A DNA stretch of 64,000 nt, from contig NEEC01000042.1 in assembly GCA_002189035.1 (NCBI GenBank), positions 128,885 through 192,884 of the forward strand, in the 5' to 3' direction. The stretch comes from Utricularia gibba. Its lineage: Eukaryota > Plantae > Magnoliophyta. The position numbers and the translations under genes are program-made. Of this stretch, positions 1-64,000 are shown piece by piece; the first letter of the stretch is position 1, and each line of letters starts with the position of its first letter. The notes under the pieces are model-generated. The model did no database searches. It saw nothing but the letters and a program-made list of their open reading frames with translations, and was not told the origin of the DNA.

Positions 1-504
1 GCTCGAATCTTGCAGGTAGGCTCATGATTGCCTTGCTAATCACCTTTTGATCCTCAAGTTTTTCCCCCAATCCTCGAATCTCCTTCACAAGCTTCGCAGT
101 ACGTTCATAATAGACTTGTATGGTTTCATTGTCTAACATTTTGTTCCTCTCAAAGTCCTCCAGCTTGTTTTTGCATAATATCTCTCTGAGTTTGGCATCG
201 CCTTCATAATGGGATTTGAGAGTATCCCATATTTCTTTGCTGATTGACACTCTGCAATATCATCAAATAGATGTTCAGAGATGGCTTGATACAAGGCATC
301 CATTGCTTCATCTTTTCTCTGTTGAAGATACTCAGCTTCCTCTTGCTGTTCTGATGTGGATTTGCTTGTTATTGTAATAGCCGGAATCTCCCTTTCAACA
401 ACATCCCAAATCTTTCTGACCCGAAGGTAGCTGCGCATCTTTTTGACCCAGCTTCCATACTCTGAACCATCAAATATTGGAGGTCCTCTACCAGATGCCA
501 TCAT
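1..504 (-). pseudogene. gag: Copia gag, copy 1, 1-bp frameshift (possibly a sequencing error), partial
   Basis: T-run at 236-238 has three Ts versus four in other copies; translation diverges after CQSAK. Confidence 0.7.
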
Positions 505-610
505 AGCCACCGCTTGACAAGCTTTGGGTTGATACTTGGTAATCTACCAAGTAAAAAACGCTGAACGGTATATAAAATACTGAAACGAACACAGGTTTGA
601 GAACCTTACT

Positions 611-622
611 GCTCTGATACCA
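611..622 (-). other. Primer-binding site complementary to plant initiator tRNA-Met, copy 1
   Basis: Minus strand TGGTATCAGAGC immediately after the LTR-terminal CA; the canonical plant iMet PBS. Confidence 0.93.
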
Positions 623-947
623 TGTTGTTGCAAGAAAAATAGAGTCTTGGGAAGTAACAAAAAGGTAATGCTTATGAGATCACCTTGGATGAAAAACGAC
701 TCATGAACAATAAGAATGACCGAAAACCTAATTGACACGCATTTCTAGTAGGGCTTATATATACCAAATACCTAGGTTACCCAACAGTGGGCCACAATCA
801 TTGAAAACACACAAAAAGCCCAACAACTCGAATCCAACACTTCCATGCTCGAACCCAACACCTTTTTTTATCTGAAATATGACATTATGACACAAGTTTA
901 GTTCTTCCAATCACCTTCAAGCTTTGGATTGAGGCTGATCTCCAACA
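623..947 (-). repeat. 5' LTR (325 bp), copy 1
   Basis: On the minus strand begins TGTTGGAG and ends GCAACAACA (TG...CA, 5-bp terminal inverted repeat TGTTG/CAACA), directly followed by the PBS. Confidence 0.9.
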
Positions 948-2624
948 CTTGGTCCGGGCCCCTGATTCTTTATGGCTCATGAGGACAAAAGGATGCAAAT
1001 CGATGAATACAATGATGCAATTGTTTAAATTACGATATCACGTGCACCCTACATGATTTTTTCAACAACTTACTTTATACTTGAGGAGGTGGTCTTGGGG
1101 GGCAAGAGGAACCGGACAAAGGTCAGCTTATGCTTGGGTCGAAAGAAAGTTGTAGCCTGACAAAGAAAGTGATCTATTTATTAACGTTCGGTTTTCGGGG
1201 CTACCTACATGGTTTTTCAAGGAACCGCTTCTCGTTTTGTGGCGGCCAGTCTCGCTGGGAACTTGGTCCTTTACCCCGATTCTGTATGGCTCATGAGGTC
1301 AACCGAATGCAAATCGATTAAAAAAAATGATGCATTTGTTTAAATTGCGATATGACGTGCACCCCACATGATTTTTTTCAACACTTACTTTATACTTGGG
1401 GAGGTGGTCTTGGGGTGCACCTGGAACGGGACAAAGGTAAGGTTTGGCTAGCGCCGAGAGTTAGTTGTAGCCCGACAAATAAAGTGATAAATTTGATATC
1501 GTTCGGTTTTCAGGGGCTACCTACATGGTTTTTCAAGGAACCGCTTCTCGTTTTGTGGCGGCCAGTCTCGCTGGGAACTTGGTCTTTGACCCCGATTCTG
1601 TATGGCTCATGAGGTCAACCGGATGCAAATCGATTAAAAAAAATGATGCATTTGTTTAAATTGCGGTATGACGTGCACCCCACATGATTTTTTTCAACAA
1701 CTTACTTTATACTTCAGGAGGCGGTCTTGGGGTGCACCTGGAACGGGACAAAGGTCAGCTTAGGCTTGGGCAGAAAGTAAGTTGTAGCCCGCCAAAGAAA
1801 GTGATGTATTTATTATCGTTTGGTTTTCGGGGTTGCCTACATGGTTTTTCAAGGAACATCTTCTCGTTTTGTGGCGGCCAGTCTCGCTGGGAGCTTTGTC
1901 CTGGACCCCGATTCTGTATGGCTCATGGGGTCAAAAGGATGCAAATCGATGAATAAATGATGCATTTGTTTCAATTACGATATCACGTGCACCCCACATG
2001 ATTTTTTCGACAACTTACTTTATACATGGGGAGGCGGTCTTGGGGGGTACCTGGAACCGGAAAATGGTCAGCTTAGGCTTGGGCCGATAGTAAGTTGTAG
2101 CCCGGCAAAGAAAGTGATGTATTTATTATCGTTCGGTTTTCGGGGGCTTCCTACATGGTTTTTCAAGGAACATCTTCTCGTTTTGTGGCAGCCAGTCTCG
2201 CTGGGAGCTTTGTCCTGGACCCCGATTCTGTATGGCTCATGGGGTCAAAAGGATGCAAATCGATGAATACAATGATGCATTTGTTTCAATTACGATATCA
2301 CGTGCACCCCACATGATTTTTTCGACAACTTACTTTATACATGGGGAGGCGGTCTTGGGGGTACCTGGAACCGGAAAATGGTCAGCTTAGGCTTGGGCCG
2401 ATAGTAAGTTGTAGCCCGGCAAGAAAGTGATGTATTTATTAACGTTCGGTTTTCGGGGTTGCCTACATGGTTTTTCAAGGAACATCTTCCCGTTTTGTGG
2501 TGGCTAGTCTCGCTGGGAACTTTGTCCTGGACCTCGATTCTTTATGTCTTATGAGGTCAACCGGATGCAAATCGATGAAAAAAATTGATGCATTTGTTTA
2601 AATTACGATATCACGTGCACCCTA

Positions 2625-5600
2625 CATGATTTTTTCAACAACTTACTTTATACTTGAGGAGGTGGTCTTGGGGGGCAAGAGGAACCAGACAACGGTCATA
2701 TTAGGCTTGGGCCGAAAGTAAGTTGTAGCCCGGCAAAGAAAGTGTTGTATTTATTAACGTTCGGTTTTCAGGGTTGCCTACATGGTTTTCCAAGGAAAAG
2801 CTTTTCGTTTTGTGGCGGCCGCTCTCGCAGGGCACTTGGTCCGGGCCCCTGATTCTTTATGGCTCATGAGGACAAAAGTATGCAAATCGATGAAAATAAT
2901 GATGCATTTGTTTAAATTACGATGTCGCGTGCACCCCAAATGATTTGTTTAACAACATACTTTATACATGAGGAGGCGGTCTTGGGGGGCACTTGGAACC
3001 GGAAAAAGATCAGCTTAGGCTTGGGACGAAAGTAAGTTGTAGCCCGGCAAAGAAAGTGATGTATTTATTATCGTTCGGTTTACGGGGGCTTCCTACATGG
3101 TTTTTCAAGGAACATCTTCTCGTTTTATGGCGGCCAGTCTCGCTGGGAACTTGGTCCTTGACCCTGGTTCTGTATGGCTAATGGGGTCAACCGGATGCAA
3201 ATCGATGAAAAAAAATGATGCATTTGTTTAAATTGCGATATCACATGCACCCACATGATTTTTTCAACAACTTACTTTATACTTGAGGAGGCGATCTTAG
3301 GGTGCACCTCGAACAGGACAAAGGTAAGGTTTGGCTTGCGCCAAGAGTTAGTTGTAGCCCGACAAAGAAAGTGATGTATTTATTATCGTTCGGTTTTTGG
3401 GGTTGCCTACATGGTTTTTCAAGGAACATCTTCTCGTTTTGTGGCAGCCAGTCTCGCTGGGAGCTTTGTCCTGGACCCCGATTCTGTATGGCTCATGGGG
3501 TCAAAAGGATGCAAATCGATGAATACAATGATGCATTTGTTTCAATTACGATATCACGTGCACCCCACATGATTTTTTCGACAACTTACTTTATACATGG
3601 GGAGGCGGTCTTGGGGGGTACCTGGAACCGGAAAATGGTCAGCTTAGGCTTGGGCCGATAGTAAGTTGTAGCCCGGCAAAGAAAGTGATGTATTTATTAA
3701 CGTTCGGTTTTCGGGGTTGCCTACATGGTTTTTCAAGGAACATCTTCCGTTTTGTGGTGGCTAGTCTCGCTGGGAACTTTGTCCTGGACCTCGATTCTTT
3801 ATGTCTTATGAGGTCAACCGGATGCAAATCGATGAAAAAAATTGATGCATTTGTTTAAATTACGATATCACGTGCACCCTACATGATTTTTTCAACAACT
3901 TACTTTATACTTGAGGAGGTGGTCTTGGGGGGCAAGAGGAACCAGACAACGGTCATATTAGGCTTGGGCCGAAAGTAAGTTGTAGCCCGGCAAAGAAAGT
4001 GATGTATTTATTAACGTTCGGTTTTCAGGGTTGCCTACATGGTTTTCCAAGGAAAAGCTTTCGTTTTGTGGCGGCCCTCTCGCAGGGCACTTGGTCCGGG
4101 CCCCTGATTCTTTATGGCTCATGAGGACAAAAGGATGCAAATCGATGAAAATAATGATGCATTTGTTTAAATTACGATGTCGCGTGCACCCCAAATGATT
4201 TTTTTAACAACATACTTTATACATGAGGAGGCGGTCTTGGGGGGCACTTGGAACCGGAAAAAGATCAGCTTAGGCTTGGGACGAAAGTAAGTTGTAGCCC
4301 GGCAAAGAAAGTGATGTATTTATTATCGTTCGGTTTACGGGGGCTTCCTACATGGTTTTTCAAGGAACATCTTCTCGTTTTATGGCGGCCAGTCTCGCTG
4401 GGAACTTGGTCCTTGACCCTGGTTCTGTATGGCTAATGGGGTCAACCGGATGCAAATCGATGAAAAAAAATGATGCATTTGTTTAAATTGCGATATCACA
4501 TGCACCCCACATGATTTTTTCAACAACTTACTTTATACTTGAGGAGGCGATCTTAGGGTGCACCTCGAACAGGACAAAGGTAAGGTTTGGCTTGCGCCAA
4601 GAGTTAGTTGTAGCCCGACAAAGAAAGTGATGTATTTATTATCGTTCGGTTTTTGGGGTTGCCTACATGGTTTTTCAAGGAACATCTTCTCGTTTTGTGG
4701 CAGCCAGTCTCGCTGGGAGCTTTGTCCTGGACCCCGATTCTGTATGGCTCATGGGGTCAAAAGGATGCAAATCGATGAATACAATGATGCATTTGTTTCA
4801 ATTACGATATCACGTGCACCCCACATGATTTTTTCGACAACTTACTTTATACATGGGGAGGCGGTCTTGGGGGGTACCTGGAACCGGAAAATGGTCAGCT
4901 TAGGCTTGGGCCGATAGTAAGTTGTAGCCCGGCAAGAAAGTGATGTATTTATTAACGTTCGGTTTTCGGGGTTGCCTACATGGTTTTTCAAGGAACATCT
5001 TCCCGTTTTGTGGTGGCTAGTCTCGCTGGGAACTTTGTCCTGGACCTCGATTCTTTATGTCTTATGAGGTCAACCGGATGCAAATCGATGAAAAAAATTG
5101 ATGCATTTGTTTAAATTACGATATCACGTGCACCCTACATGATTTTTTCAACAACTTACTTTATACTTGAGGAGGTGGTCTTGGGGGCAAGAGGAACCAG
5201 ACAACGGTCATATTAGGCTTGGGCCGAAAGTAAGTTGTAGCCCGGCAAAGAAAGTGTTGTATTTATTAACGTTCGGTTTTCAGGGTTGCCTACATGGTTT
5301 TCCAAGGAAAAGCTTTTCGTTTTGTGGCGGCCGCTCTCGCAGGGCACTTGGTCCGGGCCCCTGATTCTTTATGGCTCATGAGGACAAAAGGATGCAAATC
5401 GATGAAAATAATGATGCATTTGTTTAAATTACGATGTCGCGTGCACCCCAAATGATTTTTTTTAACAACATACTTTATACATGAGGAGGCGGTCTTGGGG
5501 GGCACTTGGAACCGGAAAAAGATCAGCTTAGGCTTGGGACGAAAGTAAGTTGTAGCCCGGCAAAGAAAGTGATGTATTTATTATCGTTCGGTTTACGGGG

Positions 5601-8600
5601 GCTTCCTACATGGTTTTTCAAGGAACATCTTCTCGTTTTATGGCGGCCAGTCTCGCTGGGAACTTGGTCCTTGACCCTGGTTCTGTATGGCTAATGGGGT
5701 CAACCGGATGCAAATCGATGAAAAAAAATGATGCATTTGTTTAAATTGCGATATCACATGCACCCACATGATTTTTTCAACAACTTACTTTATACTTGAG
5801 GAGGCGATCTTAGGGGCACCTCGAACAGGACAAAGGTAAGGTTTGGCTTGCGCCAAGAGTTAGTTGTAGCCCGACAAAGAAAGTGATGTATTTATTATCG
5901 TTCGGTTTTTGGGGTTGCCTACATGGTTTTTCAAGGAACATCTTCTCGTTTTGTGGCAGCCAGTCTCGCTGGGAGCTTTGTCCTGGACCCGATTCTGTAT
6001 GGCTCATGGGGTCAAAAGGATGCAAATCGATGAATACAATGATGCATTTGTTTCAATTACGATATCACATGCACCCCACATGATTTTTTCGACAACTTAC
6101 TTTATACATGGGGAGGCGGTCTTGGGGGTACCTGGAACCGGAAAATGGTCAGCTTAGGCTTGGGCCGATAGTAAGTTGTAGCCCGGCAAAGAAAGTGATG
6201 TATTTATTATCGTTCGGTTTACGGGGGCTTCCTACATGGTTTTTCAAGGAACATCTTCTCGTTTTGTGGCAGCCAGTCTCGCTGGGAGCTTTGTCCTGGA
6301 CCCCGATTCTGTATGGCTCATGGGGTCAAAAGGATGCAAATCGATGAATACAATGATGCATTTGTTTCAATTACGATATCACGTGCACCCCACATGATTT
6401 TTTCGACAACTTACTTTATACATGGGGAGGCGGTCTTGGGGGTACCTGGAACCGGAAAATGGTCAGCTTAGGCTTGGGCCGATAGTAAGTTGTAGCCCGG
6501 CAAGAAAGTGATGTATTTATTAACGTTCGGTTTTCGGGGTTGCCTACATGGTTTTTCAAGGAACATCTTCCGTTTTGTGGTGGCTAGTCTCGCTGGGAAC
6601 TTTGTCCTGGACCTCGATTCTTTATGTCTTATGAGGTCAACCGGATGCAAATCGATGAAAAAAAATTGATGCATTTGTTTAAATTACGATATCACGTGCA
6701 CCCTACATGATTTTTTCAACAACTTACTTTATACTTGAGGAGGTGGTCTTGGGGGGCAAGAGGAACCAGACAACGGTCATATTAGGCTTGGGCCGAAAGT
6801 AAGTTGTAGCCCGGCAAAGAAAGTGATGTATTTATTAACGTTCGGTTTTCAGGGTTGCCTACATGGTTTTCCAAGGAAAAGCTTTTCGTTTTGTGGCGGC
6901 CGCTCTCGCAGGGCACTTGGTCCGGGCCCCTGATTCTTTATGGCTCATGAGGACAAAAGGATGCAAATCGATGAAAATAATGATGCATTTGTTTAAATTA
7001 CGATGTCGCGTGCACCCCAAATGATTTTTTTAACAACATACTTTATACATGAGGAGGCGGTCTTGGGGGCACTTGGAACCGGAAAAAGATCAGCTTAGGC
7101 TTGGGCGAAAGTAAGTTGTAGCCCGGCAAAGAAAGTGATGTATTTATTATCGTTCGGTTTACGGGGGCTTCCTACATGGTTTTTCAAGGAACATCTTCTC
7201 GTTTTATGGCGGCCAGTCTCGCTGGGAACTTGGTCCTTGACCCTGGTTCTGTATGGCTAATGGGGTCAACCGGATGCAAATCGATGAAAAAAAATGATGC
7301 ATTTGTTTAAATTGCGATATCACGTGCACCCACATGATTTTTTAAACAACTTACTTTATACTTGAGGAGGCGATCTTAGGGTGCACCTCGAACAGGAAAA
7401 GGTAAGGTTTGGCTTGGCCAAGAGTTAGTTGTAGCCCGACAAAGAAAGTGATGTATTTATTATCGTTCGGTTTTTGGGGTTGCCTACATGGTTTTTCAAG
7501 GAACATCTTCCCGTTTTGTGGTGGCTAGTCTCGCTGGGAACTTTGTCCTGGACCCGATTCTTTATGTCTTATGAGGTCAACCGGATGCAAATCGATGAAA
7601 AAAATTGATGCATTTGTTTAAATTACGATATCACGTGCACCCTACATGATTTTTTCAACAACTTACTTTATACTTGAGGAGGTGGTCTTGGGGGCAAGAG
7701 GAACCAGACAACGGTCATATTAGGCTTGGGCCGAAAGTAAGTTGTAGCCCGGCAAAGAAAGTGATGTATTTATTAACGTTCGGTTTTCAGGGTTGCCTAC
7801 ATGGTTTTCCAAGGAAAAGCTTTTCGTTTTGTGGCGGCCGCTCTCGCAGGGCACTTGGTCCGTGCCCCTGATTCTTTATGGCTCATGAGGACAAAAGGAT
7901 GCAAATCGATGAAAATAATGATGCATTTGTTTAAATTACGATGTCGCGTGCACCCCAAATGATTTTTTTAACAACATACTTTATACATGAGGAGGCGGTC
8001 TTGGGGGGCACTTGGAACCGGAAAAGGATCAGCTTAGGCTTGGGCCGAAAGTAAGTTGTAGCCCGGCAAAGAAGTGATGTATTTATTATCGTTCGGTTTA
8101 CGGGGGCTTCCTACATGGTTTTTCAAGGAACATCTTCTCGTTTTGTGGCGGCCAGTCTCGCTGGGAACTTGGTCCTTGACCCTGGTTCTGTATGGCTAAT
8201 GGGGTCAACCGGATGCAAATCGATGAAAAAAAATGATGCATTTGTTTAAATTGCGATATCACGTGCACCCCACATGATTTTTTCAACAACTTACTTTATA
8301 CTTGAGGAGGCGATCTTGGGTGCACCTCGAACAGGACAAAGGTAAGGTTTGGCTTGCGCCAAGAGTTAGTTGTAGCCCGACAAAGAAAGTGATGTATTTA
8401 TTATCGTTCGTTTTTGGGGTTGCCTACATGGTTTTTCAAGGAACATCTTCTCGTTTTGTGGCAGCCAGTCTCGCTGGGAGCTTTGTCCTGGACCCCGATT
8501 CTGTATGGCTCATGGGGTCAAAAGGATGCAAATCGATGAATACAATGATGCATTTGTTTCAATTACTATCACGTGCACCCACATGATTTTTTCGACAACT

Positions 8601-9203
8601 TACTTTATACATGGGGAGGCGGTCTTGGGGGGTACCTGGAACCGGAAAATGGTCAGCTTAGGCTTGGGCGATAGTAAGTTGTAGCCCGGCAAAGAAAGTG
8701 ATGTATTTATTAACGTTCGGTTTTCGGGGTTGCCTACATGGTTTTCCAAGGAACTTTTCGTTTTGTGGTGGCTAGTCTCGCTGGGAACTTTGTCCTGGAC
8801 CTCGATTCTTATGTCTTATGAGGTCAACCGGATGCAAATCGATGAAAAAAATTGATGCATTTGTTTAAATTACGATATCACGTGCACCCTACATGATTTT
8901 TTCAACAACTTACTTTATACTTGAGGAGGTGGTCTTGGGGGCAAGAGGAACCAGACAACGGTCATATTAGGCTTGGGCCGAAAGTAAGTTAGCCCGGCAA
9001 AGAAAGTGATGTATTTATTAACGTTCGGTTTTCAGGGTTGCCTACATGGTTTTCCAAGGAAAAGCTTTTCGTTTTGTGGCGGCCGTCTCGCAGGGCACTT
9101 GGTCCGGGCCCCTGATTCTTTATGGCTCATGAGGACAAAAGGATGCAAATCGATGAAAATAATGATGCATTTGTTTAAATTACGATGTCGCGTGCACCCC
9201 AAA
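2625..9203. repeat. 4-monomer higher-order repeat (A-B-C-D), ~1256 bp period
   Basis: A-type landmark AACCAGAC at 2683, 3940, 5195, 6764, 7702, 8949 (spacings 1257, 1255, 1569, 938, 1247); identical spurious ORFs at 2993/4248/5506. Confidence 0.88.
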
Positions 9204-12200
9204 TGATTTTTTTAACAACATACTTTATACATGAGGAGGCGGTCTTGGGGGGCACTTGGAACCGGAAAAAGATCAGCTTAGGCTTGGGCCGAAAGTAAGT
9301 TGTAGCCCGGCAAAGAAAGTGATATTATTATCGTTCGGTTTTTGGGGGCCTACATGGTTTTTCAAGGAACATCTTCTCGTTTTGTGGTGGCTAGTCTCGC
9401 TGGGAACTGGTCCTTGACCCCGATTCTGTATGGCTCATGGGGTCAACCGGATGCAAATCGAAGAAAAAAAATGATGCATTTGTTTAAATTACGATATCAC
9501 GTGCACCCTACATGATTTTTTCGACAACTTACTTTATACATGGGGAGGCGGTCTTGGGGGGTACCTGGAACCGGAAAATGGTCAGCGTAGGCTTGGGCCG
9601 ATAGTAAGTTGTAGCCCGACAAATAAAGTAATGTATTTATTATCGTTCGGTTTTCGGGGCTGCCTAAATGCTTTTTGAAAGAACATCTTCTCGTTTTATG
9701 GCGGCCAGTCTCGCTGGAACTTGGTCCTTGACCCTGGTTCTGTATGGCTCATGGGGTCAACCGGATGCAAATCGATGAAAAAAAATGATGCATTTGTTTA
9801 AATTGCGATATCACGTGCACCCCACATGATTTTTTCAACAACTTACTTTATACTTGAGGAGGCGATCTTAGGGTGCACTCGAACAGGACAAAGGTAAGGT
9901 TTGGCTTGCGCCAAGAGTTAGTTGTAGCCCGACAAAGAAAGTGATGTATTTATTATCGTTCGGTTTTTGGGGTTGCCTACATGGTTTTTCAAGGAACATC
10001 TTCTCGTTTTGTGGCAGCCAGTCTCGCTGGGAGCTTTGTCCTGGACCCCGATTCTGTATGGCTCATGGGGTCAAAAGGATGCAAATCGATGAATACAATG
10101 ATGCATTTGTTTCAATTACGATATCACGTGCACCCACATGATTTTTTCGACAACTTACTTTATACATGGGGAGGCGGTCTTGGGGGGTACCTGGAACCGG
10201 AAAATGGTCAGCTTAGGCTTGGGCCGATAGTAAGTTGTAGCCCGGCAAAGAAAGTGATGTATTTATTATCGTTCGGTTTACGGGGGCTTCCTACATGGTT
10301 TTTCAAGGAACATCTTCTCGTTTTGTGGCGCCAGTCTCGCTGGGAGCTTTGTCCTGGACCCCGATTCTGTATGGCATGGGGTCAAAAGGATGCAAATCGA
10401 TGAAACAATGATGCATTTGTTTAATTACGATATCACGTGCACCCACATGATTTTTTCGACAACTTACTTTATACATGGGGAGGCGGTCTTGGGGACCTGG
10501 AACCGGAAAATGGTCAGCTTAGGCTTGGGCCGATAGTAAGTTGTAGCCCGGCAAAGAAAGTGATGTATTTATTATCGTTCGGTTTTCGGGGTTGCCTACA
10601 TGGTTTTTCAAGGAACATCTTCTCGTTTTGTGGCAGCCAGTCTCGCTGGAACTTTGTCCTGGACCCGATTCTGTATGGCTCATGGGGTCAAAAGGATGCA
10701 AATCGATGAATACAATGATGCATTTGTTTAAATTACGATATCACGTGCACCCCACATGATTTTTTCGACAACTTACTTTATACATGGGGAGGCGGTCTTG
10801 GGGGTACCTGGAACCGGAAAATGGTCAGCTTAGGCTTGGGCCGATAGTAAGTTGTAGCCCGGCAAAGAAAGTGATGTATTTATTAACGTTCGGTTTTCGG
10901 GGTTGCCTACATGGTTTTTCAAGGAACTTTTCGTTTTGTGGTGGCTAGTCTCGCTGGGAACTTTGTCCTGGACCCGATTCTTATGTCTTATGAGGTCAAC
11001 CGGATGCAAATCGATGAAAAAAATTGATGCATTTGTTTAAATTACGATATCACGTGCACCCTACATGATTTTTTCAACAACTTACTTTATACTTGAGGAG
11101 GTGGTCTTGGGGGGCAAGAGGAACCAGACAACGGTCATATTAGGCTTGGGCCGAAAGTAAGTTTAGCCCGGCAAAGAAAGTGATGTATTTATTAACGTTC
11201 GGTTTTCAGGGTTGCCTACATGGTTTTCCAAGGAAAAGCTTTTCGTTTTGTGGCGGCCGCTCTCGCAGGGCACTTGGTCGGGCCCCTGATTCTTTATGGC
11301 TCATGAGGACAAAAGGATGCAAATCGATGAAAATAATGATGCATTTGTTTAAATTACGATGTCGCGTGCACCCAAATGATTTTTTTAACAACATACTTTA
11401 TACATGAGGAGGCGGTCTTGGGGGCACTTGGAACCGGAAAAAGATCAGCTTAGGCTTGGGCCGAAAGTAAGTTGTAGCCCGGCAAAGAAAGTGATGTATT
11501 TATTATCGTTCGGTTTTTGGGGTTGCCTACATGGTTTTTCAAGGAACATCTTTCGTTTTGTGGTGGCTAGTCTCGCTGGGAACATGGTCCTTGACCCGAT
11601 TCTGTATGGCTCATGGGGTCAACCGGATGCAAATCGAAGAAAAAAAATGATGCATTTGTTTAAATTACGATATCACGTGCACCCTACATGATTTTTTCGA
11701 CAACTTACTTTATACATGGGGAGGCGGTCTTGGGGGTACCTGGAACCGGAAAATGGTCAGCGTAGGCTTGGGCCGATAGTAAGTTGTAGCCCGACAAATA
11801 AAGTAATGTATTTATTATCGTTCGGTTTTCGGAAGCTGCCTAAATGCTTTTTGAAAAACATCTTCTCGTTTTATGGCGGCCAGTCTCGCTGGGAACTTGG
11901 TCCTTGACCCTGGTTCTGTATGGCTCATGGGGTCAACCGGATGCAAATCGATGAAAAAAATGATGCATTTGTTTAAATTGCGATATCACGTGCACCCCAC
12001 ATGATTTTTTCAACAACTTACTTTATACTTGAGGAGGCGATCTTAGGGTGCACCTCGAACAGGACAAAGGTAAGGTTTGGCTTGCGCCAAGAGTTAGTTG
12101 TAGCCCGACAAAGAAAGTGATGTATTTATTATCGTTCGGTTTTGGGGTTGCCTACATGGTTTTTCAAGGAACATCTTCTCGTTTTGTGGCAGCCAGTCTC

Positions 12201-15200
12201 GCTGGGAGCTTTGTCCTGGACCCCGATTCTGTATGGCCCATGGGGTCAAAAGGATGCAAATCGATGAATACAATGATGCATTTGTTTCAATTACGATATC
12301 ACGTGCACCCCACATGATTTTTTCGACAACTTACTTTATACATGGGGAGGCGGTCTTGGGGGTACCTGGAACCGGAAAATGGTCAGCTTAGGCTTGGGCC
12401 GATAGTAAGTTGTAGCCCGGCAAAGAAAGTGATGTATTTATTATCGTTCGGTTTTCGGGGGCCTACATGGTTTTTCAAGGAACATCTTCCGTTTTGTGGT
12501 GGCCAGTCTCGCTGGGTCCTGGACCCCGATTCTTTATGGCTATGGGTCAAAAGGATGCAAATCGATGAATACAATGATGCATTTGTTTCAATTACGATAT
12601 CACGTGCACCCCACATGATTTTTTCGACAACTTACTTTATACATGGGGAGGCGGTCTTGGGGGTACCTGGAACCGGAAAATGGTCAGCTTAGGCTTGGGC
12701 CGATAGTAAGTTGTAGCCCGGCAAAGAAAGTGATGTATTTATTAACGTTCGGTTTTCGGGTTGCCTACATGGTTTTCCAAGGAACTTCGTTTTGTGGTGG
12801 CTAGTCTCGCTGGGAACTTTGTCCTGGACCTCGATTCTTATGTCTTATGAGGTCAACCGGATGCAAATCGATGAAAAAAATTGATGCATTTGTTTAAATT
12901 ACGATATCACGTGCACCCTACATGATTTTTTCAACAACTTACTTTATACTTGAGGAGGTGGTCTTGGGGGGCAAGAGGAACCAGACAACGGTCATATTAG
13001 GCTTGGGCCGAAAGTAAGTTAGCCCGGCAAAGAAAGTGATGTATTTATTAACGTTCGGTTTTCAGGGTTGCCTACATGGTTTTCCAAGGAAAAGCTTTTC
13101 GTTTTGTGGCGGCCCTCTCGCAGGGCACTTGGTCCGGGCCCCTGATTCTTTATGGCTCATGAGGACAAAAGGATGCAAATCGATGAAAATAATGATGCAT
13201 TTGTTTAAATTACGATGTCGCGTGCACCCCAAATGATTTTTTTAACAACATACTTTATACATGAGGAGGCGGTCTTGGGGGCACTTGGAACCGGAAAAAG
13301 ATCAGCTTAGGCTTGGGCCGAAAGTAAGTTGTAGCCCGGCAAAGAAAGTGATGTATTTATTATCGTTCGGTTTTTGGGGTTGCCTACATGGTTTTTCAAG
13401 GAACATCTTCTCGTTTTGTGGTGGCTAGTCTCGCTGGGAACATGGTCCTTGACCCCGATTCTGTATGGCTCATGGGGTCAACCGGATGCAAATCGAAGAA
13501 AAAAAAATGATGCATTTGTTTAAATTACGATATCACGTGCACCCTACATGATTTTTTCGACAACTTACTTTATACATGGGGAGCGGTCTTGGGGGTACCT
13601 GGAACCGGAAAATGGTCAGCGTAGGCTTGGGCCGATAGTAAGTTGTAGCCCGACAAATAAAGTAATGTATTTATTATCGTTCGGTTTTCGGGCTGCCTAA
13701 ATGCTTTTTGAAAGAACATCTTCTCGTTTTATGGCGGCCAGTCTCGCTGGGAACTTGGTCCTTGACCCTGGTTCTGTATGGCTCATGGGGTCAACCGGAT
13801 GCAAATCGATGAAAAAAAATGATGCATTTGTTTAAATTGCGATATCACGTGCACCCCACATGATTTTTTCAACAACTTACTTTATACTTGAGGAGGCGAT
13901 CTTAGGGTGCACCTCGAACAGGACAAAGGTAAGGTTTGGCTTGCGCCAAGAGTTAGTTGTAGCCGACAAAGAAAGTGATGTATTTATTATCGTTCGGTTT
14001 TTGGGGTTGCCTACATGGTTTTTCAAGGAAATCTTCTCGTTTTGTGGCAGCCAGTCTCGCTGGGAGCTTTGTCCTGGACCCCGATTCTGTATGGCTCATG
14101 GGGTCAAAAGGATGCAAATCGATGAATACAATGATGCATTTGTTTCAATTACGATATCACGTGCACCCCACATGATTTTTTCGACAACTTACTTTATACA
14201 TGGGGAGGCGGTCTTGGGGGTACCTGGAACCGGAAAATGGTCAGCTTAGGCTTGGGCCGATAGTAAGTTGTAGCCCGGCAAAGAAAGTGATGTATTTATT
14301 ATCGTTCGGTTTACGGGGGCTTCCTACATGGTTTTTCAAGGAACATCTTCTCGTTTTGTGGCAGCCAGTCTCGCTGGGAGCTTTGTCCTGGACCCGATTC
14401 TGTATGGCTCATGGGTCAAAAGGATGCAAATCGATGAATACAATGATGCATTTGTTTCAATTACGATATCACGTGCACCCCACATGATTTTTTCGACAAC
14501 TTACTTTATACATGGGGAGGCGGTCTTGGGGTACCTGGAACCGGAAAATGGTCAGCTTAGGCTTGGGCCGATAGTAAGTTGTAGCCCGGCAAAGAAAGTG
14601 ATGTATTTATTATCGTTCGGTTTTCGGGTTGCCTACATGGTTTTTCAAGGAACATCTTCCGTTTTGTGGTGGCAGTCTCGCTGGGAACTTTGTCCTGGAC
14701 CCGATTCTTTATGGCTTATGGGTCAAAAGGATGCAAATCGATGAATACAATGATGCATTTGTTTCAATTACGATATCACGTGCACCCCACATGATTTTTT
14801 CGACAACTTACTTTATACATGGGGAGGCGGTCTTGGGGGTACCTGGAACCGGAAAATGGTCAGCTTAGGCTTGGCCGATAGTAAGTTGTAGCCCGGCAAA
14901 GAAAGTGATGTATTTATTAACGTTCGGTTTTCGGGGTTGCCTACATGGTTTTCAAGGAAAAGCTTTTCGTTTTTGTGGCTAGTCTCGCTGGGAACTTTGT
15001 CCTGGACCTCGATTCATTATGTCTTATGAGGTCAACCGGATGCAAATCGATGAAAAAAATTGATGCATTTGTTTAAATTACGATATCACGTGCACCCTAC
15101 ATGATTTTTTCAACAACTTACTTTATACTTGAGGAGGTGGTCTTGGGGGCAAGAGGAACCAGACAACGGTCATATTAGGCTTGGGCCGAAAGTAAGTTTA

Positions 15201-18200
15201 GCCCGGCAAAGAAAGTGATGTATTTATTAACGTTCGGTTTTCAGGGTTGCCTACATGGTTTTCCAAGGAAAAGCTTTTCGTTTTGTGGCGGCCGCTCTCG
15301 CAGGGCACTTGGTCCGGGCCCTGATTCTTTATGGCTCATGAGGACAAAAGGATGCAAATCGATGAAAATAATGATGCATTTGTTTAAATTACGATGTCGC
15401 GTGCACCCAAATGATTTTTTTAACAACATACTTTATACATGAGGAGGCGGTCTTGGGGGGCACTTGGAACCGGAAAAAGATCAGCTTAGGCTTGGCCGAA
15501 AGTAAGTTGTAGCCCGGCAAAGAAAGTGATGTATTTATTATCGTTCGGTTTTTGGGGTTGCCTACATGGTTTTTCAAGGAACATCTTCTCGTTTTGTGGT
15601 GGCTAGTCTCGCTGGGAACATGGTCCTTGACCCCGATTCTGTATGGCTCATGGGGTCAACCGGATGCAAATCGAAGAAAAAAAATGATGCATTTGTTTAA
15701 ATTACGATATCACGTGCACCCTACATGATTTTTTCGACAACTTACTTTATACATGGGGAGGCGGTCTTGGGGGTACCTGGAACCGGAAAATGGTCAGCGT
15801 AGGCTTGGGCCGATAGTAAGTTGTAGCCCGACAAATAAAGTAATGTATTTATTATCGTTCGGTTTTCGGAAGCTGCCTAAATGCTTTTTGAAAGAACATC
15901 TTCTCGTTTTATGGCGGCCAGTCTCGCTGGGAACTTGGTCCTTGACCCTGGTTCTGTATGGCTCATGGGGTCAACCGGATGCAAATCGATGAAAAAAATG
16001 ATGCATTTGTTTAAATTGCGATATCACGTGCACCCCACATGATTTTTTCAACAACTTACTTTATACTTGAGGAGGCGATCTTAGGGTGCACCTCGAACAG
16101 GACAAAGGTAAGGTTTGGCTTGCGCCAAGAGTTAGTTGTAGCCCGACAAAGAAAGTGATGTATTTATTATCGTTCGGTTTTTGGGGTTGCCTACATGGTT
16201 TTTCAAGGAACATCTTCTCGTTTTGTGGCAGCCAGTCTCGCTGGGAGCTTTGTCCTGGACCCCGATTCTGTATGGCTCATGGGGTCAAAGGATGCAAATC
16301 GATGAATACAATGATGCATTTGTTTCAATTACGATATCACGTGCACCCCACATGATTTTTTTCGACAACTTACTTTATACATGGGGAGGCGGTCTTGGGG
16401 GTACCTGGAACCGGAAAATGGTCAGCTTAGGCTTGGGCCGATAGTAAGTTGTAGCCCGGCAAAGAAAGTGATGTATTTATTATCGTTCGGTTTACGGGGC
16501 TTCCTACATGGTTTTTCAAGGAACATCTTCTCGTTTTGTGGCAGCCAGTCTCGCTGGGAGCTTTGTCCTGGACCCCGATTCTGTATGGCCCATGGGGTCA
16601 AAGGATGCAAATCGATGAATACAATGATGCATTTGTTTCAATTACGATATCACGTGCACCCCACATGATTTTTTCGACAACTTACTTTATACATGGGGAG
16701 GCGGTCTTGGGGGTACCTGGAACCGGAAAATGGTCAGCTTAGGCTTGGGCCGATAGTAAGTTGTAGCCCGGCAAAGAAAGTGATGTATTTATTATCGTTC
16801 GGTTTTCGGGGTTGCCTACATGGTTTTTCAAGGAACATCTTCCCGTTTTGGTGTGGCTAGTCTCGCTGGGAACTTTGTCCTGGACCTCGATTCTTTATGT
16901 CTTATGAGGTCAAAAGGATGCAAATCGATGAATACAATGATGCATTTGTTTCAATTACGATATCACGTGCACCCCACATGATTTTTTCGACAACTTACTT
17001 TATACATGGGAGGCGGTCTTGGGGGGTACCTGGAACCGGAAAATGGTCAGCTTAGGCTTGGGCCGATAGTAAGTTGTAGCCCGGCAAAGAAAGTGATGTT
17101 TATTAACGTTCGGTTTTCGGGTTGCCTACATGGTTTTCCAAGGAAAGCTTTCGTTTTGTGGTGGCTAGTCTCGCTGGGAACTTTGTCCTGGACCTCGATT
17201 CATTATGTCTTATGAGGTCAACCGGATGCAAATCGATGAAAAAATTGATGCATTTGTTTAAATTACGATATCACGTGCACCCTACATGATTTTTTCAACA
17301 ACTTACTTTATACTTGAGGAGGTGGTCTTGGGGGCAAGAGGAACCAGACAACGGTCATATTAGGCTTGGGCCGAAAGTAAGTTTAGCCCGGCAAAGAAAG
17401 TGATGTATTTATTAACGTTCGGTTTTCAGGGTTGCCTACATGGTTTTCCAAGGAAAAGCTTTTTTTGTGGCGGCCGCTCTCGCAGGGCACTTGGTCCGGG
17501 CCCCTGATTCTTTATGGCTCATGAGGACAAAAGGATGCAAATCGATGAAAATAATGATGCATTTGTTTAAATTACGATGTCGCGTGCACCCCAAATGATT
17601 TTTTTAACAACATACTTTATACATGAGGAGGCGTCTTGGGGGCACTTGGAACCGGAAAAAGATCAGCTTAGGCTTGGGCCGAAAGTAAGTTGTAGCCCGC
17701 AAAGAAAGTGATGTATTTATTATCGTTCGGTTTTTGGGGTTGCCTACATGGTTTTTCAAGGAACATCTTCTCGTTTTGTGGTGGCTAGTCTCGCTGGGAA
17801 CTGGTCCTTGACCCCGATTCTGTATGGCTCATGGGTCAACCGGATGCAAATCGATGAAAAAAATGATGCATTTGTTTAAATTACGATATCACGTGCACCC
17901 ACATGATTTTTTCGACAACTTACTTTATACATGGGAGGCGGTCTTGGGGGGTACCTGGAACCGGAAAATGGTCAGCTTAGGCTTGGGCCGATAGTAAGTT
18001 GTAGCCCGGCAAAGAAAGTGATGTATTTATTAACGTTCGGTTTTCGGGGTTGCCTACATGGTTTTTCAAGGAACATCTTCGTTTTTGTGGTGGCTAGTCT
18101 CGCTGGAACTTTGTCCTGGACCCGATTCTTTATGTCTTATGAGGTCAAAAGATGCAAATCGATGAATACAATGATGCATTTGTTTCAATTACGATATCAC

Positions 18201-21200
18201 GTGCACCCCACATGATTTTTTCGACAACTTACTTTATACATGGGAGGCGGTCTTGGGGGTACCTGGAACCGGAAAATGGTCAGCTTAGGCTTGGGCCGAT
18301 AGTAAGTTGTAGCCCGGCAAAGAAAGTGATGTATTTATTAACGTTCGGTTTTCGGGGTTGCCTACATGGTTTTTCAAGGAACATCTTCCGTTTTGTGGTG
18401 GAGTCTCGCTGGGAACTTTGTCCTGGACCTCGATTCTTATGTCTTATGAGGTCAACCGGATGCAAATCGATGAAAAAATTGATGCATTTGTTTAAATTAC
18501 GATATCACGTGCACCCTACATGATTTTTTCAACATTACTTTATACTTGAGGAGGTGGTCTTGGGGGCAAGAGAACCAGACAACGGTCATATTAGGCTTGG
18601 GCCGAAAGTAAGTTTAGCCCGGCAAAGAAAGTGATGTATTTATTAACGTTCGGTTTTCAGGGTTGCCTACATGGTTTTCCAAGGAAAACTTCGTTTTGTG
18701 GCGGCCGCTCTCGCAGGGCACTTGGTCCGGACCCTGATTCTTTATGGCTCATGAGGACAAAGGATGCAAATCGATGAAAATAATGATGCATTTGTTTAAA
18801 TTACGATGTCGCGTGCACCCCAAATGATTTTTTAACAACATACTTTATACATGAGGAGGCGGTCTTGGGGGCACTTGGAACCGGAAAAAGATCAGCTTAG
18901 GCTTGGGCCGAAAGTAAGTTGTAGCCCGGCAAAGAAAGTGATGTATTTATTATCGTTCGGTTTTGGGGTTGCCTACATGGTTTTTCAAGGAACATCTTCT
19001 CGTTTTGTGGTGGCTAGTCTCGCTGGGAACTGGTCCTTGACCCCGATTCTGTATGGCTCATGGGGTCAACCGGATGCAAATCGAAGAAAAAAAATGATGC
19101 ATTTGTTTAAATTACGATATCACGTGCACCCCCATGATTTTTTCGACAACTTACTTTATACATGGGGAGGCGGTCTTGGGGTACCTGGAACCGGAAAATG
19201 GTCAGCTTAGGCTTGGGCCGATAGTAAGTTGTAGCCCGAAAGAAAGTGATGTATTTATTATCGTTCGGTTTTCGGGGTTGCCTACATGGTTTTTCAAGGA
19301 ACATCTTCCGTTTTGTGGTGGCCAGTCTCGCTGGGAACTTTGTCCTGGACCCGATTCTGTATGGCTCATGGGTCAAAAGGATGCAAATCGATGAACAATG
19401 ATGCATTTGTTTAATTACGATATCACGTGCACCCCACATGATTTTTTCGACAACTTACTTTATACATGGGGAGGCGGTCTTGGGGGACCTGGAACCGGAA
19501 AATGGTCAGCTTAGGCTTGGGCCGATAGTAAGTTGTAGCCCGGCAAAGAAAGTGATGTATTTATTAACGTTCGGTTTTCGGGTTGCCTACATGGTTTTTC
19601 AAGGAACATCTTCTCGTTTTGTGGTGGCCTCGCTGGGAACTTTGTCCTGGACCGATTCATTATGTTATGGGTCAACCGGATGCAAATCGATGAAAAAAAT
19701 GATGCATTTGTTTAAATTACGATATCACGTGCACCCTACATGATTTTTTCAACAACTTACTTTATACTTGAGGAGGTGGTCTTGGGGGGCAAGAGGAACC
19801 AGACAACGGTCATATTAGGCTTGGGCCGAAAGTAAGTTTAGCCCGGCAAAGAAAGTGATGTATTTATTAACGTTCGGTTTTCAGGGTTGCCCTACATGGT
19901 TTTCCAAGGAAAAGCTTCGTTTTGTGGCGGCCGTCTCGCAGGGGACTTGGTCCGGCCCCTGATTCTTTATGGCTCATGAGGAAAAAGGATGCAAATCGAT
20001 GAAAATAATGATGCATTTGTTTAAATTACGATGTCGTGCACCCCAAATGATTTTTTTAACAACATACTTTATACATGAGGAGGCGGTCTTGGGGGCACTT
20101 GGAACCGGAAAAAGATCAGCTTAGGCTTGGGCCGAAAGTAAGTTGTAGCCCGGCAAAGAAAGTGATGTATTTATTATCGTTCGGTTTTTGGGGTTGCCTA
20201 CATGGTTTTTCAAGGAACATCTTCTCGTTTTGTGGTGGCTAGTCTCGCTGGGAAATGGTCCTTGACCCGATTCTGTATGGCTCATGGGGTCAACCGGATG
20301 CAAATCGAAGAAAAAAATGATGCATTTGTTTAAATTACGATATCACGTGCACCCTACATGATTTTTTCGACAACTTACTTTATACATGAGGCGGTCTTGG
20401 GGGTACCTGGAACCGGAAAATGGTCAGCGTAGGCTTGGGCCGATAGTAAGTTGTAGCCCGACAAATAAAGTAATGTATTTATTATCGTTCGGTTTTCGGA
20501 AGCTGCCTAAATGGTTTTTGAAAGAACATCTTCTCGTTTTATGGCGGCCAGTCTCGCTGGGAACTTGTCCTTGACCCTGGTTCTGTATGGCTCATGGGGT
20601 CAACCGGATGCAAATCGATGAAAAAAATGATGCATTTGTTTAAATTGCGATATCACGTGCACCCCACATGATTTTTTAACAACTTACTTTATACTTGAGG
20701 AGGCGATCTTAGGGTGCACCTCGAACAGGACAAAGGTAAGGTTTGGCTTGCGCCGAGTTAGTTGTAGCCCGACAAAGAAAGTGATGTATTTATTATCGTT
20801 CGGTTTTTGGGGTTGCCTACATGGTTTTTCAAGGAACATCTTCTCGTTTTGTGGCAGCCAGTCTCGCTGGGAGCTTTGTCCTGGACCCCGATTCTGTATG
20901 GCTCATGGGTCAAAAGGATGCAAATCGATGAAAACAATGATGCATTTGTTTAAATTACGATATCACGTGCACCCCACATGATTTTTTCGACAACTTACTT
21001 TATACATGGGGAGGCGGTCTTGGGGGGTACCTGGAACCGGAAAATGGTCAGCTTAGGCTTGGGCCGATAGTAAGTTGTAGCCCGGCAAAGAAAGTGATGT
21101 ATTTATTATCGTTCGGTTTTCGGGCTTCCTACATGGTTTTCAAGGAACATCTTCTCGTTTGTGGCGCCAGTCTCGCTGGGACTTTGTCCTGGACCCGATT

Positions 21201-24200
21201 CTGTATGGCTCATGGGTCAAAAGGATGCAAATCGATGAAACAATGATGCATTTGTTTCAATTACGATCACGTGCACCCCACATGATTTTTTCGACAACTT
21301 ACTTTATACATGGGAGCGGTCTTGGGGGGTACCTGGAACCGGAAAATGGTCAGCTTAGGCTTGGGCCGATAGTAAGTTGTAGCCCGGCAAAGAAAGTGAT
21401 GTATTTATTAACGTTCGGTTTTCGGGGTTGCCTACATGGTTTTTCAAGGAACATCTTCCGTTTTGTGGTGGCTAGTTGGGAACTTTGTCCTGGACCCGAT
21501 TCTTTATGTCTTATGAGGTCAACCGGATGCAAATCGATGAAAAAAATGATGCATTTGTTTAAATTACGATATCACGTGCACCCTACATGATTTTTTCAAC
21601 AACTTACTTTATACTGAGGAGGTGGTCTTGGGGGCAAGAGGAACCAACAACGGTCATATTAGGCTTGGGCCGAAAGTAAGTTGTAGCCCGGCAAAGAAAG
21701 TGATGTATTTATTAACGTTCGGTTTTCAGGGTTGCCTACATGGTTTTCCAAGGAAAAGCTTTTCGTTTTGTGGCGGCCGCTCTCGCTGGGACTTGGTCCG
21801 GGCCCCTGATTCTTTATGGCTCATGAGGACAAAAGGATGCAAATCGATGAAAATAATGATGCATTTGTTTAAATTACGATGTCGCGTGCACCCCAAATGA
21901 TTTTTTTAACAACATACTTTATACATGAGGAGGCGGTCTTGGGGCACTTGGAACCGGAAAAAGATCAGCTTAGGCTTGGGCCGAAAGTAAGTTGTAGCCC
22001 GGCAAAGAAAGTGATGTATTTATTATCGTTCGGTTTTTGGGGTTGCCTACATGGTTTTTCAAGGAACATCTTCTCGTTTTGTGGTGGCTAGTCTCGCTGG
22101 GAACTGGTCCTTGACCCGATTCTGTATGGCTCATGGGGTCAACCGGATGCAAATCGAAGAAAAAAATGATGCATTTGTTTAAATTACGATATCACGTGCA
22201 CCCTACATGATTTTTTCGACAACTTACTTTATACATGGGGAGGCGGTCTTGGGGGGTACCTGGAACCGGAAAATGGTCAGCGTAGGCTTGGGCCGATAGT
22301 AAGTTGTAGCCCGACAAATAAAGTAATGTATTTATTATCGTTCGGTTTTCGGGCTGCCTAAATGCTTTTTGAAAGAACATCTTCTCGTTTTATGGCGGCC
22401 AGTCTCGCTGGGAACTTGGTCCTTGACCCTGGTTCTGTATGGCTCATGGGGTCAACCGGATGCAAATCGATGAAAAAAATGATGCATTTGTTTAAATTGC
22501 GATATCACGTGCACCCCACATGATTTTTTCAACAACTTACTTTATACTTGAGGAGGCGATCTTGGGCACCTCGAACAGGACAAAGGTAAGGTTTGGCTTG
22601 CGCCAAGAGTAGTTGTAGCCGACAAAGAAAGTGATGTATTTATTATCGTTCGGTTTTGGGGTTGCCTACATGGTTTTTCAAGGAACATCTTCTCGTTTTG
22701 TGGGCTAGTCTCGCTGGGAACTTGGTCCTGACCCCGATTCTGTATGGCTCATGGGGTCAACCGGATGCAAATCGATGAAAAAAAATGATGCATTTGTTTA
22801 AATTACGATATCACGTGCACCCTACATGATTTTTTTCGACAACTTACTTTATACATGGGGAGGCGGTCTTGGGGGTACCTGGAACCGGAAAATGGTCAGC
22901 TAGGCTTGGGCCGATAGTAAGTTGTAGCCCGACAAATAAAGTGATGTATTTATTATCGTTCGGTTTTCGGGCTGCCTAAATGCTTTTTGAAGAACATCTT
23001 CTCGTTTTATGGCGGCCAGTCTCGCTGGGAACTTGGTCCTTGACCCGATTCTGTATGGCTCATGGGGTCAACCGGATGCAAATCGATGAAAAAAATGATG
23101 CATTTGTTTAAATTACGATATCACGTGCACCCTACATGATTTTTTCGACAACTTACTTTATACATGGGGAGGCGGTCTTGGGGGGTACCTGGAACCGGAA
23201 AATGGTCAGCTTAGGCTTGGGCCGATAGTAAGTTGTAGTAAAGTGATGTATTTATTATCGTTCGGTTTTCGGGCTGCCTAATGCTTTTTGAAAGAACATC
23301 TTCTCGTTTTTGGCGGCCAGTCTCGCTGGGAACTTGGTCCTTGACCCTGATTCTGTATGGCTCATGGGTCAACCGGATGCAAATCGATGAAAAAAATGAT
23401 GCATTTGTTTAAATTACGATATCACGTGCACCCCACATGATTTTTTCAACAACTTACTTTATACATGAGGAGGCGTCTTAGGGTGCACCTTGGTAAGGTT
23501 TGGCTTGCGCCAAGAGTTAGTTGTAGCCCGACAAAGAAAGTGATGTATTTATTATCGTTCGGTTTTGGGGTTGCCTACATGGTTTTTCAAGGAACATCTT
23601 CTCGTTTTGTGGCAGCCAGTCTCGCTGGGAGCTTTGTCCTGGACCCGATTCTGTATGGCTCATGGGGTCAAAAGGATGCAAATCGATGAATACAATGATG
23701 CATTTGTTTCAATTACGATATCACGTGCACCCCACATGATTTTTTCGACAACTTACTTTATACATGGGGAGGCGTCTTGGGGTACCTGGAACCGGAAAAT
23801 GGTCAGCTTAGGCTTGGGCCGATAGTAAGTTGTAGCCCGGCAAAGAAAGTGATGTATTTATTATCGTTCGGTTTACGGGCTTCCTACATGGTTTTTCAAG
23901 GAGCATCTTCTCGTTTTGTGCCAGTCTCGCTGGGAGCTTTGTCTGGACCCCGATTCTGTATGGCTCATGGGTCAAAAGGATGCAAATCGATGAATACAAT
24001 GATGCATTTGTTTAATTACGATATCACGTGCACCCCACATGATTTTTTCACAACTTACTTTATACATGGGGAGGCGGTCTTGGGGGCAAGAGGAACCAGA
24101 CAACGGTCATATTAGGCTTGGGCCGAAAGTAAGTTGTAGCCCGGCAAAAAAGTGATGTATTTATTAACGTTCGGTTTTCAGGGTTTCCTACATGGTTTTC

Positions 24201-27200
24201 CAAGGAAAAGCTTTTCGTTTTGTGGCGGCCGCTCTCGCAGGGCACTTGGTCCGGGCCCCTGATTCTTTATGGCTCATGAGGACAAAAGGATGCAAATCGA
24301 TGAAAATAATGATGCATTTGTTTAAATTACGATGTCGCGTGCACCCCAAATGATTTTTTAACAACATACTTTATACATGAGGAGGCGGTCTTGGGGGCAC
24401 TTGGAACCGGAAAAAGATCAGCTTAGGCTTGGGCCGAAAGTAAGTTGTAGCCCGGCAAAGAAAGTGATGTATTTATTATCGTTCGGTTTTTGGGGTTGCC
24501 TACATGGTTTTTCAAGGAACATCTTCTCGTTTTGTGGTGGCTAGTCTCGCTGGGAACATGGTCCTTGACCCCGATTCTGTATGGCTCATGGGGTCAACCG
24601 GATGCAAATCGAAGAAAAAAAATGATGCATTTGTTTAAATTACGATATCACGTGCACCCTACATGATTTTTTCGACAACTTACTTTATACATGGGGAGGC
24701 GGTCTTGGGGGGTACCTGGAACCGGAAAATGGTCAGCGTAGGCTTGGGCCGATAGTAAGTTGTAGCCCGACAAATAAAGTAATGTATTTATTATCGTTCG
24801 GTTTTCGGAAGCTGCCTAAATGCTTTTTGAAAGAACATCTTCTCGTTTTATGGCGGCCAGTCTCGCTGGGAACTTGGTCCTTGACCCTGGTTCTGTATGG
24901 CTCATGGGGTCAACCGGATGCAAATCGATGAAAAAAAATGATGCATTTGTTTTAAATTGCGATATCACGTGCACCCCACATGATTTTTTCAACAACTTAC
25001 TTTATACTTGAGGAGGCGATCTTAGGGTGCACCTCGAACAGGACAAAGGTAAGGTTTGGCTTGCGCCGAGAGTTAGTTGTAGCCCGACAAATAAAGTGAT
25101 GTATTTATTATCGTTCGGTTTTCGGGGCTGCCTACATGGTTTTTAAGGAACCGCTTCTCGTTTTGTGGTGGCCAGTCTCGCTGGGAACTTGGTCCTTGAC
25201 CCCGATTCTGTATTGCTCATGAGGTCAACCGGATGCAAATCATTAAAAAAAAATGATGCATTTGTTTAAATTACGATGTCACGTGCACCCCACATGATTT
25301 TTTAAACAACATACTTTATACATGAGGAGGCAGTCTTGGGTGCATTTGGAACGGGAAAAGGTAAGGTTTTGCGTGCCGAGAGTTAGTTGTAGCCGGCAAA
25401 TAAAGTGATGTATTTATTATCGTTCGGTTTACGGGGGCTTCCTACATGGTTTTTCAAGGAGCATCTTCTCGTTTTGTGGCAGCCAGTCTCGCTGGGAGCT
25501 TTGTCCTGGACCCCGATTCTGTATGGCTCATGGGGTCAAAAGGATGCAAATCGATGAATACAATGATGCATTTGTTTCAATTACGATATCACGTGCACCC
25601 CACATGATTTTTTCGACAACTTACTTTATACATGGGAGGCGGTCTTGGGGGTACCTGGAACCGGAAAAATGGTCAGCTTAGGCTTGGGCCGATAGTAAGT
25701 TGTAGCCCGGCAAAGAAAGTGATGTATTTATTATCGTTCGGTTTTCGGGGTTCCTACATGGTTTTTCAAGGAACATCTTCTCGTTTTGTGGCAGCCAGTC
25801 TGGAGCTTTGTCTGGACCCGATTCTGTATGGCTCATGGGTCAAAGGATGCAAATCGATGAATACAATGATGCATTTGTTTAATTACGATATCACGTGCAC
25901 CCACATGATTTTTGACAACTTACTTTATACATGGGGAGGCGGTCTTGGGGGGCAAGAGGAACCAGACAACGGTCATATTAGGCTTGGGCCGAAAGTAAGT
26001 TGTAGCCCGGCAAAGAAAGTGATGTATTTATTAACGTTCGGTTTTCAGGTTTCCTACATGGTTTTCCAAGGAAAAGCTTTTCGTTTTGTGGCGGCCGCTC
26101 TCGCAGGGCACTTGGTCCGGGCCCCTGATTCTTTATGGCTCATGAGGACAAAAGGATGCAAATCGATGAAAATAATGATGCATTTGTTTAAATTACGATG
26201 TCGCGTGCACCCAAATGATTTTTTTAACAACATACTTTATACATGAGGAGGCGGTCTTGGGGGCACTTGGAACCGGAAAAAGATCAGCTTAGGCTTGGGC
26301 CGAAAGTAAGTTGTAGCCCGGCAAAGAAAGTGATGTATTTATTATCGTTCGGTTTTGGGGTTGCCTACATGGTTTTTCAAGGAACATCTTCTCGTTTTGT
26401 GGTGGCTAGTCTCGCTGGGAACATGGTCCTTGACCCCGATTCTGTATGGCTCATGGGGTCAACCGGATGCAAATCGAAGAAAAAAAATGATGCATTTGTT
26501 TAAATTACGATATCACGTGCACCCTACATGATTTTTTCGACAACTTACTTTATACATGGGAGGCGGTCTTGGGGGTACCTGGAACCGGAAAATGGTCAGC
26601 GTAGGCTTGGGCCGATAGTAAGTTGTAGCCCGACAAATAAAGTAATGTATTTATTATCGTTCGGTTTTCGGAAGCTGCCTAAATGCTTTTTGAAAGAACA
26701 TCTTCTCGTTTTATGGCGGCCAGTCTCGCTGGGAACTTGGTCCTTGACCCTGGTTCTGTATGGCTCATGGGGTCAACCGGATGCAAATCGATGAAAAAAA
26801 ATGATGCATTTGTTTAAATTGCGATATCACGTGCACCCCACATGATTTTTTCAACAACTTACTTTATACATGAGGAGGCGATCTTAGGGTGCACCTCGAA
26901 CAGGACAAAGGTAAGGTTTGGCTTGCGCCGAGAGTTAGTTGTAGCCCGACAAAGAAAGTGATGTATTTATTATCGTTCGGTTTTTGGGGTTTACATGGTT
27001 TTTCAAGGAACTTTCTCGTTTTGTGGTGCCAGTCTCGCTGGCTTGGTCCTGACCCCGATTCTGTATGCTCATGGGTCAAGGATGCAAATCAATGAAAAAA
27101 AATGATGCATTTGTTTAAATTACGATATCACGTGCACCCCACATGATTTTTTCACAACTTACTTTATACATGGGAGGCGTCTTGGGTACCTGGAACCGGA

Positions 27201-30200
27201 AAAGGTCAGCTTTTGGCTGCCCGATAGTAAGTTGTAGCCCGGCAAAAAGTGATGTATTTATTATCGTTCGGTTTACGGGGTTCCTACATGGTTTTTCAAG
27301 GAGCATCTTCTCGTTTTGTGGCAGCCAGTCTCGCTGGAGCTTTGTTCTGGACCCGATTCTGTATGGCTCATGGGGTCAAAAGGATGCAAATCGATGAATA
27401 CAATGATGCATTTGTTTCAATTACGATATCACGTGCACCCCACATGATTTTTCGACAACTTACTTTATACATGGGGAGGCGGTCTTGGGGGCAAGAGGAA
27501 CCAGACAACGGTCATATTAGGCTTGGGCCGAAAGTAAGTTGTAGCCCGGCAAAGAAAGTGATGTATTTATTAACGTTCGGTTTTCAGGGTTTCCTACATG
27601 GTTTTCCAAGGAAAAGCTTTCGTTTTGTGGCGGCCGCTCTCGCAGGGCACTTGGTCCGGCCCCTGATTCTTTATGGCTCATGAGGACAAAAGGATGCAAA
27701 TCGATGAAAATAATGATGCATTTGTTTAAATTACGATGTCGCGTGCACCCCAAATGATTTTTTTAACAACATACTTTATACATGAGGAGGCGGTCTTGGG
27801 GGGCACTTGGAACCGGAAAAGGTCAGCTTAGGCTTGGGCCGAAAGTAAGTTGTAGCCCGGCAAAGAAAGTGATGTATTTATTATCGTTCGGTTTTGGGTT
27901 GCCTACATGGTTTTTCAAGGAACATCTTTCGTTTTGTGGTGGCTAGTCTCGCTGGGAACTGGTCCTTGACCCCGATTCTGTATGGCTCATGGGGTAACCG
28001 GATGCAAATCGAAGAAAAAAATGATGCATTTGTTTAAATTACGATATCACGTGCACCCTACATGATTTTTTCGACAACTTACTTTATACATGGGGAGGCG
28101 GTCTTGGGGGTACCTGGAACCGGAAAATGTCAGCGTAGGCTTGGGCCGATAGTAAGTTGTAGCCCGACAAATAAAGTAATGTATTTATTATCGTTCGGTT
28201 TTCGGAAGCTGCCTAAATGCTTTTTGAAAGAACATCTTCTCGTTTTATGGCGGCCAGTCTCGCTGGGAACTTGGTCCTTGACCCTGATTCTGTATGGCTC
28301 ATGGGGTCAACCGGATGCAAATCGATGAAAAAAATGATGCATTTGTTTAAATTGCGATATCACGTGCACCCACATGATTTTTTCAACATTACTTTATACA
28401 TGAGGAGGCGATCTTAGGGTGCACCTCGAACAGGACAAAGGTAAGGTTTGGCTTGCGCCAAGAGTTAGTTGTAGCCCGACAAAGAAAGTGATGTATTTAT
28501 TATCGTTCGGTTTTTGGGGTTGCCTACATGGTTTTCAAGGAACATCTTCTCGTTTTGTGGCAGCCAGTCTCGCTGGGAGCTTTGTCCTGGACCCCGATTC
28601 TGTATGGCTCATGGGGTCAAAAGGATGCAAATCGATGAATACAATGATGCATTTGTTTAATTACGATATCACGTGCACCCCACATGATTTTTTCGACAAC
28701 TTACTTTATACATGGGAGGCGGTCTTGGGGGTACCTGGAACCGGAAAATGGTCAGCTTAGGCTTGGGCCGATAGTAAGTTGTAGCCCGGCAAAGAAAGTG
28801 ATGTATTTATTATCGTTCGGTTTACGGGGGCTTCCTACATGGTTTTTCAAGGAGCATCTTCTCGTTTTGTGCAGCCAGTCTCGCTGGGAGCTTTGTCTGG
28901 ACCCCGATTCTGTATGGCTCATGGGTCAACCGGATGCAAATCGATGAAAAAATGATGCATTTGTTTAAATTACGATATCACGTGCACCCTACATGATTTT
29001 TCAACAACTTACTTTATACTTGAGGAGGTGGTCTTGGGGGCAAGAGGAACCAGACAACGGTCATTGGGCCGAAAGTAAGTTGTAGCCCGGCAAAGAAAGT
29101 GTTATTTATTAACGTTCGGTTTTCAGGGTTGCCTACATGGTTTTCCAAGGAAAAGCTTTTCGTTTTGTGGCGGCCGCTCTCGCAGGGACTTGGTCCGGGC
29201 CCCTGATTCTTTATGGCTCATGAGGACAAAAGGATGCAAATCGATGAAAATAATGATGCATTTGTTTAAATTACGATGTCGCGTGCACCCCAAATGATTT
29301 TTTTAACAACATACTTTATACATGAGGAGGCGGTCTTGGGGGCACTTGGAACCGGAAAAAAGATCAGCTTAGGCTTGGGCCGAAAGTAAGTTGTAGCCCG
29401 GCAAAGAAAGTGATGTATTTATTATCGTTCGGTTTTGGGGTTGCCTACATGGTTTTCAAGGAACATCTTCTCGTTTTGTGGTGGCTAGTCTCGCTGGGAA
29501 CATGGTCCTTGACCCCGATTCTGTATGGCTCATGGGTCAACCGGATGCAAATCGAAGAAAAAAAATGATGCATTTGTTTAAATTACGATATCACGTGCAC
29601 CCTACATGATTTTTTCGACAACTTACTTTATACATGGGGAGGCGGTCTTGGGGGTACCTGGAACCGGAAAATGGTCAGCGTAGGCTTGGGCCGATAGTAA
29701 GTTGTAGCCCGACAAATAAAGTAATGTATTTATTATCGTTCGGTTTTCGGGCTGCCTAAATGCTTTTTGAAGAACATCTTCTCGTTTTATGGCGGCCAGT
29801 CTCGCTGGGAACTTGGTCCTTGACCCTGTTCTGTATGGCTCATGGGGTCAACCGGATGCAAATCGATGAAAAAAAATGATGCATTTGTTTAAATTGCGAT
29901 ATCACGTGCACCCCACATGATTTTTTCAACAACTTACTTTATACTTGAGGAGGCGATCTTAGGGTGCACCTCGAACAGGACAAAGGTAAGGTTTGGCTTG
30001 CGCCAAGAGTTAGTTGTAGCCCGACAAAGAAAGTGATGTATTTATTATCGTTCGGTTTTTGGGGTTGCCTACATGGTTTTCAAGGAACATCTTCTCGTTT
30101 TGTGGCAGCCAGTCTCGCTGGGAGCTTTGTCCTGGACCCCGATTCTGTGGCCCATGGGGTCAAAAGGATGCAAATCGATGAACAATGATGCATTTGTTTC

Positions 30201-33200
30201 AATTACGATATCACGTGCACCCCACATGATTTTTTCGACAACTTACTTTATACATGGGGAGGCGGTCTTGGGGGGTACCTGGAACCGGAAAATGGTCAGC
30301 TTAGGCTTGGGCCGATAGTAAGTTGTAGCCCGGCAAAGAAAGTGATGTATTTATTATCGTTCGGTTTACGGGGCTTCCTACATGGTTTTTCAAGGAACAT
30401 CTTCTCGTTTTGTGGCAGCCAGTCTCGCTGGGAGCTTTGTCCTGGACCCCGATTCTGTATGGCTCATGGGGTCAAAAGGATGCAAATCGATGAATACAAT
30501 GATGCATTTGTTTCAATTACGATATCACGTGCACCCCACATGATTTTTTCGACAACTTACTTTATACATGGGGAGGCGGTCTTGGGGGGTACCTGGAACC
30601 GGAAAATGGTCAGCTTAGGCTTGGGCCGATAGTAAGTTGTAGCCCGGCAAAGAAAGTGATGTATTTATTAACGTTCGGTTTTCGGGGTTGCCTACATGGT
30701 TTTTCAAGGAACATCTTCCCGTTTTGTGGTGGCTAGTCTCGCTGGGAACTTTGTCCTGGACCTCGATTCTTTATGTCTTATGAGGTCAACCGGATGCAAA
30801 TCGATGAAAAAATTGATGCATTTGTTTAAATTACGATATCACGTGCACCCTACATGATTTTTTCAACAACTTACTTTATACTTGAGGAGGTGGTCTTGGG
30901 GGGCAAGAGGAACCAGACAACGGTCATATTAGGCTTGGGCCGAAAGTAAGTTGTAGCCCGGCAAAGAAAGTGTGTATTTATAACGTTCGGTTTTCAGGGT
31001 TGCCTACATGGTTTTCCAAGGAAAAGCTTTTCGTTTTGTGGCGGCCGCTCTCGCAGGGCACTTGGTCCGGGCCCCTGATTCTTTATGGCTCATGAGGACA
31101 AAAGGATGCAAATCGATGAAAATAATGATGCATTTGTTTAAATTACGATGTCGCGTGCACCCCAAATGATTTTTTTAACAACATACTTTATACATGAGGA
31201 GGCGGTCTTGGGGGCACTTGGAACCGGAAAAAGATCAGCTTAGGCTTGGGCCGAAAGTAAGTTGTAGCCCGGCAAAGAAAGTGATGTATTTATTATCGTT
31301 CGGTTTTTGGGGTTGCCTACATGGTTTTTCAAGGAACATCTTCTCGTTTTGTGGTGGCTAGTCTCGCTGGGAACTGGTCCTTGACCCCGATTCTGTATGG
31401 CTCATGGGGTCAACCGGATGCAAATCGAAGAAAAAAAATGATGCATTTGTTTAAATTACGATATCACGTGCACCCTACATGATTTTTTCGACAACTTACT
31501 TTATACATGGGGAGGCGGTCTTGGGGGGTACCTGGAACCGGAAAAATGGTCAGCGTAGGCTTGGCCGATAGTAAGTTGTAGCCCGACAAATAAAGTAATG
31601 TATTTATTATCGTTCGGTTTTCGGAAGCTGCCTAAATGCTTTTTGAAAGAACATCTTCTCGTTTTATGGCGGCCAGTCTCGCTGGGAACTTGGTCCTTGA
31701 CCCTGGTTCTGTATGGCTCATGGGGTCAACCGGATGCAAATCGATGAAAAAAATGATGCATTTGTTTAAATTGCGATATCACGTGCACCCACATGATTTT
31801 TTCAACAACTTACTTTATACTGAGGAGGCGATCTTGGGTGCACCTCGAACAGGACAAAGGTAAGGTTTGGCTTGCGCCAAGAGTTAGTTGTAGCCCGACA
31901 AAGAAAGTGATGTATTTATTATCGTTCGGTTTTGGGGGTTGCCTACATGGTTTTTCAAGGAACATCTTCTCGTTTTGTGGCAGCCAGTCTCGCTGGGAGC
32001 TTTGTCCTGGACCCCGATTCTGTATGGCTCATGGGTCAAAAGGATGCAAATCGATGAATACAATGATGCATTTGTTTCAATTACGATATCACGTGCACCC
32101 ACATGATTTTTTCGACAACTTACTTTATACATGGGGAGGCGGTCTTGGGGGTACCTGGAACCGGAAAAAGGTCAGCTTAGGCTTGGGCCGATAGTAAGTT
32201 GTAGCCCGGCAAAGAAAGTGATGTATTTATTATCGTTCGGTTTACGGGGGCTTCCTACATGGTTTTTCAAGGAACATCTTCTCGTTTTGTGGCGCCAGTC
32301 TCGCTGGGAACTTTGTCCTGGACCCCGATTCTGTATGGCTCATGGGTCAAAAGGATGCAAATCGATGAATAAAATGATGCATTTGTTTAATTACGATATC
32401 ACGTGCACCCCACATGATTTTTTCGACAACTTACTTTATACATGGGAGGCGGTCTTGGGGGGCAAGAGGAACCGACAACGGTCATATAGGCTTGGGCCGA
32501 AGTAAGTTGTAGCCCGGCAAAGAAAGTGATGTATTTATTAACGTTCGGTTTTCGGGTTGCCTACATGGTTTTCAAGGAAAAGCTTTCGTTTTGGCGGCCG
32601 TCTCGCAGGGACTTGGTCCGGGCCCCTGATTCTTTATGGCTCATGAGGACAAAAGGATGCAAATCGATGAAAAAAATGATGCATTGTTTAAATTACGATG
32701 TCACGTGCACCCCAATGATTTTTTTAACAACATACTTTATACATGAGGAGGCGGTCTTGGGGGGCACTTGGAACCGGAAAAAGATCAGCTTAGGCTTGGG
32801 CCGAAAGTAAGTTGTAGCCCGGCAAAGAAAGTGATGTATTTATTATCGTTCGGTTTTGGGGTTGCCTACATGGTTTTTCAAGGAACATCTTCTCGTTTTG
32901 TGGTGGCTAGTCTCGCTGGGAACTGGTCCTTGACCCCGATTCTGTATGGCTCATGGGGTCAACCGGATGCAAATCGAAGAAAAAAAATGATGCATTTGTT
33001 TAAATTACGATATCACGTGCACCCTACATGATTTTTTCGACAACTTACTTTATACATGGGAGGCGGTCTTGGGGGGTACCTGGAACCGGAAAATGGTCAG
33101 CGTAGGCTTGGGCCGATAGTAAGTTGTAGCCCGACAAATAAAGTAATGTATTTATTATCGTTCGGTTTTCGGAAGCTGCCTAAATGCTTTTTGAAGAACA

Positions 33201-35200
33201 TCTTCTCGTTTTGGCGGCCAGTCTCGCTGGGAACTTGGTCCTTGACCCTGGTTTCTGTATGGCTCATGGGGTCAACCGGATGCAAATCGATGAAAAAAAA
33301 TGATGCATTTGTTTAAATTGCGATATCACGTGCACCCCACATGATTTTTTCAACAACTTACTTTATACATGAGGAGGCGATCTTAGGGTGCACCTCGAAC
33401 AGGACAAAGGTAAGGTTTGGCTTGCGCCAAGAGTTAGTTGTAGCCCGACAAAAGAAAGTGATGTATTTATTATCGTTCGGTTTTGGGGTTGCCTACATGG
33501 TTTTTCAAGGAACATCTTCTCGTTTTGTGGCAGCCAGTCTCGCTGGGAGCTTTGTCCTGGACCCCGATTCTGTATGGCTCATGGGGTCAAAAGGATGCAA
33601 ATCGATGAATACAATGATGCATTTGTTTCAATTACGATATCACGTGCACCCCACATGATTTTTTCGACAACTTACTTTATACATGGGGAGGCGGTCTTGG
33701 GGGTACCTGGAACCGGAAAATGGTCAGCTTAGGCTTGGGCCGATAGTAAGTTGTAGCCCGGCAAAGAAAGTGATGTATTTATTATCGTTCGGTTTACGGG
33801 GGCTTCCTACATGGTTTTTCAAGGAACATCTTCTCGTTTTGTGGCGCCAGTCTCGCTGGGAACTTTGTCCTGGACCCCGATTCTGTATGGCTCATGGGGT
33901 CAAAAGGATGCAAATCGATGAAACAATGATGCATTTGTTTAAATTACGATATCACGTGCACCCCACATGATTTTTTCGACAACTTACTTTATACATGGGG
34001 AGGCGGTCTTGGGGGCCAGGAAACGGTCATATTAGGCTTGGGCCGAAAGTAAGTTGTAGCCCGGCAAAGAAAGTGATGTATTTATTAACGTTCGGTTTTC
34101 AGGGTTTACATGGTTTTCCAAGGAAAAGCTTTTCGTTTTGTGGCGGCCGCTCTCGCAGGGCACTTGGTCCGGACCCCTGATTCTTTATGGCTCATGAGGA
34201 CAAAAGGATGCAAATCGATGAAAATAATGATGCATTTGTTTAAATTACGATGTCGCGTGCACCCCAATGATTTTTTAACAACATACTTTATACATGAGGA
34301 GGCGGTCTTGGGGGGTACTGGAACCGGAAAAGGTCAGCTTAGGCTTGGGCCGAAGTAAGTTGTAGCCCGGCAAAGAAAGTGATGTATTTATTATCGTTCG
34401 GTTTTCGGGGTTCCTACATGGTTTTTCAAGGAACATCTTCTCGTTTTGTGGCGCCAGTCTCGCTGGGATTTGTCCTGGACCCCGATTCTGTATGGCTCAT
34501 GGGGTCAAAAGGATGCAAATCGATGAAACAATGATGCATTTGTTTAATTACGATATCACGTGCACCCCACATGATTTTTTCGACAACTTACTTTATACAT
34601 GGGGAGGCGGTCTTGGGGGTACCTGGAACCGGAAAATGGTCAGCTTAGGCTTGGGCCGATAGTAAGTTGTAGCCCGGCAAAGAAAGTGATGTATTTATTA
34701 CGTTCGGTTTTCGGGTTGCCTACATGGTTTTTCAAGGAACATCTTCTCGTTTTGTGGTGCCAGTCTCGCTGGGAACTTTGTCCTGGACCCCGATTCTGTA
34801 TGGCTCATGGGGTCAACCGGATGCAAATCGATGAAAAAAATGATGCATTTGTTTAAATTACGATATCACGTGCACCTACATGATTTTTTCAACAACTTAC
34901 TTTATACATGAGGAGGCGGTCTTGGGGGGCAAGAGGAACCAGACAACGGTCATATTAGGCTTGGCCGAAAGTAAGTTGTAGCCCGGCAAAGAAAGTGATG
35001 TATTTATTAACGTTCGGTTTTCGGGTTGCCTACATGGTTTTCAAGGAAAAGCTTTTCGTTTTGTGGCGGCCGTCTCGCTGGGCACTTGGTCCGGGCCCCT
35101 GATTCTTTATGGCTCATGAGGACAAAAGGATGCAAATCGATGAAAATAATGATGCATTTGTTTAAATTACGATGTCGCGTGCACCCCAAATGATTTTTTA
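9204..35200. repeat. Variable higher-order repeats built on A-B-E-C-D(n), 3 to 8 monomers per unit
   Basis: A landmarks at 8949, 11122, 12979, 15157, 17342, 18573, 19797, 21642, 24094, 25960, 27499, 29048, 30911, 32470 give units of about 7,6,7,7,4,4,6,8,6,5,5,6,5 monomers; the last units before 34937 are about 5 and 3. Confidence 0.75.
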
Positions 35201-38200
35201 ACAACTACTTTATACATGAGGAGGCGGTCTTGGGGGGCACTTGGAACTCAGCTTAGCTTGGCCGAAAGTAAGTTGTAGCCCGCAAAGAAAGTGATGTATT
35301 TATTATCGTTCGTTTTGGGTTGCCTACATGGTTTTTCAAGGAACATCTTCTCGTTTTGTGGTGGCTAGTCTCGCTGGGAACTTCCTTGACCCCGATTCTG
35401 TATGGCTCATGGGGTCAACCGGATGCAAATCGATGAAAAAAAATGATGCATTTGTTTAAATTACGATATCACGTGCACCCACATGATTTTTTCGACAACT
35501 TACTTTATACATGGGGAGGCGGTCTTGGGGGGTACCTGGAACCGGAAAATGGTCAGCTTAGGCTTGGGCCGATAGTAAGTTGTAGCCCGGCAAAGAAAGT
35601 GATGTATTTATTATCGTTCGGTTTTGGGGGCTGCCTACATGGTTTTTCAAGGAAATCTTCTCGTTTTGTGGTGGCTAGTCTCGCTGGGAACTTGTCCTGG
35701 ACCCCGATTCTGTATGGCTCATGGGGTCAACCGGATGCAAATCGATGAAAAAAATGATGCATTTGTTTAAATTACGATATCACGTGCACCCCACATGATT
35801 TTTTCGACAACTTACTTTATACATGGGGAGGCGGTCTTGGGGGGTACCTGGAACCGGAAAATGGTCAGCTTAGGCTTGGGCCGATAGTAAGTTGTAGCCC
35901 GGCAAAGAAAGTGATGTATTTATTATCGTTCGGTTTTCGGGTGCCTACATGGTTTTTGAAAGAACATCTTCTCGTTTTTGGCGGCCAGTCTCGCTGGGAA
36001 CTTGGTCCTGACCTGGTTCTGTATGGCTCATGGGGTCAACCGGATGCAAATCGATGAAAAAAAATGATGCATTTGTTTAAATTACGATATCACGTGCACC
36101 CCACATGATTTTTTCAACAACTTACTTTATACTTGAGGAGGCGGTCTTGGGGGCACCTGAACAGGACAAAGGTAAGGTTTGGCTTGGCCAAAGTAGTTGT
36201 AGCCCGGCAAAGAAAGTGATGTATTTATTATCGTTCGGTTTTGGGGTTGCCTACATGGTTTTTCAAGGAACATCTTCTCGTTTTGTGGCGCCAGTCTCGC
36301 TGGGAGCTTTGTCCTGGACCCCGATTCTGTATGGCTCATGGGTCAAAAGGATGCAAATCGATGAAAAAATGATGCATTTGTTTCAATTACGATATCACGT
36401 GCACCCCACATGATTTTTTCGACAACTTACTTTATACATGGGGAGGCGGTCTTGGGGGGTACCTGGAACCGGAAAAAGGTCAGCTTAGGCTTGGGCCGAT
36501 AGTAAGTTGTAGCCCGGCAAAGAAAGTGATGTATTTATTATCGTTCGGTTTTCGGGGGCTGCCTACATGGTTTTTCAAGGAACGCTTCTCGTTTTGTGGC
36601 GGCCAGTCTCGCTGGGAACTTGGTCCTGGACCCCGATTCTGTATGGCTCATGGGGTCAAGGATGCAAATCGATGAAAAAAAATGATGCATTTGTTTAAAT
36701 TACGATATCACGTGCACCCCATGATTTTTTCGACAACTTACTTTATACATGGGGAGGCGGTCTTGGGGGTACCTGGAACCGGAAAATGGTCAGCTTAGGC
36801 TTGGGCCGATAGTAAGTTGTAGCCCGGCAAAGAAAGTGATGTATTTATTATCGTTCGGTTTTTGGGGGTGCCTACATGGTTTTTCAAGGAAAATCTTCTC
36901 GTTTTGTGGTGGCTAGTCGCTGGGAACTTGTCCTGGACCCCGATTCTGTATGGCTCATGGGGTCAACCGGATGCAAATCGAAGAAAAAAAATGATGCATT
37001 TGTTTAAATTACGATATCACGTGCACCCTACATGATTTTTTCGACAACTTACTTTATACATGGGGAGCGGTCTTGGGGGGTACCTGGAACTGGAAAATGG
37101 TCAGCGTAGGCTTGGGCCGATAGTAAGTTGTAGCCCGACAAATAAAGTAATGTATTTATTATCGTTCGGTTCGAAATGCCTAAATGCTTTTAAAGAACAT
37201 CTTCTCGTTTTATGGCGGCCAGTCTCGCTGGGAACTTGGTCCTTGACCCTGGTTCTGTATGGCTCATGGGGTCAACCGGATGCAAATCGATGAAAAAAAA
37301 TGATGCATTTGTTTAAATTGCGATATCACGTGCACCCCACATGATTTTTTCAACAACTTACTTTATACTTGAGGAGGCGATCTTAGGGTGCACCTCGAAC
37401 AGGACAAAGGTAAGGTTTGGCTTGCGCGAGAGTTAGTTGTAGCCCGACAAATAAAGTGATGTATTTATTATCGTTCGGTTTTCGGGGGCTGCCTACATGG
37501 TTTTTCAAGGAACATCTTCTCGTTTTGTGGTGGCCAGTCTCGCTGGGAACTTGGTCCTTGACCCCGATTCTGTATGGCTCATGAGGTCAACCGGATGCAA
37601 ATCAATTAAAAAAATGATGCATTTGTTTAATTACGATGTCACGTGCACCCCACATGATTTTTTTAACAACATACTTTATACATGAGGAGGCGTCTTGGGC
37701 AGGAACGGGACAAAGGTAAGGTTTTGCTGCACCGAGAGTTAGTTGTAGCCGGCAAATAAAGTGATGTATTTATTATCGTTCGGTTTTCGGGGGCTGCCTA
37801 CATGGTTTTTCAAGGAACCGCTTTCGTTTTGTGGCGCCAGTCTCGCTGGGAACTTGGTCCTGGACCCCGATTCTGTATGGCTCATGGGTCACCGGATGCA
37901 AATCGATGAAAAAAAATGATGCATTTGTTTAAATTACGATATCACGTGCACCCTACATGATTTTTTCGACAACTTACTTTATACATGGGGAGGCGGTCTT
38001 GGGGGTACCTGGAACCGGAAAATGGTCAGCTTAGGCTTGGGCCGATAGTAAGTTGTAGCCCGGCAAAGAAAGTGATGTATTTATTATCGTTCGGTTTTCG
38101 GGGGCTGCCTACATGGTTTTTCAAGGAACCGCTTCTCGTTTTGTGGCGGCCAGTCTCGCTGGGAACTTGGTCCTGGACCCCGATTCTGTATGGCTCATGG

Positions 38201-41200
38201 GGTCAACCGGATGCAAATCGAAGAAAAAAAATGATGCATTTGTTTAAATTACGATATCACGTGCACCCTACATGATTTTTTCGACAACTTACTTTATACA
38301 TGGGGAGGCGGTCTTGGGGGTACCTGGAACCGGAAAATGGTCAGCTTAGGCTTGGGCCGATAGTAAGTTGTAGCCCGGCAAAGAAAGTGATGTATTTATT
38401 ATCGTTCGGTTTTGGGGCTGCCTACATGGTTTTTCAAGGAAAATCTTCTCGTTTTGTGGTGGCTAGTCTCGCTGGGAACTTGTCCTGGACCCCGATTCTG
38501 TATGGCTCATGGGTCAACCGGATGCAAATCGAAGAAAAAAAATGATGCATTTGTTTAAATTACGATATCACGTGCACCCTACATGATTTTTTCGACAACT
38601 TACTTTATACATGGGGAGGCGGTCTTGGGGGGTACCTGGAACTGGAAAATGGTCAGCGTAGGCTTGGGCCGATAGTAAGTTGTAGCCCGACAAAAAAGTA
38701 ATGTATTTATTATCGTTCGGTTTTCGGAAGCTGCCTAAATGCTTTTTGAAAGAACATCTTCTCGTTTTATGGCGGCCAGTCTCGCTGGGAACTTGGTCCT
38801 TGACCCTGGTTCTGTATGGCTCATGGGGTCAACCGGATGCAAATCGATGAAAAAAATGATGCATTTGTTTAAATTGCGATATCACGTGCACCCCACATGA
38901 TTTTTTCAACAACTTACTTTATACTTGAGGAGCGATCTTAGGGTGCACCTCGAACAGGACAAAGGTAAGGTTTGGCTTGCGCCGAGAGTTAGTTGTAGCC
39001 CGACAAATAAAGTGATGTATTTATTATCGTTCGGTTTTCGGGGCTGCCTACATGGTTTTTCAAGGAACCGCTTCTCGTTTTGTGGTGGCCAGTCTCGCTG
39101 GGAACTTGGTCCTTGACCCCGATTCTGTATGGCTCATGAGGTCAACCGGATGCAAATCGAATTAAAAAAAATGATGCATTTGTTTAAATTACGATGTCAC
39201 GTGCACCCACATGATTTTTTTAACACATACTTTATACATGAGGAGGCAGTCTTTGGGTGCATTTGGAACGGGACAAAGGTAAGGTTTTGCGTGCCCGAGA
39301 GTAGTTGTAGCCGGCAAATAAAGTGATGTATTTATTATCGTTCGGTTTTCGGGGCTGCCTACATGGTTTTTCAAGGAACGCTTCTCGTTTTGTGGCGGCC
39401 AGTCTCGCTGGGAACTTGGTCCTGGACCCCGATTCTGTATGGCTCATGGGTCACCGGATGCAAATCGAAGAAAAAAAATGATGCATTTGTTTAAATTACG
39501 ATATCACGTGCACCCTACATGATTTTTTCGACAACTTACTTTATACATGGGGAGGCGGTCTTGGGGGGTACCTGGAACCGGAAAATGGTCAGCTTAGGCT
39601 TGGGCCGATAGTAAGTTGTAGCCCGGCAAAGAAAGTGATGTATTTATTATCGTTCGGTTTTTGGGGGCTGCCTACATGGTTTTTCAAGGAAAATCTTCTC
39701 GTTTTGTGGTGGCTAGTCTCGCTGGGAACTTGTCCTGGACCCCGATTCTGTATGGCTCATGGGTCAACCGGATGCAAATCGAAGAATACAATGATGCATT
39801 TGTTTCAATTACGATATCACGTGCACCCCACATGATTTTTTCGACAACTTACTTTATACATGGGGAGGCGGTCTTGGGGGGTACCTGGAACCGGAAAATG
39901 GTCAGCTTAGGCTTGGGCCGATAGTAAGTTGTAGCCCGGCAAAGAAAGTGATGTATTTATTAACGTTCGGTTTTCGGGGTTGCCTACATGGTTTTTCAAG
40001 GAACATCTTCCGTTTTGTGGTGGCTAGTCTCGCTGGGAACTTTGTCCTGGACCTCGATTCTTTATGTCTTATGAGGTCAACCGGATGCAAATCGATGAAA
40101 AAAATTGATGCATTTGTTTAAATTACGATATCACGTGCACCCTACATGATTTTTTCAACAACTTACTTTATACTTGAGGAGGTGGTCTTGGGGGGCAAGA
40201 GGAACCAGACAACGGTCATATTAGGCTTGGGCCGAAAGTAAGTTGTAGCCCGGCAAAGAAAGTGATGTATTTATTAACGTTCGGTTTTCAGGGTTGCCTA
40301 CATGGTTTTCCAAGGAAAAGCTTTTCGTTTTGTGGCGGCCGCTCTCGCAGGGCACTTGGTCCGGGCCCCTGATTCTTTATGGCTCATGAGGACAAAAGGA
40401 TGCAAATCGATGAAAATAATGATGCATTTGTTTAAATTACGATGTCGCGTGCACCCCAAATGATTTTTTTAACAACATACTTTATACATGAGGAGGCGGT
40501 CTTGGGGGGCACTTGGAACCGGAAAAAGATCAGCTTAGGCTTGGGCCGAAAGTAAGTTGTAGCCCGGCAAAGAAAGTGATGTATTTATTATCGTTCGGTT
40601 TTTGGGGTTGCCTACATGGTTTTTCAAGGAACATCTTCTCGTTTTGTGGTGGCTAGTCTCGCTGGGAACTTGGTCCTTGACCCCGATTCTGTATGGCTCA
40701 TGGGGTCAACCGGATGCAAATCGAAGAAAAAAAATGATGCATTTGTTTAAATTACGATATCACGTGCACCCTACATGATTTTTTCGACAACTTACTTTAT
40801 ACATGGGGAGGCGGTCTTGGGGGGTACCTGGAACCGGAAAATGGTCAGCGTAGGCTTGGGCCGATAGTAAGTTGTAGCCCGACAAATAAAGTAATGTATT
40901 TATTATCGTTCGGTTTTCGGAAGCTGCCTAAATGCTTTTTGAAAGAACATCTTCTTTTATGGCGGCAGTCTCGCTGGGAACTTGGTCCTTGACCCTGGTT
41001 CTGTATGGCCTCATGGGTCAACCGGATGCAAATCGATGAAAAAAAATGATGCATTTGTTTAAATTGCGATATCACGTGCACCCCACATGATTTTTTCAAC
41101 AACTTACTTTATACTTGAGGAGGCGATCTTAGGGTGCACCTCGAACAGGACAAAGGTAAGGTTTGGCTTGCGCCGAGAGTTAGTTGTAGCCCGACAAAGA

Positions 41201-44177
41201 AAGTGATGTATTTATTATCGTTCGGTTTTCGGGGGTTGCCTACATGGTTTTTCAAGGAACATCTTCTCGTTTTGTGGTGGCCAGTCTCGCTGGGAGCTTT
41301 GTCCTTGACCCCGATTCTGTATGCTCATGGGGTCAACCGGATGCAAATCAATGAAAAAAATGATGCATTTGTTTAAATTACGATATCACGTGCACCCCAC
41401 ATGATTTTTTTAACAACATACTTTATACATGAGGAGGCGGTCTTGGGGGTATTTGGAACGGGACAAAGGTAAGCTTTTGGCTGCACCGAGAGTAGTTGTA
41501 GCCCGGCAAAGAAAGTGATGTATTTATTATCGTTCGGTTTTCGGGGTTGCCTACATGGTTTTCCAAGGAACATCTTCTCGTTTTGTGGCAGCCAGTCTCG
41601 CTGGGAACTTGTCCTGGACCCCGATTCTGTATGGCTCATGGGGTCAACCGGATGCAAATCGATGAATACAATGATGCATTTGTTTAAATTACGATATCAC
41701 GTGCACCCTACATGATTTTTTCGACAACTTACTTTATACATGGGGAGGCGGTCTTGGGGTACCTGGAACCGGAAAATGGTCAGCTTAGGCTTGGGCCGAT
41801 AGTAAGTTGTAGCCCGGCAAAGAAAGTGATGTATTTATTATCGTTCGGTTTTTGGGGGCTGCCTACATGGTTTTTCAAGGAAAATCTTCTCGTTTTGTGG
41901 TGGCTAGTCTCGCAGGGAACCTTGTCCTGGACCCCGATTCTGTATGGCTCATGGGGTCAACCGGATGCAAATCGAAGAAAAAAAATGATGCATTTGTTTA
42001 AATTACGATATCACGTGCACCCTACATGATTTTTTCGACAACTTACTTTATACATGGGGAGGCGGTCTTGGGGGGTACCTGGAACCGGAAAATGGTCAGC
42101 GTAGGCTTGGGCCGATAGTAAGTTGTAGCCCGACAAATAAAGTAATGTATTTATTATCGTTCGGTTTTCGGAAGCTGCCTAAATGCTTTTTGAAAGAACA
42201 TCTTCTCGTTTTATGGCGGCCAGTCTCGCTGGGAACTTGGTCCTTGACCCTGGTTCTGTATGGCTCATGGGGTCAACCGGATGCAAATCGATGAAAAAAA
42301 ATGATGCATTTGTTTAAATTGCGATATCACGTGCACCCCACATGATTTTTTCAACAACTTACTTTATACTTGAGGAGGCGATCTTAGGGTGCACCTCGAA
42401 CAGGACAAAGGTAAGGTTTGGCTTGCGCCGAGAGTTAGTTGTAGCCCGACAAATAAAGTGATGTATTTATTATCGTTCGGTTTTCGGGGGCTGCCTACAT
42501 GGTTTTTCAAGGAACCGCTTCTCGTTTTGTGGTGGCCAGTCTCGCTGGGAACTTGGTCCTTGACCCCGATTCTGTATTGCTCATGAGGTCAACCGGATGC
42601 AAATCAATTAAAAAAAATGATGCATTTGTTTAAATTACGATGTCACGTGCACCCCACATGATTTTTTTAACAACATACTTTATACATGAGGAGGCAGTCT
42701 TTGGGTGCATTTGGAACGGGACAAAGGTAAGGTTTTGCGTGCACCGAGAGTTAGTTGTAGCCGGCAAATAAAGTGATGTATTTATTATCGTTCGGTTTTC
42801 GGGGTTGCCTACATGGTTTTCCAAGGAACATCTTCTCGTTTTGTGGCAGCCAGTCTCGCTGGGACTTTGTCCTGGACCCCGATTCTGTATGGCTCATGGG
42901 GTCAAAAGGATGCAAATCGATGAATACAATGATGCATTTGTTTAAATTACGATATCACGTGCACCCTACATGATTTTTTCGACAACTTACTTTATACATG
43001 GGGAGGCGGTCTTGGGGGTACCTGGAACCGGAAAATGGTCAGCTTAGGCTTGGGCCGATAGTAAGTTGTAGCCCGGCAAAGAAAGTGATGTATTTATTAT
43101 CGTTCGGTTTTCGGGGCTGCCTACATGGTTTTTCAAGGAACCGCTTCTCGTTTTGTGGTGGCCAGTCTCGCTGGGAACTTGGTCCTTGACCCGATTCTGT
43201 ATGCTCATGAGGTCAACCGGATGCAAATCAATTAAAAAAAATGATGCATTTGTTTAAATTACGATGTCACGTGCACCCCACATGATTTTTTTAACAACAT
43301 ACTTTATACATGAGGAGGCGTCTTTGGTGCATTTGGAACGGGACAAAGGTAAGGTTTTGCGTGCACGAAAGTAAGTTGTAGCCCGGCAAAGAAAGTGATG
43401 TATTTATTAACGTTCGGTTTTCAGGGTTGCCTACATGGTTTTCCAAGGAAAAGCTTTTCGTTTTGTGGCGGCCGCTCTCGCTGGGCACTTGGTCCGGGCC
43501 CCTGATTCTTTATGGCTCATGAGGACAAAATGATGCAAATCGATGAAAATAATGATGCATTTGTTTAAATTACGATGTCGCGTGCACCCCAAATGATTTT
43601 TTTAACAACATACTTTATACATGAGGAGGCGGTCTTGGGGGCACTTGGAACCGGAAAAAGATCAGCTTAGGCTTGGGCCGAAAGTAAGTTGTAGCCCGGC
43701 AAAGAAAGTGATGTATTTATTATCGTTCGGTTTTTGGGGTTGCCTACATGGTTTTTCAAGGAACATCTTCTCGTTTTGTGGTGGCTAGTTTCGCTGGGAA
43801 CTTGGTCCTTGACCCCGATTCTGTATGGCTCATGGGGTCAACCGGATGCAAATCGAAGAAAAAAAATGATGCATTTGTTTAAATTACGATATCACGTGCA
43901 CCCTACATGATTTTTTCGACAACTTACTTTATACATGGGAGGCGGTCTTGGGGGGTACCTGGAACCGGAAAATGGTCAGCTTAGGCTTGGGCCGATAGTA
44001 AGTTGTAGCCCGGCAAAGAAAGTGATGTATTTATTATCGTTCGGTTTTCGGGGCTTCCTAAATGCTTTTTGAAAGAACATCTTCTCGTTTTATGGCGGCC
44101 AGTCTCGCTGGGAACTTGGTCCTTGACCCTGGTTCTGTATGGCTCATGGGGTGATGAAAAAAAAATGATGCATTTGT

Positions 44178-44930
44178 TTAAATTACGGTATCACGTGCCC
44201 TGGTTATATTCATATTGTGCATTTTGGTGAGGAGAGCAGATTCACCATAAGTTTTCTCAACTTCATTACCATCTCTTAGTTCCAATCTCTTTTCTGTAGA
44301 TTGCAACTCAATCATGATCTCTCTAAATGTTGGCTCTGGTGTAACAGGATATTCAGGATACAGCTGATGGAGCTTTCCTTCAATAATGTCAAGGATTTTT
44401 CTTTCTGTCTCAAGTGCACATAACTTTGGCTCGAATCTTGCAGGTAGGCTCATGATTGCCTTGCTAATCACCTTTTGATCCTCAAGTTTTTCCCCAATCC
44501 TCGAATCTCCTTCACAAGCTTCGCAGTACGTTCATAATAGACTTGTATGGTTTCATTGTCTAACATTTTGTTCCTCTCAAAGTCCTCCAGCTTGTTTTTG
44601 CATAATATCTCTCTGAGTTTGGCATCGCCTTCATAATGGGATTTGAGAGTATCCCATATTTCTTTTGCTGATTGACACTCTGCAATATCATCAAATAGAT
44701 GTTCAGAGATGGCTTGATACAAGGCATCCATTGCTTCATCTTTTCTCTGTTGAAGATACTCAGCTTCCTTGCTGTTCTGATGTGGATTTGCTTGTTATTG
44801 TAATAGCCGGAATCTCCCTTTCAACAACATCCCAAATCTTTCTGACCCGAAGGTAGCTGCGCATCTTTTTGACCCAGCTTCCATACTCTGAACCATCAAA
44901 TATTGGAGGTCCTCTACCAGATGCCATCAT
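44178..44930 (-). pseudogene. gag: Copia gag, copy 2, two frameshifting deletions (possibly sequencing errors)
   Basis: C-run at 44492-44495 is one base short and 2 bp are missing near 44768; split into 87-aa and 97-aa ORFs. Confidence 0.7.
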
Positions 44931-45036
44931 AGCCACCGCTTGACAAGCTTTGGGTTGATACTTGGTAATCTACCAAGTAAAAAACGCTGAACGGTATATA
45001 AAATACTGAAACGAACACAGGTTTGAGAACCTTACT

Positions 45037-45048
45037 GCTCTGATACCA
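45037..45048 (-). other. tRNA-iMet PBS, copy 2
   Basis: TGGTATCAGAGC adjacent to LTR end. Confidence 0.93.
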
Positions 45049-45373
45049 TGTTGTTGCAAGAAAAATAGAGTCTTGGGAAGTAACAAAAAGGTAATGCTTA
45101 TGAGATCACCTTGGATGAAAAACGACTCATGAACAATAAGAATGACCGAAAACCTAATTGACATGCATTTCTAGTAGGGCTTATATATACCAAATACCTA
45201 GGTTACCCAACAGTGGGCCACAATCATTGAAAACACACAAAAAGCCCAACAACTCGAATCCAACACTTCCATGCTCGAACCCAACACCTTTTTTTATCTG
45301 AAATATGACATTATGACACAAGTTTAGTTCTTCCAATCACCTTCAAGCTTTGGATTGAGGCTGATCTCCAACA
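45049..45373 (-). repeat. 5' LTR (325 bp), copy 2
   Basis: As copy 1. Confidence 0.9.
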
Positions 45374-48300
45374 CTTGGTCCGAGCCCCTGATTCTTTATG
45401 GCTCATGAGGACAAAAGGATGCAAATCGATGAATACAATGATGCAATTGTTTAAATTACGATATCACGTGCACCCTACATGATTTTTTCAACAACTTACT
45501 TTATACTTGAGGAGGTGGTCTTGGGGGGCAAGAGGAACCGGACAAAGGTCAGCTTATGCTTGGGTCGAAAGTAAGTTGTAGCCTGACAAAGAAAGTGATC
45601 TATTTATTAACGTTCGGTTTTCGGGGCTACCTACATGGTTTTTCAAGGAACCGCTTCTCGTTTTGTGGCGGCCAGTCTCGCTGGGAACTTGGTCCTTTAC
45701 CCCGATTCTGTATGGCTCATGAGGTCAACCGAATGCAAATCGATTAAAAAAAATGATGCATTTGTTTAAATTGCGATATGACGTGCACCCCACATGATTT
45801 TTTTCAACAACTTTCTTTATACTTGGGGAGGCGGTCTTGGGTGCACCTGGAACGGGACAAAGGTCAGCTTAGGCTTGGGCAGAAAGTAAGTTGTAGCCCG
45901 GCAAATAAAGTGATAAATTTATATCGTTCGGTTTTCGGGGCTACCTACATGGTTTTTCAAGGAACCGCTTCTCGTTTTGTGGCGGCCAGTCTCGCTGGGA
46001 ACTTGGTCTTTGACCCCGATTCTGTATGGCTCATGAGGTCAACCGGATGCAAATCGATTAAAAAAAATGATGCATTTGTTTAAATTGCGATATGACGTGC
46101 ACCCCACATGATTTTTTTCAACAACTTACTTTATACTTGAGGAGGCGGTCTTGGGGTGCACCTGGAACGGGACAAAGGTCAGCTTAGGCTTGGGCAGAAA
46201 GTAAGTTGTAGCCCGGCAAAGAAAGTGATGTATTTATTATCGTTCGGTTTTTGGGGCTGCCTACATGGTTTTCCAAGGAACATCTTCTCGTTTTGTGGCA
46301 GCCAGTCTCGCTGGGAGCTTTGTCCTGGACCCGATTCTGTATGGCTCATGGGGTCAAAAGGATGCAAATCGATGAATACAATGATGCATTTGTTTAAATT
46401 ACGATATCACGTGCACCCTACATGATTTTTTCAACAACTTACTTTATACATGGGGAGGCGGTCTTGGGGGGTACCTGGAACCGGAAAATGGTCAGCTTAG
46501 GCTTGGGCCGATAGTAAGTTGTAGCCCGGCAAAGAAAGTGATGTATTTATTATCGTTCGGTTTTTGGGGGCTGCCTACATGGTTTTTCAAGGAAAATCTT
46601 CTCGTTTTGTGGTGGCTAGTCTCGCAGGGAACTTGTCCTGACCCCGATTCTGTATGGCTCATGGGGTCAACCGGATGCAAATCGAAGAAAAAAAATGATG
46701 CATTTGTTTAAATTACGATATCACGTGCACCCTACATGATTTTTTTCGACAACTTACTTTATACATGGGGAGGCGGTCTTGGGGGTACCTGGAACTGGAA
46801 AATGGTCAGCGTAGGCTTGGGCCGATAGTAAGTTGTAGCCCGACAAATAAAGTAATGTATTTATTATCGTTCGGTTTTCGGAAGCTGCCTAAATGCTTTT
46901 TGAAAGAACATCTTCTCGTTTTATGGCGGCCAGTCTCGCTGGGAACTTGGTCCTTGACCCTTCTGTATGGCTCATGGGGTCAACCGGATGCAAATCGATG
47001 AAAAAAAATGATGCATTTGTTTAAATTGCGATATCACGTGCACCCCACATGATTTTTTCAACAACTTACTTTATACTTGAGGAGGCGATCTTAGGGTGCA
47101 CCTCGAACAGGACAAAGGTAAGGTTTGGCTTGCGCCGAGAGTTAGTTGTAGCCCGACAAATAAAGTGATGTATTTATTATCGTTCGGTTTTCGGGGCTGC
47201 CTACATGGTTTTTCAAGGAACCGCTTCTCGTTTTGTGGGCCAGTCTCGCTGGGAACTTGGTCCTTGACCCCGATTCTGTATTGCTCATGAGGTCAACCGG
47301 ATGCAAATCAATTAAAAAAAATGATGCATTTGTTTAAATTACGATGTCACGTGCACCCCACATGATTTTTTTAACAACATACTTTATACATGAGGAGGCA
47401 GTCTTTGAGTGCATTTGGAACGGGACAAAGGTAAGGTTTTGCGTGCACCGAAAGTAAGTTGTAGCCCGGCAAAGAAAGTGATGTATTTATTAACGTTCGG
47501 TTTTCAGGGTTGCCTACATGGTTTTCCAAGGAAAAGCTTTTCGTTTTGTGGCGGCCGCTCTCGCTGGGCACTTGGTCCGGGCCCCTGATTCTTTATGGCT
47601 CATGAGGACAAAATGATGCAAATCGATGAAAATAATGATGCATTTGTTTAAATTACGATGTCGCGTGCACCCCAAATGATTTTTTTAACAACATACTTTA
47701 TACATGAGGAGGCGGTCTTGGGGGGCACTTGGAACCGGAAAAAGATCAGCTTAGGCTTGGGCCGAAAGTAAGTTGTAGCCCGGCAAAGAAAGTGATGTAT
47801 TTATTATCGTTCGGTTTTTGGGGTTGCCTACATGGTTTTTCAAGGAACATCTTCTCGTTTTGTGGCTAGTTTCGCTGGGAACTTGGTCCTTGACCCCGAT
47901 TCTGTATGGCTCATGGGGTCAACCGGATGCAAATCGAAGAAAAAAAATGATGCATTTGTTTAAATTACGATATCACGTGCACCCTACATGATTTTTTCGA
48001 CAACTTACTTTATACATGGGGAGGCGGTCTTGGGGGTACCTGGAACCGGAAAATGGTCAGCTTAGGCTTGGGCCGATAGTAAGTTGTAGCCCGGCAAAGA
48101 AAGGGATGTATTTATTATCGTTCGGTTTTGGGGGCTGCCTACATGGTTTTTCAAGGAAAATCTTCTCGTTTTGTGGTGGCTAGTCTCGCAGGGAACTTGT
48201 CCTCGACCCCGATTCTGTATGGCTCATGGGGTCAACCGGATGCAAATCGAAGAAAAAAAATGATGCATTTGTTTAAATTACGATATCACGTGCACCCTAC

Positions 48301-49850
48301 ATGATTTTTTCGACAACTTACTTTATACATGGGGAGGCGGTCTTGGGGGGTACCTGGAACTGGAAAATGGTCAGCGTAGGCTTGGGCCGATAGTAAGTTG
48401 TAGCCCGACAAATAAAGTAATGTATTTATTATCGTTCGGTTTTCGGAAGCTGCCTAAATGCTTTTTGAAAGAACATCTTCTCGTTTTATGGCGGCCAGTC
48501 TCGCTGGGAACTTGGTCCTTGACCCTGGTTCTGTATGGCTCATGGGTCAACCGGATGCAAATCGATGAAAAAAAATGATGCATTTGTTTAAATTGCGATA
48601 TCACGTGCACCCCACATGATTTTTTCAACAACTTACTTTATACTTGAGGAGGCGATCTTAGGGTGCACCTCGAACAGGACAAAGGTAAGGTTTGGCTTGC
48701 GCCGAGAGTTAGTTGTAGCCCGACAAATAAAGTGATGTATTTATTATCGTTCGGTTTTCGGGGGCTGCCTACATGGTTTTTCAAGGAACCGCTTCTCGTT
48801 TTGTGGTGGCCAGTCTCGCTGGGAACTTGGTCCTTGACCCCGATTCTGTATTGCTCATGAGGTCAACCGGATGCAAATCAATTAAAAAAAATGATGCATT
48901 TGTTTAAATTACGATGTCACGTGCACCCCACATGATTTTTTTAACAACATACTTTATACATGAGGAGGCAGTCTTTGAGTGCATTTGGAACGGGACAAAG
49001 GTAAGGTTTTGCGTGCACCGAAAGTAAGTTGTAGCCCGGCAAAGAAAGTGATGTATTTATTAACGTTCGGTTTTCAGGGTTGCCTACATGGTTTTCCAAG
49101 GAAAAGCTTTTCGTTTTGTGGCGGCCGCTCTCGCTGGGCACTTGGTCCGGGCCCCTGATTCTTTATGGCTCATGAGGACAAAATGATGCAAATCGATGAA
49201 AATAATGATGCATTTGTTTAAATTACGATGTCGCGTGCACCCCAAATGATTTTTTTAACAACATACTTTATACATGAGGAGGCGGTCTTGGGGGCACTTG
49301 GAACCGGAAAAAGATCAGCTTAGGCTTGGGCCGAAAGTAAGTTGTAGCCCGGCAAAGAAAGTGATGTATTTATTATCGTTCGGTTTTTGGGGTTGCCTAC
49401 ATGGTTTTTCAAGGAACATCTTCTCGTTTTGTGGTGGCTAGTTTCGCTGGGAACTTGGTCCTTGACCCCGATTCTGTATGGCTCATGGGGTCAACCGGAT
49501 GCAAATCGAAGAAAAAAATGATGCATTTGTTTAAATTACGATATCACGTGCACCCTACATGATTTTTTCGACAACTTACTTTATACATGGGGAGGCGGTC
49601 TTGGGGGGTACCTGGAACCGGAAAATGGTCAGCTTAGGCTTGGGCCGATAGTAAGTTGTAGCCCGGCAAAGAAAGTGATGTATTTATTATCGTTCGGTTT
49701 ACGGGGCTTCCTAAATGCTTTTTGAAAGAACATCTTCTCGTTTTATGGCGGCCAGTCTCGCTGGGAACTTGGTCCTTGACCCTGGTTCTGTATGGCTCAT
49801 GGGGTGATGAAAAAAAATGATGCATTTGTTTAAATTACGGTATCACGTGC
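45374..49850. repeat. Satellite block between copia fragments 2 and 3 (~14 monomers; order H-G-G-D-E-C-F/A-B-D-E-C-F/A-B-D/E)
   Basis: Same monomer landmarks; internal 5-mer period of 1567 bp (C-type ORF starts 47096 and 48663). Confidence 0.93.
49683..49688 (-). terminator. Candidate polyadenylation signal AATAAA supplied by satellite, ~140 nt past the gag stop (copy 3; equivalent site at each full copy)
   Basis: Plus-strand TTTATT within GTATTTATTA is AATAAA on the minus strand; present in essentially every monomer. Use in vivo not shown. Confidence 0.3.
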
Positions 49851-50585
49851 CCTGGTTATATTCATATTGTGCATTTTGGTGAGGAGAGCAGATTCACCAT
49901 AAGTTTTCTCAACTTCATTACCATCTCTTAGTTCCAATCTCTTTTCTGTAGATTGCAACTCAATCATGATCTCTCTAAATGTTGGCTCTGGTGTAACAGG
50001 ATATTCAGGATACAGCTGATGGAGCTTTCCTTCAATAATGTCAAGGATTTTTCTTTCTGTCTCAAGTGCACATAACTTTGGCTCGAATCTTGCAGGTAGG
50101 CTCATGATTGCCTTGCTAATCACCTTTTGATCCTCAAGTTTTTCCCCCAATCCTCGAATCTCCTTCACAAGCTTCGCAGTACGTTCATAATAGACTTGTA
50201 TGGTTTCATTGTCTAACATTTTGTTCCTCTCAAAGTCCTCCAGCTTGTTTTTGCATAATATCTCTCTGAGTTTGGCATCGCCTTCATAATGGGATTTGAG
50301 AGTATCCCATATTTCTTTTGCTGATTGACACTCTGCAATATCATCAAATAGATGTTCAGAGATGGCTTGATACAAGGCATCCATTGCTTCATCTTTTCTC
50401 TGTTGAAGATACTCAGCTTCCTCTTGCTGTTCTGATGTGGATTTGCTTGTTATTGTAATAGCCGGAATCTCCCTTTCAACAACATCCCAAATCTTTCTGA
50501 CCCGAAGGTAGCTGCGCATCTTTTTGACCCAGCTTCCATACTCTGAACCATCAAATATTGGAGGTCCTCTACCAGATGCCATCAT
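49830..50585 (-). CDS. gag: C-terminally truncated Ty1/copia Gag (251 aa from first ATG), open frame, copy 3
   Basis: N-terminal PPIFDGSEYGSWVKKMRSYLRVRKIWDVVE resembles the copia gag N-terminal motif (DUF4219-like); AKEIWDTLKSHYEG...ETIQVYYER...KVISKAIMSLPARFEP resembles Retrotran_gag_2/UBN2. The ORF track starts 2 codons earlier at a GTG. Stop codon lies in satellite DNA; no CX2CX4HX4C knuckle. Confidence 0.85.
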   Translation of the reverse strand: MMASGRGPPIFDGSEYGSWVKKMRSYLRVRKIWDVVEREIPAITITSKSTSEQQEEAEYLQQRKDEAMDALYQAISEHLFDDIAECQSAKEIWDTLKSHYEGDAKLREILCKNKLEDFERNKMLDNETIQVYYERTAKLVKEIRGLGEKLEDQKVISKAIMSLPARFEPKLCALETERKILDIIEGKLHQLYPEYPVTPEPTFREIMIELQSTEKRLELRDGNEVEKTYGESALLTKMHNMNITRARDTVI

Positions 50586-50691
50586 AGCCACCGCTTGACA
50601 AGCTTTGGGTTGATACTTGGTAATCTACCAAGTAAAAAACGCTGAACGGTATATAAAATACTGAAACGAACACAGGTTTGAGAACCTTACT

Positions 50692-50703
50692 GCTCTGATA
50701 CCA
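50692..50703 (-). other. tRNA-iMet PBS, copy 3
   Basis: TGGTATCAGAGC adjacent to LTR end. Confidence 0.93.
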
Positions 50704-51028
50704 TGTTGTTGCAAGAAAAATAGAGTCTTGGGAAGTAACAAAAAGGTAATGCTTATGAGATCACCTTGGATGAAAAACGACTCATGAACAATAAGAATGA
50801 CCGAAAACCTAATTGACATGCATTTCTAGTAGGGCTTATATATACCAAATACCTAGGTTACCCAACAGTGGGCCACAATCATTGAAAACACACAAAAAGC
50901 CCAACAACTCGAATCCAACACTTCCATGCTCGAACCCAACACCTTTTTTTATCTGAAATATGACATTATGACACAAGTTTAGTTCTTCCAATCACCTTCA
51001 AGCTTTGGATTGAGGCTGATCTCCAACA
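50704..51028 (-). repeat. 5' LTR (325 bp), copy 3
   Basis: As copy 1. Confidence 0.9.
50836..50844 (-). promoter_or_regulatory. Putative LTR TATA box (present in all seven LTRs; copy 1 at 755..763)
   Basis: Minus strand TATATATAAGCC near the middle of the LTR, oriented towards PBS and gag; a TGGGCC (site II-like) motif lies ~25 bp upstream. Confidence 0.55.
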
Positions 51029-52999
51029 CTTGGTCCGAGCCCCTGATTCTTTATGGCTCATGAGGACAAAAGGATGCAAATCGATGAATACAATGATGCA
51101 ATTGTTTAAATTACGATATCACGTGCACCCTACATGATTTTTTCAACAACTTACTTTATACTTGAGGAGGTGGTCTTGGGGGGCAAGAGGAACCGGACAA
51201 AGGTCAGCTTATGCTTGGGTCGAAAGTAAGTTGTAGCCTGACAAAGAAAGTGATCTATTTATTAACGTTCGGTTTTCGGGGCTACCTACATGGTTTTTCA
51301 AGGAACCGCTTCTCGTTTTGTGGCGGCCAGTCTCGCTGGGAACTTGGTCCTTTACCCCGATTCTGTATGGCTCATGGGGTCAACCGGATGCAAATCGAAG
51401 AAAAAAAATGATGCATTTGTTAAATTACGATATCACGTGCACCCTACATGATTTTTTCGACAACTTACTTTATACATGGGGAGGCGGTCTTGGGGGTACC
51501 TGGAACTGGAAAATGGTCAGCGTAGGCTTGGGCCGATAGTAAGTTGTAGCCCGACAAATAAAGTAATGTATTTATTATCGTTCGGTTTTCGGAAGCTGCC
51601 TAAATGCTTTTTGAAAGAACATCTTCTCGTTTTATGGCGGCCAGTCTCGCTGGGAACTTGGTCCTTGACCCTGGTTCTGTATGGCTCATGGGGTCAACCG
51701 GATGCAAATCGATGAAAAAAAATGATGCATTTGTTTAAATTGCGATATCACGTGCACCCCACATGATTTTTTCAACAACTTACTTTATACTTGAGGAGGC
51801 GATCTTAGGGTGCACCTCGAACAGGACAAAGGTAAGGTTTGGCTTGCGCCGAGAGTTAGTTGTAGCCCGACAAATAAAGTGATGTATTTATTATCGTTCG
51901 GTTTTCGGGGGCTGCCTACATGGTTTTTCAAGGAACCGCTTCTCGTTTTGTGGTGGCCAGTCTCGCTGGAAACTTGGTCCTTGACCCCGATTCTGTATTG
52001 CTCATGAGGTCAACCGGATGCAAATCAATTAAAAAAAATGATGCATTTGTTTAAATTACGATGTCACGTGCACCCCACATGATTTTTTTAACAACATACT
52101 TTATACATGAGGAGGCAGTCTTTGAGTGCATTTGGAACGGGACAAAGGTAAGGTTTTGCGTGCACCGAAAGTAAGTTGTAGCCCGGCAAAGAAAGTGATG
52201 TATTTATTAACGTTCGGTTTTCAGGGTTGCCTACATGGTTTTCCAAGGAAAAGCTTTTCGTTTTGTGGCGGCCGCTCTCGCTGGGCACTTGGTCCGGGCC
52301 CCTGATTCTTTATGGCTCATGAGGACAAAATGATGCAAATCGATGAAAATAATGATGCATTTGTTTAAATTACGATGTCGCGTGCACCCCAAATGATTTT
52401 TTTAACAACATACTTTATACATGAGGAGGCGGTCTTGGGGGCACTTGGAACCGGAAAAAGATCAGCTTAGGCTTGGGCCGAAAGTAAGTTGTAGCCCGGC
52501 AAAGAAAGTGATGTATTTATTATCGTTCGGTTTTTGGGGTTGCCTACATGGTTTTTCAAGGAACATCTTCTCGTTTTGTGGTGGCTAGTTTCGCTGGGAA
52601 CTTGGTCCTTGACCCCGATTCTGTATGGCTCATGGGGTCAACCGGATGCAAATCGAAGAAAAAAAATGATGCATTTGTTTAAATTACGATATCACGTGCA
52701 CCCTACATGATTTTTTCGACAACTTACTTTATACATGGGGAGGCGGTCTTGGGGGGTACCTGGAACCGGAAAATGGTCAGCTTAGGCTTGGGCCGATAGT
52801 AAGTTGTAGCCCGGCAAAGAAAGTGATGTATTTATTATCGTTCGGTTTACGGGGGCTTCCTAAATGCTTTTTGAAAGAACATCTTCTCGTTCTATGGCGG
52901 CCAGTCTCGCTGGGAACTTGGTCCTTGACCCTGGTTCTGTATGGCTCATGGGGTGATGAAAAAAAATGATGCATTTGTTTAAATTACGGTATCACGTGC
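51029..52999. repeat. Satellite block (~6.3 monomers; H-E-C-F/A-B-D/E) of the composite unit
   Basis: (A/G)CGTGC landmark ends at 51126, 51440, 51755, 52071, 52385, 52699, 52999. Confidence 0.95.
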
Positions 53000-53734
53000 C
53001 CTGGTTATATTCATATTGTGCATTTTGGTGAGGAGAGCAGATTCACCATAAGTTTTCTCAACTTCATTACCATCTCTTAGTTCCAATCTCTTTTCTGTAG
53101 ATTGCAACTCAATCATGATCTCTCTAAATGTTGGCTCTGGTGTAACAGGATATTCAGGATACAGCTGATGGAGCTTTCCTTCAATAATGTCAAGGATTTT
53201 TCTTTCTGTCTCAAGTGCACATAACTTTGGCTCGAATCTTGCAGGTAGGCTCATGATTGCCTTGCTAATCACCTTTTGATCCTCAAGTTTTTCCCCCAAT
53301 CCTCGAATCTCCTTCACAAGCTTCGCAGTACGTTCATAATAGACTTGTATGGTTTCATTGTCTAACATTTTGTTCCTCTCAAAGTCCTCCAGCTTGTTTT
53401 TGCATAATATCTCTCTGAGTTTGGCATCGCCTTCATAATGGGATTTGAGAGTATCCCATATTTCTTTTGCTGATTGACACTCTGCAATATCATCAAATAG
53501 ATGTTCAGAGATGGCTTGATACAAGGCATCCATTGCTTCATCTTTTCTCTGTTGAAGATACTCAGCTTCCTCTTGCTGTTCTGATGTGGATTTGCTTGTT
53601 ATTGTAATAGCCGGAATCTCCCTTTCAACAACATCCCAAATCTTTCTGACCCGAAGGTAGCTGCGCATCTTTTTGACCCAGCTTCCATACTCTGAACCAT
53701 CAAATATTGGAGGTCCTCTACCAGATGCCATCAT
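52979..53734 (-). CDS. gag: Truncated copia Gag, open frame, copy 4
   Basis: Translation identical to copy 3 in the ORF track. Confidence 0.85.
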   Translation of the reverse strand: MMASGRGPPIFDGSEYGSWVKKMRSYLRVRKIWDVVEREIPAITITSKSTSEQQEEAEYLQQRKDEAMDALYQAISEHLFDDIAECQSAKEIWDTLKSHYEGDAKLREILCKNKLEDFERNKMLDNETIQVYYERTAKLVKEIRGLGEKLEDQKVISKAIMSLPARFEPKLCALETERKILDIIEGKLHQLYPEYPVTPEPTFREIMIELQSTEKRLELRDGNEVEKTYGESALLTKMHNMNITRARDTVI

Positions 53735-53840
53735 AGCCACCGCTTGACAAGCTTTGGGTTGATACTTGGTAATCTACCAAGTAAAAAACGCTGAACGGTA
53801 TATAAAATACTGAAACGAACACAGGTTTGAGAACCTTACT

Positions 53841-53852
53841 GCTCTGATACCA
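53841..53852 (-). other. tRNA-iMet PBS, copy 4
   Basis: TGGTATCAGAGC adjacent to LTR end. Confidence 0.93.
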
Positions 53853-54177
53853 TGTTGTTGCAAGAAAAATAGAGTCTTGGGAAGTAACAAAAAGGTAATG
53901 CTTATGAGATCACCTTGGATGAAAAACGACTCATGAACAATAAGAATGACCGAAAACCTAATTGACATGCATTTCTAGTAGGGCTTATATATACCAAATA
54001 CCTAGGTTACCCAACAGTGGGCCACAATCATTGAAAACACACAAAAAGCCCAACAACTCGAATCCAACACTTCCATGCTCGAACCCAACACCTTTTTTTA
54101 TCTGAAATATGACATTATGACACAAGTTTAGTTCTTCCAATCACCTTCAAGCTTTGGATTGAGGCTGATCTCCAACA
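53853..54177 (-). repeat. 5' LTR (325 bp), copy 4
   Basis: As copy 1. Confidence 0.9.
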
Positions 54178-56148
54178 CTTGGTCCGAGCCCCTGATTCTT
54201 TATGGCTCATGAGGACAAAAGGATGCAAATCGATGAATACAATGATGCAATTGTTTAAATTACGATATCACGTGCACCCTACATGATTTTTTCAACAACT
54301 TACTTTATACTTGAGGAGGTGGTCTTGGGGGGCAAGAGGAACCGGACAAAGGTCAGCTTATGCTTGGGTCGAAAGTAAGTTGTAGCCTGACAAAGAAAGT
54401 GATCTATTTATTAACGTTCGGTTTTCGGGGCTACCTACATGGTTTTTCAAGGAACCGCTTCTCGTTTTGTGGCGGCCAGTCTCGCTGGGAACTTGGTCCT
54501 TTACCCCGATTCTGTATGGCTCATGGGGTCAACCGGATGCAAATCGAAGAAAAAAAATGATGCATTTGTTTAAATTACGATATCACGTGCACCCTACATG
54601 ATTTTTTCGACAACTTACTTTATACATGGGGAGGCGGTCTTGGGGGGTACCTGGAACTGGAAAATGGTCAGCGTAGGCTTGGGCCGATAGTAAGTTGTAG
54701 CCCGACAAATAAAGTAATGTATTTATTATCGTTCGGTTTTCGGAAGCTGCCTAAATGCTTTTTGAAAGAACCTTCTCGTTTTATGGCGGCCAGTCTCGCT
54801 GGGAACTTGGTCCTTGACCCTGGTTCTGTATGGCTCATGGGGTCAACCGGATGCAAATCGATGAAAAAAAATGATGCATTTGTTTAAATTGCGATATCAC
54901 GTGCACCCCACATGATTTTTTCAACAACTTACTTTATACTTGAGGAGGCGATCTTAGGGTGCACCTCGAACAGGACAAAGGTAAGGTTTGGCTTGCGCCG
55001 AGAGTTAGTTGTAGCCCGACAAATAAAGTGATGTATTTATTATCGTTCGGTTTTCGGGGGCTGCCTACATGGTTTTTCAAGGAACCGCTTCTCGTTTTGT
55101 GGTGGCCAGTCTCGCTGGGAACTTGGTCCTTGACCCCGATTCTGTATTGCTCATGAGGTCAACCGGATGCAAATCAATTAAAAAAAATGATGCATTTGTT
55201 TAAATTACGATGTCACGTGCACCCCACATGATTTTTTTAACAACATACTTTATACATGAGGAGGCAGTCTTTGAGTGCATTTGGAACGGGACAAAGGTAA
55301 GGTTTTGCGTGCACCGAAAGTAAGTTGTAGCCCGGCAAAGAAAGTGATGTATTTATTAACGTTCGGTTTTCAGGGTTGCCTACATGGTTTTCCAAGGAAA
55401 AGCTTTTCGTTTTGTGGCGGCCGCTCTCGCTGGGCACTTGGTCCGGGCCCCTGATTCTTTATGGCTCATGAGGACAAAATGATGCAAATCGATGAAAATA
55501 ATGATGCATTTGTTTAAATTACGATGTCGCGTGCACCCCAAATGATTTTTTTAACAACATACTTTATACATGAGGAGGCGGTCTTGGGGGGCACTTGGAA
55601 CCGAAAAAGATCAGCTTAGGCTTGGGCCGAAAGTAAGTTGTAGCCCGGCAAAGAAAGTGATGTATTTATTATCGTTCGGTTTTTGGGGTTGCCTACATGG
55701 TTTTTCAAGGAACATCTTCTCGTTTTGTGGTGGCTAGTTTCGCTGGGAACTTGGTCCTTGACCCCGATTCTGTATGGCTCATGGGGTCAACCGGATGCAA
55801 ATCGAAGAAAAAAAAATGATGCATTTGTTTAAATTACGATATCACGTGCACCCTACATGATTTTTTCGACAACTTACTTTATACATGGGGAGGCGGTCTT
55901 GGGGGGTACCTGGAACCGGAAAATGGTCAGCTTAGGCTTGGGCCGATAGTAAGTTGTAGCCCGGCAAAGAAAGTGATGTATTTATTATCGTTCGGTTTAC
56001 GGGGGCTTCCTAAATGCTTTTTGAAAGAACATCTTCTCGTTCTATGGCGGCCAGTCTCGCTGGGAACTTGGTCCTTGACCCTGGTTCTGTATGGCTCATG
56101 GGGTGATGAAAAAAATGATGCATTTGTTTAAATTACGGTATCACGTGC
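54178..56148. repeat. Satellite block (~6.3 monomers) of the composite unit
   Basis: Near-identical to 51029..52999 at an offset of 3149 bp. Confidence 0.95.
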
Positions 56149-56883
56149 CCTGGTTATATTCATATTGTGCATTTTGGTGAGGAGAGCAGATTCACCATAA
56201 GTTTTCTCAACTTCATTACCATCTCTTAGTTCCAATCTCTTTTCTGTAGATTGCAACTCAATCATGATCTCTCTAAATGTTGGCTCTGGTGTAACAGGAT
56301 ATTCAGGATACAGCTGATGGAGCTTTCCTTCAATAATGTCAAGGATTTTTCTTTCTGTCTCAAGTGCACATAACTTTGGCTCGAATCTTGCAGGTAGGCT
56401 CATGATTGCCTTGCTAATCACCTTTTGATCCTCAAGTTTTTCCCCCAATCCTCGAATCTCCTTCACAAGCTTCGCAGTACGTTCATAATAGACTTGTATG
56501 GTTTCATTGTCTAACATTTTGTTCCTCTCAAAGTCCTCCAGCTTGTTTTTGCATAATATCTCTCTGAGTTTGGCATCGCCTTCATAATGGGATTTGAGAG
56601 TATCCCATATTTCTTTTGCTGATTGACACTCTGCAATATCATCAAATAGATGTTCAGAGATGGCTTGATACAAGGCATCCATTGCTTCATCTTTTCTCTG
56701 TTGAAGATACTCAGCTTCCTCTTGCTGTTCTGATGTGGATTTGCTTGTTATTGTAATAGCCGGAATCTCCCTTTCAACAACATCCCAAATCTTTCTGACC
56801 CGAAGGTAGCTGCGCATCTTTTTGACCCAGCTTCCATACTCTGAACCATCAAATATTGGAGGTCCTCTACCAGATGCCATCAT
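56128..56883 (-). CDS. gag: Truncated copia Gag, open frame, copy 5
   Basis: Translation identical to copy 3 in the ORF track. Confidence 0.85.
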   Translation of the reverse strand: MMASGRGPPIFDGSEYGSWVKKMRSYLRVRKIWDVVEREIPAITITSKSTSEQQEEAEYLQQRKDEAMDALYQAISEHLFDDIAECQSAKEIWDTLKSHYEGDAKLREILCKNKLEDFERNKMLDNETIQVYYERTAKLVKEIRGLGEKLEDQKVISKAIMSLPARFEPKLCALETERKILDIIEGKLHQLYPEYPVTPEPTFREIMIELQSTEKRLELRDGNEVEKTYGESALLTKMHNMNITRARDTVI

Positions 56884-56989
56884 AGCCACCGCTTGACAAG
56901 CTTTGGGTTGATACTTGGTAATCTACCAAGTAAAAAACGCTGAACGGTATATAAAATACTGAAACGAACACAGGTTTGAGAACCTTACT

Positions 56990-57001
56990 GCTCTGATACC
57001 A
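56990..57001 (-). other. tRNA-iMet PBS, copy 5
   Basis: TGGTATCAGAGC adjacent to LTR end. Confidence 0.93.
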
Positions 57002-57326
57002 TGTTGTTGCAAGAAAAATAGAGTCTTGGGAAGTAACAAAAAGGTAATGCTTATGAGATCACCTTGGATGAAAAACGACTCATGAACAATAAGAATGACC
57101 GAAAACCTAATTGACATGCATTTCTAGTAGGGCTTATATATACCAAATACCTAGGTTACCCAACAGTGGGCCACAATCATTGAAAACACACAAAAAGCCC
57201 AACAACTCGAATCCAACACTTCCATGCTCGAACCCAACACCTTTTTTTATCTGAAATATGACATTATGACACAAGTTTAGTTCTTCCAATCACCTTCAAG
57301 CTTTGGATTGAGGCTGATCTCCAACA
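57002..57326 (-). repeat. 5' LTR (325 bp), copy 5
   Basis: As copy 1. Confidence 0.9.
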
Positions 57327-59261
57327 CTTGGTCCGAGCCCCTGATTCTTTATGGCTCATGAGGACAAAAGGATGCAAATCGATGAATACAATGATGCAAT
57401 TGTTTAAATTACGATATCACGTGCACCCTACATGATTTTTTCAACAACTTACTTTATACTTGAGGAGGTGGTCTTGGGGGCAAGAGGAACCGGACAAAGG
57501 TCAGCTTATGCTTGGGTCGAAAGTAAGTTGTAGCCTGACAAAGAAAGTGATCTATTTATTAACGTTCGGTTTTCGGGGCTACCTACATGGTTTTTCAAGG
57601 AACCGCTTCTCGTTTTGTGGCGGCCAGTCTCGCTGGGAACTTGGTCCTTTACCCCGATTCTGTATGGCTCATGAGGTCAACCGGATGCAAATCGAAGAAA
57701 AAAAAATGATGCATTTGTTTAAATTACGATATCACGTGCACCCTACATGATTTTTTCAACTTACTTTATACTTGGGGAGGCGGTCTTGGGGGTACCTGGA
57801 ACTGGAAAAGGTCAGGTAGGCTTGGGCCGATAGTAAGTTGTAGCCCGACAAATAAAGTAATGTATTTATTATCGTTCGGTTTTCGGGGCTACCTACATGG
57901 TTTTTCAAGCCGCTTCTCGTTTTGTGGCGGCCAGTCTCGCTGGGAACTTGGTCCTTTACCCCGATTCTGTATGGCTCATGAGGTCAACCGGATGCAAATC
58001 GATTAAAAAAAATGATGCATTTGTTTAAATTGCGATATGACGTGCACCCCAATGATTTTTTCAACAACTTACTTTATACTTGGGGGAGGCGGTCTTGGGT
58101 GCACCTGGAACGGGACAAAGGTCAGCTTAGGCTTGGCCGAGAGTAAGTTGTAGCCCGACAAAGAAAGTGATGTATTTATTATCGTTCGGTTTTCGGGGGC
58201 TGCCTACATGGTTTTTCAAGGAACCGCTTCTCGTTTTGTGGCGGCCAGTCTCGCTGGAACTTGTCCTTGACCCGATTCTGTATGGCTCATGAGGTGATGC
58301 AATCGATTAAAAAATGATGCATTTGTTTAAATTACGATATCGTGCACCCCACATGATTTTTTAAACAACTTTATACATGAGGAGGCAGTCTTGGGTGCAT
58401 TTGGAACGGACAAAGGTAAGGTTTTGCTGCACCGAAAGTAAGTTGTAGCCCGCAAAGAAAGTGATGTATTTATTAACGTTCGGTTTTCAGGGTTGCCTAC
58501 ATGGTTTTCCAAGGAAAAGCTTTTCGTTTTGTGGCGGCCGCTCTCGCTGGGCACTTGGTCCGGGCCCCTGATTCTTTATGGCTCATGAGGACAAAAGGAT
58601 GCAAATCGATGAAATAATGATGCATTTGTTTAAATTACGATGTCGCGTGCACCCCAAATGATTTTTTTAACAACATACTTTATACATGAGGAGGCGGTCT
58701 TGGGGGGCACTGGAACCGGAAAAAGATCAGCTTAGGCTTGGCCGAAAGTAAGTTGTAGCCCGGCAAAGAAAGTGATGTATTTATTATCGTTCGGTTTTTG
58801 GGGTTGCCTACATGGTTTTTCAAGGAACATCTTCTCGTTTTGTGGTGGCTAGTTTCGCTGGGAACTTGGTCCTTGACCCCGATTCTGTATGGCTCATGGG
58901 TCAACCGGATGCAAATCGAAGAAAAAAAATGATGCATTTGTTTAAATTACGATATCACGTGCACCCTACATGATTTTTTCGACAACTTACTTTATACATG
59001 GGGAGGCGGTCTTGGGGGGTACCTGGAACCGGAAAATGGTCAGCTTAGGCTTGGGCCGATAGTAAGTTGTAGCCCGGCAAAGAAAGTGATGTATTTATTA
59101 TCGTTCGGTTTTCGGGGGCTTCCTAAATGCTTTTTGAAAGAACATCTTCTCGTTTTGGCGGCCAGTCTCGCTGGGAACTTGGTCCTTGACCCTGGTTCTG
59201 TATGGCTCATGGGGTGATGAAAAAAAAATGATGCATTTGTTTAAATTACGGTATCACGTGC
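57327..59261. repeat. Satellite block (~6.3 monomers) of the composite unit, indel-rich
   Basis: Same monomer order but with many small deletions and mixed variant signatures at 57700-58400. Confidence 0.9.
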
Positions 59262-59993
59262 CCTGGTTATATTCATATTGTGCATTTTGGTGAGGAGAGA
59301 TTCACCATAAGTTTTCTCAACTTCATTACCATCTCTTAGTTCCAATCTCTTTTCTGTAGATTGCAACTCAATCATGAACTCTCTAAATGTTGGCTCTGGT
59401 GTAACAGGATATTCAGGATACAGCTGATGGAGCTTTCCTTCAATAATGTCAAGGATTTTTCTTTCTGTCTCAAGTGCACATAACTTTGGCTCGAATCTTG
59501 CAGGTAGGCTCATGATTGCCTTGCTAATCACCTTTTGATCCTCAAGTTTTTCCCCCAATCCTCGAATCTCCTTCACAAGCTTCGCAGTACGTTCATAATA
59601 GACTTGTATGGTTTCATTGTCTAACATTTTGTTCCTCTCAAAGTCCTCCAGCTTGTTTTTGCATAATATCTCTCTGAGTTTGGCATCGCCTTCATAATGG
59701 GATTTGAGAGTATCCCATATTTCTTTTGCTGATTGACACTCTGCAATATCATCAAATAGATGTTCAGAGATGGCTTGATACAAGGCATCCATTGCTTCAT
59801 CTTTTCTCTGTTGAAGATACTCAGCTTCCTCTTGCTGTTCTGATGTGGATTTGCTTGTTATTGTAATAGCCGGAATCTCCCTTTCAACAACATCCCAAAT
59901 CTTTCTGACCCGAAGGTAGCTGCGCATCTTTTTGACCCAGCTTCCATACTCTGAACCATCAAATATTGGAGGTCCTCTACCAGATGCCATCAT
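59241..59993 (-). CDS. gag: Truncated copia Gag, open frame, copy 6 (250 aa)
   Basis: In-frame 3-bp loss (ESALL to ESLL) and I to F change (REIM to REFM). Confidence 0.8.
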   Translation of the reverse strand: MMASGRGPPIFDGSEYGSWVKKMRSYLRVRKIWDVVEREIPAITITSKSTSEQQEEAEYLQQRKDEAMDALYQAISEHLFDDIAECQSAKEIWDTLKSHYEGDAKLREILCKNKLEDFERNKMLDNETIQVYYERTAKLVKEIRGLGEKLEDQKVISKAIMSLPARFEPKLCALETERKILDIIEGKLHQLYPEYPVTPEPTFREFMIELQSTEKRLELRDGNEVEKTYGESLLTKMHNMNITRARDTVI

Positions 59994-60098
59994 AGCCACC
60001 CTTGACAAGCTTTGGGTTGATACTTGGTAATCTACCAAGTAAAAAACGCTGAACGGTATATAAAATACTGAAACGAACACAGGTTTGAGAACCTTACT

Positions 60099-60110
60099 GC
60101 TCTGATACCA
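60099..60110 (-). other. tRNA-iMet PBS, copy 6
   Basis: TGGTATCAGAGC adjacent to LTR end. Confidence 0.93.
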
Positions 60111-60435
60111 TGTTGTTGCAAGAAAAATAGAGTCTTGGGAAGTAACAAAAAGGTAATGCTTATGAGATCACCTTGGATGAAAAACGACTCATGAACAATA
60201 AGAATGACCGAAAACCTAATTGACACGCATTTCTAGTAGGGCTTATATATACCAAATACCTAGGTTACCCAACAGTGGGCCACAATCATTGAAAACACAC
60301 AAAAAGCCCAACAACTCGAATCCAACACTTCCATGCTCGAACCCAACACCTTTTTTTATCTGAAATATGACATTATGACACAAGTTTAGTTCTTCCAATC
60401 ACCTTCAAGCTTTGGATTGAGGCTGATCTCCAACA
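60111..60435 (-). repeat. 5' LTR (325 bp), copy 6
   Basis: As copy 1. Confidence 0.9.
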
Positions 60436-62387
60436 CTTGGTCCGAGCCCCTGATTCTTTATGGCTCATGAGGACAAAAGGATGCAAATCGATGAATACAA
60501 TGATGCAATTGTTTAAATTACGATATCACGTGCACCCTACATGATTTTTTCAACAACTTACTTTATACTTGAGGAGGTGGTCTTGGGGGGCAAGAGGAAC
60601 CGGACAAAGGTCAGCTTATGCTTGGGTCGAAAGTAAGTTGTAGCCTGACAAAGAAAGTGATCTATTTATTAACGTTCGGTTTTCGGGCTACCTACATGGT
60701 TTTTCAAGGAACCGCTTCTCGTTTTGTGGCGGCCAGTCTCGCTGGGAACTTGGTCCTTTACCCCGATTCTGTATGGCTCATGGGGTCAACCGGATGCAAA
60801 TCGAAGAAAAAAAATGATGCATTTGTTTAAATTACGATATCACGTGCACCCTACATGATTTTTTCGACAACTTACTTTATACATGGGGAGGCGGTCTTGG
60901 GGTACCTGGAACGGAAAATGGTCAGCGTAGGCTTGGGCCGATAGTAAGTTGTAGCCCGACAAATAAAGTAATGTATTTATTATCGTTCGGTTTTCGGGCT
61001 GCCTACATGCTTTTTGAAAGAACATCTTCGTTTTTGGCGGCCAGTCTCGCTGGGAACTTGGTCCTTGACCCTGGTTCTGTATGGCTCATGGGGTCAACCG
61101 GATGCAAATCGATGAAAAAAAATGATGCATTTGTTTAAATTGCGATATCACGTGCACCCCACATGATTTTTTCAACAACTTACTTTATACTTGAGGAGGC
61201 GATCTTGGGGCACCTCGAACGGACAAAGGTAAGGTTTGGCTTGCGCCGAGAGTTAGTTGTAGCCCGACAAATAAAGTGATGTATTTATTATCGTTCGGTT
61301 TTCGGGGGCTGCCTACATGGTTTTCAAGGAACCGCTTCTCGTTTTGTGGTGGCCAGTCTCGCTGGGAACTTGGTCCTTGACCCCGATTCTGTATTGCTCA
61401 TGAGGTCAACCGGATGCAAATCGATTAAAAAAATGATGCATTTGTTTAAATTACGATATCACGTGCACCCCACATGATTTTTTTAACAACTACTTTATAC
61501 ATTGAGGAGGCAGTCTTTGAGTGCATTTGGAACGGGACAAAGGTAAGGTTTGGGCCGAAAGTAAGTTGTAGCCCGGCAAAGAAAGTGATGTATTTATTAA
61601 CGTTCGGTTTTCAGGGTTGCCTACATGGTTTTCCAAGGAAAAGCTTTTCGTTTTGTGGCGGCCGCTCTCGCTGGGCACTTGGTCCGGGCCCCTGATTCTT
61701 TATGGCTCATGAGGACAAAAGATGCAAATCGATGAAAATAATGATGCATTTGTTTAAATTACGATGTCGCGTGCACCCCAAATGATTTTTTTAACAACAT
61801 ACTTTATACATGAGGAGGCGGTCTTGGGGGGCACTTGGAACCGGAAAAAGATCAGCTTAGGCTTGGGCCGAAAGTAAGTTGTAGCCCGGCAAAGAAAGTG
61901 ATGTATTTATTATCGTTCGGTTTTTGGGGTTGCCTACATGGTTTTTCAAGGAACATCTTCTCGTTTTGTGGTGGCTAGTCTCGCTGGGAACTTGGTCCTT
62001 GACCCCGATTCTGTATGGCTCATGGGGTCAACCGGATGCAAATCGAAGAAAAAAAATGATGCATTTGTTTAAATTACGATATCACGTGCACCCTACATGA
62101 TTTTTTCGACAACTTACTTTATACATGGGGAGGCGGTCTTGGGGGGTACCTGGAACCGGAAAATGGTCAGCTTAGGCTTGGGCCGATAGTAAGTTGTAGC
62201 CCGGCAAAGAAAGTGATGTATTTATTATCGTTCGGTTTTCGGGGGCTTCCTAAATGCTTTTTGAAAGAACATCTTCTCGTTATGGCGGCCAGTCTCGCTG
62301 GGAACTTGGTCCTTGACCCTGGTTCTGTATGGCTCATGGGGTGATGAAAAAAAATGATGCATTTGTTTAAATTACGGTATCACGTGC
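60436..62387. repeat. Satellite block (~6.3 monomers) of the composite unit
   Basis: Same H-E-C-F/A-B-D/E order as 51029..52999. Confidence 0.92.
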
Positions 62388-63120
62388 CCTGGTTATATTC
62401 ATATTGTGCATTTTGGTGAGGAGAGCAGATTCACCATAAGTTTTCTCAACTTCATTACCATCTCTTAGTTCCAATCTCTTTTCTGTAGATTGCAACTCAA
62501 TCATGAACTCTCTAAATGTTGGCTCTGGTGTAACAGGATATTCAGGATACAGCTGATGGAGCTTTCCTTCAATAATGTCAAGGATTTTTCTTTCTGTCTC
62601 AAGTGCACATAACTTTGGCTCGAATCTTGCAGGTAGGCTCATGATTGCCTTGCTAATCACCTTTTGATCCTCAAGTTTTTCCCCCAATCCTCGAATCTCC
62701 TTCACAAGCTTCGCAGTACGTTCATAATAGACTTGTATGGTTTCATTGTCTAACATTTTGTTCCTCTCAAAGTCCTCCAGCTTGTTTTTGCATAATATCT
62801 CTCTGAGTTTGGCATCGCCTTCATAATGGGATTTGAGAGTATCCCATATTTCTTTTGCTGATTGACACTCTGCAATATCATCAAATAGATGTTCAGAGAT
62901 GGCTTGATACAAGGCATCCATTGCTTCATCTTTTCTCTGTTGAAGATACTCAGCTTCCTCTTGCTGTTCTGATGTGGATTTGCTTGTTATTGTAATAGCC
63001 GGAATCTCCCTTTCAACAACATCCCAAATCTTTCTGACCCGAAGGTAGCTGCGCATCTTTTTTGACCCAGCTTCCATCTGAACCATCAAATATTGGAGGT
63101 CCTCTACCAGATGCCATCAT
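62367..63120 (-). pseudogene. gag: Copia gag, copy 7, N-terminal frameshift (possibly sequencing error)
   Basis: Six-T run at 63058-63063 (five elsewhere) plus a 3-bp loss near 63077; the rest of the frame is open. Confidence 0.7.
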
Positions 63121-63226
63121 AGCCACCGCTTGACAAGCTTTGGGTTGATACTTGGTAATCTACCAAGTAAAAAACGCTGAACGGTATATAAAATACTGAA
63201 ACGAACACAGGTTTGAGAACCTTACT

Positions 63227-63238
63227 GCTCTGATACCA
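63227..63238 (-). other. tRNA-iMet PBS, copy 7
   Basis: TGGTATCAGAGC adjacent to LTR end. Confidence 0.93.
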
Positions 63239-63563
63239 TGTTGTTGCAAGAAAAATAGAGTCTTGGGAAGTAACAAAAAGGTAATGCTTATGAGATCACC
63301 TTGGATGAAAAACGACTCATGATGACAATAAGAATGACCGAAAACCTAATTGACATGCATTTCTAGTAGGGCTTATATATACCAAATACCTAGGTTACCC
63401 AACAGTGGGCCACAATCATTGAAAACACACAAAAAGCCCAACAACTCGAATCCAACACTTCCATGCTCGAACCCAACACCTTTTTTTCTGAAATATGACA
63501 TTATGACACAAGTTTAGTTCTTCCAATCACCTTCAAGCTTTGGATTGAGGCTGATCTCCAACA
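63239..63563 (-). repeat. 5' LTR (325 bp), copy 7
   Basis: As copy 1, with compensating +2/-2 indels. Confidence 0.88.
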
Positions 63564-64000
63564 CTTGTCCGAGCCCCTGATTCTTTATGGCTCATGAGGA
63601 CAAAAGGATGCAAATCGATGAATACAATGATGCAATTGTTTAAATTACGATATCACGTGCACCCTACATGATTTTTTCAACAACTTACTTTATACTTGAG
63701 GAGGTGGTCTTGGGGGCAAGAGGAACCGGACAAAGGTCAGCTTATGCTTGGGTCGAAAGTAAGTTGTAGCCTGACAAAGAAAAGTGATCTATTTATTAAC
63801 GTTCGGTTTTCGGGGCTACCTACATGGTTTTTCAAGGAACCGCTTCTCGTTTTGTGGGCCCAGTCTCGCTGGGAACTTGGTCCTTTACCCCGATTCTGTA
63901 TGGCTCATGAGGTCAACCGAATGCAAATCGATTAAAAAAAATGATGCATTTGTTTAAATTGCGATATGACGTGCACCCACATGATTTTTTTCAACAACTT
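63564..64000. repeat. Satellite continuing past the window end
   Basis: Partial A-like monomer, then H monomer, then start of the next monomer. Confidence 0.92.

Follow-up and report, generated by a model that had tools for sequence, protein, structure and literature searches.

The window analysed here (the whole stretch of 64,000 nucleotides) consists of satellite DNA and seven copies of a 1.2-kb cassette, which reads on the minus strand as an LTR, a PBS, a leader and a gag open reading frame. This cassette is a fragment of a member of the Ty1/copia group and not a complete element. It is truncated at its 3' end, where it is joined to the satellite, and was recently amplified together with it; it is probably dead and now carried as a silenced passenger. 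Apart from the seven cassettes (1176 bp per copy) all of the 64 kb is satellite, and there is therefore no pol and no 3' LTR; other long open reading frames, the protease-integrase-RT-RNase H region of pol, a polypurine tract and a 3' LTR with target-site duplication were all looked for in the window and not found.

An earlier note on this DNA had described an intact 325-bp LTR with a TATA motif, followed by PBS and leader, an ATG at 50585 opening 251 uninterrupted codons, final codons and a TAA taken from the satellite, and a satellite AATAAA about 140 nt further on. This layout is borne out by our analysis, the LTR running from 51028 to 50704 with one TATATATAA and an adjoining TGGTATCAGAGC, and the reading frame being recovered in an ORF check. 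The features of copy 3 are as follows:

50704 to 51028, minus strand: 5' LTR, 325 bp, termini TGTTG..CAACA, 38% GC
50836 to 50844, minus strand: TATATATAA, the sole TATA-like motif within the LTR
50692 to 50703, minus strand: PBS TGGTATCAGAGC, abutting the LTR directly
50586 to 50691, minus strand: untranslated leader
49856 to 50585, minus strand: element-derived gag, about 243 codons, with a DUF4219-like N-terminus and a Retrotran_gag_2 capsid domain, without the CCHC knuckle
49851 to 49855, minus strand: CCAGG, 5 nt at the deletion junction, matching neither parent-type gag nor satellite
49830 to 49850, minus strand: last six to seven codons or so (ARDTVI) and TAA, satellite-derived
49683 to 49688, minus strand: AATAAA in a satellite monomer, 142 nt past the stop

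The TG..CA termini with their short terminal inverted repeat, and a PBS of the initiator tRNA-Met type adjoining the 5' LTR, are as found in Ty1/copia elements; TGGTATCAGAGC is complementary to the plant initiator tRNA-Met at its 3' end, the classic PBS of this group. No tRNA genes are present within the 64-kb window. Part of the LTR (50906-51030) is matched by an identical 125-bp contig in X1, an independent DNA run from 2013. From the position of the TATA motif, transcription is predicted to start at about 50815-50805, and two short upstream ORFs (ATG at 50785, 10 aa; ATG at 50704, 5 aa) lie between this predicted start and the main ATG. The main frame ends with the TAA at 49832-49830. Its product is a copia-type gag by its match to Pfam PF14223 (Retrotran_gag_2; 96 bits against a cutoff of 27, E=2e-27), the match to DUF4219 is weak, and Pfam finds no CCHC zinc knuckle in the ORF. 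An AlphaFold single-sequence model of the product had a mean pLDDT of 40 and was unusable.

The 3' end of the gag frame is formed by a junction with the satellite. Satellite homology stops at 49850 and homology to the parent-type gag stops at 49856, and the tail of the protein (..NITRARDTVI) and its stop are read from the satellite motif AATTTAAAC. A 154-bp contig in X1 crosses this junction (49811-49964) without mismatch at a depth of 38, which is comparable to the depth over the body of gag. A second X1 contig (depth 19, 4 mismatches in 109 bp) departs from the cassette at 49856 and stays in frame; this is a parent-type element, in which gag continues past the break. The end of gag is a DNA junction seen in genomic reads and not a stop created by splicing, as in the shGAG transcripts discussed below. 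The stop-giving motif is present in 119 of the 156 monomers and AATAAA in 146 of them, so these designed-looking features are not special, and a stop no more than seven codons past a random junction is unremarkable.

The seven copies are 99.25-100% identical and are arranged as follows:

1 to 947, minus strand: copy 1, cut by the window start; frame closed after 123 codons
44178 to 45373, minus strand: copy 2, 5.65 kb from copy 3; frame closed after 56 codons
49830 to 51028, minus strand: copy 3; frame open, 251 aa
52979 to 54177, minus strand: copy 4, identical to copy 3; frame open, 251 aa
56128 to 57326, minus strand: copy 5, identical to copy 3; frame open, 251 aa
59241 to 60435, minus strand: copy 6; frame open, 250 aa
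62367 to 63563, minus strand: copy 7; frame closed after 35 codons, with indels in the LTR too

Copy 6 has an in-frame loss of 3 nt, one amino-acid change and the loss of 1 nt in the leader. Copies 3-6 do have open frames, as had been claimed previously, and these are attributable to youth rather than to selection because divergence among cassettes is close to zero (0-2 substitutions per 1178 bp). The suggested promoter spacing of ~3 kb is correct for copies 3-7, where the spacings are 3149, 3149, 3113 and 3126 bp, but not for copy 2 at 5.65 kb or for copy 1, which is separated from copy 2 by ~43 kb of plain satellite.

These four spacings correspond to complete composite higher-order units (49830 to 62366, minus strand), each made up of one 1.2-kb cassette and approximately 6.2 monomers of the satellite, whose monomer length is about 314 bp; a fifth, partial unit joins the four full ones. 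The units are 97.2-99.7% identical in register as compared with ~86% out of register, the behaviour of a satellite higher-order repeat. The two junctions are the same in every copy and the flanks nearly identical. In all of them, the distant copies 1 and 2 included, the conserved core takes in ~300 bp on the upstream side of the LTR and ~800 bp on the downstream side of gag. We considered whether selection or independent spread of the cassette could explain its uniformity (0 substitutions as against up to 184 in the satellite flanks), and reject this since the near-identity runs on for ~300 bp and ~800 bp into those flanks. Variation is confined to the central part of the satellite in between, and such a pattern fits exchange between satellites. 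With regard to the satellite itself, the length of the monomer (313/314 bp) suggested the X43.1 satellite of Silene latifolia, whose published probe core is absent from the window, and six k-mers from the monomer gave no match in the literature. A plus-strand ORF of 204 aa at 25632-26246 was dismissed as chance, being a repeated peptide read across two monomers.

We infer the following order of events. A full-length element would have integrated into a ~314-bp monomer after ..GGACCAAG, where the LTR end is intact. A deletion or illegitimate recombination may then have fused gag, at about codon 243, to a monomer further downstream at its GCACGTG point. Pol, the 3' LTR and the remainder of gag would have been lost in this step, and 5 nt of filler left behind. 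What survives of the element is the 5' LTR with the PBS and leader, and a gag that breaks off shortly before the nucleocapsid knuckle. A block of ~2.3 kb (the cassette with ~300 bp and ~800 bp of satellite) would finally have been amplified in the array, by segmental duplication or unequal exchange, to give the 3.1-kb higher-order repeat; this amplification was very recent. On this account the gene-like finish, with its stop and AATAAA, would be an accident of monomer content and the open frames an accident of youth. The most likely present state is that of a silenced passenger in CpG-dense satellite heterochromatin. Were silencing to lapse, RNA would be expected to arise from each LTR ~30 nt past the TATA box. 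Judged from its anatomy, the cassette allows such RNA either to end at the satellite AATAAA, as a gag-only mRNA of ~1.15 kb, or to read through the satellite to the next LTR. In copies 7-4 that LTR follows each gag at a distance of ~1.97 kb and in the same orientation, and the earlier view that the LTR terminator is missing is therefore wrong for these copies.

Evidence from RNA comes from the assembled contigs of three probable RNA runs (X15, X20 and X10), which cannot show absence. One of the three contains no matching contig. No junction-spanning contig and no satellite-containing contig was found among the contigs of these runs, a result by which silence is not provable. X10, which carries another organism label, contains a 210-bp gag contig (depth 2.4) that is 99% identical to the cassette. 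In X20 we encountered a contig that covers the final ~107 nt of an LTR with 98% identity, which continues into a sequence that is not the PBS and is absent from the window, and which must therefore derive from a different LTR copy. Its end corresponds to ~50810-50813, some 30 nt past the TATA motif, although contig ends cannot define starts. The contig hints that another LTR of the cassette's family can start transcription, and the family may have LTRs that are active at some locus.

A silent passenger, which the earlier note had offered as its own alternative, is the likeliest reading and a better bet than the chimeric transcription unit that the note proposed. It is possible, if doubtful, that the array is instead a set of conditionally active promoters whose LTRs fire weakly or upon a drop in methylation, the resulting gag-satellite RNAs feeding siRNA production and the upkeep of heterochromatin or silencing the parent copia family in trans. 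An intact LTR with its TATA motif points into the satellite in every unit, and several copies have an undamaged promoter side of identical sequence, which counts against silence; initiation of transcription in the LTR of a related copy would fit the X20 contig, the gag contig of X10 is likewise consistent with the proposal, and there is precedent in the Athila2 LTR co-transcripts (PMC1317654) and in EVD gag-only RNA as a trigger of siRNA (PMC5580714). These points have to be set against the three runs, whose contigs include neither the junction nor the satellite, and against the demonstrable origin of the X20 contig at another locus. It is highly improbable that the product is translated into a functional, knuckle-less Gag, for example a dominant-negative inhibitor of particle assembly by the parent family. 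Gag-derived restriction factors such as Ty1 p22 and Fv1 are analogous in principle to such a Gag-only inhibitor; a 251-codon frame with a complete N-terminus and capsid domain is open in four copies, and the layout is like that of the natural shGAG gag-only mRNA of Ty1/copia elements. However, three of the seven copies are frameshifted, the copies are too alike for a test of selection, two upstream ATGs occur in the leader, and the three positions that differ from the parent-type contig are all first codon positions. Nor is the 251-aa product on record as a called gene product in an exact-sequence look-up, and a word-based search with it among proteins of 138-439 aa gave 260 candidates, none of them significant. 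A still broader proposal, that the spaced cassettes form a promoter array in (peri)centromeric satellite whose LTR-started gag-satellite RNAs or knuckle-less Gag either give rise to small RNAs silencing both the array and the still-intact parent family, or restrict the parent directly, and which would make a naturally amplified 'trap' locus out of half an element, strikes us as decidedly unlikely.

The same-orientation LTRs 1.97 kb downstream of gag in copies 7-4, together with a perfect PBS, raise the prospect that tandem LTR-PBS-gag-[satellite]-LTR units are copied in trans by parent proteins, moving satellite DNA elsewhere. We attach very little probability to this, as no polypurine tract adjoins the downstream LTR (13 of 20 nucleotides upstream of the LTR are purines, the longest run being AGGGG), and the isolated copies 1 and 2 have the junctions and flanks of the tandem copies without a second LTR, which indicates amplification at the DNA level only. 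Repeat collapse or polishing during assembly might likewise have produced the copy number, the identity of copies 3-5 or the frameshifts; these three copies are indeed 100% identical over 1199 bp, and several of the frame-breaking indels occur within short homopolymer or dinucleotide runs. Such an artefact is nevertheless very unlikely, given that the junction is mismatch-free in the independent DNA run at a depth comparable to that of the gag body, that runs from seven studies contain parts of the stretch, and that the satellite between identical cassettes differs by 9-52 substitutions from unit to unit, which is not expected of a collapsed repeat.

If the LTRs are active, the array would provide a clean natural case of promoters placed every ~3 kb inside satellite heterochromatin, and the unique junction sequence would allow transcripts, small RNAs and peptides to be assigned to it unambiguously, something that studies of satellite transcription can seldom achieve. 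In the more likely case that it is silent, its main value is as a well-dated marker. From the identical junctions, the conserved ~2.3-kb core and the near absence of divergence one can read how quickly a new composite unit is built and spread by a satellite array, and where the breakpoints of exchange lie.

The arrangement is reminiscent of several known systems. In Arabidopsis, reverse-strand cen180/106B co-transcripts that run into the 180-bp centromeric satellite start in the Athila2 LTR and are seen only in met1 (May et al. 2005, PMC1317654), and there as here an LTR lies inside a satellite array with its promoter reading into the satellite. That LTR is of the Ty3/Athila type and its transcripts have been demonstrated, on loss of CG methylation (PMC1317654), whereas the present array has a copia LTR with gag, regularly spaced in a higher-order unit, and the contigs of the three RNA runs include no transcript across its junction. 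The predicted LTR-started leader, gag ORF, early stop and nearby poly(A) site are similar to those of shGAG (PMC5580714), and siRNAs are triggered mainly by the gag-only RNA in the case of EVD (Oberlin et al. 2017, PMC5580714). In the case of shGAG, however, the element is intact and the stop comes from alternative splicing, which is coupled to a premature termination close to where integrase begins (PMC5580714), while here the end of gag is fixed in the DNA by the satellite deletion junction and the nucleocapsid part is missing. Identical or near-identical transposable element copies in one satellite locus are also known from Drosophila, where identical Copia elements interrupt the 260-bp satellite, higher-order structure is found in Rsp/1.688, and the element copies have been put down to unequal exchange and to recent structural rearrangement (Khost et al. 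2017, PMC5411766). The Drosophila elements are mostly full-length (PMC5411766), in contrast to the 1.2-kb truncated fragment with fixed junctions that forms a subunit of the 3.1-kb repeat. Finally, LTR retrotransposon sequence is tied to plant satellite arrays in the work of Vondrak et al. (2020, PMC7004042), which describes satellite monomers derived from tandem repeats inside the elements; in our case, by contrast, an unrelated, pre-existing satellite appears to have captured the fragment.

The window is occupied by a single array of a satellite of about 314 bp (947-62342; period 314, ~197 copies and 80% matches in Tandem Repeats Finder), and the only non-satellite DNA within it consists of seven copies of one ~1.18-kb insert. 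This insert, termed the cassette, comprises an LTR, primer binding site, leader and truncated copia gag. Its copies, numbered along the window, were located by a BLAST search of the window with copy 3 (49830-51028) as query; their identity is 99.25-100%, with no differences among copies 3, 4 and 5. Elsewhere, in plain satellite, a 204-codon plus-strand reading frame (25632-26246) reads the same peptide twice over two monomers; it was rejected as a gene, since the repeated peptide points to a chance open frame of the satellite.

Cassette copies in the window, located by BLAST, with the state of the frame from the conserved ATG
1-947, minus strand: copy 1, cut at the window edge; closed after 123 codons
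44178-45373, minus strand: copy 2; closed after 56 codons
49830-51028, minus strand: copy 3, the query; open, 251 codons
52979-54177, minus strand: copy 4; open, 251 codons
56128-57326, minus strand: copy 5; open, 251 codons
59241-60435, minus strand: copy 6; open, 250 codons
62367-63563, minus strand: copy 7; closed after 35 codons

The earlier note's description of the cassette is confirmed in each particular. The intact LTR with its TATA-like motif, the primer binding site and the leader are as stated there, and the Gag frame of 251 codons that it placed at ATG 50585 is borne out by Pfam. Residues 23-183 match Retrotran_gag_2, “gag-polypeptide of LTR copia-type” (96 bits, cutoff 27; E=2e-27), with a weak DUF4219 match at the N-terminus and no match to zinc-knuckle families. 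The LTR-to-gag portion is a genuine retrotransposon fragment. This exact frame is absent from the recorded called gene products. TGGTATCAGAGC is the primer binding site typical of Ty1/copia elements, which pairs with initiator tRNA-Met.

Features of the reference cassette (copy 3)
51028-50704, minus strand: LTR, 325 bp, TGTTG..CAACA termini, 38% GC
50844-50836, minus strand: TATA-like motif TATATATAA, the only one in the LTR
50703-50692, minus strand: primer binding site TGGTATCAGAGC, directly abutting the LTR
50585 (ATG) to 49832-49830 (TAA), minus strand: gag frame, 251 codons, preceded by the leader
49688-49683, minus strand: AATAAA, 142 nt past the stop

The LTR keeps its intact end (TG) right after satellite (..GGACCAAG), which is what insertion by integrase would leave. 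At the gag/satellite junction the tail of the frame (..NITRARDTVI) and its stop are read from the satellite motif AATTTAAAC, as had been claimed, and this junction is spanned without mismatch by a 154-bp contig (49811-49964, depth 38) assembled from X1, a 2013 DNA run under the same organism label; ordinary satellite contigs of X1 part from the window at 49850. Another X1 contig (165 bp), whose depth of 19 is about half that of the chimeric junction contig, tracks gag to 49856 with 4 mismatches in 109 bp (~96% identity) and then departs into other sequence, in which gag remains in frame (..MNI-NSGAINNVKD..). This continuation is absent from the window, so more complete relatives, of a parent type whose gag is longer, exist elsewhere in the genome, and the cassette derives from such an element by deletion. 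Five nucleotides at the break (CCAGG, 49855-49851) belong to neither the gag nor the satellite partner. The satellite phase resumes ~84 bp “earlier” than the entry point on the LTR side, which argues not for simple insertion but for insertion followed by deletion or illegitimate recombination. No contig among those listed bridges the LTR/satellite junction, so independent confirmation is confined to the gag side.

Units 3-6, each a cassette with its satellite (3149, 3149, 3113 and 3126 bp), are 97.2-99.7% identical in register and ~86% identical when shifted by one monomer, and therefore form a true higher-order repeat of the cassette plus ~6.2 monomers. Between units 3 and 5 there are no substitutions in the cassette and 52 in the intervening satellite, and between units 3 and 2 none and 184, respectively. 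The first-sight impression of a cassette far better conserved than its flanks was resolved by a 100-bp profile: all seven copies, the isolated copies 1 and 2 among them, stay near-identical over ~300 bp on the upstream side of the LTR and ~800 bp on the downstream side of gag (51029-51330 and 49030-49850 in copy-3 coordinates), implying an ancestral block of ~2.3 kb. Variation (6-20% divergence) is confined to the centre of each intervening satellite stretch, which places clustered exchange breakpoints in the spacer and not at the cassette. Exchanges among monomers later altered the spacers, which hold 6 monomers in the tandem part and ~14 between copies 2 and 3, and span ~43 kb from copy 1 to copy 2.

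The gene-like finish of the cassette is not special, since 119 of 156 monomers, each anchored at GCACGTGAT, contain the motif that supplies the stop, and 146 have an AATAAA in the same phase. Any sequence fused at the same monomer point and frame would reach a stop after 7 codons and AATAAA ~140 nt further on, the distance previously reported for the cassette. The monomer variant ACCGTAATTTAAACA (C for T; 49838-49841 and equivalents) occurs in exactly six of the 156 monomers, all gag-fused, and thus marks the amplified block alone. Copies 3-6 do have open frames, as the earlier note stated, but these are not evidence of constraint because the copies differ by 0-2 substitutions per 1178 bp. Indels in copies 1, 2 and 7 fall at copy-3 positions 50319, 50424-50423, 50148 and 50526. 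Several or most of the frame-breaking indels lie within short A, G or AG runs and could either be true slippage mutations or have arisen as errors of long-read assembly; more than four copies might therefore really be open.

We propose as the most likely history that a copia element integrated into the satellite, that an internal deletion joined it to a downstream monomer, that unequal exchange recently amplified the product at the DNA level, and that the cassette is now probably a silenced passenger. The structural part, which follows from the anatomy and the DNA contigs, is very probably correct; the four-step history as a whole is moderately probable, the silenced state being inferred from context and the lack of RNA evidence. 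The CpG observed/expected ratio is 0.35 in the LTR and 0.28 in gag (both within 49851-51028), against 0.93 in satellite (e.g. 10001-20000), where each monomer carries ~14 CpG. The cassette lies in DNA that presents methylation targets at high density, a setting compatible with silencing that does not demonstrate it. The satellite itself is not CpG-depleted despite its presumed heterochromatic state.

The main alternative, a conditionally active promoter array feeding small-RNA pathways, seems rather unlikely. The cassette sequence would allow transcription. A start is expected at ~50812, ~30 nt past the TATA box, giving a predicted leader of ~227 nt with two short upstream reading frames (10 and 5 codons), followed by gag and by satellite monomers each carrying AATAAA; a message stopping after the first of these would measure ~1.15 kb, in agreement with the Gag-only mRNA of ~1.1-1.2 kb estimated earlier. 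The supposed lack of a 3' LTR terminator needs correction for copies 7-4, to which one is available because tandem copies are followed, only ~1.97 kb downstream, by another LTR in the same orientation. No polypurine tract precedes that LTR (13/20 purines, longest run AGGGG), which argues against copying of the units as pseudo-elements. A run search found the stretch in DNA runs of seven studies and in no run recorded as RNA. Assembled contigs of three probable RNA runs were compared with 49560-51130: X15 had none on this interval, and X10, under a different organism label, had one 210-bp contig (depth 2.4, 2 mismatches) inside gag (50289-50498), off the junctions. X20 yielded one 185-bp contig, which matches the final 107 nt of the LTR (50810-50704; 98% identical, 1 mismatch, 1 gap) and continues into sequence that is neither primer binding site nor found in the window; its source is therefore an LTR at another locus, either solo or 3'. 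Its LTR-side end at ~50810-50813, ~30 nt past the TATA box, may reflect LTR-started read-out there, although a contig end is no proof of a start and the RNA nature of the run is guessed; it hints, faintly, that this copia family has LTRs able to fire. Expression of the cassette itself is without support in these contigs, and its silence without proof; the chimeric transcription unit of the earlier note is a possible but unsupported reading.

A promoter array would operate like Athila2/106B in Arabidopsis, whose LTR-started co-transcripts into the 180-bp satellite are detectable only in met1 (PMC1317654). The message predicted for the cassette is similar to shGAG, a gag-only mRNA of Ty1/copia elements, but the cassette lacks the defining feature of shGAG, a splicing-made stop coupled to premature termination (PMC5580714). 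In structure, the cassette groups with transposable elements that were copied within a satellite locus; the Drosophila 260-bp array, with its identical Copia elements, is an example (PMC5411766).
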